Assembly (NCBI GenBank): GCA_020051775.1 | Contig: JAGVQJ010000153.1 | Span: forward strand, 4,115-68,114 | Direction of reading: 5' to 3' | DNA: 64,000 nt | Source of the DNA: Calditrichota bacterium | GTDB taxonomy: Bacteria; Electryoneota; B3-LCP | Shown here: positions 1 through 64,000 of the stretch, piece by piece | Position numbering within the stretch: the first letter of the stretch is position 1 | How the letters are laid out: each line of letters starts with the position of its first letter | Position numbers and translations under genes: made by a program | The notes under the pieces: generated by a model | Told to the model about the DNA's origin: nothing | The model's database searches: none | The model's input: the letters and a program-made list of their open reading frames with translations, nothing else

Positions 1-55
1 TCCGACTCTTGGAAGCTGCGCAACGCCTTGGGGCTGATCTCATTTGGGTCGAAGC

Positions 56-589
56 TCACGACGGCTCATCCTCATCGGAAATCTCACGTCGCTGAAGACT
101 TTCAAGGAACTCTGCTATCTGGCCCTTGCTACCCTGGCTCCCCCCTGAATTGCGAGGCATCAGTTTATCAAAATGCGCGCCGAATTTAAACGTTGATATG
201 GGTATGGGCGGTACCCACTTTTTAAAGATCTCAACCCTGGTAATCTGCTCGCCGTTTTTATTCTTGAATATGGTGGTTTTCCGGTCTTCTACGAAATAAC
301 CAACCGCCTGCTTAAATAGGGAAATTCTGTTAGCTGCAACCTGATCCTCTTTTTTGGTTTCGAGCGCTTCCTTTAATTCCGGGTGGACTAAAACATCCTC
401 GTAATATATTTCCCCGTCTTTGTTTTTCTTTTCAACCTGCTTGGTTTTAGCCGCCCATTCGTACAGAGTTTGCTCTCGTTTTAGCCCTAAAAGCGCAGCA
501 CATTCCCGGTTGGTTTTACCCTCCAGCTTCCAGGCCAGGATCTTGGTCGGCATATTCTCACGGTAGAGTGGTTTCCTGCCTCGGCCCAC
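56..589 (-). CDS. Phage-associated HTH DNA-binding protein, possibly a small-terminase-like or regulatory protein
   Basis: 177-aa ORF. The N-terminal helix-turn-helix segment (ILAWKLEGKTNRECAALLGLKREQTLYEW) and the charged C-terminus are typical of phage proteins. It is adjacent to the Mom-like and ParB-like genes. Confidence 0.35.
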   Translation of the reverse strand: MGRGRKPLYRENMPTKILAWKLEGKTNRECAALLGLKREQTLYEWAAKTKQVEKKNKDGEIYYEDVLVHPELKEALETKKEDQVAANRISLFKQAVGYFVEDRKTTIFKNKNGEQITRVEIFKKWVPPIPISTFKFGAHFDKLMPRNSGGSQGSKGQIAEFLESLQRREISDEDEPS

Positions 590-590
590 A

Positions 591-1271
591 TCATACTCTC
601 GCTTTAATTAGAGCGCCGGGATCGAATTCGTCCGTCCTCTGCTGATTGGAAACCAGCCGCATCGCATCTATGCTTCCGGCGCGTTTCGGGTACGGCTTGC
701 GTAATGGTTCTATCTGTGCTCGCATAGCATCATCCAATGGATATAAATATCGGTGCTTCCAAGTTGCCTTCGTTTTAACCAACCCTGCGGTCGTTCCCAA
801 GATCGAACCGGCACTGCGTTGGTGCATGATCCGGCCATGATAAATTCGCTTACTCTGTGGATCGGTTCGTCCGGTGTAGATCCAATTACCCGCCTGATAG
901 ATTCCCCCGGCGTGTCCGTGCTCGGGATCCGCAAAAGAAACCACCAAACGTAATCCTGGATTCACCCGCTTGAGCAGCTTCAAGGCGATAACCATGCACT
1001 TACTCGCCGGAGTTTTGTGTTTCGTCATGGCCACCCGGACCAACTCGCAGCCCTGGGTCTGAATTAAACCGTAACGCTCCAGCAGTTTTGGGGAAGCGCC
1101 ACGTCCGAAGATAATCGCACCAATAAACCGATCATCTTCCCATACTCCAATTTTTACCAGCTTGCCACAGGGCATTGCCTTTGAATAGTGCCAGTGCATC
1201 ACGGCGTATCTTGCCGCCTCGAAAGAGCACCAATCGAGTTTGAGCTTCGGATGGTCTGCCACCCCTCGCAA
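591..1271 (-). CDS. Mom-like, GNAT-fold phage DNA-modification family protein (putative)
   Basis: 226 aa, close to the size of Mu Mom (231 aa). The motif pattern HWHYSKAMP...IGAIIFGRGASP...ELVRVA...SFADP.HGHAGGIYQAGNW matches phage acyltransferase-like proteins recalled from memory. The start is separated by one nucleotide from the stop of the downstream gene. Confidence 0.4.
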   Translation of the reverse strand: MRGVADHPKLKLDWCSFEAARYAVMHWHYSKAMPCGKLVKIGVWEDDRFIGAIIFGRGASPKLLERYGLIQTQGCELVRVAMTKHKTPASKCMVIALKLLKRVNPGLRLVVSFADPEHGHAGGIYQAGNWIYTGRTDPQSKRIYHGRIMHQRSAGSILGTTAGLVKTKATWKHRYLYPLDDAMRAQIEPLRKPYPKRAGSIDAMRLVSNQQRTDEFDPGALIKARV

Positions 1272-1417
1272 CTCCCACCCTTCCGCTTGTGCTCCGTCTT
1301 GGGATAGGCTATATTAGCCATCGTCAGCATCCCAAAGCCGGGAGTGGAAGGATCAACCTTTGGCCGTCTGTCAGGACGGTCGGTTGAGGAGTGGCGACTC
1401 CTTGACCCGCTCTCGGT

Positions 1418-1939
1418 TTAGTGTTTCAAATCTACTTCAAATTCGTGCCCACAATTAGGACAAATGACTTCCGTTTTTTTATCTAACTTCCCTTGCTGGT
1501 CTTCAGTACTTGTATTAAAGTCTGGCGATTTCATCAAATCGTTAATTTCATCTTCACTAAATCCCGTCAACTCCAGATCCCCTAAGTCCATCTCCTGAAG
1601 CGCCTCGAATTCCACCTTCAGTAGTTCAAAATCGAAGTCGCTGTTCAGTGTGAGTTTATTGTGCGCCAGCGCGTAGGCTTTGCGCTGGGCGGGCGTGAGG
1701 TGGTTCAGGCGGATAATGGGAACGGTTTTGAGCTTCAGGAGTTGGGCGGCCAGGTAACGGCCATGCCCTTCGATGATCGTTCCCTGCTCGTCAATGGCGA
1801 TAGGATCGTTAAATCCAAACTCCCGGATTGACCCGGCAATCTGAGCGACCTGGGCCTCCGGGTGCAGCTTCGTATTGTTGGGATAGGGCAGTATCTCCGC
1901 CAGGTGGATTGACTCAATTTTTAGATTAGGATGCTTCAC
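1418..1939 (-). CDS. ParB-like nuclease domain protein with a C-terminal CxxC zinc ribbon
   Basis: 173 aa. ParB N-terminal / sulfiredoxin-like motifs are present (IHLAEILPYPNN..., GHGRYLAA) and the C-terminus has CPNCGHEF. This domain type is typical of phages and plasmids. Confidence 0.7.
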   Translation of the reverse strand: MKHPNLKIESIHLAEILPYPNNTKLHPEAQVAQIAGSIREFGFNDPIAIDEQGTIIEGHGRYLAAQLLKLKTVPIIRLNHLTPAQRKAYALAHNKLTLNSDFDFELLKVEFEALQEMDLGDLELTGFSEDEINDLMKSPDFNTSTEDQQGKLDKKTEVICPNCGHEFEVDLKH

Positions 1940-2108
1940 TCAATCTCTCCCGATCTTGATATGCCGCTTCGATCTGCCGTTCCCGTTTTTCCTGTCTGAG
2001 CCTAAAAGCAAAATCCAACAGACGTTGACGGCTGGATTCCGACAGCATTTCCTCCAACCGGTGACCGTCGCGCTCATGTTCGATATGATCTGCCATCAGG
2101 CACTCCAC
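1926..2108 (-). CDS. Small charged, probably coiled-coil hypothetical protein (phage-like)
   Basis: 60-aa ORF overlapping the start of the ParB-like gene by 14 nt. It is rich in Arg and Glu. Only the ORF itself supports it. Confidence 0.25.
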   Translation of the reverse strand: MECLMADHIEHERDGHRLEEMLSESSRQRLLDFAFRLRQEKRERQIEAAYQDRERLSEAS

Positions 2109-2407
2109 TTAAAAAAACAGACAGGCCGCCCAATGGGTGGGAAGTCCACTGGACGGCCTATTGTTACGCATCACTCTTCGCACTCCGGGATTGTGCAAGC
2201 AAACACTACGGCGTTAATATAGCCGAATCATTATGCGTCTGTCAAGATAATTTTCACTTTTGTACTCTCGACTCAGAATGACAGTTATTTGGCACCCTCC
2301 CCTGTGGACGGTTTCTGATTGTAATCAAGACTATCTGGGACATAAATAGAAACGGCCAGGCTTTCAACCTGACCGCTTAACTAATCCTAAGTGATTGTAT
2401 TTTAATG

Positions 2408-2493
2408 TGCCGGGGGCGGGAATCGAACCCGCATGAGCGCTAAGGCCCGGGGGATTTTGAGTCCCCTGCGTCTACCAGTTTCACCACCCCGGC
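2408..2493 (-). tRNA. tRNA-Leu(CAA), type II with a long variable arm
   Basis: Hand-folded from the reverse complement. The acceptor stem is GCCGGGG/CCCCGGC. The D arm (GUG-AAACUGGUAGA-CGC) is typical of tRNA-Leu. The anticodon stem-loop is GGGGA-CUCAAAA-UCCCC, giving anticodon CAA. The variable arm is 17 nt. The T arm is GCGGG-TTCGATT-CCCGC. The discriminator is A and no CCA is encoded. Confidence 0.8.
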
Positions 2494-2664
2494 GACAGAA
2501 TCATTAAAGAGCATAATATAATATGAAAGCCGGGCAATGTCAAGTCAAATCTAAACCACAGCCTATGAAGCTTCGGGGGTCGGTAGCCGAGGGAATATCG
2601 CCGGGAAAACGCAGATCTGGCGGATAAGATCAAGACACTTTTCCACCGAGCCAAAAAGAAATCC

Positions 2665-2693
2665 TTGACAAGGGGGTTAATTTTAACTATATT
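2665..2693 (+). promoter_or_regulatory. Consensus sigma70-type promoter (TTGACA, 17-nt spacer, TATATT) upstream of the SBBP cargo gene
   Basis: TTGACA at 2665-2670, an exact 17-nt spacer, and TATATT at 2688-2693. A GGAGA ribosome-binding site and the ATG follow about 40 nt downstream. Confidence 0.4.
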
Positions 2694-2731
2694 GTTATAC
2701 TGCGTTTCCATGCTGAAGGAGAATCATAAAT

Positions 2732-4780
2732 ATGCCTGTCGTGCGATGGATTGCGTATTACTTTTTCCCTGTCATCCTTTTCGTAAGTTACGGTATAACA
2801 GTCCACGCTCAGGTCTGGCAGCAATGGATGCGAGAATACAACGGCCAGGCCGATCAAATGGACGACGCAACGGCTGTTGTGGCCGGCAACGATGGCTGTA
2901 TTTATGTTACAGGCTGGTATTATGACGCACAAACGCTGCTGGATTGGGCGACCTTCAAGTACAATGCCACCGGCCAGGAACTCTGGATGGCCCGATATCA
3001 AGGTATTTCCTGGGATAAAGCTCTCGCCTTATCGGTTGATGGTTCCGGTTCAGTAGTGGTAACCGGTTATACCTGTCCTGTCTCCTTCAATTCCGATTTC
3101 ACTACGATTAAATACAATGCCAATGGAGTCCAGCAATGGGTGACAACCTACAATGGGACAGGCAATTCCATAGACGAAGCCATTGATAATACGATTGACG
3201 TTCAGGGAAACGTATATATAACCGGTCGCAGCACGGGTTTGGGAACTAACCAGGACGCCGTCACTATTAAATACGATGCCCTTGGCAATCAGCTTTGGAT
3301 TGCGGTTTACGATGGCCCTACTAGTGGTGAAGATGAGACTTATTCCGTCGCGGTGGACGAAAGCGGAAATGTTTATGTGGTTGGACGCAGCCAGGGAGTC
3401 GGGACTGATCTCGATTACCTCACTATCAAATACAACCATGAAGGTGTGGAACAATGGGTTCGGAGATACAATGGGCCGGCAAATGGTTACGACGTTGCTC
3501 GTGCGCTGGATTTAGATCCGAACGGGGAAGTTCTGGTTACCGGCTGGAGTGCCGGGGTTGGTAGCGGCGACGATTTCGCCACGCTGAAATACACGCCTGA
3601 TGGTCAGCTTGCCTGGGAGACTCGATACAACGGTCCGGGAGAAGGGGATGACCAAACTCGCGCTATTGTTGTAGATTCGCAGGGTAACAGTTATGTGACT
3701 GGATACTGTGATAGTGCACCCGGTCCAGATACTAATATGAACTTTGCTACGGCCAAATACAGTCCAACAGGCAATGAATTATGGGTGGCCTACTACAACG
3801 GACCCCACCATGGACCGGATCGCGGTCGCGCGTTGGCGCTGGATGAACAGGGAAACGTTTTTGTATCAGGATCCAGTACCGGCCTCAATTCTGGATTGGA
3901 TTTTACCACGTTAAAATATAGCCCCGACGGCGCTCAGCTATGGGAAATTCGACATAGTGACCCTGAGAATTTAAATGACGAGGTGGAAGCCATTGCATTG
4001 GATTTGAGCGGTCAAGTTTATGTCATCGGGACTACTGCGTATGGCACTGATCAGGCTGATTTCGCCACCTTGAAATATGCGCCCATCCCCCCCTCAGCAA
4101 CCGTCATTGGACTTTCACCCGCAAATCCTCCTATTATCATCCCCGCATCCGGTGGTAGTTTCGATTACACTTCCACCATCAGCAACAGTGCCTCGGCAAC
4201 TTCCAGCGTAACCGCCTGGATTATGGCGCGAACGCCTAACCAACTCTGGTATGGCCCGGTTGCCGGGCCGATTTCTCTGGTGCTACCCGGAGGAACCACG
4301 CTGACGCGAGTGCGCGCCCAAACAATCCCAGCCAACGCCTCGGCGGGAATCTACACTTACGAAGGTCGAATCGGAGGTTATCCCGACAGCTTGATCTCTT
4401 TTGATAGTTTCAATTTCACAAAAGTCGGGATCAATGAATCGAATTCGGGGATAGAGGAATGGCTGACCCCCAATGAACCGTTTCAGATTTCAGAGTCGAG
4501 TCTTTATTTAAAACCAACGGATCTCAACCTGTTGGGGGTAACACCTAATCCGTTTAATTCCTCTGCTACCATAAGCTATCAACTGGCAGCCGAGGGTCGG
4601 GTTAATCTGCAAATTTTCGATATTGGCGGACGGTCGGTGGAAATTGTGGTGAACGAATGGCAACCGGCAGGCAAGCATGTGGCCGTTTGGAATGGATCGA
4701 GCTTTCCATCCGGGATTTATTTATTCTCACTCACGGCCGCAGGGTCTCAAATCACCGGAAAAATGGCGCTGGTGAAGTAA
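2732..4780 (+). CDS. SBBP beta-propeller repeat protein with a T9SS C-terminal sorting domain
   Basis: It has a signal peptide. There are at least eight SBBP-type repeats of the form G..YVTG........D..TIKY...G...W...YNG. A pre-CTD module follows. A Por/T9SS CTD is present (PNPFNSSATISYQL...IFDIGGR...SGIYLFSL...TGKMALVK). Confidence 0.8.
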   Translation: MPVVRWIAYYFFPVILFVSYGITVHAQVWQQWMREYNGQADQMDDATAVVAGNDGCIYVTGWYYDAQTLLDWATFKYNATGQELWMARYQGISWDKALALSVDGSGSVVVTGYTCPVSFNSDFTTIKYNANGVQQWVTTYNGTGNSIDEAIDNTIDVQGNVYITGRSTGLGTNQDAVTIKYDALGNQLWIAVYDGPTSGEDETYSVAVDESGNVYVVGRSQGVGTDLDYLTIKYNHEGVEQWVRRYNGPANGYDVARALDLDPNGEVLVTGWSAGVGSGDDFATLKYTPDGQLAWETRYNGPGEGDDQTRAIVVDSQGNSYVTGYCDSAPGPDTNMNFATAKYSPTGNELWVAYYNGPHHGPDRGRALALDEQGNVFVSGSSTGLNSGLDFTTLKYSPDGAQLWEIRHSDPENLNDEVEAIALDLSGQVYVIGTTAYGTDQADFATLKYAPIPPSATVIGLSPANPPIIIPASGGSFDYTSTISNSASATSSVTAWIMARTPNQLWYGPVAGPISLVLPGGTTLTRVRAQTIPANASAGIYTYEGRIGGYPDSLISFDSFNFTKVGINESNSGIEEWLTPNEPFQISESSLYLKPTDLNLLGVTPNPFNSSATISYQLAAEGRVNLQIFDIGGRSVEIVVNEWQPAGKHVAVWNGSSFPSGIYLFSLTAAGSQITGKMALVK

Positions 4781-4883
4781 CCTCGTTTTCGGAAGGCGGA
4801 AAATGTTTTTCCTTGTTTTTACGAGAAAAAGTAGTTATATTAGTATAGATAAATGATACGCCCGATAGACCCAAGGAGGAATA

Positions 4884-7352
4884 ATGCGTTTGCGAGCTAC
4901 CCTGATCAGTTTTTCCCTGGTTTTGTTCGCTGTGAGCCTGGCTCAAGCGACTGGATATGTCTGGGCCGGACCAGGCGACATGCCCGATGAGCAGAAATTG
5001 TTGCTTTTTCAACAAAGTGAACATCGCGGCCAGTTCATCAACAATGCGCTGGATGAGACGGACGACAGCACCGGTTACGACGTCACTCACCAGAATCTCG
5101 AAATCAAGTTTGATCCTACCAATCATTCCATCGTCGGCAAGGTGGACATGCAGTTCACTGTCATCGCCGGACCCTTGTCTTTTATCTACCTGAACTTACG
5201 CAACAATTTGATCGTAGATAGCGTCAGGGTCAATGGACTACCGGTGACTTTCACATTCATGGCGTTAAATGACCTGAGATTGAATTTGACCCAGCCGCTG
5301 GCGCAAGGAGCCAACGCGACTTCGATTATTTACTACCACGGTTTCCCGGTCTCCGGATCCTGGCCAAATGCTCCTGGCCTGAACTGGAACACGCATTTGG
5401 GCACACATATCATCTGGTCGTTATCCGAACCGGATGGCGCGCGCATGTGGTGGCCCTGTAAAGATGTTCCCTGGGACAAGTTCACCGCTCGCATGGTGTG
5501 GACCGTCCCTAGTAATCTTCTCGCCACATCAAACGGCACTCTGCAGAGTGTAACCGTGCCGCAAACGGGCTGGAAGGCTTACGAATGGGTGGAAAATCAC
5601 CTGATTAATACCTACCTAATCTCGGTCGCCGCTACCAATTACGCCAAGATTCGCAATTGGTACGTCCCCACTCCCGCCGATTCCATGCCGCTGGATCATT
5701 ATGTGTATCCGGAAGACTCGGTTGACGCGGTATCTGACTTCGCGGATATTGGAGACGTGATTGGATTCTTCGCCTCGATGTTCGGAGAATACAGCTTCCT
5801 GGATGAAAAATACGGCCATTCGGCGTTCCCCTGGAGCGGCGGGATGGAACACCAGACCAATACCTCCGTGGGTGCAAGTCTGATCACCGGCACGGGAAGC
5901 TATCACTGGCTTTTCGTTCACGAGCTCGCCCATGAATGGTGGGGCGATATGCTCACCTGCGAGACTTGGTCTGATATCTGGTTAAACGAAGGTTCGGCTA
6001 CTTACTGCGATGCGTTGTGGATGCAACATGCCCAGGGACAAACTGCATTCAACAACCGGATGTCCAGTTTCCGGTCAAGCTACATCAGCAGTGAACCTTC
6101 GGAAGGCCGCTTCCCCATTGCCTATCCCACTAATCCCAATCAGATGTGGGGCGGCACGGTTTACCAGAAAGGGGCCTGGATCGAACACATGTTGCGTTAT
6201 GTCGTTGGCGAACCGAACTTCTTGAATTTCTGGCCGACCTATCGGGATGCCTACTGTCCCGGCAATGTGCCCGGTACCGCCACTACGGCTGAGTTTGAAA
6301 CTATATGGGAACAAGTCTCGGGACAGAACCTGGACTGGTTCTTCAACGAATGGGTTTATGTCGGCACGCATTATCCGGAATACCAGTGGGGATATCAGCT
6401 TGTCCCGCAGACCGGCAGCACTCGCGTGAACTTGTACATACACCAGAACCAGACTCTGGTTAGCGGAACACCCATCTTCGCGATGCCTATCCAGATCAAA
6501 GTGAACCGCACCGGACTACCGCAGGATTCCGTCGTCATCTGGAACAGCCAGCAAAATCAATATCATAGCTTCGTGGTAAACGGAACCGTAACCGGCGCTC
6601 CGTTGTTCGATCCCAATGTCTGGATTCTGAAGAGCACTTCAACTCTAACCTACCCAACGGCCACGGTGACTGTTCTCATGAGCCCGGTGTCTTCACCCAT
6701 CGTGATTCCGGCGAGCGGTGGCAGTTTCTCTTACAATGTCACCGTCACCAACAACACCTCCGGCACTCAATCCACCCAAGGGTGGGTCATGCAACGCCAG
6801 CCGAACGGCGTTTGGCAAGGACCCATGCTGGGACCGGTCAGCTTAGCCATTCCAGGCAACACCTCGATTTCACGGCTGCGCAACCAGAATGTACCCTCCA
6901 CAGCCGCGCCGGGAAATTACCTCTATGAAGGTCGGGTGGGCACATACCCCAATGTGATCGTCGCTACATCGAGTTTCAATTACACCAAAACTACGGTTGG
7001 CGGAGGTACGATCGTGCGCGAGTGGGCTAACAGCGGCGAAAGCTTCGATCCCTGGTTGGATCCTCAGAGTGTCATAGCACCGCTGGAATTTGCCTTACAA
7101 GGCGCCTTCCCCAATCCCTTCAACCCGACCACAACGATCCGCTTTGCGTTGCCGGAAGCGTCCCGAGTGGCGTTGACCGTCTACGACATCAACGGCCGCC
7201 AGGTTTGGGCGATGAACCCAACGTCTGCAAATCTGGGCTCGGGTTCGCATGAGATCACCTTCGACGGATCCAGTTTGGCGTCCGGGGTGTATCTGTACTC
7301 TTTATCCGCCGGTTCACATCACGCCACCGGCAAAATGGTACTGCTTAAGTAA
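4884..7352 (+). CDS. M1-family zinc aminopeptidase, T9SS-secreted
   Basis: A signal peptide is present. The gluzincin motif HELAHEWWG is followed 18 residues later by E in NEGSATY. A GAMEN-like GGMEH motif is present. The C-terminus carries the pre-CTD module and a T9SS CTD (NPFNPTTTIRFALP...VYDINGR...SGVYLYSL...TGKMVLLK). A strong GGAGG ribosome-binding site precedes it. Confidence 0.85.
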   Translation: MRLRATLISFSLVLFAVSLAQATGYVWAGPGDMPDEQKLLLFQQSEHRGQFINNALDETDDSTGYDVTHQNLEIKFDPTNHSIVGKVDMQFTVIAGPLSFIYLNLRNNLIVDSVRVNGLPVTFTFMALNDLRLNLTQPLAQGANATSIIYYHGFPVSGSWPNAPGLNWNTHLGTHIIWSLSEPDGARMWWPCKDVPWDKFTARMVWTVPSNLLATSNGTLQSVTVPQTGWKAYEWVENHLINTYLISVAATNYAKIRNWYVPTPADSMPLDHYVYPEDSVDAVSDFADIGDVIGFFASMFGEYSFLDEKYGHSAFPWSGGMEHQTNTSVGASLITGTGSYHWLFVHELAHEWWGDMLTCETWSDIWLNEGSATYCDALWMQHAQGQTAFNNRMSSFRSSYISSEPSEGRFPIAYPTNPNQMWGGTVYQKGAWIEHMLRYVVGEPNFLNFWPTYRDAYCPGNVPGTATTAEFETIWEQVSGQNLDWFFNEWVYVGTHYPEYQWGYQLVPQTGSTRVNLYIHQNQTLVSGTPIFAMPIQIKVNRTGLPQDSVVIWNSQQNQYHSFVVNGTVTGAPLFDPNVWILKSTSTLTYPTATVTVLMSPVSSPIVIPASGGSFSYNVTVTNNTSGTQSTQGWVMQRQPNGVWQGPMLGPVSLAIPGNTSISRLRNQNVPSTAAPGNYLYEGRVGTYPNVIVATSSFNYTKTTVGGGTIVREWANSGESFDPWLDPQSVIAPLEFALQGAFPNPFNPTTTIRFALPEASRVALTVYDINGRQVWAMNPTSANLGSGSHEITFDGSSLASGVYLYSLSAGSHHATGKMVLLK

Positions 7353-7448
7353 TCACCAACACAAAATAATCACAACCATACGACCGCAGGGACGGCGATG
7401 AAACCCGTCCCTGCGGATCACTTTCAATATGATTGCGGAGGATAGGTC

Positions 7449-10400
7449 ATGCATTCCGTCCGGTACGTCGCTTTAATCGCTCTTCTGGTACTTTTACAGT
7501 CGGTCCTGTTTGCGGCTGATTCGTATATTCAAACTCCAACCGGTGAGATCAAAGGCCGCCTGGTAGTGGAATTGGACGAAAGCTTGGGATCAATTCAGAC
7601 TGATACTCAGTCAGGGGTGGCACAAATCGGTTTTCCAGCACTCGATGCCTTGGCACGCCAATACCGTGTGTACTCCTTCAGTCGCGCTTTCCCAGGAGTC
7701 CCCAAACCGGAAGGGGGAGAATTCCTGGATATGACAAGGTACTATCTGCTGGAATTTCCTGTAGGAGTGAATCTGAATGCCATCGCTCACGATTATTCTG
7801 TGCAACCGGGAATTCTTTCGACTCATTTTGACCGGATGATTGCTCTGGACTATATCCCCAACGATCCTTCCTGGGGGTCGCAGTGGGCTTTGACTACGGT
7901 GCAAGCGCCAGTGGCATTTGATTATTGCCAGGGCAGCACGACTGTAAAAGTCGGCATCGTGGATTCCGGCATTGATACCACTCACAGCGACCTGAAAAAC
8001 AACCTTTGGGTCAATCCCGGAGAGGACTTAAACCACAACGGCATCATCGAATTGATCGAATGGAATGGTATGGATGATGACGGAAATGGCTATCCCGACG
8101 ATTTCTACGGCTGGAACTTCTACGGTAGTAACAATGACGTCCAGGATCTACCCACTTCACAGAATGGCGGGCATGGCACTCACTGTGCAGGTGACGCATC
8201 CGCTGTAACAAATAATGGCGTAGGCATCGCCAGTTTGGGCTATAAAGCCAAAATCATCACGGCGCGAGCTGGTTTGGGACTGACAGTCAGCGTCATCGCC
8301 GCCGCCAACGGCATGAATTACTGTACCATGCAGGGCGCCAAAGCGATCAACCTTTCCTTCGGCAGCAGCTCGACAGATCCTTTCTTGCCCGGCTCTATTT
8401 CCTACGCCTGGAGCCAGGGAGTAGCCGTTTTCGCTTCGGCAGGTAATTCCAACTCTTCTGCCGTGCACTACCCAGCGGCTTACGATTACACTGTGGCGGT
8501 AGCTTCTACGAATGCCAGCGATCAGAAATCCTGGTTCTCGAATTATGGCACCTGGGTGGATCTATGCGCCCCCGGTGATGGCATCCTTAGTACCGTGCCA
8601 CCCAACACCTACGTGGCCTGGGACGGAACTTCATTCTCCACGCCTATCACCGTCGGCTTGGCCGCTCTGGTCTGGGCCGCGAAACCGTCCTGGACCAATC
8701 AGCAGGTCATCACGCACATTCAGAACACCTGCACGAATATAAATGCCCAGAATCCGAGCTACATCGGCATGTTGGGAACGGGGCGCATCAACGCCGGTAA
8801 TGCCATCGGTTCGCTTTACCCCAATTTATCCTATGTCGAACAGCTATTCAACGATAGCTTGGGTGGCAACAACAATCATCGGCCCGATCCCGGTGAAAGC
8901 GTGCAGTTGTGGTTGACCCTTCGCAACACCTCCTCCACTATCCCCGCGACGGGCGTGCAGGTGTCGGTCACCTGTTCCGACACGACCATCACTTTGACGC
9001 AGACCAGCTCCGTTTTTGGCACGATCAATCCCGGTCAAATGGTCAACAATCACGCCAGCCCCATCGCTTTTACGGTGAGTCAGACGGCTCAAGCCCACAA
9101 CGCCACCTTTGTGCTCACTTTGACGGAAACCGGAATGGGGGTCACTCAGGTCACCAACCTGGTGCAACAAATCGGTCAACCGTTGCTGTTGCTGGTGGAC
9201 GATGCCGGAGCCAATTTATTCGGGCCTTACTATACCCAGACGCTGGATAGCCTGGGAATGGGTTACCAATACTGGAGCGTTAATTCGCAGGGCGTCCCGG
9301 ATACAGCTTACGCCAATGACTTCCCCATGATGATCTGGTTTACCGGCATGGTTTCCAGCAGTGTAATTTCGACAACGGAACAGACACTGATTCAGACGTA
9401 CTTGAACAACGGCGGTAAGCTGTTCATCAATGGACAGAACATCGCCCAATCCCTGAATACCGCTTCGCCGACTTTTTTGCACAACACGTTGCATGCTAAT
9501 TTCGGCACAGCCAACACCATGGTTCAGGTATTGAACGGTGTCGCCGGCAATCCCATCGGCAACGGCCTCAATCTGGACTGTTCCCTGGGGGGCAGCGGAT
9601 CGGGATCGAACATCAATCCGGATGGCATCAGCGTGATCGCACCCGCCGGTGAAGCATTCATCTATCAAAGTTCGGCTTATCGCGGAGGCTTAACGTATAC
9701 GGGCACAAGCAACGAAATGCTGGTCTTTTTCTCCTTCGCCTACGAAGCCATCAGCGGCCAAAACAGCACGGCCGATCGCTACCAGGTGATGTCAACCATT
9801 CTGTCATGGTTTGGAGCCGCGCCGCCTCCGCCGCCACCCGCTCTGGACGTGACACTCACACCAGTCAATCCGCCCATTACCATCCCAGCTAATGGCGGCA
9901 GCTTTCAATTCAACGCTGCGGTGCTGCGGACTACAGGCCCGCAAGCCCCCTTCTATGGTTGGGCGCGCATGAAGTATCCCAACGGCACCTACAGCAATCC
10001 CACTCTGGGGCCGGTGCAGATCAATCCGCCAGTGGGCGTGACCATTACTCGTTTGCGCATTCAAAACATCGCCTCCACCCATCCATCTGGGATAACGACC
10101 TACCTCGGTTATGCCAACACTACCTTCACCTACCCGGCTATGGACAGCAGCTTTTTCACCTTTACCAAGCTGGCAATCGCAGACAACGGCCCCTGGGTGA
10201 ATAACAGCACTTGCTCCGGCGAACCGTTCCCGGGCGAAATCATGACTTCAACGCCGGAGGCGTTTTCCTTAGTAAGCATCAATCCAAATCCGTTCAATCC
10301 GGCCACGAGCATCAGATATCAGCTTTCGCCTTCAAGCCGCGTCAGCTTGAAAGTGTATGATATGGCAGGACGATTGGTTGCAGAGCTGGTAAATGGGACG

Positions 10401-10520
10401 CAGGAAGCCGGAACCCATCAAGTGATGTTCGATGGATCAAGATTGGCTTCAGGTCTGTACTTTGTCCGACTGCAATCAGGCGATTTCAACGCCACTCAGA
10501 AGATGATGCTGTTGAAATAA
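7449..10520 (+). CDS. Subtilisin-like S8 serine peptidase with propeptide, middle domain and T9SS CTD (paralog 1)
   Basis: The catalytic triad is visible: Asp in VGIVDSGID, His in HGTHCAG and Ser in GTSFSTP. An N-terminal propeptide-like region and signal peptide are present. A PPPPPP linker leads into the pre-CTD module and the T9SS CTD. Confidence 0.9.
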   Translation: MHSVRYVALIALLVLLQSVLFAADSYIQTPTGEIKGRLVVELDESLGSIQTDTQSGVAQIGFPALDALARQYRVYSFSRAFPGVPKPEGGEFLDMTRYYLLEFPVGVNLNAIAHDYSVQPGILSTHFDRMIALDYIPNDPSWGSQWALTTVQAPVAFDYCQGSTTVKVGIVDSGIDTTHSDLKNNLWVNPGEDLNHNGIIELIEWNGMDDDGNGYPDDFYGWNFYGSNNDVQDLPTSQNGGHGTHCAGDASAVTNNGVGIASLGYKAKIITARAGLGLTVSVIAAANGMNYCTMQGAKAINLSFGSSSTDPFLPGSISYAWSQGVAVFASAGNSNSSAVHYPAAYDYTVAVASTNASDQKSWFSNYGTWVDLCAPGDGILSTVPPNTYVAWDGTSFSTPITVGLAALVWAAKPSWTNQQVITHIQNTCTNINAQNPSYIGMLGTGRINAGNAIGSLYPNLSYVEQLFNDSLGGNNNHRPDPGESVQLWLTLRNTSSTIPATGVQVSVTCSDTTITLTQTSSVFGTINPGQMVNNHASPIAFTVSQTAQAHNATFVLTLTETGMGVTQVTNLVQQIGQPLLLLVDDAGANLFGPYYTQTLDSLGMGYQYWSVNSQGVPDTAYANDFPMMIWFTGMVSSSVISTTEQTLIQTYLNNGGKLFINGQNIAQSLNTASPTFLHNTLHANFGTANTMVQVLNGVAGNPIGNGLNLDCSLGGSGSGSNINPDGISVIAPAGEAFIYQSSAYRGGLTYTGTSNEMLVFFSFAYEAISGQNSTADRYQVMSTILSWFGAAPPPPPPALDVTLTPVNPPITIPANGGSFQFNAAVLRTTGPQAPFYGWARMKYPNGTYSNPTLGPVQINPPVGVTITRLRIQNIASTHPSGITTYLGYANTTFTYPAMDSSFFTFTKLAIADNGPWVNNSTCSGEPFPGEIMTSTPEAFSLVSINPNPFNPATSIRYQLSPSSRVSLKVYDMAGRLVAELVNGTQEAGTHQVMFDGSRLASGLYFVRLQSGDFNATQKMMLLK

Positions 10521-10614
10521 TCAATCTACCATCAACCGATAACTTAAGAAACAAAAGGGGCGGGCCAAGTCCGCCCCTGCCAATACTAAAGTCATATATA
10601 GCGGAGGATCGCAC

Positions 10615-13600
10615 ATGCGTTATTATCAGTATCTCACCTTAATGCTGGCGGTGTTAAGCTTGACTTGGGGTTTCGCTCAGGCGGAAAATCCCTATCTGCT
10701 GACGCCTGCGAATGAGGTCAAAGGCCGTCTGGTCGTCGAGATAGATCCCACCCTCGGCCCTATTCAAGTCAAAAATCAGGACGGTATCGTTCAAATTGGA
10801 AATCCCGCCTTGGATGCGCTGGCACGCCAATATCACGTCTATTCCCTCGCTCGGGCGTTTCCCGGAGCGCGTATTCCAATCAACCCGGAAATCCAGGACA
10901 TGACCCATTATTACTTGCTGGAATTTCCGGTGGAGATGGATCTTCACGCCGCCCTGGCCGATTTCCGGAGCGCTAGTTCGATTTTGGATGCACAGGTGGA
11001 TCGTGCGATCAAATTGGATTATACACCCAACGACACCTACTTCCCAAATCAATGGGGTTTGTCAACAGTGCAGGCGCCAGTAGCATTCGATTATTACATG
11101 GGCAGCCCTACGGTAAAAGTGTGCATCGTGGATTCCGGCATTGACACGGCTCACGTGGATCTGCGTAATAACCTCTGGATCAATCCCGGAGAGGATTTGA
11201 ACCACAACGGCATCATCGAGATGATCGAGTGGAACGGCATAGATAACGACGCCAACGGTTATACTGACGATTTCTACGGCTGGAATTTCTACAACAACAA
11301 CAACAACGTCCAGGATCTGCCGGTCAGTCAGGGCGGCGGTCACGGAACGCACTGCGCCGGGGATGCCTCTGCTGTGACGGATAATGGGCTGGGAGTAGCC
11401 AGTCTGGGCTGCAAGGCTAAAATTATCACTTCGCGCGCCGGCTTAGGCGGGACGGTTTTGTTAACCGCCGCTGCCAACGGTATCTATTACGCCGCGAACA
11501 TGGGCGCCGACGTAATCAACCTCTCCTTCGGCAGTGACTTTACCGAGCCTTTCTTGCCCCCAGCGATCAACAATGCTTGGAGCCAGGGCGCCATCATCTG
11601 CGGAGCGGCGGGCAACAACGGCGTTTCTACACCGCATTACCCGGGGGCATACGCCAACACAGTCGCCGTGGCGGCAACCGCTCCAGGCGACAACCTCGCC
11701 ACCTTCTCAAACTACGGAACCTGGGTGGATCTGTGCGCTCCGGGTCAGTCCATCATCAACACCGTGCCCGGAAATTCCTACGAATCCTGGGATGGCACTT
11801 CATTTTCCAGCCCCCTTACGGTAGGCTTATGCGCTCTGGTTTGGGGATGCAAACCGACCTGGACCAACCAGCAGGTTATCACTCATGTTCAAACAACCTG
11901 CACCAACATCAATTCCCAAAATCCTCAGTATATTGGCTTAATGGGCTCCGGCCGTATCAACGCCGGCCAGGCGATTTCCGTCCTGTTCCCGCACCTTTCC
12001 TATACTGAACAGGTTTTCAACGACACTTTGGGCGGCAACGGCGATCTTCGTCCCGACCCGGGCGAAACGGTGCGTTTGTGGTTGACCATGTCCAACACTT
12101 CCACCACAGTCGCCGCCACCGGCGTAACCGTTACAGCCACCTGCTCAGATCCGAGCATCACCATTACGCAAGCCAGTTCGACGCTGGGTAATATCCCCAT
12201 CGGCAGTTCAGCCAATAACCACCTCAGTCCAATCATGTTCACGGTGAGTTCTACGTCCACACCTCACGAAGCTACCTTCACTCTTTCGATGCACGAAACC
12301 GGGATGAACTTCACCCAGGTTGCCACCATCACGCAGATGATCGGCCGCCCGCCCATCGTGATCGTAGATGACGACGGCGGCTCGAATTTCCAGATCTGGT
12401 ATGATATGGATCTTGATTCGCTGAATCAGATCCACGACATTTGGAATGTGACTACCGCAGGCTCGATCCCCACGACAACCTTACAACTGTATTCGCTAGC
12501 CATCTGGCACACCTCCAATGCTGCCAATCCACTGACTGCCGGTGAACAGACCACCATCACGAGCTACTTGAGCAACGGCGGCCACCTCTTCTTGGTGGGT
12601 GAGAACATTGACGAACAGATGGCGGGTCAGCCTTTCTATGCCAATACCTTACATGCCACTTCACTTGCGACCGCGGGATCTTTCCAACTAACGGGAGTCG
12701 CCGGCGATACCATCTCAAACGGGACGTCTCTGTTCCTGGCCGGAGGCACCGGCGCCGGTAACAGCCTTTCACCTAATTGCATCAGCCCAACTGGTGGCGC
12801 AGTGGCGGTATATACGTACAACGTCAACAGCTTGGGTGGCGGTCTTCGCTGGAATTCGGGTGTCAATAAACTCGTGTACTTTGCCTTCAATTTCGAGGCA
12901 ACCTCGGGTCTTGCTGGGACCACTTTGCGGCGCACTGTCCTCAACAATATCATTACCTGGTTGGGCGTTTCGTCGCCACCCCCGCCGCCCCCTGCTTTAG
13001 ATGTGACTCTGACGCCGGTGAATCCACCCATTACTATTCCGGCGAATGGCGGCAGCTTCCAGTTCAACGCTGCGGTGCAACGCACTACCGGCCCGCAAGC
13101 CGTCTTCTGGGCTTGGGCGCGGATGAAATACCCCAACGGAACCTACAGCGGCCCCACCTTAGGGCCTGTGCAGATCAATCCGCCGGTAGGTGTGACCATC
13201 ACCCGCTTGCGCAATCAGAACATCGCCTCCACTCATCCTGCTGGAGTGACGACTTACCTGGGTTATGCCAATACGACTTTCACCTACCCGGCCATTGATA
13301 GCAGCTCCTTTACCTTCACCAAGCTGGTGATTTCTAACAACGGCCCCTGGGTGAATGACTACAGCTGCTCTGGCGAACCATTCCCGGGTGAAGTGATGCC
13401 GATCGCACCTGTGTCCTTTGCGCTGATCGAAGCTAATCCCAATCCTTTTAACCCTGTCACAACACTCAGCTTCACTCTGCCGGAAGCTTCGCTTGTCGTC
13501 CTGAACGTATACGACATTCAAGGGCGACTGGTCATCACTCTGGTAAATGGTCTGCGCGAAGCCGGTCAGCACCAGGTAACCTTTGACGGATCAACCCTGG

Positions 13601-13674
13601 CCTCAGGTGTGTATCTATACGCTCTGGAAGCTGGAACAAATTCAGCCACGGGTAAGATGGTGCTGATGAAATAG
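10615..13674 (+). CDS. Subtilisin-like S8 serine peptidase (paralog 2, tandem duplicate)
   Basis: It has the same architecture as 7449-10520 and is roughly 60-80% identical across domains. The motifs are VCIVDSGID, HGTHCAG and GTSFSSP. The CTD reads NPFNPVTTLSFTLP...TGKMVLMK. Confidence 0.9.
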   Translation: MRYYQYLTLMLAVLSLTWGFAQAENPYLLTPANEVKGRLVVEIDPTLGPIQVKNQDGIVQIGNPALDALARQYHVYSLARAFPGARIPINPEIQDMTHYYLLEFPVEMDLHAALADFRSASSILDAQVDRAIKLDYTPNDTYFPNQWGLSTVQAPVAFDYYMGSPTVKVCIVDSGIDTAHVDLRNNLWINPGEDLNHNGIIEMIEWNGIDNDANGYTDDFYGWNFYNNNNNVQDLPVSQGGGHGTHCAGDASAVTDNGLGVASLGCKAKIITSRAGLGGTVLLTAAANGIYYAANMGADVINLSFGSDFTEPFLPPAINNAWSQGAIICGAAGNNGVSTPHYPGAYANTVAVAATAPGDNLATFSNYGTWVDLCAPGQSIINTVPGNSYESWDGTSFSSPLTVGLCALVWGCKPTWTNQQVITHVQTTCTNINSQNPQYIGLMGSGRINAGQAISVLFPHLSYTEQVFNDTLGGNGDLRPDPGETVRLWLTMSNTSTTVAATGVTVTATCSDPSITITQASSTLGNIPIGSSANNHLSPIMFTVSSTSTPHEATFTLSMHETGMNFTQVATITQMIGRPPIVIVDDDGGSNFQIWYDMDLDSLNQIHDIWNVTTAGSIPTTTLQLYSLAIWHTSNAANPLTAGEQTTITSYLSNGGHLFLVGENIDEQMAGQPFYANTLHATSLATAGSFQLTGVAGDTISNGTSLFLAGGTGAGNSLSPNCISPTGGAVAVYTYNVNSLGGGLRWNSGVNKLVYFAFNFEATSGLAGTTLRRTVLNNIITWLGVSSPPPPPPALDVTLTPVNPPITIPANGGSFQFNAAVQRTTGPQAVFWAWARMKYPNGTYSGPTLGPVQINPPVGVTITRLRNQNIASTHPAGVTTYLGYANTTFTYPAIDSSSFTFTKLVISNNGPWVNDYSCSGEPFPGEVMPIAPVSFALIEANPNPFNPVTTLSFTLPEASLVVLNVYDIQGRLVITLVNGLREAGQHQVTFDGSTLASGVYLYALEAGTNSATGKMVLMK

Positions 13675-13906
13675 AAGATTGCATACTCTCAGTCGAAAAA
13701 GGCGCTCGGTTTGCTCCCGGTCGCCTTTTCTTTTGTTATAAAATGACAGGAGATTATAACCCATATCTGCGCCAATCCCAGTCCCTGTCGAGAGAGCATT
13801 TTTAATTTGTCACATTTTGCTTGTCTTTCTTAACATGAAAAGCTATATTGGAGCAATACTACAAGTGAAGCAACACCTTGTTAATCAACATTTATTGCGC
13901 CTTTAT

Positions 13907-14641
13907 ATGGTTAAACTGGAAAATCTGACCAAAGACTTTGCCCGTGTTCGAGCAGTGGATGATTTATCCCTGCACGTGCGGCATGGTGAGATATTCGGCT
14001 TTTTAGGCCCTAACGGAGCGGGCAAGAGCACGACTATCCGTTTGATGATAGGTTTACTAAAACCCACTTGGGGACGCGTTCTCGTTGATGGGATTGATCT
14101 GGCCACAAAACCGCGCCATGTGAAACGTATCATCGGTTATGTCCCCGATCAACCCTTCCTTTATGATCGCCTGTCCGGTCGTGAGTTTATCACCTTTCAC
14201 GCTCAGCTCTTCCAGGTGCCACAGGATCGCCAGCAGAACGCATTAAGCGAACTTTCCAAACGATTGGGGATGGACGGTCTCTTAGACGAGAGGATCGAAA
14301 GCTACTCCCAGGGCGCTCGTCAAAAGATCGCAATTTTGGGAGCGCTGATTCATGAACCTCGACTTATTGTACTGGACGAACCGTTGGTAGGATTGGATCC
14401 CAAATCAGCGCGCATTTTGAAGGATATCCTGCGCGAACGCGTCAACGACGGCGCCACCGTTTTTCTTTCCACGCACATCCTCCCCATCGCGCAGGAATTA
14501 TGCGATCGTATGGCCATTATAGATCGGGGGAAATTGTTGGCTCTGGGCGGATACGAGGAGATCCGCGGTCGTGAAGATGCGAATCTGGAATCGGCCTTTT
14601 TACGCATTACGGAAAGCAGCCCGACAGGCGAAACGCCATGA
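13907..14641 (+). CDS. ABC transporter ATP-binding protein
   Basis: Walker A GPNGAGKST, the ABC signature YSQGARQKIA and Walker B LIVLDEP are present. The ORF track opens at a TTG at 13817. The ATG at 13907 (MVKLENLTKDF) matches the usual ABC ATPase N-terminus. The start remains uncertain. Confidence 0.8.
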   Translation: MVKLENLTKDFARVRAVDDLSLHVRHGEIFGFLGPNGAGKSTTIRLMIGLLKPTWGRVLVDGIDLATKPRHVKRIIGYVPDQPFLYDRLSGREFITFHAQLFQVPQDRQQNALSELSKRLGMDGLLDERIESYSQGARQKIAILGALIHEPRLIVLDEPLVGLDPKSARILKDILRERVNDGATVFLSTHILPIAQELCDRMAIIDRGKLLALGGYEEIRGREDANLESAFLRITESSPTGETP

Positions 14642-16356
14642 GGTCGGACTTTCCACGGGGTTCCTCGGCGCGAGCGTTGCTCCTGCTACTGGACCTGAAA
14701 CTGGCAGACTGGGCTGGAGCTTTACGGGGCTTAAAACCCTCAAGAATGATCCGACTGGCGGTCTCACTGATAATGGCCGCGGGAATTGCCGGCGCGGTTT
14801 ATCAGTTCGATCTCTTTGTATTTGGCTATTTGATGAACGTGCCGGACTTGGGCAAGTTGGTCATCGCCCGTTTTTTCGAATCGGCTTTTTTACTGTTTTT
14901 TACAGTTCTACTTATTTCCACCGCATTAACTGCTCTGTCCATGCTCTATCGCGAGGACGAGCTGGCCCTCCTCTTTTCCCTGCCGGTTTCCGAAGGGGTA
15001 ATCTTCACCGCCAAGTATTTGGAAGTCATCCTGTACAGTTCCTGGGCTTTGATTGTTCTGACCATCCCCTTCATTCTCTCCTATGGCGTGTACTTCAAGG
15101 TCAATTGGATCGCGTATTTTAGTCTATTCGGCGGTCTAATGTTACCGCTGGTGATGATTTCCGGGTCTGTCGGCGTGGCCGGAGCGCTGATGCTGCGCTG
15201 GTTATTCGGCGGCATCCCCCGGCGCAAAGTGCTGATCTGGGCCGGTATTACCATGGGGATTGTGGTCGCACTTTTTGTATTTATCATTTCGACGAATAAA
15301 GGCGTCAGCCAAAAAGGGATGCTCTACCTCTTTTCCTGGTTGGAGGCCGGTAGAGCTCAGGGCGCCACGCTAATCCCACACAAACTGATCGCTCAAGGGT
15401 TCACTTCGGTGCTGGAAGAACGATTCGATTCGTTGGAACGGATTATTCTGACTCTGCTGGGATTGTGCGCCTTGATTGTGTTGCTAACGCTGGACATGGG
15501 AAAGGTGTTGTACTATCGGAGCTACCTAGCGGGCAGCGATCGGTCGCTGACTCGCCTCAAACCCAAGCTTGCCAAAACCCCATCCAATTTTATGTTCAGC
15601 TGGCTATCCCCCCTTTATCGGGCTTTGATGCGCAAGGATTTCCTTGAATTTCGCCGTTATCCCTTGCAGTGGGGGCAGGTCTTTTTGCTGCTGGCATTCT
15701 GGGCGCTCTATCTGGCAAACCTCTTGAATGCTCACCGTTTCTTTGACGTCAGCGAACCCTTTTGGAAACTGGCAATCTTTTATGCCAATTTTTGCTTTTC
15801 CTGCTACTTTACGGCAGCGCTGGCAGGACGCTTCGTGTTTCCTTTGATCAGCTTGGAAGGTCCGGCCATCTGGATTCTGCGTTCGGCGCCTCTGGCGATG
15901 GAAAGCGTGCTATGGTCTAAATTCTGGGGTGCATTTTCCCCCTTGTTTTTCTTATCCGGAAGCATGGTATTGATTGGTAATATCTCCTTAGGTATACCCT
16001 TAGGTATGACTGAAGCTTCGCTGTTGGCTATTTTCGTAGTCTCGTTTTCCATGACCGCGCTGGCGTTGGGTTTGGGAGCCGTGTTTGCGGATTTCTCGCA
16101 GCGTAATCCCATGAAAATCGCCAATACCCCGGGAGGCATCCTGTGCATATTGATCAGCCTGGTTTTTATGGTGCTGATCACGACCATTTTCGCGTGGCCT
16201 ACTTACTTGTATTACAAATTCACTGGCTATCACACGGTTTACCCACTGAACGCCTGGACGACTTCCACCATTATCATCATCGCGCTGGGAATCGTCATGA
16301 CCATCTTCCCCTTGAAACTGGGCTTAAAAGCCCTGAACGCCGACCTGAAGGTGTAG
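14638..16356 (+). CDS. ABC-2-type transporter permease, large multi-pass
   Basis: 572 aa with many hydrophobic spans. The start overlaps the ATPase stop (ATGA). Confidence 0.65.
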   Translation: MRSDFPRGSSARALLLLLDLKLADWAGALRGLKPSRMIRLAVSLIMAAGIAGAVYQFDLFVFGYLMNVPDLGKLVIARFFESAFLLFFTVLLISTALTALSMLYREDELALLFSLPVSEGVIFTAKYLEVILYSSWALIVLTIPFILSYGVYFKVNWIAYFSLFGGLMLPLVMISGSVGVAGALMLRWLFGGIPRRKVLIWAGITMGIVVALFVFIISTNKGVSQKGMLYLFSWLEAGRAQGATLIPHKLIAQGFTSVLEERFDSLERIILTLLGLCALIVLLTLDMGKVLYYRSYLAGSDRSLTRLKPKLAKTPSNFMFSWLSPLYRALMRKDFLEFRRYPLQWGQVFLLLAFWALYLANLLNAHRFFDVSEPFWKLAIFYANFCFSCYFTAALAGRFVFPLISLEGPAIWILRSAPLAMESVLWSKFWGAFSPLFFLSGSMVLIGNISLGIPLGMTEASLLAIFVVSFSMTALALGLGAVFADFSQRNPMKIANTPGGILCILISLVFMVLITTIFAWPTYLYYKFTGYHTVYPLNAWTTSTIIIIALGIVMTIFPLKLGLKALNADLKV

Positions 16357-16554
16357 TCTCAAGTTTCGAGTCTCATGTCTCGTGCCCAAGTCATTGTGAG
16401 GAAGCCCCACCGGAGCTGACGAAGCAATCCCCTCCAAAGCGTATTCCCGCCTAAAATCCTTGCTTTTAACCCGAATGACAAGTATATTTTCAGTGGGGGA
16501 ACATGGGAAAAGTAGGACATAGAATAAGTAATCGAACTCTACTGGAATTTTCTT

Positions 16555-16887
16555 ATGCCAACGTCAGCCGAAAAAGAGCTGTCTGACCGGATCGCACGGG
16601 AATTCGCTGCAGAACTTCGACAACGCTTGGGCGACAGCGTGCATAAGATTATCCTGTTCGGATCACGAGCTCGAGGACTTTTTACTGAAGGTGAGGAGTT
16701 TAAGTTCGTCGTAACCGTTGATCATAAAGATCGAGAGATTGATGGACAGATTCTGGACTTTGAAGGGGAGTACTTGGATCGCTATGACCTACTTTTTTCT
16801 TCTCAAGTTATGACGGAAGACATTTGGGAAATTGAGCAGCGTGGTATGTGGGGAGGAGCTATTAAGATGGAAGGAATTAGGTTATAG
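16555..16887 (+). CDS. Minimal nucleotidyltransferase (MNT)-fold protein with a non-canonical active-site motif
   Basis: KIILFGSRARG is identical to the hG[GS] motif of the canonical MNT at 24833. The expected S-D-I-D-L stretch is replaced by TEGEEFKFVV. It lies immediately upstream of a low-GC orphan gene. Confidence 0.5.
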   Translation: MPTSAEKELSDRIAREFAAELRQRLGDSVHKIILFGSRARGLFTEGEEFKFVVTVDHKDREIDGQILDFEGEYLDRYDLLFSSQVMTEDIWEIEQRGMWGGAIKMEGIRL

Positions 16888-16896
16888 GAAACGGCG

Positions 16897-18477
16897 ATGT
16901 CTAAGAAGGTAAAACCAAGAGGACACTATACACCACTAACAAAGCATAAAAAGGAGGGGACCTTACTAAAATCTCCTCTTGGAAGTTATTCAAATTTGGA
17001 GGTCATTGATTGGCCACGAGATTTACTTCCAGAGCATCTTTGGATTGCATCATTGGCTGAATATCATACTCTAGATTCTTGCTATTTGCCTTTTTATAAA
17101 TTCATGGATGCTCTCGACGAATATATACCTGAAGGTAAACAAGCAATAGGTCTAATTTCCGATTTTTCTTTAGTTCCTGATATTAAAAGATCAGAATTTA
17201 TTCAAAAGCACGACTTGCTAATCGAGGCAAGTTTTTATCACCCAGTAGGTCGAATATTATCTCTTTATCCAGAAAATCCAGCTGCATGGCTTATCAGTAA
17301 AGTCTCGTTAGAGCGTGATGGCCATTTAGATCCGTTGGTAGAACTTGCGCATCTTAGAAATTTGGTTATCAAATTATTAGATGGTAAAGATGCATTCTCT
17401 GGTCTCATAAGATCGCTACCATTCGGAAGACTTTTAAAGCACGGTAAATTTAAATTTGCTGCTGGTATGGGAGTTATTGATTTGATACCAAAATATCCGG
17501 TGAAATGTACTGATGAAGAGAAACGATATGTGGAATCTCAAACTAGGATGGCGGTGAATGCGGCCATTCAATTAGATGAACTTTACAAAGCACATATCTG
17601 GCCTAAGCAATTTTGGAATAATAATTTTTACATGACAATTTGTAGGCCAGTATTTATTGTATCACCTGGGGCAAAACCCTTAATAGATGACGAAATTTCA
17701 ACAATTTCCAATAAATTAAAAACGAACTCAAAAATTGCTTTTGAATATCTTGAGAAAATTCGACGAGAGGCAAAATGTGATTTATATAACTCTTCAAAAG
17801 ACGAAGTGTTATTTGGATTAATTTCTCGTTTAATTCGTTTATATTTACTTTTCGCAAATGATCAAAATCTTTGGAGCAAAGACGTTGGAGGCATTATATT
17901 GCGTTGCTTAGCCGATACAGCAATTACATTTGCCTATTTAGCAAAGAAAGGCGATAATGAGTTATTTATGAAATTTATTGAATACGGCCAAGGCCAAGAG
18001 AAACTTCATTTACTACATCTGCAAGATAATTATCCAGACTCTAAATCACTAGATGGAAGGGATACAGATTCTATAGCTGAAGAGCTCGGAGGGTTCTCCA
18101 TAGAGATGATGAATATAGAACTTGGTCAATGGACAAAAAAAGATACAAGGCAACTTGCGAAGGATGCTGGCATGCAGGATGTCTACAGACTTGTATTTTC
18201 ACCTACCAGTGGAGATGTTCATGGTACTTGGGCAAGTTTAGTACAATCAAATCTCTGCGTTTGCACTGAGCCATTACACCGTGGACATAGGCTACCATCC
18301 ACCTTGCTACCACCTGTTTATTATGGTATAATCTGGGTTACGCAACATATTCTAGAAGAATCTCTAAAAATCGGAATTGATCTTTTGAATTTTCCAACCT
18401 TAGTTAAAGAGCTTGAGCCACTACCTCTTTTGGATTCAAACAGAGAATCAGAAAAATCAGGATTACAGGCAACGTGA
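16897..18477 (+). CDS. Hypothetical 526-aa, predicted mostly alpha-helical protein of unknown family on a low-GC island
   Basis: Long ORF with an AGGAAA ribosome-binding site. A sampled 60-nt stretch (17041-17100) is 32% GC, against about 55% in the flanks. I recognise no motif. Its stop overlaps the GTG start of purL (GTGA). Confidence 0.55.
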
Positions 18478-20717
18478 AACCCAATCCCCCCGTCACCTTA
18501 AGCCTCGCCCAACAGCATGGATTGTCGGAAGAGGAATACAATCGCATCTTAGCGATTTTAGGCCGTGTACCGACCTACCCCGAACTGGGTGTATTCTCCG
18601 TCATGTGGTCGGAACACTGCTGCTACAAGAACAGCATCGCCCACCTGAAAACCCTGCCGCGCAAAGGCCCCCGTACTCTGGTCGAGGCGGGCGAAGAGAA
18701 CGCCGGCCTGGTGGACATCGGGCACGGTCTGGCAGTAGCCTTCAAGATCGAATCGCACAATCACCCCTGCGCTGTGGAACCGTACCAGGGCGCGGCCACA
18801 GGGGTGGGCGGCATCATGCGGGACATCTTCACTATGGGCGCGCGTCCCATCGCCAGCCTGGACAGCTTGCACTTCGGCCCGTTGGATAACGCTCGCAACC
18901 GCTTTCTCATGGACGGCGTGGTGCGCGGCGTGGGTGATTACGGCAACTGCCTGGGCATTCCCACAGTAGCAGGGGAAACCATCTTTCACGACGGCTACAG
19001 CACCAATCCCATCGTCAACTGCATGGCCGTGGGAGTCGTCAAGAAAGACCGCATCGCTTCGGCTACGGCGGAGGGTGAAGGCAATACCGTCATCATCTAT
19101 GGATCGCGCACCGGCCGCGACGGCATTCACGGCGCCACCTTTGCCTCCGAGGAGATCAGTGAAGAGAGTGAGGCCAAGCGATCTTCAGTGCAGGTAGGCG
19201 ATCCTTTCGCGGAGAAGCTATTGTTGGAAGCCACCCTGGAACTGGTCAAGTCAGGTGTATTAGTGGGTGTGCAAGACATGGGTGCGGCGGGAATAACCTG
19301 TTCGTCGGCGGAGATGGCCGCGAGAGGCAAATCCGGTATTAGCATTAACTTGGATAATGTGCCTCTTCGCGAAAAGCACATGTCAGCCTATGAGATTCTA
19401 CTGTCGGAATCCCAGGAGCGAATGCTGGCTGTGGTTTACCAAGGCCGCATAGAGGAGGCTGAAGCCATCTTGGATCGCTGGGAAATTCTGCACGAGCGGA
19501 TCGGTTCGGTGACTAACGACGGCAAAATGCGTGTTTCTTTCCAGGGTAGTGAGGTTTGCGACATTCCCGCCTGGGAACTGGCTCTGGGCGGTGGCGCACC
19601 GGTTTATCATCGTGAAGCTCGCCGTCCCGCTATCCTGGATGAATATAATGATGCCGACCTAACTCCGTATCGGCTGGATCGCAACTGGAACGTGGCGCTG
19701 TCTCAATTGCTGGCCTCGCCTAATATCTGCGACAAGGGATTCATCACAGGTCAGTATGACTCCACCGTGCGCACCAATACGGTTCTGGGGCCCGGAGGCG
19801 ATGCGGCTCTCTTGTGGATTAAAGAAACCACTCTCGGTTTGGCCATGACCACCGACTGCAATCCGCGATTCGTATACCTGAACCCGCGACGGGGTACGGC
19901 TTTGGCAGTGGCCGAAGCCGCTCGCAACGTATCCTGCACCGGCGCAGAACCGATTGCCATCACCAATTGCCTGAACTTCGGCAATCCTTACAAACCTGAA
20001 TCCTTCTACTTCTTCCAGGAAGCTGTCGCGGGGATGGGCGAAGCTTGCCGCATATTGGGCACTCCGGTGACCGGCGGCAACGTATCATTCTATAACGAAA
20101 GTGAAGAAACCAGCATCCTCCCCACGCCGGTCATCGGTATGATCGGCCTGATGGAGGATGTTGATCACGCAGTGCGGTCGCATTTCCAGAAGGAAGGTGA
20201 CGTCGTCATTCTGTTGGGCAAGACCAAAGCCGACCTGGGCGGGTCCGAATATCTCTGGCATCTCTACGATGTCTTAGCCGGGGACGCCCCGGAATTGGAT
20301 TTAGAGTTGGAGAAACGCACTCAGTTCGTATTACGGAAAGCCATCAATTCCGGCTGGGTTAGGTCGGCTCATGACTGCTCTGAAGGCGGTCTAGCAGTCG
20401 CGCTGGCGGAATGTTGTCTGTTGGACCCTGAACATCCTATCGGGAGCAAGATAAATATCAAACCTGGCAACTTAACCGTGGCAGACCTCCTATTTGCCGA
20501 GAGTGCCTCACGAATCATTATTTCTTGCCCTGCTGAATTGAAAGATGAGATTCTTAATCTCGCGGAATTTATGGAGGTGCCAGCAGAAATCATCGGAGAA
20601 GTCGGCGGTGACCGTCTGGTAATCGCTGATTGGATTGACCTATCTGTGAATGAACTGATTCATATATATTATCAGGCTCTACCGAATTATTTCCATAATA
20701 TTGCCATAGCGCAGTAG
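18474..20717 (+). CDS. purL: Phosphoribosylformylglycinamidine synthase subunit PurL
   Basis: The N-terminus [38 protein letters not shown] is the PurL signature. The protein is 747 aa, with AIR-synthase-like tandem domains. Confidence 0.9.
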
Positions 20718-20850
20718 ATTATCGTTAAAATTCTACTTGATTTAGGGCTAAATTCTGATTATTATTTCTTTAATGAATGGTGGAGAACGGCATCCCCCGG
20801 GCAAGGAACTAAAATTATAACTGATCCGCGCGGCGGATAGGAGGAAAGTA

Positions 20851-21831
20851 ATGCGTGTACTCATGACGCTTTTAACATGTCTGGCCATGATGACTCTGAT
20901 TTCGAATGCGCAGGTGCTTTATGAAGAGCACTTCACCGGCGGGGTGACCAACTTGGCTTGGCAGGCGGCCTTTGTTGATTCTACGGGAATCGGCAATAAT
21001 ATGCAGGTCGAATTGGATCCGACCTCACCGGGTGGCGGTGACCTGTTCGTGGGAAAACTGGGTAATGACCTATCCGGCGGGAATGTGGGTTTGACCTATG
21101 CGGGAGACAGCTTGTTGACCGATTACACATTAACAGCTTGGGTGTTTGCTACCGTTTCAGCCGGTACAGGTCCTTATAATTCCCTGGTGTTCAGATACAC
21201 TTCCATTTTTACTTATTATCAATTGGACACTGACTTCGACTCCAGCCAGCGTTTGCGTTTCCGCAATAGAAACGGAGACCTGCCGCTTGTCATCCGCGAT
21301 TGGACTGCCGCAGAAATTCCCGGTGGTATTCCGACGACTTCAAGCTGGCACAAAATGACCATCCGTATGGTGGGAAATCAGTTCTGGCTTTACTGGGACG
21401 ATGTCATCCTGCCCGGATGCCCCTACACCGACGACACTCATACACGCGGATACTTTGGCGCATACATTTTTAATATGTTGAGCACTACTTCCGTCACCAA
21501 AGTTGAAGACGTAGTCGTCAGTTCCTCGGAATCAGCAGCGCCGCCGACGATCACCATCCTGCCCACCAATGCAGGATTACTGGCCGCGTATCCTAATCCC
21601 TTCAATCCTTCCACGAATCTCACCTTCACGCTGGATCGTTCTGCAGCCGTCAAGCTGTCTATTTTCGACGCTCAAGGCCGTCCGATATCCACCTTGATCA
21701 ACGGACAGATCCTGCAGAGCGGACAGCATACTATGCCGTGGAATGCCGGCAATCTGCCTGCGGGTGTCTATCTAACCCGATTAGAAGCCGGAAACCAATC
21801 GGTTTCCCAGCGAGTTGTTCTGGTGAAGTGA
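20851..21831 (+). CDS. Secreted jelly-roll (LamG / DUF1080-like) protein with T9SS CTD
   Basis: A signal peptide is present. The CTD reads YPNPFNPSTNLTFTL...IFDAQGRPI...AGVYLTRLEAG...VVLVK. Upstream are a TTGATT, 17-nt, TATTAT promoter and an AGGAGG ribosome-binding site. Confidence 0.7.
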   Translation: MRVLMTLLTCLAMMTLISNAQVLYEEHFTGGVTNLAWQAAFVDSTGIGNNMQVELDPTSPGGGDLFVGKLGNDLSGGNVGLTYAGDSLLTDYTLTAWVFATVSAGTGPYNSLVFRYTSIFTYYQLDTDFDSSQRLRFRNRNGDLPLVIRDWTAAEIPGGIPTTSSWHKMTIRMVGNQFWLYWDDVILPGCPYTDDTHTRGYFGAYIFNMLSTTSVTKVEDVVVSSSESAAPPTITILPTNAGLLAAYPNPFNPSTNLTFTLDRSAAVKLSIFDAQGRPISTLINGQILQSGQHTMPWNAGNLPAGVYLTRLEAGNQSVSQRVVLVK

Positions 21832-21856
21832 TTGCGCTTGGCTTGAAAACAAACAG

Positions 21857-21890
21857 AAAAGCCGATCCACGCCTGTGGGTCGGCTTTTTA
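21857..21890 (+). terminator. Rho-independent terminator
   Basis: The stem aaaagccgatccac pairs with tgggtcggctttt across the loop gcctg, and a T-run follows. Confidence 0.6.
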
Positions 21891-21945
21891 ATTTAATAAT
21901 CTGAAGCGCTGAAAGAATCGGCGCCATTATCTGTACGGCAAGCGG

Positions 21946-22275
21946 CTATTGCTTTCCATAGCCTATAAATCCATCATCCCCGCCGCAGTAACGCGGTGGG
22001 TTGCCGTTTTCGGGTAGTTCTCCAGGTATCAGCACAGGACCTTTAAGGATATTTTGCCAGAAACTCGTCCAAAACCACTGGAACGGACTGGAGTAGGTCC
22101 AGGAATCAACTACCGTAAACCACCACTGCATAGGGGTAGTTTGGTCGTCATTTACAGCAACGTATTGCGGTATTCCGTTTTCTCTGGCCTGCACAGGCGT
22201 GTTCAAGGCTAATAGAATTAGACCGACCAGTAAGCACGCCGAAGCGGCGAGTTTAATCATGAGTATTGTTTTCAT
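21946..22275 (-). CDS. Small secreted Trp-rich protein
   Basis: 109 aa with a clear signal peptide (MKTILMIKLAASACLLVGLILLALNTPVQA). The mature part is W-rich (QWWFTVVDSWTYSSPFQWFWTSFWQN). Its start overlaps the stop of the upstream regulator gene (ATGA). Confidence 0.45.
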   Translation of the reverse strand: MKTILMIKLAASACLLVGLILLALNTPVQARENGIPQYVAVNDDQTTPMQWWFTVVDSWTYSSPFQWFWTSFWQNILKGPVLIPGELPENGNPPRYCGGDDGFIGYGKQ

Positions 22276-23285
22276 GACTGTTTCCCCTCACTTATGGAGT
22301 CGGTCTGGCGATCAGCCATACCGAAGTAGAAAGCGAATAAATTATCGGCTGAATCGGGAGCATTTTGGTGTGCGGATTCGGCTTCGCGCGCCAGGAAAGC
22401 GCTAACTTCCCGGAAAACGCATCCGGCGCTGGTGGGATTCAAATGATACCAGTGCGTCCGAGCCATAGAAGGCGAGTCTGGATCTTGAAATCTGCTGTGG
22501 ATGACATCCAACATGGCTTGAGATACTTCGGTGGGTACGTTGCCATTGGGAACCGGCGCGGAACCCAAGTAGAAATGGTAAGGTTTAGTGACCCTATCCT
22601 GATGCTTGCATTCCATCTCATAAGCATCGCCTGTACCGACCAGATACTCTTGAAGAGCGCGTTGTAAACCTTCCGCCTGGGATAATCCCATCCGATAGAC
22701 CCTTAATACGGGTTCACCGATAGTGTGCTTAAAAGCATCCACGTGGCTGAGCAAACCGGAGAGCCGAGCGCTGACGTCAGTGGGATCAAACAGGGTAACG
22801 TGGCTGTCTACGGTCTGGTAAAGGGTTCTGCCTTCAGCGTACTCCGAGGTAATGCTGCCTTTCTGTTCCAGATCCTTCAGCATGGCCTTAAGCGACCGCT
22901 TCTGGAGGTCGTAAGGCGCGTGGATCAGGTAGGAAATTTCGGCCAGAATTTGTTGGAAGGTTTGAGGCTTTTCGGTCAGCAGGGTCAGAATTTCCCTGTG
23001 GAGCTGGCGGACTTTCACAAAGCTGGTGGTGACTTTGTTCAAATCATCCAGCTCTTTCAAACTGTACTGCACGTTGCGCAGCGATATGCCGAGATCGGAT
23101 ACGACCGCCATCTGGGCCGCTGAGGCGGGTTTCTCATCGTATTGTCGCCGGCAAACGTCCACCATGGCCAACTTCAGCAAGTTCTTCATGGTGGCAATAT
23201 CGCGATACCCTTTTTCCAGGGCATAAGAGCAGATGCTCTGGAAAAGCCCATAAAACAATTGGTCTTCGCTGTCTCGCACCTGCAT
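22272..23285 (-). CDS. Putative transcriptional regulator with two winged-HTH-like segments and an unknown C-terminal domain
   Basis: 337 aa. HTH-like segments are AAQMAVVSDLGISLRNVQYSLKEL and QTFQQILAEISYL...LKDLEQKGSI. It is divergent from pduL, with palindromic sites in the shared upstream region. Confidence 0.45.
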   Translation of the reverse strand: MQVRDSEDQLFYGLFQSICSYALEKGYRDIATMKNLLKLAMVDVCRRQYDEKPASAAQMAVVSDLGISLRNVQYSLKELDDLNKVTTSFVKVRQLHREILTLLTEKPQTFQQILAEISYLIHAPYDLQKRSLKAMLKDLEQKGSITSEYAEGRTLYQTVDSHVTLFDPTDVSARLSGLLSHVDAFKHTIGEPVLRVYRMGLSQAEGLQRALQEYLVGTGDAYEMECKHQDRVTKPYHFYLGSAPVPNGNVPTEVSQAMLDVIHSRFQDPDSPSMARTHWYHLNPTSAGCVFREVSAFLAREAESAHQNAPDSADNLFAFYFGMADRQTDSISEGKQS

Positions 23286-23383
23286 GGCAACCTCCTACCC
23301 ATGTCATTCAAGAAATCCCGTGGATTTCCACTTCGGTGTCGTTCTTGCAGCTAAAATATACTATAGAAAAACCGTAAAATCAA

Positions 23384-23399
23384 GTGCAATTTTTTGCAC
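23384..23399. promoter_or_regulatory. Palindromic operator-like site GTGCAA-N4-TTGCAC (copy 1)
   Basis: The half-sites are perfectly inverted around a TTTT spacer and are preceded by an A-rich tract. It sits 99 bp upstream of the regulator start at 23285. Confidence 0.4.
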
Positions 23400-23492
23400 C
23401 CCAAGGGTTTCTCCGGGTTTTCACTTCCCCAGAAATTTTCTCAGGCTGAGTCTTTCCGTCTATAATATAATAAGAAAAAAGGCGAAAATCAT

Positions 23493-23508
23493 GTGCAATT
23501 TTTTGCAC
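23493..23508. promoter_or_regulatory. Palindromic operator-like site GTGCAA-N4-TTGCAC (copy 2)
   Basis: Identical 16-mer with 27 of 28 nt of extended flank identity (aaaatca[a/t]gtgcaattttttgcacc), 109 bp from copy 1. Confidence 0.4.
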
Positions 23509-23757
23509 CAACCCTTATTTTTGGGGGTTGCTTCAAGATGTAATATAATCAATTTGATTGAAAAAAGCAAGGATTATTTAACTAACATCGAACATATTTG
23601 ACAATTGGTAATTCAGGAATTCTATCACCCACTGCGGAAGAAGCAGCCTTCTGGGAATTGATACGTAACAAATCCTTGAGGCAAGAGTTGATCCATCCGC
23701 TCGCGCCCTGATTTAGCTTGACATTCCCCGTTTTTCAAGCTATCTTAATTCCATTCA

Positions 23758-24582
23758 TTGCGCCAGTCGGCTTCAAGTGGAAAGTATAAGAAAAAATTTA
23801 CTGTGAAGAAACCGATCCCCGTGGGGGTGTCCCCGCGCCACACGCACCTTTCCAAGGACGATTTTCACCGCTTGTTCGGGCCGGACGCCGTGCTCTCCCG
23901 CGTGCGTGACCTGACTCAGGGCGGTCAGTTCGCCAGCGAACAGTTGGTCACCCTGGCCACTCCGCTTAGCCGCATTGAAAACGTGCGCGTGTTGGGGCCG
24001 TTCCGGTCGGCCACGCAAGTGGAATTGGCAAAATCCGAAGCGGTGCGATTGGGATTGAATCCTCCGGTGCGCGATTCCGGTGACCACGACGGTACTCCGG
24101 GATTGACCATCATCGGTCCGGCGGGGCGCGTCGAGATCAACCAAGGGGTCATTTTGGCGCAGCGGCACGTCCACATGACGCCCGCCGATGCTCGCGAATA
24201 CCAGGTCGTGGATAAGGAGATCGTGTTCATGGCGCTGTCGCCCAAGGGCACTTCACCGGCTCGATCTGCTCCGCGTACTGTAATTTTCGGAGACGTTTTG
24301 ATTCGCGTGCAGGAGAGCTTCCAATTGGATTTCCACCTGGACACGGACGAAGCCAACGCCTGCGGAGCGGTCACCGGCGATCCGGCGGTGCTCTTCCGCC
24401 TGGGCAGCGTGCCGCTGGAAAACAACCGCACGTATTACCCTAAGAAGCGCCTCTACACCGAGCATGACGTACTCAAAGCCTCCCGGGAAGGCAGCCTTAT
24501 TCTGGTGGAAAAAGGAACGATTCTAACGCCTTCCGCCAAGGACCTCGGGCGGGAAAAAGGAGTGTTTGAGTTTAAATTATGA
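23758..24582 (+). CDS. pduL: Phosphate propanoyltransferase / phosphotransacylase of the PduL family
   Basis: Two PduL-type repeats are present: PVGVSPRHTHLSKDDFHRLFG and AQRHVHMTPADAREYQVVD. A TTGACA, 17-nt, TATCTT promoter-like site lies at 23718-23746. Confidence 0.75.
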   Translation: MRQSASSGKYKKKFTVKKPIPVGVSPRHTHLSKDDFHRLFGPDAVLSRVRDLTQGGQFASEQLVTLATPLSRIENVRVLGPFRSATQVELAKSEAVRLGLNPPVRDSGDHDGTPGLTIIGPAGRVEINQGVILAQRHVHMTPADAREYQVVDKEIVFMALSPKGTSPARSAPRTVIFGDVLIRVQESFQLDFHLDTDEANACGAVTGDPAVLFRLGSVPLENNRTYYPKKRLYTEHDVLKASREGSLILVEKGTILTPSAKDLGREKGVFEFKL

Positions 24583-24832
24583 ATGATGAGTTATGAATAA
24601 GAATAACAATTGGTTAGATAACATTATTGTGGATGCATTGGATTATTACAAGTTTCACGGAATTTAACATTGTCTGAATCGCCGATTGTTGCATTAACTG
24701 TCGTGGTCGGGGGTGACCCCAATTACGGATTCAGCTAGTAGTTTAGACAACAATCTGCCGTCCTACAATTGGATTCCCGCGTTCGCGGAAATGACACTAG
24801 CCCAAGAGCCAAAAGCAAAGAGCCGTGATCCC

Positions 24833-25159
24833 ATGACCGACCAAGCCCAACGCGTAATCAAAAAAATCACCAACCGCATCGTGCGCAAGTTCCACCCGGA
24901 TAAGATCATCCTGTTCGGTTCTTATGCACGCGGGGAGGTCACCCGCGATAGCGATATTGATCTCCTGGTGATCATGGCCATCGAAGGATCAAATCGCCAA
25001 AAAATGGTGCAAATATACGATGAAATTGGCGCTGTTGGCATCCCTAAGGACGTCCTTGTTTATACGCCAGCCCAAGTTCGTAAATATGGGAATGTAGCTG
25101 GAACAACTCTTAAGGCAGCCTTAAGAGAAGGCGTAATCGTCTATGAAAAAAAATCCTAA
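24833..25159 (+). CDS. MNT-type nucleotidyltransferase antitoxin (type II/VII TA)
   Basis: Canonical motif ILFGSYARGEVTRDSDIDLLV. The size from the internal ATG is about 108 aa, and 17 nt overlap the downstream HEPN gene. The ORF track starts earlier, at 24713. Confidence 0.7.
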   Translation: MTDQAQRVIKKITNRIVRKFHPDKIILFGSYARGEVTRDSDIDLLVIMAIEGSNRQKMVQIYDEIGAVGIPKDVLVYTPAQVRKYGNVAGTTLKAALREGVIVYEKKS

Positions 25160-25556
25160 CCACGATATTGCACGCGAGTGGGTAATGTTAGCCTTGGCAG
25201 ACTTTGCCAATGCCGATAATATCTTTCGCTTGGAATTAGATCCCACGTATACGACCATCTGTTTCCATGCACAGCAATGTGTTGAAAAGTTCATTAAAGC
25301 AGCACTCGTCTTCCATGATATTGATTTTCCAAAAACACATGATATCACTGAACTGATAGAGCTTTTAAAACCCAGCTTGAATCTGAAACGGACTATTCCC
25401 AATGCCGGGCAACTGACTCAATTCGCCGTCACTACAAGATATCCCGGCTCCTGGGGTGAAATCACCAGAGAAGAAGTCGAGGCGGCTTTGCGCACAGCTG
25501 ACAAAATTGCCCACAAATTAACGCTTTACTTTCAGGAAAACGGACTAATAACTTAA
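25143..25556 (+). CDS. HEPN domain toxin partner of the MNT
   Basis: 137 aa, all-helical. The HEPN-like pattern is ...AQQCVEKFIKAAL...THDITELIELL...TTRYPG... Confidence 0.6.
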   Translation: MKKNPNHDIAREWVMLALADFANADNIFRLELDPTYTTICFHAQQCVEKFIKAALVFHDIDFPKTHDITELIELLKPSLNLKRTIPNAGQLTQFAVTTRYPGSWGEITREEVEAALRTADKIAHKLTLYFQENGLIT

Positions 25557-25562
25557 AGAACT

Positions 25563-26879
25563 ATGCCCGAAGCTACTATGGACAAAATCGTCGCGCTGGC
25601 CAAGCGGCGCGGCTTTGTGTTTCCCTCCTCCGAAATATACGGTGGCCTGAATTCCTGCTGGGACTACGGCCCCTTCGGCGTCGAACTGAAGAAGAACATT
25701 CAGGAATTCTGGTGGCGATCCATGACCCTGCGGCCTGATGTGGTCGGCCTGGACGCCAGTATCCTGATGCACCCCAAGGTCTGGGAAGCATCCGGACACG
25801 TAGAGAACTTCACCGATCCACTGGTGGACTGCCGGCAGTGCAAGGCGCGCTTCCGGGAAGACGAGATCCCGCCGGAGAAAATGGCAAAACGCCAATGCCC
25901 CAACTGCGGCAACAAGGACACCCTGACCGAAGCCCGCCGCTTCAATCTGATGTTCAAGACTTTCATGGGGCCGGTGGAAGAAGACGCCTCGGTTGTGTAT
26001 CTACGTCCGGAAACCGCGCAGGGGATATACGTCAATTACCTGAACGTGCAGACCACCACCCGGTTGAAAGTCCCCTTCGGCATTGCGCAGGTGGGCAAGG
26101 CTTTTCGCAACGAGATTACTCCCGGCAACTTCATCTTTCGCACGCGGGAATTCGAGCAGATGGAGATGCAGTTCTTCGTCAAACCGGGCGAGGATGGGAA
26201 GTGGTTCGAGTACTGGCGCAACCAGCGCATGGAGTACTACCAGAAACTGGGCATCCGACCGGAGAAACTGCGCTTTCATCCTCATGAGAAGGACGAGCTG
26301 GCGCACTACGCCAAGGAAGCCTGCGACGTGCAGTACGAATTCCCCTTCGGTTGGCAGGAACTGGAAGGGATCCACAACCGCACGGATTTCGACTTGAAGC
26401 GTCACCAGGAATATTCGGGGAAATCCCTGCTTTACTTCGATGACGCTACAAATGAGAAGTATCTGCCCTTTATCATCGAGACGTCGGCGGGCTTGAATCG
26501 CACGATGCTGACAGTCCTGGTGGACGCCTACTGGGAAGATACGGCGCATGAGCGCGTAGTACTTAAACTGCATCCCCGACTGGCCCCGATAAAAGCGGTG
26601 ATTTGTCCGCTCGTAAAAAAAGACGGGCTGGCAGAAATCGCCGAGAAGATCACCGAAGACCTCCGCTGGCATTTCCCCGTGCTGTACGATCAGCAGGGCG
26701 GCATTGGCAAGCGCTATTACCGCCAGGATGAGATCGGCACTCCCTACGGTATCACTGTAGACTACCAGACGAAGGAAGATCAGACAGTCACTCTGCGCGA
26801 TCGCGACACTTTGGATCAAATTCGTCTACCCTATACCGCACTGGCTCAAGAGATCGAAAAACGGCTGCGATCAGCCTGA
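25563..26879 (+). CDS. glyQS: Glycine--tRNA ligase (class II, alpha2 type)
   Basis: There is strong similarity to Thermus-type GlyRS: KRRGFVFPSSEIYGGLNSCWDYGP, YLRPETAQGIYVNY, GKAFRNEITPGNFIFRTREFEQME and SAGLNRTMLTVL. Confidence 0.9.
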   Translation: MPEATMDKIVALAKRRGFVFPSSEIYGGLNSCWDYGPFGVELKKNIQEFWWRSMTLRPDVVGLDASILMHPKVWEASGHVENFTDPLVDCRQCKARFREDEIPPEKMAKRQCPNCGNKDTLTEARRFNLMFKTFMGPVEEDASVVYLRPETAQGIYVNYLNVQTTTRLKVPFGIAQVGKAFRNEITPGNFIFRTREFEQMEMQFFVKPGEDGKWFEYWRNQRMEYYQKLGIRPEKLRFHPHEKDELAHYAKEACDVQYEFPFGWQELEGIHNRTDFDLKRHQEYSGKSLLYFDDATNEKYLPFIIETSAGLNRTMLTVLVDAYWEDTAHERVVLKLHPRLAPIKAVICPLVKKDGLAEIAEKITEDLRWHFPVLYDQQGGIGKRYYRQDEIGTPYGITVDYQTKEDQTVTLRDRDTLDQIRLPYTALAQEIEKRLRSA

Positions 26880-26889
26880 TATAATATAT

Positions 26890-26917
26890 AAAGCGCTATT
26901 ATCAAGCGCTTTTTTTA
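26890..26917 (+). terminator. Rho-independent terminator
   Basis: The stem aagcgct pairs with agcgctt across the loop attatca, followed by TTTTTTT. Confidence 0.65.
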
Positions 26918-27093
26918 TAATCAGTGATCTCTATCAACCAAACTGGCTTACTTCTCGCATATTTTATGATAATCGGGGCTCAAACCGCAGAAGAATGCAA
27001 ATAAATGCACAAGGATGAAAAAATATCGCCGTTGTTCCCAGGTCATATCTCAAAATGAACTGGATTGATATTTTCCATAACCAAGAGGTCAAA

Positions 27094-29802
27094 ATGTCCG
27101 ACAGAAGATTAGTCTTGTGGCTTGGCTGCGTGCTGAGCTTGTTTCTCGTGGCGAGTCTGGCTTTTAGCGCGCCGCAATGGGTTTCCCTGAACGGTCAAAC
27201 CGGCGCTGCACCGATGGTACAAGTTGTAGATCACAGCAACGCCGGGACTACTTTACGGGTGACGATTCCCGGTTTCTGGAGCGAAGAAAAAATCCAATCC
27301 GGAGAAATTTTCCAGGTCTTAAGCTTCGGGGACAACGCGACCACAATGGAGGTGGGTGCCCCCATGCTGCCTAAGATCGTGGAGCTTGTAGCCATCCCAG
27401 CGCGCAGCGACCTGCGCGTGTCGGTCCGGGATCTGGACATGCTGACTCTGCATAATTACCGACTCTACCCCTTCCAAACGCCCACGACGGACGACCAGGC
27501 CGAAGCCTCCTTTGTCATGGATCAAGCCGCTTACTCCGTCAACGCGTACTATCCGCAAGCTGTGGCTAACGTCTCGGATCCACAAATCTGGCGCGATGTG
27601 CGCCTGACAGGATTGGAACTCACGCCGGTGCGCTACAATCCCGTCAGTCGGGAGCTGGTTGTCGCCCGCTCATTCGAGGTGCGCATCGAGTATTCCGGCG
27701 TCAACATGCACCATGCATTGGATCACGATCCCGTTTCTGTCAATCCAATCTACGACAACATGTACCGGTCGGCCATTATCAATTACGATAACTTACACTT
27801 GGACGTGGATCGCACGGACAGTCCCGGAACCAAGTACCTCGTCGTGGTTCGGCAGGAGGCGCTTACTCACGTGCAGCCTTTGATTGATCTGCGCAATGCG
27901 CAAGGCTACAAAACGGAAGTCAAGATCTACCCGACGACTGGCTTTGACACCGATTATGCCATTAAAAGTTACATCACCTCTCTGTTTGTCTCCTCGGCGC
28001 TGGAATATGTGCTTCTCGTCGGCGACGCCTACCACGCCGGGGGCTCCAGCCAGATTGACGTGCCCATGCACATGTGGGTGGATTCATACTCAGATTCCTG
28101 GTACACTTCGCTGCAGGGCGACGGCGACTATTTCGCCGATCTGGCTATCGGACGCCTCGTTTACGACAATATGACCGAGCTGGATCGCCAGGTAAGCAAA
28201 ACCATGGCCTATATGCAGACGCCCGACTTGACTGCCAATTGGGCTGGTAACTCCCTGCTGGTGGCGCATCAGGAACAGTATCCGCAGAAATATACACTAT
28301 GCAAAGAACAAATTCGCACGTTCAACTACGCGATCCAAAATCCGACTTTCGCCACCGCTTATGGCGGCGCCGGAGCTACCAACCAGCAGGTGATTGACTA
28401 CATTAACAACCAGGGCACCGGCCTGCTGAATTACCGCGGGCATGGTTCGGCTACGGAATGGTGGCAGTGGGGCCCTTCAGGCAGCTTCACGGCTACGCAT
28501 ATCGCTCAGTTGACGAACCTCAATCGTTACTTCGTGCACTTCGACGTCTGCTGCGATAATATGAATATCCCTAACTACAACGGTAATTGCCTGGCCGAAT
28601 CCTTCATGAAAGCCACCGCTGCGGCCATAGCCATCAACGGAGCCATCATTCCGTCCTACACCATCCCCAACCATGATTACGACAAGGAATTCTACAAAGC
28701 GCTTTATAATAACGGCATCTGGCATATCGGCTATGCGTCCAACTACGCCAATGTGGCGGTCGTGACGCTTCACGGCAGCATTGGTCAGTCCAACTATCGC
28801 ACCTACTTATGGTTGGGTGATGCGGCCATAGACCTGTTGACCGCAACGCCGCAGCAGTTGACCATGCAGTATGAGCCGACCATCAACCTGGGTAGCCAGG
28901 ATTTCCAAGTTACGGTACTGAAGTCTGGTCAGCCGGTCGCCAATGCCCTGGTTTGCGCTCAGGGCGCCGGCGCCTATGCTCGTGGGTTCACTAACGCCTC
29001 GGGTGTGGCTTACCTGGTGTTCAGTGAAATGCCCGCGTCGCAAGTACAGGTGAACGTGCGCGCTTCGGCTCACAATGGTTTGGACGCCACCGGTACAGCC
29101 ACGATCATACCAAGCGGTTCTCCGTATGCCGTCGCAGTAAACCTGACGGCGACTACAGCTCTGGTCATTCCTCCCGGCGGCGGCAGTTTCAGCTACACGG
29201 TGAATGTGACGAACAGCGAAAACTACAGCCTTCCGGTACATGCCTGGACCGATTGGGTCTATCCCAACAGCACCATTCACACGCCGTTTATTGATCGTTT
29301 CCTCACCCTCGTTCCCGGAGCTCCACTCAACCGCTCCCTTACGCAGAGTGTAGGCGGATCCGAACCCCCCGGAACTTATCTCTATCGCGGGTGTGTAGGG
29401 ACCTATCCCGGCGGCACGATTTACGCTGCGGATACGCTGGTGTTCACGAAATCTGCGGTGGATGAATGGCTGGGCGAAATACCCTCCCTGGTTTTGGGCT
29501 CTGAAGTCACCGGCTGGGATGAACCGGCTACAATAGCGCCACAGCATTACGCGCTGTCCCAAGCTCCCAACCCCTTCAATCCCGTAACTACGATAAGCTT
29601 CTCGCTACCAATCAGCGCCCGAGTGCGCCTGACCATCTTCGACACCCTGGGGCGCGAAGTCGCCGTGCTGGTGGATGGTTACCGTGTCGCGGGAAATCAC
29701 CAGGCAACGTTCGATGGCTCCGAGCTGGCTTCAGGCATTTACTTAAGCGACCTGCAAGTCGGTGACGTGCATTTATCGGGCAAGATGGTGTTAATGAAGT
29801 AA
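27094..29802 (+). CDS. Peptidase C25 (gingipain-like) family protein with T9SS CTD
   Basis: A signal peptide is present (start taken at MSDRRLVLWLGCVL, with an AGAGG ribosome-binding site). The His motif NYRGHGSATEW and the Cys motif FDVCCDN resemble the gingipain catalytic dyad. It carries the pre-CTD module and the CTD NPFNPVTTISFSLP...IFDTLGREV...SGIYLSDL...GKMVLMK. Confidence 0.75.
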   Translation: MSDRRLVLWLGCVLSLFLVASLAFSAPQWVSLNGQTGAAPMVQVVDHSNAGTTLRVTIPGFWSEEKIQSGEIFQVLSFGDNATTMEVGAPMLPKIVELVAIPARSDLRVSVRDLDMLTLHNYRLYPFQTPTTDDQAEASFVMDQAAYSVNAYYPQAVANVSDPQIWRDVRLTGLELTPVRYNPVSRELVVARSFEVRIEYSGVNMHHALDHDPVSVNPIYDNMYRSAIINYDNLHLDVDRTDSPGTKYLVVVRQEALTHVQPLIDLRNAQGYKTEVKIYPTTGFDTDYAIKSYITSLFVSSALEYVLLVGDAYHAGGSSQIDVPMHMWVDSYSDSWYTSLQGDGDYFADLAIGRLVYDNMTELDRQVSKTMAYMQTPDLTANWAGNSLLVAHQEQYPQKYTLCKEQIRTFNYAIQNPTFATAYGGAGATNQQVIDYINNQGTGLLNYRGHGSATEWWQWGPSGSFTATHIAQLTNLNRYFVHFDVCCDNMNIPNYNGNCLAESFMKATAAAIAINGAIIPSYTIPNHDYDKEFYKALYNNGIWHIGYASNYANVAVVTLHGSIGQSNYRTYLWLGDAAIDLLTATPQQLTMQYEPTINLGSQDFQVTVLKSGQPVANALVCAQGAGAYARGFTNASGVAYLVFSEMPASQVQVNVRASAHNGLDATGTATIIPSGSPYAVAVNLTATTALVIPPGGGSFSYTVNVTNSENYSLPVHAWTDWVYPNSTIHTPFIDRFLTLVPGAPLNRSLTQSVGGSEPPGTYLYRGCVGTYPGGTIYAADTLVFTKSAVDEWLGEIPSLVLGSEVTGWDEPATIAPQHYALSQAPNPFNPVTTISFSLPISARVRLTIFDTLGREVAVLVDGYRVAGNHQATFDGSELASGIYLSDLQVGDVHLSGKMVLMK

Positions 29803-29820
29803 GCTTAGTATCTCAGTAGT

Positions 29821-29862
29821 GAAAAGCGGTTGTCCCAACCAGGGACAGCCGCTTTTCGTTTT
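29821..29862. terminator. Bidirectional terminator hairpin between convergent cargo genes
   Basis: A 14-bp stem (aaagcggttgtccc pairing with gggacagccgcttt, with one G-U pair) has an A-run on one side and a T-run on the other. Confidence 0.65.
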
Positions 29863-29878
29863 GAAACTGGAGCTGTGA

Positions 29879-32020
29879 TTATTTCACCAGAACCATTTTC
29901 ATCGTTTTCGTGAAATCTGTGGTCTGGAGGTGATAAATGTACATGCCGGTTGCCAATCCTGAGGCATCGAAAGTAACCTGATGCACACCCGCTTCGAACT
30001 CCCCATTGACCAAAGTTTCCACGAGTCGGCCCTGCAAATCGAAGACCGCCAGGTTGACGTGATCGCTGTGGGGCAACCCAAGGCTGATCGTCGTGGTGGG
30101 GTTGAACGGGTTGGGACAATTCTGCGAGAGGCTGTAATCAACAGGGATCTGCAACATGCCGCCCTGACCGCAAATGCCCGGCCGTTCCGTGGGCATAGTG
30201 GTTTCCTCGTTACCGCCGCCCGAGACGGTTTTATAGAAGGTGAAGAACCCATCTTCGTAACCCGGCAGAGTGGGATATACTTCACCTACTGTACTGTGCA
30301 TATCCAGCGCACCGACCAACAAGGGAGAGGCGGGGATGGGAGCGGAGATAGTGGCGTTGTAAATCTCATTTGGCTCAAAGGTGTAATTGTCCTCGATTAA
30401 CGCCTGGAGCATTACTACACCATCCTGCATTACGTACCACCAAATATCCGCGGTGTAAGGGATACTCAGGAGATTCGTAACGGTAAGGTCCCATACCAGG
30501 TTTCCTCCCTCCGGCGGGATATAGAGCCCTGATCCCGTTGGTGGTACGATTGACAAATTGAAGTCAGCGGGGACAGAGATATCCGCACGCATATTCCAAT
30601 CGTAAGCATTGGGATCGGGATCCCAGCCGGTGCTGGATTTTATCCAGGCTTGATTGGATTTCAGAGGATCATCGAATCTTAGCAAGGAAGTTGTGGTGCC
30701 CAGGAAGTAATAAGCAACATAGAAAGGACCGTCAGTTTGGACCGCTACCGGATATTCATTCCACCCGGTGGCGGGGTTGGCATCCGAGGCCGTCCACAAC
30801 ACTGCTCCAGGTACACCCCCTACTTCTTCAATTACTTTTATCTGGGCGCCGGAGGCGAAGGGTGATTGCCAAATCTGTAGGTTTTCAATCGAGACGTGGT
30901 CAATCCAGAAAGCGCTGGTGCCAAGACCGGGGTCAAAGCGCATAGCGAAAGCGCCATCGGGAAGCACGGTGAAGCTGGCGCCATAGTACGTTCCATAATC
31001 AACGTACCCCAACCAGGCGGGTGGAGAATAAACCTGGAATTCAATGCTCTTGGAGTCATTATCCTCATTCTCGTCTCTGGTGTACTCCACAGAAATCACA
31101 TAGTAGTAACGATCATCATCGTCAACGTTCCAGGTGAAATCATGGATTTCAAATCCCCCGGGCGGTATTGGGTTGGTAATTGTATGAGTTTGTTGCGCTT
31201 CCAGAGTGCTACTTTCCCCTTGTTCTGAGTACAACATGCAGGTGACGGTAGCTGTTTCGCCCGTTAGCGGCGAGGGGATATCCCCAGTGTTTGTTAGAAT
31301 TGCCTGACATACCGATACCGCCGGATTCTGGTTCAGGATGAAATAGCCGTTGTGCGTGATGGCAGTGACGGCCAGGTCCCATAGCCCGGTATATTCCCCA
31401 CCGGCACGGATGAAATTATCGCCCGGAGAAGGATCGGGAATGGGCTGAGACAGGTTGAAGTAGGTTTTGGAGTAGTTATCAACCGGCAAGGAAGGGGCGA
31501 CGTCGTAAATTTCCCACGGAGCATTCGGGGGACCCTCCGAGGTAATTCTAAGCCAAAACCATTCGTTGGCATCGAAAACAGTCCAGGGGTCGGGGGAGTT
31601 GGGGAAGCTGATTTCATCCCAGAATTCAAGTCCGGGATCGTAGATCGCGGTGATTTCCCAAATAACCGTACCAGGATTGTGAACGATTCCGTTGTAGAAA
31701 TCTTCGAGCAGAGTGATGGTAATGGGACCCGTACCATTCAAATGCAGCAACATTCCCTGAAGCTCGAATTCAGCGATCGGCATAAACCGGGTGGCTAAAG
31801 CGAAATTGTGCAACCCGTTAAAATGCTGGTAGGGAATGCCGTCATCCCAGAACAGAACGTCGGTAAACACATCGAGCGTGCTGGGATTTCCGTTCGGAGT
31901 CAACATGTGCGGGTAGAGGGTCGGCTCGAGATTGTTAGGCCCGTACCCGGCTACGGCAGTGACGTTGCCCAGCAACGCCAGAACCACCATGATGAACATG
32001 ATTTTAATTACTCGTTCCAT
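29879..32020 (-). CDS. Large secreted protein with an unknown N-terminal region, pre-CTD module and T9SS CTD
   Basis: Start taken at MERVIKIMFIMVVLALLG, preceded by a GGAGGAG ribosome-binding site. The CTD reads NPFNPTTTISLGLP...VFDLQGRLV...GMYIYHL...KMVLVK. The ORF track extends further upstream without a ribosome-binding site. Confidence 0.7.
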   Translation of the reverse strand: MERVIKIMFIMVVLALLGNVTAVAGYGPNNLEPTLYPHMLTPNGNPSTLDVFTDVLFWDDGIPYQHFNGLHNFALATRFMPIAEFELQGMLLHLNGTGPITITLLEDFYNGIVHNPGTVIWEITAIYDPGLEFWDEISFPNSPDPWTVFDANEWFWLRITSEGPPNAPWEIYDVAPSLPVDNYSKTYFNLSQPIPDPSPGDNFIRAGGEYTGLWDLAVTAITHNGYFILNQNPAVSVCQAILTNTGDIPSPLTGETATVTCMLYSEQGESSTLEAQQTHTITNPIPPGGFEIHDFTWNVDDDDRYYYVISVEYTRDENEDNDSKSIEFQVYSPPAWLGYVDYGTYYGASFTVLPDGAFAMRFDPGLGTSAFWIDHVSIENLQIWQSPFASGAQIKVIEEVGGVPGAVLWTASDANPATGWNEYPVAVQTDGPFYVAYYFLGTTTSLLRFDDPLKSNQAWIKSSTGWDPDPNAYDWNMRADISVPADFNLSIVPPTGSGLYIPPEGGNLVWDLTVTNLLSIPYTADIWWYVMQDGVVMLQALIEDNYTFEPNEIYNATISAPIPASPLLVGALDMHSTVGEVYPTLPGYEDGFFTFYKTVSGGGNEETTMPTERPGICGQGGMLQIPVDYSLSQNCPNPFNPTTTISLGLPHSDHVNLAVFDLQGRLVETLVNGEFEAGVHQVTFDASGLATGMYIYHLQTTDFTKTMKMVLVK

Positions 32021-32150
32021 TGTACTCCTCCTGAATTTGGGTTGAGTGATGGTACTTTTAGTACTAATGGTGCTGGTACAGATACAGAATGGCAAAAATG
32101 TTAGTTTTTTCTTGCTTAATCCGCTATTTTATGCTTAATTATGAACAAAG

Positions 32151-32354
32151 ACACCGCCCCCTGACCTCAATGGACAGAGGACGGGTCCCGCGCGCCGTTC
32201 CGGGGAGGGTCCCTTCAACCAGTACCCGGAGCGGCCGTTTTATTTGGTGTATCTGCTAATATTGGAAACACCGCCCCCTGACCCCTAAAGTCAGGGGGCG
32301 GGTCCCGCGATTCGCTTCGGGGAGGGTCCCTTCAACCAGTAACCGAAGCGAACG
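32151..32354. repeat. Tandem pair of 87-nt structured repeat units with a 117-nt period
   Basis: Unit 1 spans 32151-32237 and unit 2 spans 32268-32354. Each begins ACACCGCCCCCTGAC, forms hairpin 1, contains GGGTCCCGCG, and then forms hairpin 2. Hairpin 2 has an identical 22-nt loop-and-closing segment (GGAGGGTCCCTTCAACCAGTA) while its 10-bp stem differs between copies with compensatory changes. Confidence 0.6.
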
Positions 32355-32904
32355 ATTAGATTTTGCCTTTTGCAATCTATGCCGATTTCAGCTCTATCGG
32401 ATTTCGGCAAAAATAAATCCCTGTACGGAGAGAATACGCTCGCAGCCGTATAGGGAAGTAGAGTAGTTAAGCGTTAAGGTGAAAAGGATTTTGTAGGCAA
32501 ATATGGAATTTAAGGCGATCCCTGGTGAATCACAGATAATCCCCATCTACTACTCCATTATGTTACAACTGAATGTACATATATGATAGCGGATAATTGA
32601 AAGGGTATGCTGCAAGATCGGCCTTGAGGAATCAGTGAAGCCGAGGCGCGGAAGTGGCCGTTGGTTTGGCGGTTAAGGAATATTTGGCTACTAATATAAT
32701 AGACCATTCCAAGAATGTCAAGTCTTTTTCATGAAATATTTATTAATTTATTAGAATAGTGAATGCCGTTTAATCTTCCCAGGAACTAGTCTAAGGGTTC
32801 GCCTTCTCCCTTCTCAGTTTGGTTATTTACAACGAGTTACTATTTTGGGGAAATTTGCCATCATGTGATGGGTATCACTTCCTTAAGACTTAAGACCCTC
32901 TAAA

Positions 32905-33282
32905 TTGATTCCCACCTTTCGCGCTGCCCCTATTCATAAGTTAACGCTCATTTTCAATAACAAACCAGAGCTTATGCACGTTCTGATGGATTTTCAGGAT
33001 CGAGCCATTCGGTTGACCGAGGAGAGGCAGAAGCACATCGCGGACTTCACGGAACCAGCCGCTAATCTGGCTTCCATTCGTGAAACGCTTCGCCAACCCG
33101 ACGTCATGACGGAAGCGTTTCATCATCCTGAATTACGCTTGTATTACAGAATCTACAGCCGGCGTTCCCCGGACGAACGTAATTTTCATGTGGTAGTCAA
33201 AGTGCGTGGGTACGACATGTTGGTGGTCACTGCCTTTTTCGGCAAGCAACTTCAGTGGGAGGGGAACCGGTGGAAGGATTAA
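32905..33282 (+). CDS. Putative toxin, DUF4258-like, partner of DUF2283
   Basis: The ORF overlaps the downstream DUF2283 gene by 28 nt, which is the usual arrangement. Similarity is weak (H...R..EER pattern). The likely true start is the internal ATG near 32974. Confidence 0.3.
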   Translation: MIPTFRAAPIHKLTLIFNNKPELMHVLMDFQDRAIRLTEERQKHIADFTEPAANLASIRETLRQPDVMTEAFHHPELRLYYRIYSRRSPDERNFHVVVKVRGYDMLVVTAFFGKQLQWEGNRWKD

Positions 33283-33506
33283 AGATTTGGTATGATCCCG
33301 AAGGTGATTTTTTGGAAGTCAATTTCGCCCGCAAGCCGGGAATATTTCAAGCCACTCCGGTGCGAAACATGATGGTCAAACTGGATGATGAGGGCCACAT
33401 CATCGGCTTCTCAATTCTGAATATCAGCGAAGTGGCCGATACGCCGATGGAAATTGATATCCCGCTGAGTAAGTTGCAAATCTTGTCTGAATTGCCGGTC
33501 GGTTAA
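33255..33506 (+). CDS. DUF2283-family antitoxin-like protein
   Basis: 83 aa, with WYDPEGDFLEVNF matching the DUF2283 N-terminal signature (YD.E.D.L.I). Confidence 0.5.
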   Translation: MGGEPVEGLKIWYDPEGDFLEVNFARKPGIFQATPVRNMMVKLDDEGHIIGFSILNISEVADTPMEIDIPLSKLQILSELPVG

Positions 33507-33568
33507 TTCCGATTCGTTCCATAATGGGGAGAGGTTTCTGACAGCCAGTGGCCTACATAATGGCATGT

Positions 33569-35157
33569 TTACGGTAAATAGATGACCTTTAGGCGCTGGA
33601 CACGGAAGCCCTCCCCGACCCTGATTTCTAACACAAAAACCCCCGCCGCCAATCCCGGTTGCAGCGGTATGCTGACCTGAGACTGACCGGGGGTTGTGCG
33701 TTCCTGCCACTGACCCACCACCCGACCCGAAACGTCAAAAAGAGTTAGGATTATCTCTCCCTTGACATTCAACCCACCTAAATCAACGCAGAACACCCCA
33801 TTAGTTGGGTTGGGATAGACTACGGCATTGAATTTTCTCGGAACGAAAGCGGGGGGAATTGCGGAACGGCGTTGGGAGTAAAATCCCCCACCACAGCCCG
33901 GATATGAAGATCGCCTTCAGTCACCGCCTGCCATCCTGATTGGTATGCGGCGCTGGATCGCAAGAAAACCGGAGGTTGATCCATCGAAACGGCTGCCAGA
34001 GAGACCGAGCCGGTTGTTGCCATCTGCAAACCAACGTGGAAGGTATCGGGAGCGATGAGCGCAGCCGAGCGTAGATCCACCCAGGACCAGGCTTCCGGTT
34101 CTTCCGGTGTGCTGGCAGGCCAGAGCATAAATGGCCCAGCCAGCACCGGACCGGGAAATCCGGATGAATCCGCCCAGACGTATACAGCGATGGAATCCAA
34201 CGGGTGGCCGGGGTCGGTGTACATGCGCACCAAGGCCGACGTCACATATCCGGCGTTGTGCGTTAGGAAACGCACGGCAGCCAACGTCCCGGGCGGGCCT
34301 TCAAGGATATTCTCCGAAACGCCATCGTCCATAATGAGCATCTGCCCGGCCAGGTAGGCGAAAGTATCGCTCAGGGAAACGTGCGGTTGAGGCGCCGCAT
34401 CGCTGGCCTGAAAGTAATATTCCACCAGCGTACCGGCTTCCTGCGCGGGAATCGTGTGGTAATAATTCTCGCCAAGAATGCTATCCTGAGGCGATTCAAC
34501 AAACCCTCCGCCGTCCAACTGATAATACAAATGTTCTTCGGAAATACCGGATGCATCCCACACTTCAGCGAGGAGATGACGCGCTCCGACGCTGCCCTGG
34601 TAAGCTTCAGGACCCCGGTGCAGGATAAGCGGCCCTGACTGGTCGTCGGGAAGCCCAAAAACAGTGACGTTGTCTATATTCACACCGTCGAAGGCATACA
34701 GCGGATCCGAGATAAAGCGGAAACGCAGACGCACATTAGGCAAGCCGGCGAAGGCGCCCAGATCGTATTGGCGGAGCTGCCAGGTCTGGTTAGTTCCCGT
34801 TAACGAACCCAGGGGCACCCAGACGAGGCCATCGCGCGAAGCCTCGATCCAACAGAAATCAAACCCCTGCTCAATTTCCCAGCGGGCTTGTAACTCCAGA
34901 CGAGCGCCCAGGTACGGCGTCAAGTTGGCGCCAGTTATGGTAGAGGCGGTCAAGATGGTGTCGGAATAGTAATTGCCGAAGGGGCTTTCGGTGAGTGAAT
35001 GTGTGGGGGAAAAACTATAGTTTTCGGTCAATCCCCAGCCGGTGGTCTGCCACAACCCAATGCCGCCTTCAAAATCGTCGTAGAGCACGACATTTTGAGC
35101 GGAGGCCGCAATGCCAGCTGTAAAGATAATCAGGAAGATATAAATTAGACGTTGCAT
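33569..35157 (-). pseudogene. T9SS cargo gene interrupted by a 1-nt frameshift in a C6 homopolymer
   Basis: The 445-aa ORF has a signal peptide and a jelly-roll-like N-domain and ends at 33820. A perfect T9SS CTD (KFNAVVYPNPTNGVFCVDLGG...ILTLFDVSGRVV...GVFVLEIR...KVIYLP) continues in the +1 frame down to 33569. The two frames meet at the CCCCCC run at 33851-33856. One extra C would fuse them into a protein of about 525 aa. Confidence 0.6.
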
Positions 35158-35221
35158 GTAAATAGTATACGCATTTGAGGCGGGAAAAGCAAGGGAAAGT
35201 GGATCGTAAACCGTTCACTTC

Positions 35222-35524
35222 CGGGCCATCGAGCTGGCCCGGCCACCCAGATCCTCACCCAGCGTTGAAACGCTGGGCCATACGGCCCGTCCTTTCAGGA
35301 CGGATCCTGTAATCCGTCCCATGGGGACGGGACAGGGCAGCCCAGGGTTTCAGAATCTGTCCGACAACTACTGCTTTGACCGATTCTCCTTGTCACCCGA
35401 TTAAAATCGGGTGCTCGTTAAAAAAATGGAAGTCGTTGAAACGACTGAATTTTGAATTAGTGGTTTTAACCACTTGATTCCAACGAGCACCGGAATTTAT
35501 TCCGGTGTCGAGGTTGTCGGACAG
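35222..35524. other. Dense multi-hairpin region closed by a long-range helix, a candidate structured RNA
   Basis: At least eight local hairpins are present. A 12-bp outer inverted repeat (ctgtccgacaac at 35357-35368 and gttgtcggacag at 35513-35524) and a nested 9-bp helix (gtgctcgtt at 35411-35419 and aacgagcac at 35482-35490) enclose them. Confidence 0.3.
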
Positions 35525-35622
35525 ATTCTTCAACCCTGGAAAAACCTCCATTCTCCACTTTGCATTTAACTTTTACCGCCACCCTAATCCCATAAAAACA
35601 TTTCCCAAGCAAAAAATTCCCC

Positions 35623-35651
35623 TTGACATTTGCACTGGAATTGCTTATATT
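35623..35651 (+). promoter_or_regulatory. Consensus sigma70-type promoter (TTGACA, 17-nt spacer, TATATT) upstream of the cargo gene at 35825
   Basis: TTGACA at 35623-35628, a 17-nt spacer, and TATATT at 35646-35651. Confidence 0.4.
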
Positions 35652-35824
35652 ATCTCACTGGATCATCTTTCCTATTCTCCAGGGGCGTCCTCGCCCACCG
35701 CTAAAGCGATGGGCTACATATATACCAAGCCCCCTGAAGGGGGCTGAAAAACTACCAAAGACGCGGCCAGCCACGAGAAACCGTCACGGTATGGACCGTG
35801 ACGGACCAGATAGCGAAGCGACCC

Positions 35825-37543
35825 ATGAAAACCTTAAAGCTAATGCTGCTGCTGGCCACTATGTGGCTGGCCGCGCTAAACCCTGCCGCCGCCCAGTGGA
35901 CCAGCGACCCCTACCACGGTATGGCGAACGTGTGCGATGCGCCGGGAGAACAATTTGCCCCGAGAACTCACCCCCTGGCCGGAGGCAGAACCTTAATTAT
36001 CTGGAAAGATGATAGAAGACCCCCGTCGGGGATTTACAATATTTTTTACCAGGTTCTCGATTCCTGCGGCAACACCCTCCTGCAGGATAATGGTTCACCC
36101 ATTGTCGAAGGAAACTGGGCTACGGGATGGAGCGATGGGGGGACATTTAGAAACTTAGCGGATGACGGTGCTGGGGGCTGCATCGTTGTTTTTAGTGATC
36201 AGCGGGACGAAACCTGGGACATCTGGGGTCAACGGATAGACAGCTTGGGCAATCGCTTATGGGGACCGTTGGGCCTGCATCTAGTTACCTGGCCCGGACC
36301 CAGCAGCACTACTACATTTGTGGAAGATTTAGTGGTAGATTCTTTAGGAAACTATTTCCTATCATTTGGCAATTATCAATATACCGTACAAGACTATGAT
36401 ATTTACACTCAGAAGTTTACGGTGGAAGGTGACCTTCTATGGGGACCCAGCGGCGTACCGACTTGCGCCAGTGCGGAGGTCTTACAAGAAAACCAGAGAT
36501 CCCTCCCCGACCAGCGGGGCGGAGCCATGATTGTTTTTGGCCGAGAAGAGGTGCTCCCCAATGTATTTTATGCCTATGCCCAACACCTGGACGAACAAGG
36601 AAACCAACTGTTTGGCCCCGGAGGCAGAAAACTACACCACCATAACGGCTATGGGATCGGCATAACAGGTGGATTTATAGATGAATGCGTGCCCGATGAT
36701 GAAGGGGGAGGTGTGTGGTCGTATAATGACAACTACTATTGTTATTTGATCCATTTGGATTCGCTGGCTCAGGAGTCATGGATCATGTTCAGACAGGATA
36801 TGCCCTTTAATGCAACCGTTAACCTGCTGCGGCATCCGCTGGATGGGAGCATCTGGTGGCTGACCAGCGGGCATGGGTATGGGACTGAGCCGCCCGTATT
36901 CTATTCGCTGCAACGCCTTAATCTGAACGGTACTCAATTATTCGGTCCGCAGGGCATCCACCTGCGGCAAGGTGAACAGCTTGTGCCCACCGCCAGTGGA
37001 AATGTCATCAATGTCGGTTATGTGGGCACGCCCCACAAAACCAGGCTGTTTGCCCAGCGCATTGACTCCATTGGGCAAACAGTTTGGGAAACCTCGGTGG
37101 CATTAGGTGTAGCTGCTTTTTATGGCGGATCAGCATTTTTTAATCCCAACGCCTGTACGGATGGAAGTGATGGAGCGGTTATTTCTTTCATTCGAAACTA
37201 CGGCCAATATCCCGGCAATTCCGATGGTGTTTCTGCTCAGCGAGTACATAATGATGGCCAACTGGGTTGTGCCTTAGAAGAACGAATAATTCCTTCTAAA
37301 ACCCGTCTGATCAGATCCCTGAGTGATGATCTCATGGAATACATGATACCTCAGGCAAGTAAAATAAAACTTGAACTGTATGACCTGCTGGGCCGTAGAG
37401 TCGCTCTGATCGAAGAGGGGGTTCAACTCGAGGGAATTCACACCGTCCGATGGACGACCGAAGGACTGGCCGCCGGAGTTTATTTCGTCCGCCTGGAAGC
37501 GGCCGGGATAGTGGATACCGGAAAGATCGTGGTGCTCAAATAA
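35825..37543 (+). CDS. Secreted repeat protein (LWGP/LFGP-containing repeats) with T9SS CTD
   Basis: Signal peptide MKTLKLMLLLATMWLAALNPAAA. Repeats contain N.LWGP.G and LFGP.G. The CTD reads IKLELYDLLGRRV...AGVYFVRLEAAG...KIVVLK. Confidence 0.7.
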   Translation: MKTLKLMLLLATMWLAALNPAAAQWTSDPYHGMANVCDAPGEQFAPRTHPLAGGRTLIIWKDDRRPPSGIYNIFYQVLDSCGNTLLQDNGSPIVEGNWATGWSDGGTFRNLADDGAGGCIVVFSDQRDETWDIWGQRIDSLGNRLWGPLGLHLVTWPGPSSTTTFVEDLVVDSLGNYFLSFGNYQYTVQDYDIYTQKFTVEGDLLWGPSGVPTCASAEVLQENQRSLPDQRGGAMIVFGREEVLPNVFYAYAQHLDEQGNQLFGPGGRKLHHHNGYGIGITGGFIDECVPDDEGGGVWSYNDNYYCYLIHLDSLAQESWIMFRQDMPFNATVNLLRHPLDGSIWWLTSGHGYGTEPPVFYSLQRLNLNGTQLFGPQGIHLRQGEQLVPTASGNVINVGYVGTPHKTRLFAQRIDSIGQTVWETSVALGVAAFYGGSAFFNPNACTDGSDGAVISFIRNYGQYPGNSDGVSAQRVHNDGQLGCALEERIIPSKTRLIRSLSDDLMEYMIPQASKIKLELYDLLGRRVALIEEGVQLEGIHTVRWTTEGLAAGVYFVRLEAAGIVDTGKIVVLK

Positions 37544-37584
37544 CCCACTCACAAATCCCCCCTACCCCCCATGCTAAGGGGGAG

Positions 37585-37669
37585 AAACAACAAGGCGCCT
37601 GGCGGCGCCTTTCATCTCGGTGGTGGCAGACGCCCTCGTCTGCCACTGACATTTCTGCCAGACGAGGAC
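37585..37669 (+). terminator. Three consecutive GC-rich hairpins downstream of the cargo gene
   Basis: ggcgcc-tggc-ggcgcc, then tggcagacg-ccct-cgtctgcca, then tgccagacg-agg-acg-tctggca. No clean T-run follows. Confidence 0.35.
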
Positions 37670-37791
37670 GTCTGGCAGCACAGGAATCGGGGCCGAGGAC
37701 GACGCCGACTACGGATTGGATTCCGGGCGCGGGATGAATCCCTTGCCGGAATGACACCAGCCACCAATAACCAACTACCACACTCTAATTA

Positions 37792-37849
37792 CCAGCCACC
37801 AGCCACCAGCCACCAGCCACCAGCCACCAGCCACCAGCCACCAGTCACT
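37792..37849. repeat. Heptanucleotide microsatellite (CCAGCCA), six perfect and two imperfect units
   Basis: Read directly from the sequence. It lies between convergent genes, 10 nt beyond the stop of the 621-aa gene. The ORFs crossing it on both strands are artefacts. Confidence 0.85.
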
Positions 37850-37858
37850 AGCCACCGA

Positions 37859-39724
37859 CTACTTCTTCCCCGCGCTTTTCTCCATGATTTCCACACACCG
37901 GCGTTGACCATCGGGGGATTCCAAGGCAAGGGCCGCTTCCTGAAGGTGCTGCGAGGTCCAGGACATCTGGCGACCGGCATAAAATAATCTCACCTTTCCG
38001 AGTTTGACCGGAGTGCGTTTCATCTCGTCTGCTACTGAAGCTGCTATGGCGGCAAACAGCGCCGACGTCTCAGGTTTCAGGGCGTGAATGTTGACGTCAA
38101 ACACGTCGTCATCCGATCTTAATACTTCCACCTGCACTTTGGCAAAGCCATGCGAGGCCATCTCGCGATGCAGCGCCGTTTCCAGGTAGAGCGGATTGCT
38201 GCGGGATTTGAAATCATCATGCCAACTCTGTAGATCCTGCCGAACGGTAATGGCAGCGCCGTAAACATCCTCGCGCAACATGACGCCTCGGTTGCGAGCC
38301 CCATCCGTCACCAACAATTGGATCATGTGGTCAATTTGCGCTTCGAGCGATAAGAGCCGTTGGTAGAGGGCTTCCAGAAAATTCACCTGCCCGGTCTGGA
38401 TAAAGCCCTCCGCCTCTTTGACGTCTGACGACCACTGTTCCAGCGACTTGTTTAAGGCAGCAAGAATTCCGGCATCCGCCAGAGAGTCTTTGCTAAGAGT
38501 TACCGATACCAATGGGGTTGGCGGAATCGCTGTGCGAGAGTTGGCGGGAGGCGTCAGGTTCGTTTTTTGGGTTAAAACCGGCGGTTCGGTTTTTTGCGAA
38601 AGTCGAGCGTTGTCGGCAGTCGGCGTCTGCTGAAGGACTTTATCGCTAACGACTTCGGGGATGGTATCGGCTGGGATATGTTGCGGGTACAGGATAGGCG
38701 GAGTCTGGGTCAGCAGTGATTGTTCCGGGCCTTTCATATACTTCGTCTGTACCCACTGCTGAATGGACGCCGGTTGCTGCGAAAATGGGGCCACTGTAGC
38801 TCGAGCATCGTAGATAGTCCGCTCCTGGTCGGGATCTAAAGCCAGGTGGAAGATCCCCTCATTGATCTGAGTGGTAAAATGGGCCGGATCATTTCCCGAC
38901 ATGGCGAATAGCTGTATGCGCAACTTCGTGCCATCAGGCAGGTCGCTGACACCGCGCACTAAACCCTGGTCAATCAGACAGGTGGGGTGTATGGGATAAC
39001 CCGCATCTTCCAGGCTGCGGCGGAATGCCAGGTCTTTCAGCATATCTTTGCGTTGAGAGCGCGCCTGATTATAACGCTCTTTTAAATCTACGGAAGCTTT
39101 GCGGGATTTCAAAATCGCCAACAAACGGCTGACCTTGCCTTCAATCTCATCCAGTTTTTCCATAATCTGGCGCGAAGACAGTCCCTTGTCAAGCAGTGCT
39201 TCCTGTTGATTCACGGTGTGCGACCATTGATCAATGGATAAGCCCAATTCTGTCTCATCGCGTTTTGTCGCGCTGTAGGAAAACAGGTAGATTACACCCA
39301 ATACCACGACCATCACGACGATCAGAAACAACGCCCCGCTTCGCAAAAACGCGGGGGTTAGAATAAGCTTGCGCCCAACACGCGGTGGAGGCGGTTCGGG
39401 TGCTTGAAAAGGCAACTCCCGAATCTCAGTCTCGGGAATGATAATGATCTCCTCTTCCCGGAGTTTCAGAGCATTTCTTGCCTCTTCATCGAAGGATTCA
39501 ACCATGACGTCAACTTTGCGCACATGGGTGGAGATGCCCATCCGTCGCAGTTGTCTTTCGATGGACACTGCTTCGGAAAGTGGGATGGAATCTCTAATCA
39601 CCAGCGGTAAATTCTTCATCCCTTGACGGATCTCTTCCATGCTCAAACCAGACAGTTCTGAGATGACGTTCAGGGCTTTGGTGTTTCGAGTCGAGGCGGT
39701 GATTTCGATAGAGTATTGTGCCAT
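37859..39724 (-). CDS. Membrane protein with an N-terminal ribosomal L7/L12 C-terminal-domain-like fold and a large domain of unknown function
   Basis: Residues 5-70 align in pattern with the L7/L12 CTD (KALNVISELSGLSMEEIRQGMKNLPLVIRDSIPLSEAVSIERQLRRMGISTHV). A PPPPR linker and a single TM helix (LFLIVVMVVVLGVIYLF) follow. The remaining ~450 aa are mixed charged and helical with a Pro/Gln/Thr-rich stretch. It is co-oriented 88 nt downstream of engB. Confidence 0.55.
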   Translation of the reverse strand: MAQYSIEITASTRNTKALNVISELSGLSMEEIRQGMKNLPLVIRDSIPLSEAVSIERQLRRMGISTHVRKVDVMVESFDEEARNALKLREEEIIIIPETEIRELPFQAPEPPPPRVGRKLILTPAFLRSGALFLIVVMVVVLGVIYLFSYSATKRDETELGLSIDQWSHTVNQQEALLDKGLSSRQIMEKLDEIEGKVSRLLAILKSRKASVDLKERYNQARSQRKDMLKDLAFRRSLEDAGYPIHPTCLIDQGLVRGVSDLPDGTKLRIQLFAMSGNDPAHFTTQINEGIFHLALDPDQERTIYDARATVAPFSQQPASIQQWVQTKYMKGPEQSLLTQTPPILYPQHIPADTIPEVVSDKVLQQTPTADNARLSQKTEPPVLTQKTNLTPPANSRTAIPPTPLVSVTLSKDSLADAGILAALNKSLEQWSSDVKEAEGFIQTGQVNFLEALYQRLLSLEAQIDHMIQLLVTDGARNRGVMLREDVYGAAITVRQDLQSWHDDFKSRSNPLYLETALHREMASHGFAKVQVEVLRSDDDVFDVNIHALKPETSALFAAIAASVADEMKRTPVKLGKVRLFYAGRQMSWTSQHLQEAALALESPDGQRRCVEIMEKSAGKK

Positions 39725-39812
39725 GGCCGGTTAACGGATACCGATGAAATGGAAAAATAATAAAATGGAAAGATGGAAAATAATTCTGTGGTATAATTTA
39801 AGGTGACTGACC

Positions 39813-40424
39813 TTATTTACCGTGTAGGAGTTTCTCCTCGGCGCGCCACTTATCGAGCACTCCCCACAATTCTTTTCGACCGTCTTTGTTCACGGTGGAA
39901 AAAGCGATGGTTTGCCCTGCGCCGGGGAACGACAGTTCACCACCTGCGCGACGCATGGCTTCCGCCAGTTTGGATCGGGTCAATTTATCGGATTTGTTCA
40001 GCGCATAGACCGTGGGAATCTGACTCTCAGCCAGCCAGCGCGCCATGTCCAGGTCAATGGGTGTGGGAGCGTGGCGGGCATCCATCACTTGCACCACTCC
40101 CATCAGCGTGTCGGATTTGCGAAAATAGCGCTCCATCTCCTTCATCCAGCGGGTGCGTACCGTTTCGGCAACTTTGGCGTAGCCGTATCCCGGCGGATCC
40201 ACGAAAAGCAATTTTTCGTCAACTTCGTAGAAAAAAAAGAGCCGGGTTTTCCCCGGCGTGGAGCTGGTTCGAGCTAATCCCTTCTGCCCCAACAAGCAAT
40301 TGATCAGGGAAGATTTGCCAACATTAGACCGTCCCAGGAATATGATTTCTGGCAGCGGATTGCGGCGCAATACCAGGGGGTTCATCGAGGACCCCACATA
40401 GCGAGCTTCTACCCGGGCGTTCAT
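39813..40424 (-). CDS. engB: Ribosome biogenesis GTP-binding protein EngB/YsxC
   Basis: G1 motif GRSNVGKSSLIN is present. The protein is 203 aa. It overlaps the lon start by 4 nt. Confidence 0.85.
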   Translation of the reverse strand: MNARVEARYVGSSMNPLVLRRNPLPEIIFLGRSNVGKSSLINCLLGQKGLARTSSTPGKTRLFFFYEVDEKLLFVDPPGYGYAKVAETVRTRWMKEMERYFRKSDTLMGVVQVMDARHAPTPIDLDMARWLAESQIPTVYALNKSDKLTRSKLAEAMRRAGGELSFPGAGQTIAFSTVNKDGRKELWGVLDKWRAEEKLLHGK

Positions 40425-42778
40425 CCGTTCAGGATATCCAAGACCTGGTCCAAACTATCCACGGGAAGAACTTTCAGGCCCCGCCGAACTTCCCGCGAAA
40501 TCTCTGATAGCTGCGGCAGATTTTCGCGTGGAATCAGGACTTTTTTTACTTTGGCGCGCTTGGCGGCAATGAGTTTTTCCGGCAGGCCGCCGATAGCCAG
40601 CACTTCGCCTCGCAAAGTGATCTCACCGGTCATGGCTATATCCTGTGGCAACGCCTTGCCGGAAACGGCCGAATAGAGCGCCGCGGCGATGGTAATTCCT
40701 GCAGAAGGACCATCTTTGGGAACCGCACCTTCCGGGATGTGCAGGTGGATTTCACGTCCGCGGAAGAAATCGCGATCAAGGCCCAGATGTTCGGCACGCT
40801 CGCGCAGGTAGGTCAAAGCCGCACGTGCGGATTCTTTCATCACGTCGCCAAGCTGGCCGGTCAAGACCAGTTCGCCGTGCCCCCGCATCAGGGTAACGTC
40901 CACGGTCAAAACGTCTCCGCCTGCAGAAGTCCAGGCCAAGCCGGTGGCGCGACCAACCTGCTTGGCCAGTTTCAAGCGGCGATCAGGATAAGGAGCTACG
41001 CCAAGAAGCTCTTTCAAAGCAGAAAGCGACACTGCGACTGGAGTTTTACTGTGTTTTTCCACGATTTTTCGCGCCACCTTGCGGCAAATGCGGGCAATGT
41101 GGCGTTCCAACTCACGAACGCCCGCTTCGCGTGTATATTCGTCAATCATGCGGTAGAGGGCTTCTTTCGAGACCTCAAGTTGACCGGTCTTCAACCCATT
41201 GGCTTTGATTTGCTTGGGTATTAGGAATTTCTGAGCGATATGCAATTTCTCGTTGCGAAGGTAGCCGGGAAGGCGGATGATTTCCATGCGATCCAGCAAC
41301 GGAGCAGGAATGTCTTCTTCGTAATTGGCCGTCGTCAAAAACATCACTTCTGACAGATCAAATTCCACATCCATATAATGATCGAGGAAGGTGGCGTTCT
41401 GTTCCGGATCCAGAGCTTCAAGTAGCGCGGCAGCGGGGTCGCCTCGGAAGTCGGAGTTCATCTTATCCACCTCATCCAACAGGAAGACCGGATTCCGAGT
41501 CCCGGCTTTTTTCATACATTGAATGATGCGACCCGGCAAAGCGCCGATATACGTCCGGCGATGGCCTCGAATTTCGGCTTCGTCCCGCACGCCACCGAGC
41601 GATACCCGCACGAATTTGCGCCCCATAGCCCGAGCGATAGAATGTCCCAGGCTGGTCTTCCCCACCCCGGGCGGGCCGACGAAGCACAATATGGGTCCGC
41701 GCATGCGCTCCACCAGTTTCAGAACCGAGAGATGCTCCAAAATGCGTTCTTTAGGTTTTTCCAAGCCGTAATGATCCTCATCCAGAATATGACGTCCCCG
41801 TTCGATATCCAGAGCGTCTTTGGTGCGTTTGGTCCAGGGCAGGCTGGTTAACCAATCGAGGTAGGTGCGCACGACAGTCGCCTCGGGCGACAATTCCGCC
41901 ATACCTCCTAGGCGATCCAGCTCCTCATAGGCTTTTTCCCGCACCTCCTTGGGCATTCTGGCCTTGCGTATCTTCTCGCGATATTCGACGAATACTTCGT
42001 CCTCGTCTTCCTCCTCTTCGCCCAACTCGCGACGAATCACTTTTATCTGTTCCTGCAGGTAATAGTTTCGCTGCGACCGGATCATCTTATCACGGGTCAT
42101 GTGATCTATTGACTTTTCCAACTTCAGGATTTCTATCTCTTCCTTCAGCAAATGAGTGACCGCGAGCAATTGCTGGTACAGATCCGGGATTTCCAGTATC
42201 TCCTGCTTTTTAGCCGGGTTGCTTTCCGTGTAGGCGCAGATATAATCGGCCACCTGTTGAGGTTGCTGCAAGCGTTCCAACGACAGCAGCAACTCATCTG
42301 GGATGTTTTGGTTCAAAGTCACATATTCTTTAAAAACCGCAAGAGCACGGCGCAAACCTGCCTGAGTTTTCTGGCTATCATCAACACCGGGTACAAACGG
42401 AACGAGAGTGGCGGACAATATCCCTTTCTTGCGCGAAATACGAGTAACCTCCACGCGAACTTGACCTTCCACCAAGACTTTGGTCATCCCGCTGGGTAGG
42501 TGCAGTAATTGATTGATCCGTCCCACGACGCCCACCCTGTACAAATGTTCTGGGTTGACATCATCTATAGTGGGGTCTTTTTGGGTTAGGAGCAGGATCT
42601 GGCGAGCGTTTTCAAGCACTTCTTCGACCACTTTCAAACTCCCGGGACGACCAATTAGCAGCGGGTATACCGTGCCAGGGTATATGACTACATCCCGTAA
42701 GGGAACTACCGGAAGTTCGGACGGGATTTCCAAATCAGGGGAGATGTTTTTCGTTGTATTTTTGGGAATTGCTGGCAT
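40421..42778 (-). CDS. lon: ATP-dependent Lon protease
   Basis: It has an N-terminal LON domain and an AAA+ Walker A (GPPGVGKTS). The protease domain carries the catalytic Ser in [13 protein letters not shown]. The protein is 785 aa. Confidence 0.95.
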
Positions 42779-42990
42779 GTTTATCTTCTGTGTGATTGGA
42801 ACTTATTAATCAAATTAGCATATTTTTAGGGTTCCTGCAAGAACTATTTCCAGGAATCCCGTGTCACTGGGGGATTTCAAGGAGAATGTTCTTTAAAAGC
42901 CTTGACATTTCCATGAAAATGTTTAGATTATATAACTCACGGCAGCGCCGACCAGCGGCGAACGCTTCTGTATGGAATTAACGGCGGTAG

Positions 42991-43836
42991 GTGTTTATGA
43001 ATACGCCCCAAAAACAGATGCTGGTATTCACCAGTCTCGATGGGTACATGATTGATCCCAGTGTTGAAGGCATTCAAACGATCTTACCGGCATTGGAACT
43101 ACTGCACGGCCGCGAGGTTCCGCATATAGCCGTCACGGTTCGCTCGGCGGTTGAAATCGCGCCAATCTTGGAAGCCTTGGATCACGATGATCCCTTTATC
43201 GTGGAATCCGGTGCGGCCATCTACCTCCCGGCAGAACGATTCAAGATCAATTTTTCCTATCAGAATTCGGATGACAAATTTAAAATCGTGGAATTCGGTT
43301 TAGCGCGCGCCGCAATACTTGAAAAGCTGCCGATATTAAGAGATCAGTATCATTTGGACGTCTGGAGCCTTTCCGAATTGAACCAGGATCAAGCCGCCCA
43401 GATCATCGGCCTTTCAGCAGAGGAAATTGAGCGCGTAAAAAATCGGAAATATACAGAACCGATCATATTCAACGGATCAGGGGATGAAATTCCCCAGCTT
43501 CAGGCTGCCGTCGAAAGTCTGCGCATGCATCTATCTCGTCATGACCGTTATTTTGTCTTGACCGGCGACCATAACTCCGGCGGCGCGGTAAGTTTCCTGC
43601 TGCAACTCTACCGTGAAGAATTTCCCAACACTACTCTCATCAGCATCGGATTGGGAGACGGTATCTTGAGCGCTCCGATGCTGCATACGGTAGATACTCC
43701 CGTTTTGGTTCGGTTACCGGGAGGCCACTTCGATGATCGCGTGGGACGGCATGGGATGAAATTCACTCGTGAATCCGGCCCCGTAGGGTGGAACCAGGCA
43801 GTAATTGCGCTGGTAACAGAAGATCCGGACGCCTAA
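42991..43836 (+). CDS. HAD-IIB, mannosyl-3-phosphoglycerate-phosphatase (YedP)-like protein with degenerate catalytic motifs
   Basis: It is collinear with YedP/MPGP. Motif I is SLDGY, where DLDGT is expected. Motif IV is GLGDGILS, where GDGxND is expected. Confidence 0.55.
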   Translation: MFMNTPQKQMLVFTSLDGYMIDPSVEGIQTILPALELLHGREVPHIAVTVRSAVEIAPILEALDHDDPFIVESGAAIYLPAERFKINFSYQNSDDKFKIVEFGLARAAILEKLPILRDQYHLDVWSLSELNQDQAAQIIGLSAEEIERVKNRKYTEPIIFNGSGDEIPQLQAAVESLRMHLSRHDRYFVLTGDHNSGGAVSFLLQLYREEFPNTTLISIGLGDGILSAPMLHTVDTPVLVRLPGGHFDDRVGRHGMKFTRESGPVGWNQAVIALVTEDPDA

Positions 43837-43929
43837 GTTGATAGGATATCCTACCCAGCCCAGGGTCGCGACCCTGGGCTATTTCATAATAAACCTTCAG
43901 GACGGCGAAGTTCCTCGTTGAAATCGGTC

Positions 43930-44283
43930 ATGCACGAAGCGACGATTGCAGCAGAATTAATTACTCTGGCCCAAAAAGAAGCTGGTAAGGCAGGTTATCC
44001 CCAGGCGGTCATTACTCAGGTGCGGGTGCGCGTCGGAGCATTACGAGCTGTTGTGGAGGAGAGTCTGATCTTCGCCTTTGACGCCTTAAAGGTCGGAACA
44101 CCCTTAGAACATGCTGACTTGATGGTTGAGAAAGCCCCGGTGCATGGCGAGTGCCGGCGTTGCGGATCACCTTTTCAACCGGAGGAAGCTCTGTTCATCT
44201 GTGCGCATTGCGGCAGCGCCGATTTGGATATTCGGGGGGGGGATGAATTGAATTTATTAGAATTGACGATCGAAGATGGATAG
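43930..44283 (+). CDS. hypA: Hydrogenase / metalloenzyme nickel-insertion zinc-finger protein HypA
   Basis: MHEATIAAEL...SLIFAFDAL...CRRCG...CAHCGS...GGDELNLLELTIE matches the HypA pattern, including the CxxC...CxxC zinc site. Confidence 0.75.
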   Translation: MHEATIAAELITLAQKEAGKAGYPQAVITQVRVRVGALRAVVEESLIFAFDALKVGTPLEHADLMVEKAPVHGECRRCGSPFQPEEALFICAHCGSADLDIRGGDELNLLELTIEDG

Positions 44284-45403
44284 CCGATTGAAATCTTTGA
44301 TTCGTGGATTTCAATCCGAATCTCGTGCCGGTCTTGCGACTTCCGGGCGCAAGGTTGTGGGGACGCTCTGCCTTGCAGCCCCTGCAGAAATAGCCGAAGC
44401 TGTGGGCGCTATACCGGTTAGACTTTTGTACTCAAGCGAAGATGAGGAGCTGCGCGGTGGAAGATTTTTATCTTCGGATTCCTGCTCGTTCTGTAAAGCA
44501 GTATTGGGAGGATTGGATTTAGCCGACCCGAAACCCGATGCCGTTTTAGGCGCCACTACCTGCGACCAAATGCGTCGCAATCTGGAAATCATTGCCCGGG
44601 ATTTGCACATTCCGGTTTTTATGTTCAATGCTCCTCGAACCAGCGCCAACCCCATGGTGGATGATTTTATTTATCACGATCTTCTGCGCCTGTTCGGTGA
44701 AATCTCAGATTGGGCTGGAGTTCCACTGGATGTGGAAAAGCTATCGGTTTTTGTGCAACGACGCCACCTTCTGCGCCGGCGTATTGGGTCGCTCCTGGCA
44801 AAGCGGGAGGCCCTCCATCCCACCTTGAGCGGTAGCGAATTTCAAACGTTGATGGCGTTCTACCAGAATTCAAGATTGGACGACTTCGAGAGAAACCTGC
44901 CGGAAATTGAAGCCTATCTATCCCAACGAGACCCGATATTTCGCCATGAACCCTTGCGGATTGGTCTATTAGGCAGTTGCTTGGGCGTAGATGATGATCA
45001 GGTTATCGAGTTGGTTGAAGAGACGGGCCAGGCAGCTATCGTCTACGACGCGGTATGCACCGGTAGCCGCGTTATTCGTCGAACCAACATTCTCCCCGAA
45101 GACCCCATTGCTGCGCTTGCGCAGCTTTATCATCACCAGGTATTATGCCCTCATAAACGTCCCAACGATAGTCTGCTGGAACAGGTTACTGCGGAATTGA
45201 AACAGTTAGGCGTGCAGGGTGTGATCTTCAAGACACTTAAATTCTGCCATCCCTGGGGCTTTGAGGCGCGCCGTTTCAAAGAAACTCTGGGACTTCCCTT
45301 CCTTCATCTGGATCACGATTACTCCCCATCTGCTTCCGGCCAACTTCGCACCCGTATTCACGCCTTCATGGAGCAATTAAGCCTGTCGCGCCCGCTTCAA
45401 TGA
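44276..45403 (+). CDS. 2-hydroxyacyl-CoA dehydratase D-component family protein (HgdB/BcrC-like)
   Basis: It is collinear with Acidaminococcus HgdB: GRKVVGTLCLAAPAEI, CSFCK, TTCDQMRRNLEIIAR and a C-terminal ...QGVIFKTLKFCHPWGFE. It overlaps the hypA stop by 8 nt. Confidence 0.7.
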   Translation: MDSRLKSLIRGFQSESRAGLATSGRKVVGTLCLAAPAEIAEAVGAIPVRLLYSSEDEELRGGRFLSSDSCSFCKAVLGGLDLADPKPDAVLGATTCDQMRRNLEIIARDLHIPVFMFNAPRTSANPMVDDFIYHDLLRLFGEISDWAGVPLDVEKLSVFVQRRHLLRRRIGSLLAKREALHPTLSGSEFQTLMAFYQNSRLDDFERNLPEIEAYLSQRDPIFRHEPLRIGLLGSCLGVDDDQVIELVEETGQAAIVYDAVCTGSRVIRRTNILPEDPIAALAQLYHHQVLCPHKRPNDSLLEQVTAELKQLGVQGVIFKTLKFCHPWGFEARRFKETLGLPFLHLDHDYSPSASGQLRTRIHAFMEQLSLSRPLQ

Positions 45404-45467
45404 TGAAGAGCCTCCCCTCTTTTCTATTGATTTCCCAGGAATAAATTCCTATATTATATGATTCTCT

Positions 45468-46187
45468 ATGCTGGAATTGGCGGTGATTGATTCACAAACT
45501 GAAGTTACTCTGCGCCTGAAACAGGTGTGGGAGAATATCGGTAAAGCGGCTGAACGCTCAGGACGCAATCCTTCTGCGGTGCGCCTCGTCGCAGCAAGTA
45601 AAACCATTGAACCCGCATTAATTCTGCAGGCGATTGCCTCGGGCGTCACAATTTTGGGTGAAAATCGCGTACAGGAGGCCAAGGAGAAATGGCCTCAAAT
45701 AGAAAATCGCATGCGCGCTTGTAAATGTGAATTCCACATGGTGGGGCATTTACAGACCAATAAAAGTAGAGACGCGGTGCATCTGTTTGAAGTTATCCAA
45801 TCTTTGGACTCTGAACGGTTGGCACGTTCTTTGGATCAACATGCTCAGGAATTAGGCAAGGTGCAGCGTGTTTTAGTGGAGGTAAACACCTCCTTCGAGC
45901 TGACTAAATTTGGTGTGGAACCGGAAGAAGCCCATAACTTAATAAAGATCGTGCAGACTTTTAAAAACTTGAAGTTGGAGGGGCTGATGACTATCGGTCC
46001 GCTGACCGGGGGAGCTATGGCGGCACGTCAAGCTTTTCGCCGACTGAGTGAATTGCGGGATCAATGTGGCGGCCTCCAATCATTACCGGAATTATCCATG
46101 GGCATGTCCCAGGATTATGAAATTGCCATCGAGGAAGGCGCCACCATGATTCGGGTAGGATCTGCAATTTTCGGAGATCGGATATAG
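45468..46187 (+). CDS. yggS: YggS/PLPBP-family pyridoxal-phosphate homeostasis protein
   Basis: RLVAASKT contains the PLP-binding lysine. HMVGHLQTNK and a C-terminal SMGMSQDYEIAIEEGATMIRVGSAIFG are present. Confidence 0.85.
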   Translation: MLELAVIDSQTEVTLRLKQVWENIGKAAERSGRNPSAVRLVAASKTIEPALILQAIASGVTILGENRVQEAKEKWPQIENRMRACKCEFHMVGHLQTNKSRDAVHLFEVIQSLDSERLARSLDQHAQELGKVQRVLVEVNTSFELTKFGVEPEEAHNLIKIVQTFKNLKLEGLMTIGPLTGGAMAARQAFRRLSELRDQCGGLQSLPELSMGMSQDYEIAIEEGATMIRVGSAIFGDRI

Positions 46188-46198
46188 GAAAATCTATC

Positions 46199-46495
46199 AT
46201 GGCAATCTTGGGTTATTTTGTGAGGCCACTGCTTAGTATCGCCAGTCTCCTGCTCTGGGTGGCCTTTTTCTTGTTTCTGCTGCGCGGCCTGCTCTCCTGG
46301 TTTCCTCTGGACCCGCGTGACCGTTGGATACGCGCCATCAGTGATATCACTGATCCGGTTCTGGATCGGATCAGGCGGGTCATTCCGCCCCTGGGTACGG
46401 TGGATTTAAGCCCCATGATAGCGGGCTTGCTGTGCTGGTTTCTAAACGTCTCTGTGATTCGTTTTTTACAGGATCTGGTCAGACGGTCGTTATAA
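46199..46495 (+). CDS. yggT: YggT-family membrane protein
   Basis: 98 aa with two TM helices. It follows yggS, as in the dcw-cluster tail. Confidence 0.65.
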   Translation: MAILGYFVRPLLSIASLLLWVAFFLFLLRGLLSWFPLDPRDRWIRAISDITDPVLDRIRRVIPPLGTVDLSPMIAGLLCWFLNVSVIRFLQDLVRRSL

Positions 46496-46510
46496 TTAAC
46501 GGAGAAAAAA

Positions 46511-47023
46511 ATGAAACTGACTCCGCTCGAAATCCGTAAGATGGACTTCTCCCGGTCGTTGCGCGGTTATAACCCTGAAGAAGTGCGGGCGTTCCTGGAA
46601 ACCGTGGCCGACCAGATAGATATCCTGCAACGTGACGTCAACGATTTCTCCGATAATGTGGTGCGCTTAGAAACCCGGCTGGCCGATTTCCAGATGATGG
46701 AAAAGACCTTACAGGAAACATTATTGAAAGCGGAAGAATCAGCACATCGGTCGCGGGCAGATTCTCAGCGCGAAGCAGAAATTACCATGCGCGAAGCAGA
46801 GGTGGAGGCGCAGCGCATTTTAGCCGAAGGCCGCAATGCTTCCGAAAGATTGAAAACCGAAATCTTAATGCTGCAAGACCGCCGTGATAGCTTCATTAAA
46901 AAACTCAAGTATTTGTTGCAAAGTCAAACCGATCTGATTGATGTAATTGAAGGAAACGAATCCGGGCCCGAGACCGGTCAAACAGGGAGAGCACATGGAA
47001 ACGATCCGACAACAGTTGGCTGA
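46511..47023 (+). CDS. divIVA: DivIVA-domain cell-division protein
   Basis: The N-terminus [36 protein letters not shown] is the DivIVA signature, followed by a coiled coil. Confidence 0.8.
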
Positions 47024-47816
47024 AACCATACCGTACATTCGCAAGCACACCGACGTTAAACCCGAAGTTGGTATTATCCTGGGAACCGGATTGGGGGCAT
47101 TAGCCCAGGAAATCAAGGTGGAAACCACGCTCGATTACCAGGATATTCCCCATTTCCCCATCTCGACGGTGGAATTCCATGCCGGAAAACTTCTTTTCGG
47201 GGCATTAGGAGGCAAATCCGTTGTGGCCATGCAAGGGCGCTTTCACTATTACGAAGGCTACTCCATGAAGCAGATCAGTTTCCCGGTACGCGTCATGAAA
47301 GAGCTGGGAGTGAAGACGCTGCTGGTGTCCAACGCCTGCGGCGGCATGAATCCGATATACCGCGCCGGGGATATCATGATCATGGAAGATCACATCAATC
47401 TGTTGGGTGATAATCCCCTGATCGGCGTCAACGATCCTGAATTGGGCCCCAGGTTTCCGGATATGTCCGAACCTTACAACCGCAAGCTGATGGACCTGGC
47501 CGAACAGGTTGCCTTGGAAAAGGGGATCAAGGTGCAGCGGGGCGTTTACGTTGCGGTGGCGGGTCCTAATCTGGAAACTCGCGCGGAATATCGTTTCCTG
47601 CGCATCATCGGCGCCGACGTTGTGGGTATGTCCACGATCCCGGAAGTCGTGGTCGCCAACCATGCCGGAATGCAAGTGTTGGGATTGTCCGTAATCACGG
47701 ATGAGTGCTTCCCGGACGCCTTGAAACCGGCCAAGATCGAAGAGATCATCGAGACAGCCGCCGGCGCTGAACCCAAGCTGACTTACATCATGAAAACGGT
47801 GGTGCAGAGACTGTGA
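46995..47816 (+). CDS. punA: Purine nucleoside phosphorylase, PNP-I / MTAP family
   Basis: [19 protein letters not shown] and [10 protein letters not shown] are present. The start is taken at METIRQ, which overlaps the end of divIVA by 29 nt. Confidence 0.8.
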
Positions 47817-48610
47817 AAATTTCTGCGTCAATTGAAGGATACCACCCGCCCCGGATTGAATTCCAGGAGCTGTTACGACTGGGAGCGCTGCTGATCTTGT
47901 GGTTGCTCGTTGCTTCCCCATTATCTGCCGAAACCAAACGCTTGACGGGCTACTATACCGAAGAGGAAGTCCGCACTCTGACTGCGGGAGAGTTGGACGA
48001 CGTAATTCTGCGTAAGAGCTGGTATAGCGGTCAGTTAATGATGAAAGACGAGCAGTGGCAAGGTATTACGATTGCTCGCCTGGATCGCGACAGCATTTAT
48101 ATCCTGGAACCGCGCATCAAAGCATACTTTACGGTCACACCGGAAACCGCGCGGCGAAATGTCGCCACGCAGTTACAAATCTTCGGAGCTGAAAAGGACA
48201 AAACCGGCAAGTTCTTCTTTCCAGAAGATCTGTTTATCCGCACTGGAACAACCAAGCAGGTAGGCCGCTGGAATTGCTACCAGGTGATGACCAATCCTAA
48301 GTACCGCAGTCCGGAAAAGCCTTATGTTATCTTTTGGTACAGCACCGAAGTGGATTTTCCCGTGCAGGTTTTCGGTCAGCAGTTGAAGAATTTCTTTGGC
48401 GATACGCCGGAGGTGAAGGGATTGTTCGACCGCATCACACAGTTCGAGGGTTACCCGGTACGCACCGAAGCGCACGGCGAGAACGGCACCGTAATCACTA
48501 CATTGGTTAAACTGCAATCTCGCAACGACATTGATCCCCAAATCTTTGAAGTTCCTAAAGGTTATAACCACGTGCCTATGCCGGGCAATCAACCTCCGCC
48601 GAAAAGGTGA
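47813..48610 (+). CDS. Hypothetical exported protein
   Basis: 265 aa with a hydrophobic N-terminal segment ([17 protein letters not shown]). Its GTG start overlaps the pnp stop. No family is assigned. Confidence 0.45.
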
Positions 48611-51600
48611 GCGTCAAACCATTGACTGAACCAATATTTCCGATGATTGCGCATAATATGTTCAAACCTGTAGAAAAAAACGTCAGCTTCCCCAAATTAG
48701 AAGAATCCATTCTGGAATTCTGGGAATCCAGCCGGATTTTCGAGAAGACCGAAGAGATCCGCCAGGGAGCGCCTGAATTTGTATTTTACGATGGGCCTCC
48801 GGGAACCAACGGCGTGCCGCATATCGGACATATGATGCAATCGGCGCTGAAAGATCTTTGGCCGCGCTATAAGGTCATGAAGGGATTTCACGTCGTGCGT
48901 AAAGCCGGATGGGATACTCATGGTTTGCCCATTGAATTGACGGCGGAAAAGGAATTGAAGCTCGGTTCGAAGAAGGATATTCTGGATTACGGGGTTGACA
49001 AATATATTGAATATTGTCGCGCCACGGTGGGCCGTTACCTGGGTTCCTGGGAACAAGCCATACGCCGCATCGGCCGTTTTCTGGATATGCAGCACGCCTA
49101 CATGACCATGACCAACGAATACATCCAGTCGGATTGGTATTTGTTGAAATTGGCCTGGCAGCGGAAGTTGGAATCTGATCGAGTGGAGATCGCCGGGAAG
49201 AGTGTATCGCCACGCTTTTTATATAAAGATTACCGCATCATGCCGTATTGCTCGCGGTGCGGCACGTCGCTATCCAATTTCGAGGTGGCCGAAGGGTATA
49301 AGGACGTCAAGGACATGACCTTGACAGTGAAGTTCCCGGTGGCGGATATGGAGAATACTTACTTCGCCGCATGGACCACCACGGCTTGGACTCTGCTCTC
49401 GAATGTGGCACTGGCGGTAGGATCGGACATTGATTACGTCGCCGTGCGGCGAACCGCGTCAGGCGAGATCATCATCATGGCGCAAGCTCGCCTGGAAGCC
49501 TACCAGAAATACCTGGAACCTTACGAAATCCTATGGACAAAGAAGGGTCGCGAGCTTCATGGAATGCGGTACCGACCGCTGTGGGATTTTCAAACTTATA
49601 GCCCGGCTCACGCCATCGTGCTGGACGATTACGTTACAACTGAGGACGGCACCGGCATCGTGCATCTGGCAAACTACGGCGAAGACGATTTCCGCATCCT
49701 GCGTCGGGAAGGTTTACCCCTGATCCAGAATGTTGATGAGAACGGTTCAACCACCGCAGCTACTGGTCCTTTTGCCGGCCGCTACTTTCGTGACGAAACC
49801 CTGGACGTGGACATCATCAAGGATCTGGCGGCGCGTGGTTTGCTCCTATCCAAGGAACGTTACGAACACTCCTACCCCTTCTGCTATCGCTGCGACAACG
49901 CTTTGATGTATTTCGCCCGCCCGGCGTGGTTCATCCGTACCGCCTCATTCCGCGAGGAAATGCTGAAGGCCAATGCTCATATCAAATGGCAGCCACCCCA
50001 TATCAAGGACGGTCGCTTTGGTAATTGGCTGGAAAATACTATTGACTGGAACGTCACTCGTGAGCGCTATTGGGGATCACCATTGCCAGTTTGGACATGC
50101 GGAGAATCCGGCTGCGACGGGGAAATCTGCGTCGGCGGCTTGGCCGAGCTTCGCGAACTGGCCGGTCCTTCCGTGGATCAGATTCTGCACAACACACAAC
50201 TGAACCGGATTGACCTCCACAAGCCGCTAATTGATCAAGTTAAGATCCCCTGTCCCATCTGTTCAAAACCGATGGATCGCGAAAACTTTGTGCTGGATTC
50301 CTGGTTTAATGCCGGGTTGATGTTCATCGGGCAGTGGGGCTATCCGGCCACACCTGGATCGAGCGAGATTTTCCGAAACCAATATCCGGCAGATTTCATC
50401 TGCGAAGCCATTGACCAGACGCGTGGCTGGTTTTACACGCTGCTGGCCTGTTCAACGCTATTCGCTCTGGAAAATAAGAAGTCGGAAGACCAATGGGCTT
50501 GTTACCGCAACGTCATCTGCACAGAACTGGTCTTAGACGAAGAGGGCCGCAAGATGTCCAAATCGCGCGGCAATGTCGTGAATCCCATCAAGTTGTTCGA
50601 TGAAGTGGGAGCCGACGCCACGCGCTGGACCTTTTACAGCTCCAACCCCTGGAACGTGAAGCGCTTCTCATCCGAACAGGTACGCGAGGCTGTGCGTGAT
50701 CTGATCCTGCCCATCTGGAACTCTTACTCCTTTTTCGTAACCTATGCCCGAGTGGATGGGTGGATGCCTGATCCTCCCCACTCCCCCAATGCGAAGGGGG
50801 GAGATTCAGCGCACCCACTTGATCGCTGGCTGCTGGGGGAGTTGACTCACTTGAACCACGAAGTCACTGGCGCGCTGGAGGCTTATGATGTAGCCAGAGC
50901 TTCCTCTGCTATCAGCCGTTTTGTGGATCAGTTGACCAATTGGTACATCCGCAGGTCGCGGCGTCGCTTCTGGAAGTCCGGCGATGACCTGGACAAACAC
51001 TGCGCTTATGCTACGCTTTATCGTGCTTTAACCGATTTCACTCTCATTTTGGCGCCGTTCATGCCTTTTCTGGCGGAAGAACTTTACCAGAACCTGGTGC
51101 GTTCAGTTAAATCCGATGCGCCGGAATCTGTGCACCTTTGCTCTTGGCCTGATCCACCGTTAGAGAAGATAGATGGCGTCCTTGCAGACATGATGCAGAA
51201 AGCTAGAAATATTGTGCGTGTTGGTAGAGATATACGTCAGAAGAATAACCGAAAAGTGAGGCAGCCTCTTCAACAAATTATTGTTGTGATGGAAGAAGGC
51301 AAAATTGAGAAGGGTGTTCTCGATTTGGCGGAAATAGAAAAAGTTGCAACTAAAGAAAGGCTAGAAGGTGAACTCAGAGAAATCGTTACTGACGAATTGA
51401 ATGTAAAATATTTCATTATCAAGCATGATGCTTCTGATCTGGTAACCTTGAAGGCTGAGCCTAACTTTCGTACACTTGGACCACTTTTTGGGAAAGAAAT
51501 AAATAGTGTAATTCAAAAACTTCGTGCGTCGACTCAAGCGGAACTACTTAAATTGGACCAGGGCGAAAATGTATATATTGTGGATCTATACATCAGGCCA

Positions 51601-51981
51601 GAATACGTGACCATCCAGCGCCAGCCTCTGGAAAACTGGGCGGTATCCAGCGACGAAGGGCTGACGGTAGCCTTGGATCTGAATATCACCAAAGATCTCG
51701 AATTTGAAGGCAAGATCCGCGAAATCATCCATCAATTGCAAAATGCCCGGAAAGAGAAAGGTTTTGAGGTAGATGACCGCCTCCAAAGCACAGGCCTCCA
51801 TACTAATTCAGTGGTCATCACCGAAGCGTTAAAAATTGCCAAATTCCAGGAATTGATTAAGAGCGAAACTCTGTCATTGTCCTTGTCTTTAGAGGTTAGT
51901 CCTGATTTTACCACAGAAAAGCCTCTGAAGGTGGATAATGAATTCGTATATTATAAGATCGAAAAAACCGGCCAGAAATAA
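48607..51981 (+). CDS. ileS: Isoleucine--tRNA ligase (type 2, long form)
   Basis: HIGH motif PHIGHMMQ and KMSKS motif KMSKSRGN are present. The length is about 1124 aa. The start is uncertain: GTG at 48607, or ATG at 48643 or 48658. Confidence 0.95.
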   Translation: MSVKPLTEPIFPMIAHNMFKPVEKNVSFPKLEESILEFWESSRIFEKTEEIRQGAPEFVFYDGPPGTNGVPHIGHMMQSALKDLWPRYKVMKGFHVVRKAGWDTHGLPIELTAEKELKLGSKKDILDYGVDKYIEYCRATVGRYLGSWEQAIRRIGRFLDMQHAYMTMTNEYIQSDWYLLKLAWQRKLESDRVEIAGKSVSPRFLYKDYRIMPYCSRCGTSLSNFEVAEGYKDVKDMTLTVKFPVADMENTYFAAWTTTAWTLLSNVALAVGSDIDYVAVRRTASGEIIIMAQARLEAYQKYLEPYEILWTKKGRELHGMRYRPLWDFQTYSPAHAIVLDDYVTTEDGTGIVHLANYGEDDFRILRREGLPLIQNVDENGSTTAATGPFAGRYFRDETLDVDIIKDLAARGLLLSKERYEHSYPFCYRCDNALMYFARPAWFIRTASFREEMLKANAHIKWQPPHIKDGRFGNWLENTIDWNVTRERYWGSPLPVWTCGESGCDGEICVGGLAELRELAGPSVDQILHNTQLNRIDLHKPLIDQVKIPCPICSKPMDRENFVLDSWFNAGLMFIGQWGYPATPGSSEIFRNQYPADFICEAIDQTRGWFYTLLACSTLFALENKKSEDQWACYRNVICTELVLDEEGRKMSKSRGNVVNPIKLFDEVGADATRWTFYSSNPWNVKRFSSEQVREAVRDLILPIWNSYSFFVTYARVDGWMPDPPHSPNAKGGDSAHPLDRWLLGELTHLNHEVTGALEAYDVARASSAISRFVDQLTNWYIRRSRRRFWKSGDDLDKHCAYATLYRALTDFTLILAPFMPFLAEELYQNLVRSVKSDAPESVHLCSWPDPPLEKIDGVLADMMQKARNIVRVGRDIRQKNNRKVRQPLQQIIVVMEEGKIEKGVLDLAEIEKVATKERLEGELREIVTDELNVKYFIIKHDASDLVTLKAEPNFRTLGPLFGKEINSVIQKLRASTQAELLKLDQGENVYIVDLYIRPEYVTIQRQPLENWAVSSDEGLTVALDLNITKDLEFEGKIREIIHQLQNARKEKGFEVDDRLQSTGLHTNSVVITEALKIAKFQELIKSETLSLSLSLEVSPDFTTEKPLKVDNEFVYYKIEKTGQK

Positions 51982-51994
51982 TCGGAGTGATAAA

Positions 51995-52411
51995 ATGCCG
52001 AAGGAAGCAAGCGCAAAGAAACCACCGCAGCCTTTCAGCAAGAAAGAATTGGATCAATTCGAAAAACTGATCCTACAGAAGCGGGAGGAGCTGGTGAAAG
52101 AACTGGGATATTTGAAAGAAACGTCCATGGACAAATCCTATCAGGATTATACCGGCGAAGTCTCCACGTATTCCTATCACATGGCCGATCAAGGAACGGA
52201 CGCGCAGGAACGGGAGAAAGCTTTCATGTTCGCTTCACGCGAAGGGAAGTTCCTAACCTACCTTGATCGCGCTCTGGAAAGGATCAAAGCGGGAACCTAC
52301 GGTCTCTGCATGGAATGCAGTCAGCCAATTTCCAAAGCCCGTTTGGAAGCGGTACCGACCGCCACTCTCTGCATCGCCTGCAAGTCAAAGAAGGAGCAAG
52401 GCGAAGGGTGA
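51995..52411 (+). CDS. DksA/TraR-family C4 zinc-finger protein
   Basis: The C-terminus reads CMECSQPISKARLEAVPTATLCIACK, preceded by a coiled-coil region. It lies between ileS and lspA. Confidence 0.7.
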   Translation: MPKEASAKKPPQPFSKKELDQFEKLILQKREELVKELGYLKETSMDKSYQDYTGEVSTYSYHMADQGTDAQEREKAFMFASREGKFLTYLDRALERIKAGTYGLCMECSQPISKARLEAVPTATLCIACKSKKEQGEG

Positions 52412-52935
52412 AAGTTCTCTGGCCGTCTCTGGTCGTCCTGATTTTGGATCAGCTCACGAAATACTGGGTGCGATCCACCATGAGTTTGGGTGAATCAATT
52501 TCCATCCTGGGGAAGGATTTATTTCGTCTGACGCACGTAGAAAACACTGGAGTTGCCTTCGGCGTGCAAGCGTTCCAAATGTGGTTTTTAATCTTTTTCA
52601 ACATTGCTGCCTCTATTGTGTTGATATACGTTTTATTGAAATCCTTACATGCCGGCCCGGCACGTTATCCGCGGCTAATGGAGATAGCTCTGGCGTTAAT
52701 ATTGGGCGGCGCACTAGGAAACGTTACGGATCGTATTCTCTTCCGTCGGGTGACAGATTTCTTTGATTCCGATTTCCCCGATTTCATCATGGAACGCTGG
52801 CCGGTATTCAATATTGCAGATTCTGCTGTGACTGTCGGTGTGACACTATGGTGTGTTTATCTGGTATTTTTCGCGAAAACACACGATAAAAAAAGCCGTG
52901 TCATTGCGAATGATATGAAGCAATCTCACCTGTAA
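52408..52935 (+). CDS. lspA: Lipoprotein signal peptidase II
   Basis: LILDQLTKYWV, NTGVAFG and FNIADSAV motifs are present. A GTG start overlaps the stop of the TraR-like gene. Confidence 0.8.
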   Translation: MKVLWPSLVVLILDQLTKYWVRSTMSLGESISILGKDLFRLTHVENTGVAFGVQAFQMWFLIFFNIAASIVLIYVLLKSLHAGPARYPRLMEIALALILGGALGNVTDRILFRRVTDFFDSDFPDFIMERWPVFNIADSAVTVGVTLWCVYLVFFAKTHDKKSRVIANDMKQSHL

Positions 52936-52986
52936 GTGGAGATGGCTTCGACCTCTGAAGACGACTCGCCATGACTGCAATATCTT

Positions 52987-53649
52987 ATGATCCCTTTCAC
53001 CCCCGAAACCATCGCCTACCTGAAAGACCTGCGCGAAAACAACCACAAGCGTTGGTTCGAAGCCAACCGCCGCCTCTACGAAACCTACCTTTTAGACCCT
53101 TTCCGCGACTTGAGCGAGAGGCTGGCTCCGGTGTTATCAGCGATCAGTCACAGGATTGAAGTTCGTCCGCAGGTGGGCAAAACCATCAGCCGCATCCATC
53201 GCGATACCCGTTTTTCCAAGAGCAAGCTTCCCTATCGCCATACCATGTGGCTCGTCTGGTATGATCATTCGCGGTCCATGGCCGAAACACCAGGATTCTT
53301 TTTCTACATAGAACCTGAAGAGTGGGGTTACGGGATGGGATTTTACCAGGCCTCACCGGCAGCGATGGAGACGATTCGCGGTCGTCTGATCGCCGACACG
53401 CAATCTATCGAGAAACTACTTAAAAAGGTAGAAAAATCGAAGCTATTTACCCTGGGTGGCGAAAAATACAAACGCTCCCGAAGTGCCGCACTACCCAAAG
53501 ATACGCTGGATCTTTATAACCAGAAGACTTTTTACTTCATCCGTAATGAACCTATCAATCAACGACTTTATTCGGAAGCACTGGCAGGTGAACTTGCAAC
53601 TGGATTCAAACTATTGGGATCACTCTATAACCATTTCACAGAATCTTGA
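52987..53649 (+). CDS. DUF2461 (TIGR02453) family protein
   Basis: The N-terminus FTPETIAYLKDLRENNHKRWFEANRRLYE matches the family signature. Confidence 0.65.
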   Translation: MIPFTPETIAYLKDLRENNHKRWFEANRRLYETYLLDPFRDLSERLAPVLSAISHRIEVRPQVGKTISRIHRDTRFSKSKLPYRHTMWLVWYDHSRSMAETPGFFFYIEPEEWGYGMGFYQASPAAMETIRGRLIADTQSIEKLLKKVEKSKLFTLGGEKYKRSRSAALPKDTLDLYNQKTFYFIRNEPINQRLYSEALAGELATGFKLLGSLYNHFTES

Positions 53650-53663
53650 CCTAATAAAAGATT

Positions 53664-54134
53664 ATGTTGGACTTTGACATCCCCGGCTATGGCCATTTGA
53701 CTCTCGAATATCTGGTTTCGGATTACACCGGAACGCTTTCGGTGGACGGTCTACTCCTCCCCGAAATCAAATCTAGATTAGCCCGAATTTCCCAGTTTCT
53801 GAAAATCCATATTGTTACCGCGGATACTTTTGGCCATGCCGAGACACAATTGAAAGACCTGGAGCGTGAATTACATATTATCGTTGGCGCTAATCAAGAC
53901 GTTATCAAAGAAGAATTCGTGCAAAACCTCGGAATAGATAACGTCGTCGCTCTGGGCAACGGCAACAATGATCGTAGAATGCTAAAAGCAGCTCGATTGG
54001 GGATCGCTGTCATCAACACCGAAGGGTGCTCGTCCGAGGCGCTGGCTGCTGCGGATTTGTTCGTTCTGAGCGCCCAAGATGGATTGGATCTTTTACTTAA
54101 TCCGAATCGCTTGAAAGCAACGCTTCGGTTTTAG
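53664..54134 (+). CDS. HAD-superfamily hydrolase resembling the soluble P-type-ATPase domain
   Basis: Motif I DYTGT and motif IV GNGNND are present. The protein is 156 aa. Confidence 0.6.
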   Translation: MLDFDIPGYGHLTLEYLVSDYTGTLSVDGLLLPEIKSRLARISQFLKIHIVTADTFGHAETQLKDLERELHIIVGANQDVIKEEFVQNLGIDNVVALGNGNNDRRMLKAARLGIAVINTEGCSSEALAAADLFVLSAQDGLDLLLNPNRLKATLRF

Positions 54135-54266
54135 CGATGCTTTTCATTGAAACTTTGCCCGTTCGGTAAAGATTAAAAGCAGACGTATCAGGCGATGGAG
54201 TTCGCCTTTAACCGCTGAAACAGCTGATGACTCCTACTGGTTCATTGCAGCAATGGAGCGTCAAGA

Positions 54267-55418
54267 ATGAAAGCGGACATTGTTCCTTTAATCGTCGGAT
54301 TGCTGGTTTTTATGGCCAGCCTTATTTCCCTGAAACTCACCCTCTCAGTCGCCATTATAGAAATCCTGGCCGGCGCCATTGCCGGCAATTTAGGTTTAAA
54401 GACCGAGGACTGGATGCTATATTTGGGAGGTTTCGGCGGCATTCTTCTGACTTTTCTAGCTGGGACGGAAATAGATGTTGACCTGATGAAAGAGCGGTTT
54501 AAGCAGAGCTTCCTCATCGGGTTCTTTTCTTTCTTTGCGCCTTTTACCTTGGTGTTTCTTTACACATACTATGTATCACATTGGTCACTGCCGGCCGCCT
54601 TAATTGCGGGAACAGCCTTATCAACTACCTCACTGGCTGTGGTCTATTCTGTTTTAGTGGAAACGCACTTATCGTCAACTCAGATCGGCAAACTGATCAT
54701 GGCTTCGACATTCATTACCGATATGGGTACAGCGCTGGCCTTAAGCATTTTATTCACGAAACCAACCGTTTACACCGGAATATTTATTGTGGCTTCCATC
54801 TTGGTTATTCTTTTTGCGGTAAAATTCTCCCACCGAATCTTCGACAATCCGAAACTCAAAAATAAGGTCATCGAACCAGAAATTAAGTACATATTTTTGT
54901 TACTCCTGGCCTTTATGTATTTCGGAAATCTGGGAAATGGTCACGCAGTTTTACCGGCTTTTGTTCTGGGATTGCTGATGTCTCGTCATTTCACGGAGAC
55001 CTCGACGACGCGCGCGGTCAGGAACAGGCTTCGGACCGTAGCCTACGCCATGATAACACCAATATTTTTCGTATTAGGAGGGCTGCGGATTTCCCTGCCC
55101 ATGATTCTTGCGGCTTTAGGGTTATTCTTGATGTTATTTCTGTTAAAGATTGTGGCGAAATTCGTGGGTGTTTATTTTCTGGCGAAAAAATATATCCCGG
55201 GTGGGAGTATTTACACGACTTTATTGATGAGCACCGGGCTTACTTTCGGGACTATTTCCAGCGTTTTTGGCCTGAACGCCGGCCTGATTGATCAGACTCA
55301 GTATTCTGTGTTGGTGGGTGTGGTGATTGCCAGCGCCGTCATCCCGACCTTTATCGCGCAAAAATGGTTTATGCCGGTCCATTCGGAAGATATCGTGGAT
55401 ATTAACGGTGAATCATGA
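54267..55418 (+). CDS. Cation:proton antiporter (Na+/H+ exchanger family) membrane protein
   Basis: 383 aa with about 11 hydrophobic helices. The N-terminal pattern is typical of CPA transporters. Confidence 0.7.
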   Translation: MKADIVPLIVGLLVFMASLISLKLTLSVAIIEILAGAIAGNLGLKTEDWMLYLGGFGGILLTFLAGTEIDVDLMKERFKQSFLIGFFSFFAPFTLVFLYTYYVSHWSLPAALIAGTALSTTSLAVVYSVLVETHLSSTQIGKLIMASTFITDMGTALALSILFTKPTVYTGIFIVASILVILFAVKFSHRIFDNPKLKNKVIEPEIKYIFLLLLAFMYFGNLGNGHAVLPAFVLGLLMSRHFTETSTTRAVRNRLRTVAYAMITPIFFVLGGLRISLPMILAALGLFLMLFLLKIVAKFVGVYFLAKKYIPGGSIYTTLLMSTGLTFGTISSVFGLNAGLIDQTQYSVLVGVVIASAVIPTFIAQKWFMPVHSEDIVDINGES

Positions 55419-56392
55419 CCGCCGAATTTCGGGAATTACGACTCAGGATCACTTCGCATGAACCCGGCCTGCGCTTAGATCAATATTTGGCGCGGCAGAT
55501 TGCAGGAATATCGCGCACGCGCATTCAAGCCTTGATGGAAGCCGGCCTGGTCACGATTGACGGCCAGCCGGTCAAGCCCTCCCGACCGGTGAAAAACACT
55601 GAGGAAGTGCTCCTGCGCATTCCCGGACCTGAACCTTCCCCCTTGACTCCCGAAGATATCCCTTTAGACATCCGCTACGAAGACCGCTGGTTGATTGTGG
55701 TCGAAAAACCGGCGGGATTGGTTGTCCACCCGGCGCACGGCCATCCTGCGGGGACGTTGATAAACGCTCTCCTCTATCATTGCAAAGACCTGGGCGACAT
55801 CGGTGGGACGACACGTCCCGGCCTGGTGCATCGCATTGACAAGGATACGTCAGGATTGCTGGTGGTGGCCAAGGATGAGCGCACCTTGACAGGGTTGGCC
55901 AAGCAATTCCAGGAGAAAACTACTGAGCGTCAGTATCGCGCATTGGTGTGGGGTCATCTGAAACCCTCGCAAGGGCGTATTGACGCCGCTTTGGGCAGAT
56001 CACCGCGCGACCGCAAGCTCTTTAGCGTCGTTGAGGGTGGCAAAGAATCCGCTACTCGCTATACCACCCTGGAGAAATTCGAGTTGATCTCCCTGGTAGC
56101 GCTGCAATTAGAGACCGGCCGCACTCATCAAATCAGGATTCACATGCAACATGCCGGTCACCCGGTCTTTGGGGATCCACAGTATGGCGGTCGCAATCGT
56201 CGGTTGGGCGCCTTGACTACCGCTCAACGCGCATTTGTGGCTAAGCTGTTGGAGAGATTGCCGCGGCAGGCCTTACATGCAGGGATTCTGGGGTTCACCC
56301 ACCCCGCCACCGGAGAGTTTCTCAGGTTCGAAAGCGAGTTACCCGAAGATATGGGCGAGACGTTGAGACTCTTGCGAGAAACGACTCGTTAA
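55415..56392 (+). CDS. rluD: RluA-family 23S rRNA pseudouridine synthase with an S4 domain (RluD-like)
   Basis: It has an S4-like N-terminus. The catalytic motif HRIDKDTSGLLVVAK and GRTHQIRIHM are present. Confidence 0.85.
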   Translation: MTAEFRELRLRITSHEPGLRLDQYLARQIAGISRTRIQALMEAGLVTIDGQPVKPSRPVKNTEEVLLRIPGPEPSPLTPEDIPLDIRYEDRWLIVVEKPAGLVVHPAHGHPAGTLINALLYHCKDLGDIGGTTRPGLVHRIDKDTSGLLVVAKDERTLTGLAKQFQEKTTERQYRALVWGHLKPSQGRIDAALGRSPRDRKLFSVVEGGKESATRYTTLEKFELISLVALQLETGRTHQIRIHMQHAGHPVFGDPQYGGRNRRLGALTTAQRAFVAKLLERLPRQALHAGILGFTHPATGEFLRFESELPEDMGETLRLLRETTR

Positions 56393-56427
56393 AAAAAAAT
56401 CCGGCCTTATCAGCCGGATTTTTTGTT
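56393..56427. terminator. Bidirectional Rho-independent terminator
   Basis: An A9 run, then a stem (atccggc-cttatca-gccggat), then T6. It serves rluD on the plus strand and the iclR gene on the minus strand. Confidence 0.7.
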
Positions 56428-56447
56428 TGACACCCGCTAAGGTGAAC

Positions 56448-57230
56448 TTAAGCTTTGATGTACCCCAATTTCTTGGAGATTTGACTGGCGATGTCTTTAA
56501 CCGAAGCGCTGAATTTGTCAATCATATCCTTGGTGCAACGGTAGGCTGGAGCGAAGACGTCCACAATCGCTATGATCTCACCGGCTTCATTGCGCACCGG
56601 AGCGGCGATGCTGATGACCATTTCATCACCCTCCTCGGTTTTCTCATAGGCTACGCCTTTCTCACGGACGGTGCCCAGGTCTTTTTGCAGGGTCGCGAAC
56701 GAATATTTCTCGTTCTCCAGGATGGTTTTACGGCCCTTGTGATCCATTATCTCTTTAATCACCTCATCGGACATGCCGGCCAAGAACATCTTTCCAGCAG
56801 CCGAATGGGACAGTGACAGACTTTCGCCCAGGTGCGAACGCACTTTTATGGGCTTGGATGTCAACACTTCATCGGAAACTACGAGACGGGAATTAGTCTT
56901 ATCAATGATGGCAAAACGTGCTGATTCCCCGGTTGTTTGCGCCAGCTTCTCCAAGTAGGGGGCGATCACTTTAGTCGGGCGAATGTTGTTCAAGATTTTC
57001 CGCGATAGCTCGAAAATCTTGGGGCTGAGGCGATAGCGCCCTTTCGCCTGATCTTGATCAACGAAGCCTTCATGAACCAATGTTGTCAGGATGCGGTGCA
57101 CGGTGCTCTTGTTCAAACCGACTCTTTCCCCGATTTCCGATACGCCCATTCCCTCAATGCTCTCACATAGCACTTCTAAAATAGCCAGTGATTTAATGAG
57201 GGATTGTACTAAATGAAAATTTGCAGCCAT
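56448..57230 (-). CDS. IclR-family transcriptional regulator
   Basis: An N-terminal wHTH (LAILEVLCESIEGMGVSEIGERVGLNKSTVHRIL) and a C-terminal IclR effector domain are present. Confidence 0.85.
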   Translation of the reverse strand: MAANFHLVQSLIKSLAILEVLCESIEGMGVSEIGERVGLNKSTVHRILTTLVHEGFVDQDQAKGRYRLSPKIFELSRKILNNIRPTKVIAPYLEKLAQTTGESARFAIIDKTNSRLVVSDEVLTSKPIKVRSHLGESLSLSHSAAGKMFLAGMSDEVIKEIMDHKGRKTILENEKYSFATLQKDLGTVREKGVAYEKTEEGDEMVISIAAPVRNEAGEIIAIVDVFAPAYRCTKDMIDKFSASVKDIASQISKKLGYIKA

Positions 57231-57668
57231 GTTTTCTACCTCAGGAGCTTGGATGAAGCTCTGGTTAGGAGGGTTATTGTCTCTTGGGAAGTGGATTCAA
57301 CATACCACCACCAGACAGTACTTATGGGCGATAATATAATAACTCCTCATATTTATGTCAAGCGATTTTTTGAATATATTACGAATATCTTTTTAGTCTA
57401 ATAATTAGTTAATTATCTGCTTGAGTTTTAATTATTGGAGAATGGCCATTATTGAATCATGTTTATATTTTATGAGCCTTATGAAGCAATATTATATACT
57501 GTGTTTTAAGATAGATAATATTTGTTCCATGTCATTATAATGTTTTAATAATATAGATTCTTCGAGAACCACCACGGTGGAATGATTGCTCTGATAAAAG
57601 CATGGCGCGTGCTTCGGAAACCATTTTTGATTTCGAAGTCCCCCTCGCATTTTGATTCGTCGCTTGGA

Positions 57669-58445
57669 TTACCGTCTTGAGGACCGTTTCGCCACCGCCC
57701 ACCGCCCCAAGGGACCCAGTAAATGAAAAGTATAAATTATCCATCCACGTGAAGCCGGTACATAAGTTAAGGCCTGACGCTTGATAATAGCCGTCCTAAT
57801 CGCCCGCGACACGTCGGCGGCAGTAGCCATCTTGCGATTGCGGCGCCCTTGCCAGACCCCGGCATCGAAAAATTCGGTATCCACCGGACCTGGATTTACC
57901 AAATGAATGGTAACCCCTGATCCCTGCAGCTCGTAGGCCAGTGATTCGGTTAACGCGCTTAAGGCGAATTTGGTAGCACAATACGACGCCATATTGGGAA
58001 TGGCGACCCGTCCGGCAGAGGACGAAACATTGACAATCGCGCCCGATTTCCGCCGTACCATTTCCGGCAATAAGCATGAAATCAGGTGAGCCGGCGCCAG
58101 ATAATTGACGGCTGTCATTTGATATAAATCTTCAGGGGATTCCTGCAGGAAGGGACGATAATTGCCGTAACCGGCATTATTAATCAGGATTTCGGGGTGC
58201 AGATTATGGGTTTGCAGGTCACTGAGGAGGCGGTCGCGAGGCCAGGGATCGGATAAATCACAGGCCATAACTGTGGCATGCCCGTGGGAGCTTTGAATTT
58301 CACTCGCTAAATCATGCAATCGGTCTTGCCGTCGAGCTACCAAAATGACTCGCGCGCCGCGAGCAGCGAAATCCCGGGCGGTTTGAGCCCCGATACCGGA
58401 CGACGCCCCTGTGATGAGAACAAGTTTGTCAGTAAAGACGGGCAT
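57669..58445 (-). CDS. Short-chain dehydrogenase/reductase (SDR)
   Basis: TGASSGIG Rossmann motif and YCATKFAL (YxxxK) are present. VARR suggests an NADP preference. Confidence 0.85.
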   Translation of the reverse strand: MPVFTDKLVLITGASSGIGAQTARDFAARGARVILVARRQDRLHDLASEIQSSHGHATVMACDLSDPWPRDRLLSDLQTHNLHPEILINNAGYGNYRPFLQESPEDLYQMTAVNYLAPAHLISCLLPEMVRRKSGAIVNVSSSAGRVAIPNMASYCATKFALSALTESLAYELQGSGVTIHLVNPGPVDTEFFDAGVWQGRRNRKMATAADVSRAIRTAIIKRQALTYVPASRGWIIYTFHLLGPLGRWAVAKRSSRR

Positions 58446-58451
58446 CAGACC

Positions 58452-59399
58452 TCATCCACTTAACCAAGGATCCACTCCGCTGAAGGTGGCTTTCAGCGCG
58501 GAGGCGCGTGTAGCAAAACGTGCAGATTGCAATCCCTCTTGCCCCCAGCGTAACAGGTGGAAAAGGAACGCCGCTGAAAAAACGTCTCCGCAGCCGGTGG
58601 TATCCACAATCGTCTGCAGCGGGAACGCCGGAATCTCTTCTTTGAGAATCCCCTGTTCATCGGCGTGAAAATAATAGACCCCGTGTTCTCCTCGAGTCAC
58701 GATTACACCCTTTGAGCCATGTTCCAGCAACCAGTCGGCCACATCAACAAGTCCGGCAAAGGTGGTCTTGTTTTGACCGGTTAAACTGATGGCTTCAGCC
58801 CAGGTGAATTGGACATAATCCATGCCTTCCAACCATTCTTGCCAATCTCGCAGGGCGATGAGCCTACGACGGCCCCGGCTGTCAGGCTCGCTAAGAGTCA
58901 AACTATGGATATCTGCCAGAATAGGCCCCTTGTAGACACGGCGAATCCGGCGCATGGTTTCTCGAGTTATATCACGTCCGGAAGTGAAATTGATTAATAA
59001 CCCGTCAGTACCGTTCAGGTGTGTATGGATTTGATCGAATTCAAGCGGAGGTAAGTATAGTTCGGCAGTTTCTTCTTTATCGTCCTGGGTAACACAACGC
59101 AGAGTCACCCGGTTCTGCCGAACTGGAAATTTGATGACGCCATCGGTGAGAATATTTTCAAACCGCTTTAAAAGCGAGAAAAAATCCTGTGAGGCCTCTT
59201 CGCCCACTGCGCAAAGCGGTAAAACCTCTCCGCGACCGCGCAAATAATGCGCCAGAGGCAAGAGATTATAAACGATCCCGCCCCAAGCGGTGGTTTTCAC
59301 GCCATTGGGAAGAATCAGGCTGTCCCGATTAGGCGTTCCAATAACCGCAATTTTCATAGTACTCGACTCCCGGAGCGTAAAAAAGTTGCCACCGTTCAA
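58452..59399 (-). CDS. PfkB-family carbohydrate or nucleoside kinase
   Basis: The ribokinase-like anion-hole motif DTTGCGDVFSAAF is present. It is only 7 nt from the SDR gene. Confidence 0.8.
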   Translation of the reverse strand: MNGGNFFTLRESSTMKIAVIGTPNRDSLILPNGVKTTAWGGIVYNLLPLAHYLRGRGEVLPLCAVGEEASQDFFSLLKRFENILTDGVIKFPVRQNRVTLRCVTQDDKEETAELYLPPLEFDQIHTHLNGTDGLLINFTSGRDITRETMRRIRRVYKGPILADIHSLTLSEPDSRGRRRLIALRDWQEWLEGMDYVQFTWAEAISLTGQNKTTFAGLVDVADWLLEHGSKGVIVTRGEHGVYYFHADEQGILKEEIPAFPLQTIVDTTGCGDVFSAAFLFHLLRWGQEGLQSARFATRASALKATFSGVDPWLSG

Positions 59400-59575
59400 T
59401 TGGCCGGAACCAGCGGCGCCGCTGAGGTTTTACAATCCTGTAATTGGTACGTTAAACAGGGCACGGTTGCAGGCGTAAGTTTAACTTCTTCGCATGGGTA
59501 TACCAAGTCGAATATACTCCTGCAATGGAAAGAATGCAAGGGAAAAATGAGGGGATTAGAGGGGAGCTTAAGGCG

Positions 59576-59809
59576 TCAGTCCTGTAAGCGCCGTTCGCGA
59601 TGCCGGCGTTCCACGTGCAGGCGACGTTCTCCAGTGCCTTCCAAACGGCGCTGTTGCAGCTTCAAGCCTTCAGGGGAGAAGTCACGGCGTTCACCTATAC
59701 GTCGTTCGCCTTCCCGACGATTAATGAAGACTTTGCCCATTTCAGTCACCTTAGTACCTGTAATGTGGGTAGTAATCCACGGCATTGGCTGGGTACAAAA
59801 GTTACACAA
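59576..59809 (-). CDS. Small Arg-rich hypothetical protein with GERR repeats
   Basis: 77-aa ORF downstream of rpoD. It is highly basic and repetitive (RREGERRIGERR...GERRLHVERRHRERR). It could be spurious. Confidence 0.2.
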   Translation of the reverse strand: MCNFCTQPMPWITTHITGTKVTEMGKVFINRREGERRIGERRDFSPEGLKLQQRRLEGTGERRLHVERRHRERRLQD

Positions 59810-59943
59810 TATTCACGCGTATGTCAAGCCATAATTGAATGATCTTCTGATGGGAATAGGTTGTCTAAAAAGGCTTGTTCATTCTATTGGAAAACCCATT
59901 GAACCGGCCTTTTAGACAGTTTCATGAACCCATTCAGACAGGA

Positions 59944-60801
59944 TCATCCCAGATAAGATCGCAGAGATTTCGAGCGGCTGGCGTGGCGCAACCTGCGAAT
60001 TGCCTTCTCCTTGATCTGGCGTACGCGTTCACGAGTCAGATTAAACTTCTCCCCGATCTCTTCTAAGGTTAGCGGGTGCTCGCGATTCAAACCAAAGTAC
60101 AACCTCACTACCTCCGCTTCACGGCGCGACAGCGTTTGCAAGGCGCGTTCCACCTCTTTGCGCAATGATTCTTCCATCAGACCGTGATCAGGTGAGGGCG
60201 CCCGATCGTTGTGAATAATATCCAGCAGCCGGTTATCTTCACCTTGATTGAAGGGCGCATCCATGGACAGATGGCGACCGGACATTTTCAACGTGTCCGT
60301 GACCTCAAAAGCGGTCATGTCGAGTTGTTCGGCAATCTCTTCAGGGGATGGCTCCCGCTCAAATTCCTGCTCAAGGTTGCTGAAGGCTTTACCGATTTTG
60401 TTCAGGGCGCCCACGCGGTTTAGAGGCAGGCGCACCACACGGGACTGTTCCGCTAACGCCTGTAGGATGGATTGGCGGATCCACCACACGGCATAGCTAA
60501 TGAATTTGAAGCCTCGGGTTTCATCGAATCGCTTCGCTGCCTTGATTAATCCTAAATTGCCCTCGTTAATCAAGTCGCCCAGAGATAAACCCTGATTCTG
60601 ATACTGCTTGGCAACGCTGACAACGAAACGTAGATTGGCTTTTGTTAATTTCTCCAGTGCGGCCTGGTCATCCTGTTTGATGCGCCGTGCCAGATCAATT
60701 TCATCATCCGGATTGAGTAATTCGACTTCGCCGATTTCCTGGAGGTATTTTTCCAGAGATTGGTTTGCTCTGATGTTGATCTTCTTTGAGATCTTCGTCA
60801 T
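59944..60801 (-). CDS. rpoD: Primary RNA polymerase sigma factor, Bacteroidota-type short RpoD
   Basis: 285 aa and near-collinear with Bacteroides sigma-A: [66 protein letters not shown] and [26 protein letters not shown]. Confidence 0.95.
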
Positions 60802-60895
60802 GAATGCTCCGTTGGATGGTCTTCCCCGTAGCGTCAGGCCATTTCTCCGGCAAATTCAAGGCCAGTTTACCTCCGGATTGATAGCGCCAACCGAA

Positions 60896-62392
60896 TCAAG
60901 GTTTGATAAATTCAAATGTTTCCCGGTTGCCGCGCATCAAGCGGAAACTGAGCGTTCCCTTCGAATCGTCAAAATCAGCCACGATCCGGCGATAAGTCCT
61001 GAGATCCGCAATCGGTTTTCGATTGATTTCGACAATTACGTCTCCTGGTTCAATTTTTCCCTCAGCCGGGCTGTTGAAATCCACATCGGTCACCAGTACG
61101 CCATTACGGGCCTGCACGTCAAATTGGCGGGCTTGCGGTGAATCCACATCCAGCACGTGCAATCCGAGCCAGACGTTTTCTTTTTCCTGCCTGGGCTGCT
61201 GCCGGAGGGCGACGGCATCCTTGCGATTGCCCAATTCGAATTTCATGTTGCGGGATTTGCCATCACGCAGTACCTCCAACGCGACGTTACTTCCGGGCTT
61301 GAATCCGGCGATGAGGAATCGGAATCCGGTAGGATCTGTAATTAACTGGCCGTTGACCGCAGTAATAACGTCACCCGCTTGCAAACCACCTTTGTCAGCC
61401 GGTGTGCCCTCTTCCACCATATCCACCAATATGCCCTTGACGTCGGTGGGAATCTTTAAGGCTTCTCGAGCGGCATCATCTATTTCCCGAGGGACTAATC
61501 CCAAATAACCGCGTGTCACCTGATGATCGGGTCCGCGCAATTGATCCATGATGCTCTTAGCAATATTGATCGGGATGGCAAAGCCGATCCCCTGCCCTTG
61601 AGTATTGATTGCCGTATTAACGCCGATCACCTGGCCGCGAATGTTGACCAACGGCCCGCCGGAATTACCGAAATTAATGGAGGCATCTGTCTGGATGAAA
61701 TTTTGATAGGAAGGCCCACCCCCAGCGATGGCCAAATTGGATCGCCCTTTGGCGGAAATTACGCCCACGGTCACAGATCCTTCCAAGCCAAAGGGAGCGC
61801 CGATGGCAATCGCCCAATCTGCCACTTTGATATCATCGGAGTTGCCCAGCTCGGCTACTTGATTATCGCTGAATTTACTATCTTTGACTCGAATTACAGC
61901 CACATCGGATTCTGGGTCGGTACCGACGATTTCGGCGGGATGCTTATGACCATTGGCGTCGGTAACGGTGATCTCCTGAGCGCCACCCACGACATGATTG
62001 TTGGTCAGGATATATCCTTCTTTATCAACGATGATACCCGATCCACCTGAGGTGACCCCCCGTGGCACCTGGGGATGAAAATCCGGAAAAGGGAATCCGA
62101 AGGGGCTTTGATCGAAATTGTCCCCTCTGCCCTTCTCTTCCTTCTTAGCTGTGATATTAACAACGGCTGGTTTGACTTTATCAGCTACTGCTACGAAGGG
62201 GCTTTCTCCACCCGGAGTTAACAAAGCGGGGATTCCGGTTAAGGGCGCGATTTCCGCTTGCGGTGACTGGGCAACGGTTTCCTGCGTCCATTCCATTCTC
62301 GATGCAAACAGGACCCCCAGAAGCGTAAAGGTGACCGCCAGGATACCCAAGGCGGTCAATCTTTTCATAGTCCTTATAGTTTTTTCGCTCAT
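60896..62392 (-). CDS. htrA: HtrA/DegP-family periplasmic serine endoprotease with two PDZ domains
   Basis: The catalytic-Ser motif GNSGGPL and a His motif in the TNNHVV context are present. There is an N-terminal anchor or signal. The protein is 498 aa. Confidence 0.9.
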   Translation of the reverse strand: MSEKTIRTMKRLTALGILAVTFTLLGVLFASRMEWTQETVAQSPQAEIAPLTGIPALLTPGGESPFVAVADKVKPAVVNITAKKEEKGRGDNFDQSPFGFPFPDFHPQVPRGVTSGGSGIIVDKEGYILTNNHVVGGAQEITVTDANGHKHPAEIVGTDPESDVAVIRVKDSKFSDNQVAELGNSDDIKVADWAIAIGAPFGLEGSVTVGVISAKGRSNLAIAGGGPSYQNFIQTDASINFGNSGGPLVNIRGQVIGVNTAINTQGQGIGFAIPINIAKSIMDQLRGPDHQVTRGYLGLVPREIDDAAREALKIPTDVKGILVDMVEEGTPADKGGLQAGDVITAVNGQLITDPTGFRFLIAGFKPGSNVALEVLRDGKSRNMKFELGNRKDAVALRQQPRQEKENVWLGLHVLDVDSPQARQFDVQARNGVLVTDVDFNSPAEGKIEPGDVIVEINRKPIADLRTYRRIVADFDDSKGTLSFRLMRGNRETFEFIKP

Positions 62393-62624
62393 GGCGCTCT
62401 CATTCTTAATAGTTGAAATTATTACAGGTATAAGTCGCGATGACTCACAGTTTCGTGCGACGTTTTTTCTACCAGTTGATGCTATCGTTCCTTATACTAC
62501 TGAGCAGAAATATTTCTCCCAGAAAAGGACAAACCTCTAAACTGATACGAGAAATAACGCCACCCCGTTCGCGGAATAAACTCGGAGGTGAGGCATTCTC
62601 TTCGCACGAAAATAAGCCTGATAT

Positions 62625-63815
62625 TTAATGGATTTTAACTTCAGCCTCCGGCCAGGGCGGCAACAGCTTGGTTAAAAGGTACAGGATGGCAACCGGTAGT
62701 AGCAACAGGAAGCCGGTCATAAACAACCCTTCAAACCCAAACAACTCGATCTTGTAGACGGTTAAACCGCGCAAGCTTTTGGAGAAAAGCTGACCGCCCA
62801 GCACAACATTCCAGCGCGTACTGAAAATGCCAACCTGCACCAAGATGGCGGCAATCAGGTAAGTGATACGGCGCATTTCATCCGGCACCCGGCCAAAACG
62901 CGCCCATACCAACGCCAGGAGGGGAACCAGGCTGCCCAGAATCAGTTGCGAGACGATCAAACTGATGAAAAGTCGGCTGGAAATCATCTGTGACAGGATG
63001 GTGATGGACTCTTCCGATTCATACAATCGCTGTGTGAAATCCAGCAACTCCAGGGAAAAGTCCACCAGCATGGCATAAATCAGGAATTCGGCCAGCTTGT
63101 TCAGGCAACTCATGTTGATCTCTTTCCACCTGAAGATGGTGGTTACCATGTACAGGAACAGCACTAAAGCAATGCCGGAGACCATGGCGGAGAACAAGAA
63201 AACAATGGGCATGAGGACACTTGACCACCAGGGGTTGGCTTTGATGGACCCGAAGATGAACCCAACATAACCGTGCAGCAGAAAGGCGGAGGGTATGCCG
63301 ATGATGGTGATGATCTTGCCCAATTTATCATCGAATCGCACGGATTTCTCCGACAGATCGGTAGCGCCTAAAGTTAACGCCTTGTAGACGAACCCCATCA
63401 ATCCTTTCTTCTCCTGCGACCATATTACGATGTCCTTGCGATAATCAAGCCAGATTTCCAGAAGCAGTACAACCATCAGATACCATGCATAGACGAATCC
63501 AAACATGGCCATAGCCGACTTCGTGTGGGGTGTTAGAAACATCTCGAAGGCGCGTTCCGGATGACCTAAATGCGCCAGCAGCGGCATGGGAGCTATGAAC
63601 AAGAAAGCCAATGCCGCCAGCAGGGACAATCGGTAGACCGGCTTCAACACGTGCACCTTGAATACTCGCTCCAGTGAAGCCAGAATGAATGCTCCTGCGA
63701 CCAAACCAGTGAGATAAGGATATAAGACCACCAAAATGCCCCAATGCAACTCAAACTCATTGGGATAGATGTACCCGGTGATCTCTTTCAATCCTTCCAG
63801 GATATTACTTTCCAC
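62625..63815 (-). CDS. NrfD/PsrC-family quinol-interacting membrane subunit
   Basis: 396 aa with about 10 TM helices. The N-terminus HWGILVVLYPYLTGLVAGAFILASL is typical of the NrfD family. A GTG start lies 2 nt beyond the stop of the upstream Fe-S subunit gene. Confidence 0.7.
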   Translation of the reverse strand: MESNILEGLKEITGYIYPNEFELHWGILVVLYPYLTGLVAGAFILASLERVFKVHVLKPVYRLSLLAALAFLFIAPMPLLAHLGHPERAFEMFLTPHTKSAMAMFGFVYAWYLMVVLLLEIWLDYRKDIVIWSQEKKGLMGFVYKALTLGATDLSEKSVRFDDKLGKIITIIGIPSAFLLHGYVGFIFGSIKANPWWSSVLMPIVFLFSAMVSGIALVLFLYMVTTIFRWKEINMSCLNKLAEFLIYAMLVDFSLELLDFTQRLYESEESITILSQMISSRLFISLIVSQLILGSLVPLLALVWARFGRVPDEMRRITYLIAAILVQVGIFSTRWNVVLGGQLFSKSLRGLTVYKIELFGFEGLFMTGFLLLLPVAILYLLTKLLPPWPEAEVKIH

Positions 63816-63817
63816 GG

Positions 63818-64000
63818 TTATCTCACCTCCCCATCGGCACCGGCGTAGAATACTTTCGGTTTAGTATTTAGCGAAGCTTTCAAAAGCATGATGTCATTAA
63901 AGCGCAGGAACCGCGCCAACGGACTGCTGCGCTGACCAATTTCTCCGAAAATCCGGGCTTGAGTAGGGCAGGCTTCCACGCACGCCGGCAGTAAGCCTTT
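63818..64000 (-). CDS. Partial 4Fe-4S ferredoxin-type subunit (NrfC/PsrB-like), C-terminal 60 codons, running off the window
   Basis: Hand translation of the minus strand gives ...KGLLPACVEACPTQARIFGEIGQRSS...ADGEVR*. The C..ACP motif is a 4Fe-4S ligand pattern. It is not in the ORF track because it has no in-window Met. Confidence 0.55.
   Translation of the reverse strand, partial: KGLLPACVEACPTQARIFGEIGQRSSPLARFLRFNDIMLLKASLNTKPKVFYAGADGEVR

Follow-up and report, generated by a model that had tools for sequence, protein, structure and literature searches.

Six T9SS cargo genes carry the same unnamed module on one Calditrichota contig. The window analysed here is a 64,000-nt stretch (GCA_020051775.1 JAGVQJ010000153.1:4115-68114). 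Its six cargo ORFs, all confirmed and four of them adjacent, each encode a module of ~105 aa and, at the extreme C-terminus, a type-A T9SS CTD, with domain content as described in the first-pass annotation (Table 1). CTD scores run from 27.9 to 41.3 bits for PF18962 and from 25.1 to 43.1 bits for TIGR04183; the curated cut-offs are 27 and 23 bits. Read by eye from the translations, all six N-termini have one or more basic residues, then a run of hydrophobic ones and a site resembling A-x-A (e.g. MRLRATLISFSLVLFAVSLAQA), and are thus putative Sec signal peptides. The two S8 peptidases are paralogs, so what had been described as six unrelated architectures are six proteins with five independent architectures. 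At least two, probably three, CTD ORFs without the module lie in the same window, and a Pfam scan of 20 further window ORFs found no T9SS components.

Table 1. Cargo ORFs, module copies, linkers and CTDs in the window (positions counted from its first nucleotide).
Feature	Position	Strand	Evidence or remark
SBBP beta-propeller cargo ORF	2732-4780	+	
Module copy 1 (subtype A), SBBP cargo aa 461-565	4112-4426	+	Translation; independent-profile E 4.6e-40
38-aa linker (EEWLTPNEPF motif) and type-A CTD, SBBP cargo	4427-4777	+	PF18962 aa 605-678, TIGR04183 aa 603-678
M1 metallopeptidase cargo ORF	4884-7352	+	
Module copy 2 (subtype A), M1 cargo aa 599-703	6678-6992	+	Independent-profile E 1.1e-41; AlphaFold2 model
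38-aa linker (REWANSGESF motif) and type-A CTD, M1 cargo	6993-7349	+	PF18962 aa 742-819
S8 peptidase paralog a (S8a) ORF	7449-10520	+	
Module copy 3 (subtype B), S8a aa 803-908, preceded by a poly-proline run	9855-10172	+	Independent-profile E 1.5e-37
36-aa linker (CSGEPFPGE motif) and type-A CTD, S8a	10173-10517	+	PF18962/TIGR04183
S8 peptidase paralog b (S8b) ORF	10615-13674	+	
Module copy 4 (subtype B), S8b aa 799-904	13009-13326	+	Independent-profile E 5.8e-40
36-aa linker (CSGEPFPGE motif) and type-A CTD, S8b	13327-13671	+	PF18962/TIGR04183
CTD ORF without module	20851-21831	+	
C25 (gingipain-like) peptidase cargo ORF, with propeptide	27055-29802	+	
Module copy 5 (divergent), C25 cargo aa 697-800	29143-29454	+	Independent-profile E 3.7e-23; leave-one-out E 1.7e-15
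36-aa linker and type-A CTD, C25 cargo	29455-29799	+	PF18962/TIGR04183
Minus-strand cargo ORF, no recognisable N-terminal family	29879-32095	-	
36-aa linker (GE.F motif not clear) and type-A CTD, minus-strand cargo	29882-30226	-	PF18962 aa 661-735
Module copy 6 (most divergent), minus-strand cargo aa 514-623	30227-30556	-	Independent-profile E 7.9e-6, profile positions 3-104
CTD-like stretch without module (probable)	33572-33916	-	
CTD ORF without module	35798-37543	+	

On sequence evidence, the module is a real domain without a name in Pfam-A or NCBIfam. The consensus drawn up in the first pass is matched by the translations, and an independent profile of 145 module copies, all from proteins outside the window, recovered all six shared copies over their full length (E 1.1e-41 to 7.9e-6). 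The next-best window ORF scores 0.17, and the profile search of the window ORFs found no seventh copy. Five of the positions proposed earlier stand as given, and the approximate sixth (30230-30560) was refined to that in Table 1. Leave-one-out HMMs find the other five copies at E <= 1.7e-15 and this sixth one at just E = 0.14; it likewise begins with IPPEGG and ends in FFTFYK. No Pfam-A or NCBIfam model reaches threshold on the module in the six window proteins, nor do CARDB, FN3, PKD and NEW3, Ig-like families often seen in T9SS cargo, give a Pfam match to it at E <= 0.1. Among 33 family members, matches of this kind are limited to NPCBM_assoc (three members, best E 6e-6) and DUF11 (one member, E 0.1), which fits a distant E-set relationship and no more.

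The module and the CTD are separate domains joined by a tether of near-constant length. Like type-A CTDs (TIGR04183/PF18962), the module has an Ig-like beta-sandwich-type fold and a P/A-x-G-x-Y-x-Y hairpin motif, but it stands 36-40 aa upstream of the CTD and can occur internally without one. We rejected the idea that it is the N-terminal part of a longer CTD model: CTD models align to the last ~75-105 residues only, and PF18962, TIGR04183, CHU_C and the NF038113/NF052323 tails all stop short of the module. An hhalign comparison of module and CTD profiles gave a homology probability of 1.2%. The module had been placed immediately upstream of the CTD; instead, a linker of 36-38 aa separates the two in all six window copies. 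In 129 family representatives this linker has a median length of 39 aa (IQR 38-40) and an identity of just 26%. It is predicted to be disordered in the M1 cargo (pLDDT 40-50), and the pTM of 0.52 for the predicted model indicates that module and CTD have no fixed mutual orientation. A tail motif follows the module, W-x-N-x-G-E-x-F in subtype A and C-x-G-E-x-F-P-G-E in subtype B.

The same arrangement recurs well beyond the window. At E <= 1e-3 an exhaustive HMM search yields 2,981 representatives, of which 1,586 also reach E <= 1e-10. Among the best 150 of the 2,981, the median distance from module end to C-terminus is 117 aa (IQR 116-119) and a CTD is present in 145; four of the five exceptions are C-terminally truncated fragments. 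One protein lacking the CTD, P0008, has 2,890 aa, partial repeats and a different C-terminal anchor. Matches beyond the best 150 may likewise be CTD-less. The CTD follows the module in 12/12 genome-locus ORFs and 23/23 metagenome-locus ORFs, from Zixibacteria, LCP-89 and unclassified MAGs, and the linkage anticipated in the first-pass annotation thus holds in other genomes. Of 79 representatives scanned, 73 match PF18962, and the N-terminal regions of the 79 include 44 Pfam families. A strict claim of module-CTD linkage would nonetheless be overstated, since about 7% of representatives have internal module copies far from any CTD. Relatives of the module occur in FCB-group phyla, and PMC12398890 and PMC9170169 describe the T9SS as confined to the FCB group. 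With the arrangement present in metagenome proteins by the thousand, from uncultured bacteria of this group, the module is a real and specific cargo module.

Gingipains present the same order of parts. In RgpB, Kgp and PPAD, an unstructured linker connects an IgSF domain to the CTD that follows it (de Diego et al. 2016, PMC4804311). As in module cargo, an Ig-like beta-sandwich sits between the functional domain and a type-A T9SS CTD, with an unstructured linker to the CTD and no fixed inter-domain orientation. The gingipain/PPAD IgSF domain stays on the mature protein, and we propose that the module would do so too. The two are equivalent in architectural position only, with no sequence relationship detected: PF03785 (Peptidase_C25_C) matches no window protein, the C25 peptidase included, the module is not matched by this or other Ig families, and no gingipain or PPAD IgSF structure is among the top 50 Foldseek matches of the module. 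Module cargo also differs in its linker, which is about 38 aa, near-constant and marked by a conserved motif, compared with 9 aa in RgpB. Unlike the gingipain IgSF, a single module sequence family is found on dozens of cargo types that have no relation to one another, and its hosts are uncultured FCB phyla outside the Bacteroidota.

Our favoured reading, which we hold to be rather likely as a whole, is that module, tail motif, near-constant tether and type-A CTD form a portable cassette, the module then acting as a pedestal. Its descriptive part is near-certain: the domain, fold class, architecture, CTD linkage, linker-length constraint and cargo diversity. Its mechanistic part, inferred throughout, covers CTD removal, the cleavage position, possible contacts with T9SS components and the function as a pedestal; we judge it to have roughly even chances of being right. 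The cassette has become attached to a wide range of unrelated cargo (peptidases, beta-propellers, beta-helices and others) in uncultured FCB bacteria such as Zixibacteria and LCP-89. By analogy with the gingipain tandem, Sec would take the cargo over the inner membrane, the CTD would route it through the T9SS, and a PorU-type sortase would cut within the tether, with loss of the CTD. The module would then form the C-terminal end of mature cargo, next to the membrane, as a folded pedestal or spacer that would keep the functional domain off the anchor point. Its conserved surface, together with the fixed length of the tether, probably also serves to present the cleavage and attachment site in a defined geometry. 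Neither such conservation nor a fixed tether would be expected of a passive spacer, so the word "pedestal" by itself may be too modest for its role.

By profile and by predicted fold, the module is a distant relative of RbmA-like FnIII domains, its nearest relatives on both counts. AlphaFold2 modelled the M1 copy as a beta-sandwich of six long beta-strands (pLDDT 94.9), an Ig/FnIII-like fold in agreement with the Ig-like domain suggested in the first pass. The eight best Foldseek matches of this model are all RbmA chains, at E 2e-6 and TMq 0.77-0.78 with an rmsd of ~3 Å over 98 columns; E-set Ig folds come next. Among PDB sequences the module profile finds RbmA at E 9.4e-8, matching both FnIII domains, and PF22021 (RbmA-like_FnIII) is a sub-threshold match in 14 of 33 module copies (best E 2.2e-4; on the M1 copy 12.6 bits, E 0.12, under the gathering threshold of 27 bits). 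The module shares a GG...W...P.G...R...P.G.Y pattern with Vibrio cholerae RbmA (PDB 4kkp/4be5), at a sequence identity of about 18%. RbmA is a free-standing, two-domain gammaproteobacterial matrix protein without a CTD, whereas the module is one domain within a larger T9SS cargo protein.

This kinship suggests another role, in surface retention. RbmA, whose domains self-associate, binds Vibrio polysaccharide (VPS) directly via FnIII-2 and forms higher-order assemblies (PMC5605196). The module could similarly bind a cell-surface or matrix glycan, or itself, and so keep mature cargo, once its CTD has been removed, non-covalently in a surface layer; linkage to the CTD would then simply follow from the T9SS being the export route of all cargo of this kind. 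A nearly invariant polar ladder, R66-x-R68-x-Q70, together with K104, speaks for such a role: R66, R68 and Q70 alternate with hydrophobic residues on one strand and should therefore face solvent, and in the HMM alignment the second ladder arginine aligns with an RbmA arginine. The constraint on the module also exceeds a spacer's needs. Low identity to RbmA and a Pfam score short of threshold weigh against this proposal, as does the near-constant tether, which it does not explain, and we consider it unlikely; it is in any case compatible with a pedestal rather than exclusive of one.

The module is under strong constraint in the S8 paralogs. Its two copies are 90.6% identical in protein, in line with the roughly 90% reported earlier, and 82% in nucleotides, with the many synonymous differences noted then now put at about 43.5. 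The N-terminal 85 residues are 54% identical, below the earlier estimate of about 60%. Module dN/dS, at 0.06, is the lowest of any domain-sized region in these proteins, and only the adjoining 12-codon proline run falls below it (0.02). Purifying selection, proposed in the first-pass annotation in preference to recent gene conversion, is borne out by this ratio, but the module also has the lowest pS in the pair (0.54, dS ~1.0, versus 0.62-0.80 elsewhere in the gene), which makes some older homogenisation between the paralogs possible. In a protein from another contig the subtype B module is 83-86% identical and its flanks 38-76%; over the three proteins compared, the ranges are 83-91% for the module and 36-76% for the flanks.

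The dip in pS is among the observations that fit a passive spacer. On this account the module, with no secretion-specific role, is a stable Ig-like linker domain that chanced to neighbour the CTD in an ancestral cargo gene and spread with it by duplication and recombination among tandem genes, its conservation reflecting folding constraint and recent ancestry. Module-bearing cargo genes commonly stand in tandem arrays, with two or three in a row at loci L004, L015, L016, L023, L025 and L027 as well as the four in the window, and multi-module proteins resemble fusions of neighbouring cargo genes. A spacer or insulator role has likewise been suggested for the IgSF domain of RgpB (PMC4804311). 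Yet across proteins, how similar the modules are says little about how similar the CTDs are (Mantel rho 0.12, permutation maximum 0.15), so the two are not simply one recently co-inherited block. The window modules do not have their nearest relatives in one another, so genome-wide homogenisation has not taken place. A mean module identity of about 48% across very different cargo, the fixed linker length and the conserved tail motif together point to selection beyond foldability, and we find a purely passive spacer distinctly unlikely.

The tail motif belongs to the module and travels with it. Its form tracks the module subtype (Mantel rho 0.28 versus a permutation maximum of 0.11), it occurs after internal module copies that lack a CTD, and its G is >90% conserved across the family. 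That the T9SS (translocon, PorV shuttle or sortase) recognises the module and GE.F tail as a lineage-specific two-domain sorting signal, with Gly-Glu as the sortase P1-P1' site, would accord with the conserved G, the near-obligate position before the CTD, the fixed tether, the PorU preference for a small P1 and a polar or acidic P1' residue (PMC5445135) and the proposal that CTD processing is governed by motifs in the two neighbouring Ig-like domains (de Diego et al., PMC4804311), but is very improbable: the motif is weak or missing in the C25 and minus-strand copies and also trails internal copies having no CTD, cargo that shares this CTD type yet lacks the module occurs in the window and in related loci, and the CTD alone suffices in characterised systems (PMC5445135). 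Because module-free cargo of this CTD type sits in the same window, the module cannot be an obligatory secretion signal, and its contribution is not required by every cargo; this also argues against an obligatory form of the shuttle or adaptor recognition role put forward in the first pass.

The portable cassette with a pedestal module remains our preferred reading, and it admits a bolder form. Module, GE.F tail and fixed tether might constitute a second, lineage-specific T9SS sorting or anchoring determinant in Zixibacteria/LCP-89-like phyla, either recognised by a sortase or shuttle that co-evolved with it or acting as a non-covalent glycan anchor that replaces A-LPS attachment. We offer this tentatively, as a decidedly long shot. 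If true, "module + CTD" would be a distinct class of T9SS cargo signal, and the module more than a spacer.

The roughly 105-residue module of these cargo proteins defines a genuine domain family, which is widespread and has no name. Its presence in all six window proteins, as first reported, is borne out: the translations fit the consensus described, and a profile of 145 module copies, all from proteins outside the window, regained the six at full length, five at E values of 1.1e-41 to 3.7e-23 and the sixth at 7.9e-6. Across the window ORFs this profile found no seventh copy, the next best ORF reaching 0.17. Leave-one-out profiles regained five copies at E <= 1.7e-15 and the minus-strand copy at E = 0.14 only. 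In the sixth copy MAFFT had opened an insertion and a deletion of 17 residues each; since the profile match of this copy is full-length and essentially ungapped, these indels are an alignment artefact. No Pfam-A or NCBIfam model matched the module residues of the six cargo at E <= 0.1. Each protein begins with a signal-peptide-like N-terminus, judged by eye from the translations, and ends in a type-A T9SS C-terminal sorting domain (CTD) scoring above the curated cut-offs of PF18962 and TIGR04183. Two of the six are S8 paralogs, S8a and S8b, so the instances represent five unrelated architectures, one fewer than originally counted.

Module cargo genes and other features of the window
Feature	Coordinates	Strand	Remarks
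SBBP/delta-60 β-propeller protein	2732-4780	+	module subtype A
M1 metallopeptidase	4884-7352	+	module subtype A
S8 subtilase S8a	7449-10520	+	paralog of S8b; module subtype B
S8 subtilase S8b	10615-13674	+	paralog of S8a; module subtype B
C25 gingipain-like peptidase with propeptide	27055-29802	+	module divergent, tail motif weak or absent
Protein without recognisable N-terminal family	29879-32095	-	module divergent, tail motif weak or absent
Intergenic spacers with hairpins	4781-4883, 7353-7448, 10521-10614	+	~100 nt each
Proline run and ALDVTLTP, S8a	9819-9854	+	directly upstream of module
Proline run and ALDVTLTP, S8b	12973-13008	+	directly upstream of module
CTD cargo without module	20851-21831	+	PF18962, 36 bits
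CTD cargo without module	35798-37543	+	CTD not called by Pfam
InhA-like MAM-domain ORF	33820-35157	-	445 aa
CTD-like stretch	33572-33916	-	E 2.5e-6 against window CTD profile
Fluoride riboswitch	54182-54243	+	RF01734, 65 bits, E 8.6e-16
Na+/H+ exchanger family gene	54267-55418	+	PF00999
Mom-family ORF	591-1271	-	PF25680, E 7e-43
tRNA gene	2408-2493	-	adjoined by Mom-family ORF

The SBBP, M1, S8a and S8b genes follow one another on the plus strand at 2.7-13.7 kb, and the other two lie at 27-32 kb. Every spacer between the four tandem genes has its own GC-rich hairpin, for example GCAGGGACGG...CCGTCCCTGC, which suggests separate terminators and independent transcription. Comparison of the intergenic regions of the cargo genes found no common promoter-like motif, only these gene-specific hairpins. 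The C25 cargo peptidase matches the PorU sortase model NF033707 weakly, and its 62 bits fall so far below the cut-off of 420 that we regard it as gingipain-like and no PorU orthologue.

Structure prediction and sequence profiles converge on one relative, the Vibrio cholerae matrix protein RbmA. AlphaFold2, given the six-sequence alignment, folded the M1 copy into a β-sandwich of six long β-strands (mean pLDDT 94.9). In the fold comparison proposed by the first-pass annotation, RbmA chains took ranks 1-8 in Foldseek against the PDB (E 2e-6 to 2e-5, TMq 0.77-0.78), followed by generic E-set Ig folds such as NPC2, RhoGDI, pilus chaperones and glycosidase accessory domains. RbmA was also the sole match of hmmsearch against PDB sequences, at E 3e-5 with six copies and 9.4e-8 with 33, through both of its FnIII-like domains. 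PF22021 (RbmA-like_FnIII) matched 14 of the 33 family members below threshold (best E 2e-4) and gave the M1 copy 12.6 bits against a cut-off of 27; NPCBM_assoc matched three of the 33. These fold and profile matches place the module among the RbmA-like FnIII/E-set β-sandwiches, as a divergent branch not yet catalogued. A second, duplicated or degenerate CTD it is not, the hhalign profile-profile probability being 1.2%. As for the IgSF domain of gingipains, likeness goes no further than the generic fold: PF03785 gave no match, and the top 50 structures included no gingipain or PPAD chain. A literature search on T9SS with Zixibacteria or a named pre-CTD domain returned nothing describing this module.

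The family is large, and it is tied to the T9SS CTD much more closely than generic Ig-like domains are. An exhaustive HMMER scan over 1.84 billion cluster representatives picked up 2,981 proteins at E <= 1e-3, of which 1,586 reach <= 1e-10 and 30 reach <= 1e-30; clustered at 50% identity, the family makes up ~3,000 clusters. The 3 and 5 fragmentary matches that a word-indexed protein search returned with the six-copy and 33-copy alignments therefore say nothing about rarity. Among the best 150 of the 2,981, the module occurs once in 139, twice in 8, three times in 2 and as six partial matches in one protein, P0008; the last copy lies a median of 117 aa from the C-terminus (IQR 116-119). A CTD follows in 145 of these 150. 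Four of the five exceptions are fragments ending inside the linker or CTD, and the fifth, P0008 (2,890 aa), has partial repeats only and another C-terminal anchor. PF18962 was present in 73 of 79 representatives drawn from the best 150 and scanned with Pfam; their N-terminal parts fall into 44 families, including SBBP, β-helix, LVIVD, C25, Kelch, Omp28, S8, PQQ, FG-GAP and NosD. Source annotations call the module proteins 'hypothetical protein' or name their N-terminal repeats only.

Searches free of CTD bias gave the same picture. We queried DNA collections with the module-internal subtype-A peptide SWYGPVLG(P), a probe so specific that the 11 GTDB genome loci and 15 metagenome loci it found are a narrow sample. 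A CTD follows 12 of 12 module ORFs in the genomes and 23 of 23 in the metagenomes, two of the latter across a frameshift; the linkage first noticed in the window thus extends to other genomes. The genome loci include four from Candidatus Zixiibacteriota SURF_9, one from candidate division LCP-89 B3_LCP and others from two unclassified MAGs. Both Zixibacteria and LCP-89 are FCB-group lineages, and the T9SS is confined to that group (PMC12398890, PMC9170169). At these loci, as in the window, module-bearing cargo genes often stand in tandem arrays. Two loci, L012 (5911-6336) and L013 (JGI 3300021511 and 3300021508), carry an orphan module-only ORF, P0155, in a non-cargo neighbourhood; lacking signal peptide, tail motif and CTD, it is probably a gene remnant. 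Five proteins (P0004, P0005, P0007, P0029 and P0035) have two or three modules with other domains between them and a single terminal CTD, the modules of P0035 lying > 330 aa away from it. They look like fusions of neighbouring cargo genes whose internal CTDs were lost.

Module and CTD are joined by a tether of nearly fixed length. The first-pass annotation had set the module directly against the CTD; in each of the six window proteins 36-38 aa intervene between the module-closing F-x-F-T-K and the P-N-P-F-N-P that starts the CTD. In 129 representatives the linker has a median of 39 residues (IQR 38-40, 5th-95th percentile 36-44), and its mean pairwise identity over 139 representative tails is 26%, compared with 48% for the module and 50% for the CTD. 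About 12 residues past the module end it bears a conserved motif, W-x-N-x-G-E-x-F in subtype A (98 of 139 tails) and C-x-G-E-x-F-P-G-E in subtype B (31 of 139). AlphaFold2 of module, linker and CTD together (pTM 0.52) gave two well-formed β-sandwiches separated by a low-confidence segment (pLDDT 40-50), a model that indicates a flexible tether.

The tail motif belongs with the module and not with the CTD, because it also follows internal, CTD-less module copies (P0004, P0005, P0006, P0007, P0029 and P0126) and because linker similarity follows module similarity (Mantel rho 0.28, permutation maximum 0.11). For the CTD, similarity is hardly correlated with that of the module (rho 0.12, permutation maximum 0.15). 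The CTD-less copies bearing the motif weaken the idea that it is part of the CTD or solely marks a cleavage site.

Selection was gauged in the S8 paralogs. Their modules share 90.6% of residues, close to the 90% first estimated, and 82% of nucleotides, with ~43.5 synonymous and 13.5 non-synonymous differences (dN/dS 0.06). Identity is 70% in the S8 catalytic domain (dN/dS 0.12), 37% in residues 601-790 (0.14), 57.5% in the CTD (0.23) and 54% in residues 1-85, where synonymous sites are saturated (pS 0.78) and the earlier estimate was about 60%. Only a 12-codon proline run adjoining the module has a lower ratio (0.02). Thus the module is the most constrained domain-sized part of both proteins. 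Recent gene conversion is excluded, and the purifying selection first proposed is upheld. Older homogenisation between the paralogs is a possible minor contributor to module likeness, since module pS is 0.54 versus 0.62-0.80 elsewhere in the pair.

Strong conservation of subtype B crosses contigs and is not limited to two neighbouring genes. P0012, a metagenome protein of 741 aa that has no S8 domain, shares the C-terminal half of S8a (residues ~600-1023), and module identities among S8a, S8b and P0012 are 91%, 86% and 83%. In the flanks, S8a is 64-76% identical to P0012 and 36-57% to S8b. The C-terminal half of S8a is thus closer to P0012 than to S8b, module excepted, a mosaic relationship that suggests domain shuffling among cargo genes. 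The proline run, seven or eight prolines followed by ALDVTLTP, is 92% identical between the paralogs and recurs in P0012. Beyond the S8 pair, unrelated window cargo are 23-50% conserved in the module versus 42-62% in the CTD, and the nearest relatives of their modules are metagenome copies, not each other. Concerted evolution within the genome therefore fails as a general explanation.

The module is unlikely to be obligatory for cargo recognition, because CTD cargo without it coexists in the window. One such protein (20851-21831) has only a short linker ahead of its CTD, and another (35798-37543) has a more divergent CTD. The InhA-like MAM-domain ORF is followed in a different frame by the CTD-like stretch, with no module; together (33572-35157, minus strand) they probably represent a T9SS cargo gene broken by a frameshift, or else a misassembly. 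Two further window features stand apart from the cargo genes. The fluoride riboswitch lies directly 5' of an Na+/H+ exchanger family gene, not crcB or eriC-F, and the ORF of the Mom protein family, known for phage Mu-type DNA modification, sits in otherwise chromosomal-looking surroundings.

The nearest functional counterpart of the module-linker-CTD architecture comes from P. gingivalis: in the IgSF-linker-CTD tandem of RgpB, Kgp and PPAD, an unstructured linker connects the IgSF domain to the CTD that follows, and the two have no set orientation (PMC4804311). For this IgSF domain a spacer or insulator role has been put forward, and T9SS processing of the CTD was suggested to be dictated by motifs lying in both Ig-like domains (PMC4804311). 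By this analogy we read the module as a pedestal ahead of the CTD, part of a portable cassette of module, tether and CTD. Cargo would be exported by Sec and then translocated through the T9SS; a PorU-type sortase would remove the CTD, leaving the module as the C-terminal, membrane-proximal domain of the mature protein. The fixed tether length, the conserved tail motif and a near-invariant polar ladder in the module family, R66-x-R68-x-Q70 with K104, suggest that the module does not simply act as a passive spacer; most plausibly it would present the cleavage and attachment site or contact a conserved partner. At P1 PorU loosely favours small residues, at P1' polar or acidic ones (PMC5445135); we infer that the conserved Gly-Glu of the tail motif may fit this pattern. 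RbmA-like glycan binding or self-association (PMC5605196) is a live alternative, and such a role would be compatible with a pedestal. The original observation is confirmed; its interpretation, a secretion, attachment or processing determinant accompanying the CTD, is partly supported.

What is known of how T9SS cargo is recognised, loses its CTD and attaches to the surface comes almost entirely from Porphyromonas and Flavobacterium, where the pre-CTD domain is heterogeneous and its role debated. In uncultured FCB phyla, one conserved unnamed family precedes the CTD on dozens of unrelated cargo types, and this regularity offers a clean natural experiment on what a pre-CTD domain contributes. 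The module can serve as a marker for T9SS cargo annotation in these phyla and is a candidate for a new Pfam or InterPro entry. If it turns out to act in docking or anchoring, the T9SS sorting signal would need a broader definition.

Follow-up and report, generated by a model that had tools for sequence, protein, structure and literature searches.

We analysed a 64-kb stretch of DNA (the window), in which two ORFs, both on the + strand, lie between an ABC_tran_2 permease gene and purL. The first (16555-16887) encodes a 110-aa protein of the MNT family, and the second (16897-18477) a 526-aa protein that we call DitA-like after its best profile match. Both are as described in the initial annotation of this DNA, which had given a spacer of 10 nt between them; the spacer is 9 nt (16888-16896, read from the sequence as GAAACGGCG), and it marks the left-hand junction of the foreign gene. 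On its left, this variable site is bounded by the conserved ABC_tran_2 permease gene (14638-16356, + strand; Pfam PF16949, E = 3.7e-84), followed by an intergenic region (16357-16554, GC 0.449) in which we sought and did not find a + strand sigma-70-like site. The conserved right flank is purL (FGAM synthase II; 18474-20717, + strand). Further downstream the window carries a second, intact MNT-HEPN pair (24833-25556, + strand; NTP_transf_2 E = 3.9e-13, HEPN E = 1.3e-24), which serves as an internal comparison.

Composition and junctions of the locus

The two ORFs differ in base composition. The DitA-like gene has a GC content of 0.366 and a GC3 of 0.262, against GC3 values of 0.64 for ABC_tran_2 and 0.63 for purL, and no other 1.58-kb segment of the 64-kb window is as low in GC (z = -6.0; the other 1.58-kb windows have a mean of 0.514, a standard deviation of 0.025 and a minimum of 0.444). 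The MNT gene leans only slightly towards AT (GC 0.462, GC3 0.432) and resembles the other TA genes of the window. With GC3 at 0.43 in the one and 0.26 in the other, the two genes did not arrive jointly. The sliding-window GC analysis proposed in the initial annotation thus gives a non-uniform profile with its minimum at the DitA-like gene, and the AT-richness noted there for that gene holds, although the window average is 51% rather than the approximately 55% quoted. The idea of a compositionally foreign island survives for the DitA-like gene but not for the MNT gene, a resident ortholog. Direct or inverted repeats flanking the insert, a tRNA near it, and RNA elements in the region were all sought, and none was found.

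The DitA-like gene ends in a TGA that shares bases with the GTG start of purL, giving GTGA (18474-18477), as had been reported, and this purL start is supported by its conservation across four loci (VKPNPPVTL in the window; MKPDPPVTL, VNQPLVTL and MKTAPPITL in the others). The overlap had been read as a wiring of the insertion into purL expression. Two syntenic loci speak against this: other cargo overlaps the purL start in L007, and in L008 it ends 8 nt before it, so that tight packing is the rule at this site and no special wiring need be invoked. At its C-terminus the DitA-like protein lacks conservation over the last 12-25 or so residues, which are also modelled with low confidence, and the ORF may simply run on to the first stop, which by chance overlaps the GTG. 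No terminator-like site was found on the + strand in 16200-18800. Some 140 nt ahead of purL, the 3' end of the DitA-like gene contains a sigma-70-like site (TTGCTA-17-TATAAT, with TG; 18304-18332, + strand); we regard this possible promoter as a lead only, since shuffled sequence would be expected to yield at least as many sites of this kind as the region has. Transcription of the DitA-like gene most likely starts upstream, takes in the MNT remnant as well and reads through into purL, and the 9-nt spacing would allow co-translation of the two proteins.

The ABC_tran_2-purL site in relatives and the fate of its nucleotidyltransferase

The closest MNT homologs occur in Zixibacteria-like contigs with the gene order ABC_tran - ABC_tran_2 - (DUF433) - MNT - HEPN - cargo - purL. 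Our comparison rests on three close syntenic loci (L006, L007 and L008), none of them from a close relative of the window genome, and on two further loci (L035 and L036) whose ABC_tran_2 is 51% identical. On both flanks their DNA runs collinear with that of the window; the ABC_tran_2 gene is collinear in all three close loci, at 61-68% amino-acid identity, and homology to the purL of L006 (domains FGAR-AT_linker/AIRS/AIRS_C) begins at 18475, the second base of the GTG. What differs is the content between MNT and purL. L008 has an intact 128-aa HEPN gene followed by a gene for a 258-aa protein. In L006 the HEPN gene survives as fragments of 51 aa and 81 aa, and an additional DUF433 gene lies upstream of the MNT. 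In L007 the HEPN stops short at 73 aa and is followed by a 304-aa protein and a ParE-like pair; this locus also has a second MNT-HEPN pair, upstream of its MNT. The more distant L035 carries HEPN, a RelB-like gene, a 298-aa protein and an MqsA-like protein, and L036 carries HEPN, a RelB-like gene and a 256-aa DUF5677-domain protein; the latter has no detectable similarity to the DitA-like protein of the window. The window has the DitA-like gene and no HEPN, and tblastn with five HEPN queries recovered no HEPN remnant in 16887-18477.

Where the window has its 9-nt spacer, the relatives have an overlap between the stop of MNT and the start of HEPN. The DitA-like gene fills the HEPN slot, from about 9 nt past the MNT stop to the purL start codon. 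Given the synteny of the MNT gene in relatives and the disappearance of HEPN from the window, we take the MNT to be resident and only the DitA-like ORF to be foreign. The gap between ABC_tran_2 and purL is a small natural hot spot at which TA genes and cargo are exchanged in this lineage; PADLOC matched none of the other cargo found there. We also considered that the 526-aa protein might be a housekeeping member of a purL operon, which had been named as the finding that would overturn a defence reading. We reject this, since the five related loci each carry something different directly upstream of purL (HEPN fragments, the 258-aa protein, the ParE-like pair, the MqsA-like protein and the short DUF5677 protein). 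Loss of the toxin can be traced in stages across these loci: L008 has it whole, L006 in two pieces and L007 cut short, and it has gone from the window, where the antitoxin itself appears dead.

The 110-aa protein (KIILFGSRARGLFTEGEEFKF) matches NTP_transf_2 (PF01909) at 27.1 bits against a cut-off of 21, and otherwise only the PADLOC family PDC-S09. Its AlphaFold2 model is confident (pLDDT 93.9) and has the canonical α-β-β-α-β layout, and its best Foldseek matches (8xeh_E, 8xeo, 7bxo and 6m6u, all at probability 1.00) are the MNT antitoxins of HEPN-MNT complexes. The second MNT of the window (24833-25159; KIILFGSYARGEVTRDSDIDLLV) is canonical, as had been stated: it retains SDIDLLV, is followed by its HEPN partner, and is 31% identical to the degenerate MNT. 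The initial annotation had further noted that the degenerate protein lacks the catalytic acidic motif, and comparison with homologs bears this out. All 14 of 14 database homologs keep G-S-X10-D-x-D; the window MNT alone reads G36-S37-X10-E48-F-K50, with S47 replaced by E and D42 by L as well, while its GS dipeptide survives, as does the acidic residue at the third position (D in YDLLF). Relative to 42 columns that are invariant among its seven closest homologs, the window protein differs at seven (Q30H, Y35F, D42L, S47E, D48E, D50K and P98M), and four of these seven unique changes fall within residues 42-50.

The consequences of such changes can be judged from the work of Yao et al., in which conversion of DXD to EXE (D39E/D41E) in MntA abolished AMPylation of HepT and weakened neutralisation (PMC7641770). 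With a lysine at the second Mg2+-ligand position, and with even EXE inactive, the window MNT is by its sequence almost certainly catalytically dead. It is also more diverged than its surroundings: the MNT is 55.5% identical between the window and L006 and 65.5% between L006 and L007, whereas the flanking proteins show the opposite order in the same two comparisons (ABC_tran_2, 68.1% and 64.2%; purL, 93.4% and 87.2%). This excess divergence would fit altered or relaxed constraint after loss of the toxin. The gene is a remnant whose ORF is intact and whose product is predicted still to fold. The intact ORF, the confident fold, the retention of 35 of the 42 invariant residues and the focus of the changes on the active site also fit a retained non-catalytic role.

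The DitA-like protein and its family

The 526-aa protein had been described as an orphan with no motif that could be placed. Residues 13-469 match the PADLOC profile of DitA (PDLC03826; E = 8.1e-27) over positions 5-444 of 486, and residues 305-450 match Pfam DUF5677 (PF18928) at 73.1 bits, above the gathering cut-off of 27.1. The DitA profile is matched by its homologs too (P0104, P0085 and P0055). A word-indexed search returned over 200 homologs that are full-length (about 520 aa), 43-54% identical and all equipped with PF18928, and an exhaustive profile search returned 1,843 clusters (50% identity) at E <= 1e-3, of which 459 had E <= 1e-30. Cluster look-up for the 526-aa protein gave only the annotation 'hypothetical protein', PHROGs and NCBIfam gave no match for either it or the 110-aa protein, and a viral contig collection held no relatives of it. 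These profile matches lead us to class it as a DUF5677 member and a DitA homolog over nearly its full length, and no orphan. The best 150 representatives of the family have a single architecture of about 500-560 aa, or are fragments thereof; there were no domain fusions among them, hence no clue to function from that source. The Pfam domain covers the C-terminal lobe only, and the architecture of about 520 aa with its conserved N-terminal lobe is a specific subfamily of DUF5677. The earlier view that the protein belongs to no known HEPN or Abi family stands: neither Pfam nor PADLOC gave a match to such families, and hhalign against a HEPN alignment gave a probability of 0.2%, on which we reject a HEPN identity.

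Also as first described, the protein appears all-helical: the AlphaFold2 model is almost wholly so, in two lobes (pLDDT 76.9, pTM 0.48), and has no structural relative in the PDB or among viral models. A membrane protein is rejected on hydropathy (maximum over 19 residues, 1.49), and the protein is presumably soluble. Across 111 diverse family members, 28 positions are conserved at >= 90%, and the window copy keeps 28 of 28. The conserved residues include a Cys2His2 set (C249, C456, H461 and H464), plausibly a zinc site, although the loop is poorly modelled, and a basic/His/Ser cluster (R217, R311, R336, K369, R418, S438 and H442); none of the conserved positions in these 111 members is acidic. 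The presence of these two sets and the lack of a conserved acidic residue make a two-metal nuclease the less favoured reading. In its place we would suggest, as a doubtful proposal at best, binding of nucleic acids or nucleotides, or metal-independent phosphodiester chemistry.

We examined 26 loci of DitA-like homologs, 23 of them from GTDB species representatives. The 23 GTDB loci span Chloroflexota, Planctomycetota, Myxococcota, Cyanobacteriota, Acidobacteriota, Bacillota, Gemmatimonadota, Chlamydiota, Auribacterota and Eiseniibacteriota among bacteria, as well as Heimdallarchaeota and Bathyarchaeia; the homologs are 31-50% identical to the query, and their spread is patchy and crosses phyla. 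The DitA-like gene is AT-richer than its own flanks in 24 of 26 loci, copies are split or truncated in 7 of the 23 GTDB loci, and the homologs elsewhere do not adjoin purL. All-against-all clustering of 220 ORFs around the homologs yielded no recurrent neighbour family and no MNT. DitB recurs nowhere among 132 neighbours, with at most one possible match, and PADLOC had zero matches in the ten immediate same-strand neighbours (nine downstream, one upstream). This absence of a recurrent neighbour, together with the patchy spread and AT-richness, leads us to regard the DitA-like family as a stand-alone, horizontally mobile gene.

Members of the family often, though not invariably, have defence or mobile-element genes around them. 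The 132 neighbours scanned include type I and type II RM genes, a CBASS cyclase, mads, Mrr, AbiEi, rve and IS21 integrases and Pnkp/Hen1, as well as plain metabolic genes. In one homolog locus an Eco57I-like methyltransferase and a TIR-PDDEXK protein stand beside a Mu-like prophage; in other single cases the neighbours are an Mrr-like nuclease or an HTH/ImmA pair. The resemblance to defence modules proposed in the initial annotation therefore holds insofar as it rests on homology to DitA of the Aditi system and on the defence and mobile genes near homologs, but not in its AbiE-like form: neither protein matches an AbiE family (AbiEi/AbiEii) in Pfam, PADLOC or NCBIfam, and we reject that identity.

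Interpretation and comparison with known systems

We consider it likely that the locus, a cargo hot spot in a Zixibacteria-like genome, brings together two unrelated elements: the remnant of a type VII TA module and a solo DitA-like gene that was acquired. An MntA-type antitoxin of a type VII HEPN/MNT module would have been resident at 16555-16887. The HEPN toxin gene would have been deleted, the DitA-like gene now standing in its place, and the MNT would have lost the Mg2+-binding DxD of GSX10DXD (now GSX10EXK) and no longer AMPylate. The DitA homolog (DUF5677; 16897-18477) would have been acquired horizontally as a stand-alone gene, and its product may act alone, as a defence factor or one of the abortive-infection type. 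For this last part, the general reading of DitA-like genes as solo defence-type genes, we put the chances at slightly below even. The locus itself is a case of ordinary turnover at a TA/defence hot spot and no new two-gene system; what looked like a novel NTase-plus-orphan module is explained by elements of known kinds, namely a HEPN/MNT module in decay and a DitA-like gene that was acquired.

A possible objection is that the two genes do form a new module, as the initial annotation had suggested in pairing them, with the dead MNT serving as a non-enzymatic antitoxin, adaptor or regulator. In its favour, both genes lie on one strand with 9 nt between them and are probably co-transcribed; the MNT has kept its ORF and has a confidently folded model; the substitutions unique to it are concentrated in the active site instead of being scattered over the protein; and the RelB-like, antitoxin-type gene that precedes the short DUF5677 protein of the distant L036 indicates that a TA-like layout is possible. 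We nevertheless find such a module improbable, since neither an MNT nor any recurrent neighbour occurs in the 26 other DitA-like loci (0/26), every syntenic MNT recovered is paired with a HEPN, intact or broken, the 14 homologs all keep DxD, and the GC3 difference speaks against joint arrival. A related and equally improbable proposal is that the solo DitA-like protein suffices by itself for immunity and has a helical fold not seen before, and that the dead MntA has been co-opted as its non-enzymatic partner or regulator; if true, an antitoxin would have been re-used for a newly arrived effector after losing its own toxin. The suggestion that the small NTase is still active, using E47/E48 as a non-standard acidic pair in place of DxD, is the least credible of all. 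It can point to two adjacent glutamates in the motif region and to the retained GS dipeptide and third acidic position. Against it, the residues that align with DxD are E48-F-K50, with lysine replacing the second Mg2+ ligand; E47, at i-1 on the beta strand, would by the AlphaFold2 model point away; the conservative DXD to EXE change already abolishes MntA activity (PMC7641770); and no substrate HEPN is encoded nearby.

In a further alternative, the DitA-like gene would be non-immune: selfish or accessory cargo, or a decaying gene that merely shares a domain with DitA. Several points favour this: the described Aditi system needs two genes and DitB is absent from the window, the DUF5677 candidate from Enterococcus was outside the five active ones, many homologs sit among ordinary metabolic genes, copies are frequently split or truncated (7/23), and there are neither viral contig relatives nor a PHROG match. 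We still think it unlikely, if the most serious of the alternatives. The DitA match extends over the full length, beyond a shared domain; the window copy keeps all 28 family-conserved positions; and the patchy spread, the AT-richness and the RM, TIR-PDDEXK, Mrr, CBASS and integrase neighbours are typical of defence genes. Pseudogenisation is itself frequent among defence genes.

Several known systems invite comparison. Like AbiE, the CBASS cyclases and HalB of Hailong, the locus sets an NTase-fold protein beside a larger one on foreign-looking DNA; unlike them, its MNT has no AbiEii, CD-NTase or HalB match. The kinship with type VII HEPN/MNT (HepT/MntA) systems is closer, in that the 110-aa protein shares the minimal NTase fold and HEPN genes follow directly after its orthologs, although the window has GSX10EXK instead of GSX10DXD and no HEPN toxin. 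The HEPN partners in the relatives are of the PF05168 type, class II in the scheme of PMC7641770.

The 526-aa protein is well above the gathering threshold for DUF5677 in Pfam, but this domain is also found in proteins of quite different build: the form of about 520 aa with an N-terminal lobe contrasts with the short 256-aa protein of L036. A DUF5677 ORF from Enterococcus has been tested for defence and was not among the five active candidates. The anti-phage system Aditi (DitA + DitB) was validated with both genes, and its proteins were described as having no homology detectable by HHpred (Millman et al. 2022, preprint, 10.1101/2022.05.11.491447); later surveys place it among the unclassified systems or those of unknown mechanism. 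The protein of the window and its homologs match the DitA profile over nearly its full length, and the window protein likewise has no recognisable enzymatic domain. The difference lies in the partner: there is no DitB at the window, where the gene upstream is an MNT that matches only PDC-S09 and the gene downstream is purL. Because DitB is absent, the locus fails the definition of an Aditi system, and system-level tools that require DitA + DitB would presumably not call the stand-alone DitA-like lineage at all. This lineage is large, with about 1,840 clusters, and its members are always solo, without DitB, in the loci examined. For work on the mechanism of Aditi, the solo DitA-like form may offer the simplest starting point.

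DUF5677 proteins and toxin decay at the purL site

In L036, a distant relative (ABC_tran_2 permease 51% identical), the variable gap between the permease gene and purL (L036:9517-10542) carries an MNT-HEPN pair, then a RelB-like gene, and then, directly upstream of purL, the gene for a 256-aa protein with a DUF5677 domain (Pfam, E = 3.8e-8). Comparison of this protein with the DitA-like protein of the window detected no similarity between the two. DUF5677 proteins can thus be placed as a toxin would be, following a gene of the antitoxin type.

The DitA-like genes themselves are split into two ORFs or truncated in seven (L025-L031) of the 23 GTDB species-representative loci with homologs, and pseudogenisation is therefore frequent in this family. 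HEPN toxin decay seems to be recurrent in this lineage, as L006 and L007 illustrate, two Zixibacteria-like contigs in which MNT, HEPN and cargo genes lie in order between ABC_tran_2 and purL. The HEPN partner of this MNT subfamily is broken into two ORFs in the former (L006:3396-3806) and cut to 73 aa in the latter (L007:3491-3712); the MNT DxD is kept in both.

Other features of the window

The window contains a second, intact MNT-HEPN pair (24833-25556), whose stop lies 6 nt ahead of the gene for glycyl-tRNA synthetase, which starts at 25563. Here too, as at purL, a TA module abuts the start of a housekeeping gene.

Encoded after purL is a 326-aa protein (20851-21831, + strand), the C-terminal segment of which has counterparts, 31-42% identical across 70-106 aa, in L034 and L036 proteins; by its appearance, this tail may be a T9SS-type sorting domain. 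For the 337-aa protein at 22272-23285 (- strand), Pfam and PADLOC scans gave no family assignment, the only matches being weak winged-helix ones (GMT-wHTH, PadR and Csa3-like), all sub-cut-off. It adjoins an AT-rich intergenic region. Two short, very AT-rich stretches, at 23300-23700 (GC 0.35-0.38) and 57200-57450 (GC 0.28-0.32), sit between divergent or convergent genes; these intergenic regions probably have a regulatory role. Upstream of an ORF starting at 54267, a fluoride riboswitch (RF01734, 65 bits) was found at 54182-54243 (+ strand).

A recurrent cargo family

A family of ~300-aa proteins is repeat cargo at the ABC_tran_2-purL hot spot in two lineages, represented by L007:3989-4903 and by L035:4615-5511, the latter from a locus with ABC_tran_2 likewise 51% identical. 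The two proteins share 37% identity (E = 9e-70), and Pfam and PADLOC searches returned no match for the family. Their common motifs include FSDNxIxGxP and FIRGGIT, which, judged by eye, look like those of a nucleotide-cyclase-type fold.

Follow-up and report, generated by a model that had tools for sequence, protein, structure and literature searches.

The non-coding DNA ahead of a gene for a T9SS cargo protein carries two adjacent copies of a structured element of about 90 nt, and single copies of the same element precede the orthologous genes of two other lineages. It is best classed among the structured cis-acting 5'-leader RNAs, as a new family of narrow distribution. In the window (the whole 64,000-nucleotide stretch of DNA analysed) gene and element lie on the minus strand; the other two lineages are represented by contigs L019, L020 and L027, the last of these a 98.7%-identical strain of L019, and by contigs L021 and L022. 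The features on which the argument turns are these, in gene sense.

32693..32721, minus strand: sigma-70-type promoter, TTGACA-N17-TATATT, following an A-rich tract and matching at 11 of 12 positions
32021..32686, minus strand: 5' leader of the cargo mRNA, its 5' end placed from the promoter position
32265..32354, minus strand: unit 2, the copy labelled promoter-distal, 134 bits under the covariance model
32352-32343 (5' arm), 32342-32321 (loop) and 32320-32311 (3' arm), minus strand: P1 of unit 2
32310-32307, minus strand: P1-P2 junction of unit 2
32306-32302, minus strand: GGGAC of unit 2, which pairs with GUUUC at 32269-32265
32301-32290 (5' arm), 32289-32283 (loop) and 32282-32271 (3' arm), minus strand: P2 of unit 2
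32270, minus strand: bulged U of unit 2
32148..32237, minus strand: unit 1, the gene-proximal copy, 130 bits under the covariance model
32235-32226 (5' arm), 32225-32204 (loop) and 32203-32194 (3' arm), minus strand: P1 of unit 1
32193-32190, minus strand: P1-P2 junction of unit 1
32189-32185, minus strand: GGGAC of unit 1, which pairs with GUCUU at 32152-32148
32184-32173 (5' arm), 32172-32166 (loop) and 32165-32154 (3' arm), minus strand: P2 of unit 1
32153, minus strand: bulged U of unit 1
32025..32032, minus strand: Shine-Dalgarno sequence of the cargo gene, AGGAGGAG (UCAGGAGGAG in L019, AAGGAGGU in L021)
29879..32020, minus strand: T9SS cargo gene, encoding 713 aa with a Por_Secre_tail domain at residues 636-710

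Each unit consists of two adjacent, independently stable hairpins, P1 and P2, joined by a variable junction of 3-4 nt (UCGC, GCGC, CGGU or AGCC). The stem of P1, 10-15 bp long, is variable in sequence and covaries: its outer part is GCCG/CGGC (UUCG/CGAA in unit 2), a small internal loop with 3' A residues is optional, and its middle part is wholly different between lineages (UCCGG/CCGGA, UUCGG/CCGAA, GCGGGG/CCCCGC, CUCGAGG/CCUCGAG). The apical region of P1 is conserved, as U-U-G/A-A-A/G-G-G-G, the lineages having in common only UUGAAGGG / UUAAGGGG. P2 is built on an 11-12-bp G+C-rich helix, CCGYCCYC.../...GGGGGCGG, whose core alone contributes -20.5 to -27.8 kcal/mol; five further pairs, between the linker GGGAC and the tail GUYUY, lengthen it to about 17 bp with a one-nucleotide bulge, and 10 of these 17 pairs never vary. 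Outside the helices, the four sequences agree throughout only at the apical motif of P1 (about 8 nt) and at the GGGAC linker. The parts conserved across lineages are UUGAAGGG, GGGACCCG and GGGGGCGGUGUCU, and all four copies are flanked by A-rich sequence on the 5' side and U/A-rich sequence on the 3' side.

The tandem structured repeats reported by the first-pass annotation are present, with both their hairpins. In an ungapped alignment the units (90 nt each; 32148-32237 and 32265-32354) show 81% identity; their spacing is 117 nt, and a repeat search of the window returns a single direct-repeat family there, with two 90-nt copies at 32151-32240 and 32268-32357. Two exact occurrences of the 21-mer GGAGGGTCCCTTCAACCAGTA are present in the 64 kb of the window and none in 100 shuffles, even with 3 mismatches allowed; the 15-nt leader ACACCGCCCCCTGAC is shared exactly by units 1 and 2. 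The units lie in a non-coding stretch, 32021-32964, that is AT-rich as the annotation had it (GC 0.435, against about 0.52 for the window) and longer than the roughly 800 bp then given, at about 940 bp.

In unit 2 every helix is perfectly Watson-Crick: the hairpin first read as number 1 (32271-32282 / 32290-32301), which is P2, and that read as number 2 (32311-32320 / 32343-32352), which is P1, are both 100% complementary. Between units 1 and 2, three pairs of the P1 hairpin differ on both sides with pairing kept (G-C to U-A, C-G to U-A and C-G to U-A, plus one wobble-type position), which bears out the compensatory change claimed for it. Six of the 18 differences inside the unit make up these three compensatory pairs; the 22-nt loop of P1, the GGGACCCG linker and the 3' arm of P2 are free of any. 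Since the differences spare these parts and compensate in the stems, both copies have been under selection since the duplication.

The hairpins had been read on the plus strand, where the first of them in unit 1 seemed decayed. This is so on that strand only: on the minus strand what were two C·A mismatches are G·U wobbles, which leave the P2 helix intact except for one U·U. More generally, 12 G·U cells in P2 would turn into A·C mismatches if read on the opposite strand. Folding energies lean the same way, the window units reaching -47.2 and -50.3 kcal/mol on the minus strand versus -43.1 and -48.6 on the plus, and the L019 and L021 copies -55.0 and -53.0 kcal/mol in the sense orientation versus -44.1 and -43.0 in the antisense. 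Wobbles, energies and an orientation that is constant with respect to the gene agree in pointing to the minus strand of the window as the functional one.

A covariance model built from the two window units alone (R1) finds the element upstream of both orthologous genes, on the gene strand, with 60.5 bits in L021 and 57.1 bits in L019; searches of 178 kb and 145 kb, covering window and loci, gave no other genuine match. The L019 and L021 lineages have one copy each, in gene orientation, and the tandem arrangement is found in the window only. From the end of the element to the ATG the distance is 127, 186 and 164 nt in the three lineages, 127 nt being that of the window. Taken two at a time, the upstream regions of the three lineages (about 700-950 nt) share no islands other than the promoter, the element (GGGACCCGTCC, GGGGGCGGTGTCT, TTGAAGGG) and the Shine-Dalgarno sequence; the remaining leader sequence cannot be aligned between the lineages.

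Among the four copies, 96.2% of pair cells hold standard pairs, versus 45-57% when partners are slid by 1-3 columns, and both partners have changed in 7 pairs, of which P1 accounts for 6. None of 500 shuffles reaches the covariation score of 0.358 (0 or 1 of 500 across measures); these statistics are weak in that they come from four distinct sequences in three lineages and from an alignment (A5) fitted to the model structure. RNAalifold and single-sequence minimum-free-energy folds give the same two helices, with z scores for single sequences of -2.3 to -5.0 (-4.7 and -5.0 for L019 and L021). On this sequence evidence the helices are conserved through compensatory and wobble changes, and are the product neither of chance nor of a decaying duplicate. 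The orthologous copies, far from having unmaintained stems, keep both helices in two lineages by compensatory changes, which upholds the earlier suggestion of selection on structure and not on primary sequence.

The loop fares differently. An invariant 22-nt loop had been proposed, and as a general feature it does not hold: P1 loops in the orthologs are 17 nt long, lack GGGWCCC and share only the apical motif with those of the window. The 22-nt loop and the GGGTCCC within it are thus specific to this genome, and only the linker copy of the heptamer, GGGACCC, is conserved. Comparison with the orthologs also orders the two units. Unit 1 looks the more ancestral, since GCCG...AACGGC, CCGUCC and UGUCU are common to it and to the L019 and L021 copies; by the same comparison unit 2 is the derived copy, with UUCG/CGAA in place of GCCG/CGGC as its outer P1 stem.

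The promoter at 32693..32721 is the sole promoter-like site in 31900-33100, about 330 nt upstream of unit 2, and it is likely to be the start of the leader transcript. Corresponding sites lie at 1933-1961 in L019 (11 of 12 positions) and 8689-8716 in L021 (10 of 12), each the best match in its region; in all three lineages the promoter is the best gene-strand match between the upstream gene and the ATG, and it coincides with a conserved BLAST island, AAAAA-ACTTGAC...TCTATTATATT. It is separated from the element by about 260-380 nt across the three lineages, and between element and ATG none of the three has a convincing promoter site. The ortholog upstream regions, of about 700 nt, keep the same order of promoter, element, Shine-Dalgarno sequence and ATG. 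Ahead of the element the leader shows no consistent structure (z = -0.9, -4.6 and -1.2), and between element and Shine-Dalgarno sequence all three lineages have a C/A-rich, G-poor tract. The cargo protein appears to be strongly expressed. No known domain was found in its N-terminal 620 aa. Among 5.8 billion proteins there are three full-length orthologs in all, two besides that of the window (43% and 37% identity), and its N-terminal part is met with in 16 representative clusters among 1.84 billion.

The element keeps company with the gene and not with the locus. GlyRS, encoded beside the cargo gene, places the window in a clade that depositors have called Zixiibacteriota or candidate division LCP-89. 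In eight relatives, whose GlyRS is 78-86% identical, the glyS neighbourhood is the same, and the cargo position is occupied by another T9SS gene or by none; their loci (L044-L051, about 115 kb) contain no element. As relatives with the same neighbourhood that lack the cargo gene also lack the element, it is linked to the gene.

Searches further afield returned little. The 64-kb window holds no copies beyond the two adjacent units, a model match at 50000-50092 (14.7 bits) lying inside an aminoacyl-tRNA synthetase gene. A scan of a genome collection with a plus-strand two-box pattern gave 15 matches, attributable to chance in G+C-rich genomes, none of which continues with TTCAACCAGTA; a scan of a metagenome collection with the conserved core pattern gave 21, of which only L027 is real, and the match in L029 scores 10.8 bits (E = 0.34) under the covariance model. 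In viral contigs the exact loop 16-mer has three matches, all in the same phage coding sequence and due to chance, and the core pattern has none. A novel repeat or mobile family, one of the possibilities raised in the first-pass annotation, therefore finds no backing: apart from the strain variant of L019, neither the window, nor the 115 kb or so of relatives' loci, nor the pattern scans yielded further copies. Like REP/BIME palindromes and MITEs, the element has imperfect, G+C-rich palindromes set in A+T-rich intergenic sequence and admits a tandem arrangement; unlike them it is not dispersed in the DNA searched, but confined to one gene family and one orientation.

Nor does the element belong to a catalogued RNA family. 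With E values up to 10, Rfam gives for 31900-33000 of the window only a spurious snoRNA match away from the element; at gathering thresholds, Rfam 15 finds in the whole window a fluoride riboswitch (54182-54243) and one tRNA, both elsewhere. The L019 and L021 leaders give only sub-threshold matches (13-19 bits, versus 36-80), inconsistent between lineages, so that the Rfam check proposed at the outset is negative for the window and both ortholog leaders. We found nothing relevant in the literature on LCP-89, on Zixibacteria riboswitches or on T9SS leader RNAs.

Of the three functions first suggested, a cis-regulatory leader is the best fit. The stable G+C-rich hairpin of an intrinsic terminator is present as P2; a canonical U-tract 3' of it is absent, the tails (UGUCUUUG, UGUUUCCA, AGUCUCUC, UGUCUCCU) having 3-5 U in 8, with that of L019 the poorest at 3 U in its first 8 nt. 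A terminator scan did not call P2 in the window or in L019, and in L021 called only a small alternative hairpin; canonical terminators do exist in the same genome, for example at 26890-26912. From a Carafa-type terminator score only hairpin energies and U counts were used, the score itself being uncalibrated with modern energies and its control tails incomplete. Because the tails form no canonical U-tract and are in part predicted to pair with GGGAC, termination at P2 is doubtful. As for alternative folds, the four copies folded without the P2 3' arm keep P1 and reveal no shared pairing of the P2 5' arm, that is, no antiterminator. Pairing of the element with the downstream leader or Shine-Dalgarno sequence is no better than in shuffles (window and L019), and an 11-nt perfect match in L021, of AUGGGGUUGGG with CCCAACCCCAU, is not common to the other lineages. 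Given this lack of significant complementarity, there is no evident route to translational control. A static fold with few conserved unpaired nucleotides fits recognition by a protein better than a fold switched by a ligand.

The reading we prefer, which we regard as plausible while stopping short of calling it probable, is that the element is a cis-acting leader RNA module on the cargo mRNA, probably recognised by a factor and gating the passage of intact transcript into the ORF. That estimate applies to the module as a whole; for any specific step it would be much lower. The module would serve as a static binding platform for a putative trans-acting factor, for which a protein is a likelier candidate than a small ligand, and the bound or unbound state of P2 would set the number of transcripts that reach the ORF as intact mRNA, whether because RNA polymerase pauses or terminates at P2 or because the leader is processed or protected at that point. 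Two checkpoints in series would result here from the 117-nt tandem duplication. Transcription from the upstream promoter, binding of the factor and the effect on read-through or stability are steps that we infer.

It is unlikely, in our estimation, that the element instead gives rise to a leader-derived or 3'-terminal sRNA acting in trans. In that case the conserved promoter would drive a non-coding transcript, the P1 loop would serve as seed, and P2 would terminate the RNA or protect its 3' end; the unit would be either the 3' end of this transcript or a piece excised at its A/U-rich flanks, here in two copies. The design is suggestive: a hairpin with a conserved loop on the 5' side is succeeded by a strong, G+C-rich one on the 3' side and by a pyrimidine/A-U-rich tail, an architecture typical of bacterial sRNAs, tandem paralogs of which are common. 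The flanks noted above for all four copies would suit excision, and the rest of the leader is unconserved. However, there is no promoter-like site beside either unit or the orthologous copies, the only strong site being the one 260-380 nt upstream, so that the small RNA mooted in the first-pass annotation, as a gene with its own promoter, is not supported; P2 lacks the canonical U-tract; and the presence of the element before one gene family only, always in sense and at a similar distance, implies a role in cis. The want of a promoter between element and ATG makes the gene appear dependent on read-through.

Somewhat less likely still is a role for the hairpins as constitutive structures that keep ribonucleases off a highly expressed mRNA or obstruct Rho along its untranslated leader; the module could in that case be a constitutive stabiliser with no regulatory input. 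A strong, near-consensus promoter followed by a very long leader, hairpins that are static, and the C/A-rich, G-poor tract between element and Shine-Dalgarno sequence in all three lineages are what this would lead one to expect, and long structured 5' UTRs are known to stabilise the mRNAs of abundant surface proteins. Plain stability hairpins need no conservation of sequence, yet P2 pairs, the P1 apical motif and GGGAC are conserved; moreover, the element is internal, not at the 5' end of the predicted transcript.

We are more doubtful of a ligand-sensing riboswitch, in tandem here, with P2 as its intrinsic terminator. Position in a leader, covarying stems, conserved loop and linker nucleotides and a very stable P2 would all be in keeping with one; the fluoride riboswitch shares the window, and complete tandem units are known for several riboswitch classes. 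With such tandem riboswitches and attenuators the element has in common two complete units in series in one leader, both under selection; it differs from them in lacking recognisable aptamer features, an alternative antiterminator fold and a canonical terminator tail. The four sequences, a small set for judging pseudoknots, show no multi-helix junction or supported pseudoknot and few conserved unpaired nucleotides, Rfam matches are missing at E values up to 10 in all three lineages, P1 is the same with or without P2 so that no mutually exclusive antiterminator appears, the tail is U-poor, especially in L019, and the regulated gene, for a secreted protein with no assigned function, suggests no ligand.

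A role at the level of DNA, as GGGWCCC operators for a dimeric DNA-binding protein or as a cruciform or recombination site, is very improbable. Four GGGTCCC heptamers do lie inside the units, within 150 bp and at a fixed 24-bp spacing per unit, as had been counted before, and GGGWCCC is symmetrical as double-stranded DNA. GGGTCCC is not the strict palindrome it was taken for, its reverse complement being GGGACCC, and it is not enriched in the window (8 found, 10 expected). Against an operator, the orthologs conserve a single GGGACCC per element, in the linker, the loop copy being genome-specific. The 12 cells of one-strand G·U wobbles would be meaningless for duplex DNA or cruciforms, and 330-540 nt downstream of the promoter is an odd site for an operator.

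That we are dealing with a neutral, decaying tandem duplication with chance hairpins, or with a short peptide-coding sequence, is scarcely credible: a 117-nt tandem duplication clearly occurred, and one frame does give similar peptides (LKGPSPERRAGPV / LKGTPRERQPGPV / LKGQPRKRPVGPV), but the independent single copies in two other lineages largely refute neutrality, and the substitutions between copies avoid the conserved parts and compensate in the stems, while in unit 2 the peptide frame runs into a stop after 14 codons, it has no Shine-Dalgarno sequence and no common start codon, its supposed codons covary with the non-coding P1 5' arm, and tblastx similarity extends over several frames and both strands, as nucleotide conservation predicts.

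The closest parallels to the factor-recognised leader module that we favour are two groups of RNAs, to neither of which it belongs. RAT, the antiterminator target of BglG-SacY proteins, and boxB of lambda nut, bound by N protein, are protein-recognised leader hairpins that control transcript elongation. Like them the element is a short 5'-leader hairpin module with a covarying stem, a fixed loop and some fixed helical nucleotides, a stable hairpin adjoining and, as proposed here, the downstream gene as target. It differs in lacking any sequence or model similarity to them and a U-tract after P2, and in having no gene for a cognate protein linked to its locus; RAT, moreover, overlaps its terminator, whereas P1 does not overlap P2. 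Another comparison is with the polymerase-modifying two-hairpin RNAs, putL and putR of HK022 and EAR of Bacillus eps operons, the last of which is in Rfam. Here too there are two adjacent stable stem-loops, about 70-120 nt in extent, in a leader downstream of the promoter and with a static fold, and HK022 likewise has two copies in one genome. The element has no Rfam match to EAR or any other family, however, and precedes a single 2.1-kb gene, whereas the known put and EAR RNAs serve long operons or phage transcription units.

A bolder form of the cis-acting reading, for which we would make only a tentative case, is that the element represents an undescribed class of two-hairpin sensor, of a protein or a metabolite, that gates a T9SS surface-protein family in an uncultured LCP-89/Zixibacteria-like branch of the FCB group, and that occurs here in a tandem, two-checkpoint form. 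With three lineages and one gene family to its name, the element is of modest general importance unless more distant orthologs also carry it. The tandem duplicate kept by compensatory change is in itself a compact case of selection on RNA structure. If confirmed, the element would establish a new structured leader RNA family in a candidate phylum from which nothing has been cultured and hardly any regulatory RNA is known, and would give a testable handle on the control of a secreted surface protein in such organisms.

Sequence constraint may extend beyond the hairpins. The contigs L019 and L027, which carry cargo-gene orthologs from two strains with 98.7% identity overall, differ at 2 positions in the 730-nt leader (L019 1774-2503) and at 71 in the other 4.8 kb; these counts hint at constraint on the entire leader, though the differences are clustered and the contrast is therefore not robust. 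Ahead of the SD, a C/A-rich, G-poor tract is present in all three lineages compared. In L021, a further contig with an ortholog and a single element copy, the SD is preceded at a distance of about 25 nt by a CCCAACCCCAU tract, to which the loop and 3' arm of the second hairpin, P2 (AUGGGGUUGGG), are perfectly complementary over 11 nt (9320-9330 against 9163-9173); of the three lineages, only that of L021 has this complementarity.

Short direct repeats lie immediately downstream of unit 1, at 32108-32139 (ATTAAGCAUAAAA / ATTAAGCAAGAAA, minus-strand sense) and 32121-32130, and a stretch, AAAAUAGCGG, resembles the A-rich flank and initial bases of the first hairpin, P1. These sequences may be leftovers from the duplication junction or from a truncated third unit.

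A promoter-like site at 35623-35651 (plus strand) is identical to the leader promoter in both hexamers and spacing (TTGACA-17-TATATT), and sits about 150 nt upstream of another gene with a T9SS tail (35798-37543). The covariance-model search of the window found no element copy at this site. This promoter sequence may represent a strong type common to genes for secreted proteins. The window contains two other RNA features:

54182-54243, plus strand: fluoride riboswitch of the crcB motif, scoring 65 bits where the gathering score is 34
2408-2493, minus strand: tRNA

Its GC content drops sharply to 0.351 at 17001-18000, against about 0.52 elsewhere.

Two small overlapping ORFs in divergent orientation occupy 32965-33506 (plus strand), the second being similar to the DUF2283 proteins that annotation of the relatives shows at the corresponding place; the pair is probably toxin-antitoxin-like and unrelated to the element. 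At 25563-33506 in the window and at the loci of eight relatives (L044-L051), a slot lies between a gene pair containing DUF2283 and glyS, the latter in some cases accompanied by a C25-peptidase gene. The T9SS cargo gene within it varies among relatives, being of VWA type, of beta-helix type, a member of the element-linked cargo family, or missing altogether. The slot has the look of a replacement hot spot for cargo genes, and promoter, leader, element and cargo gene move together as one block.
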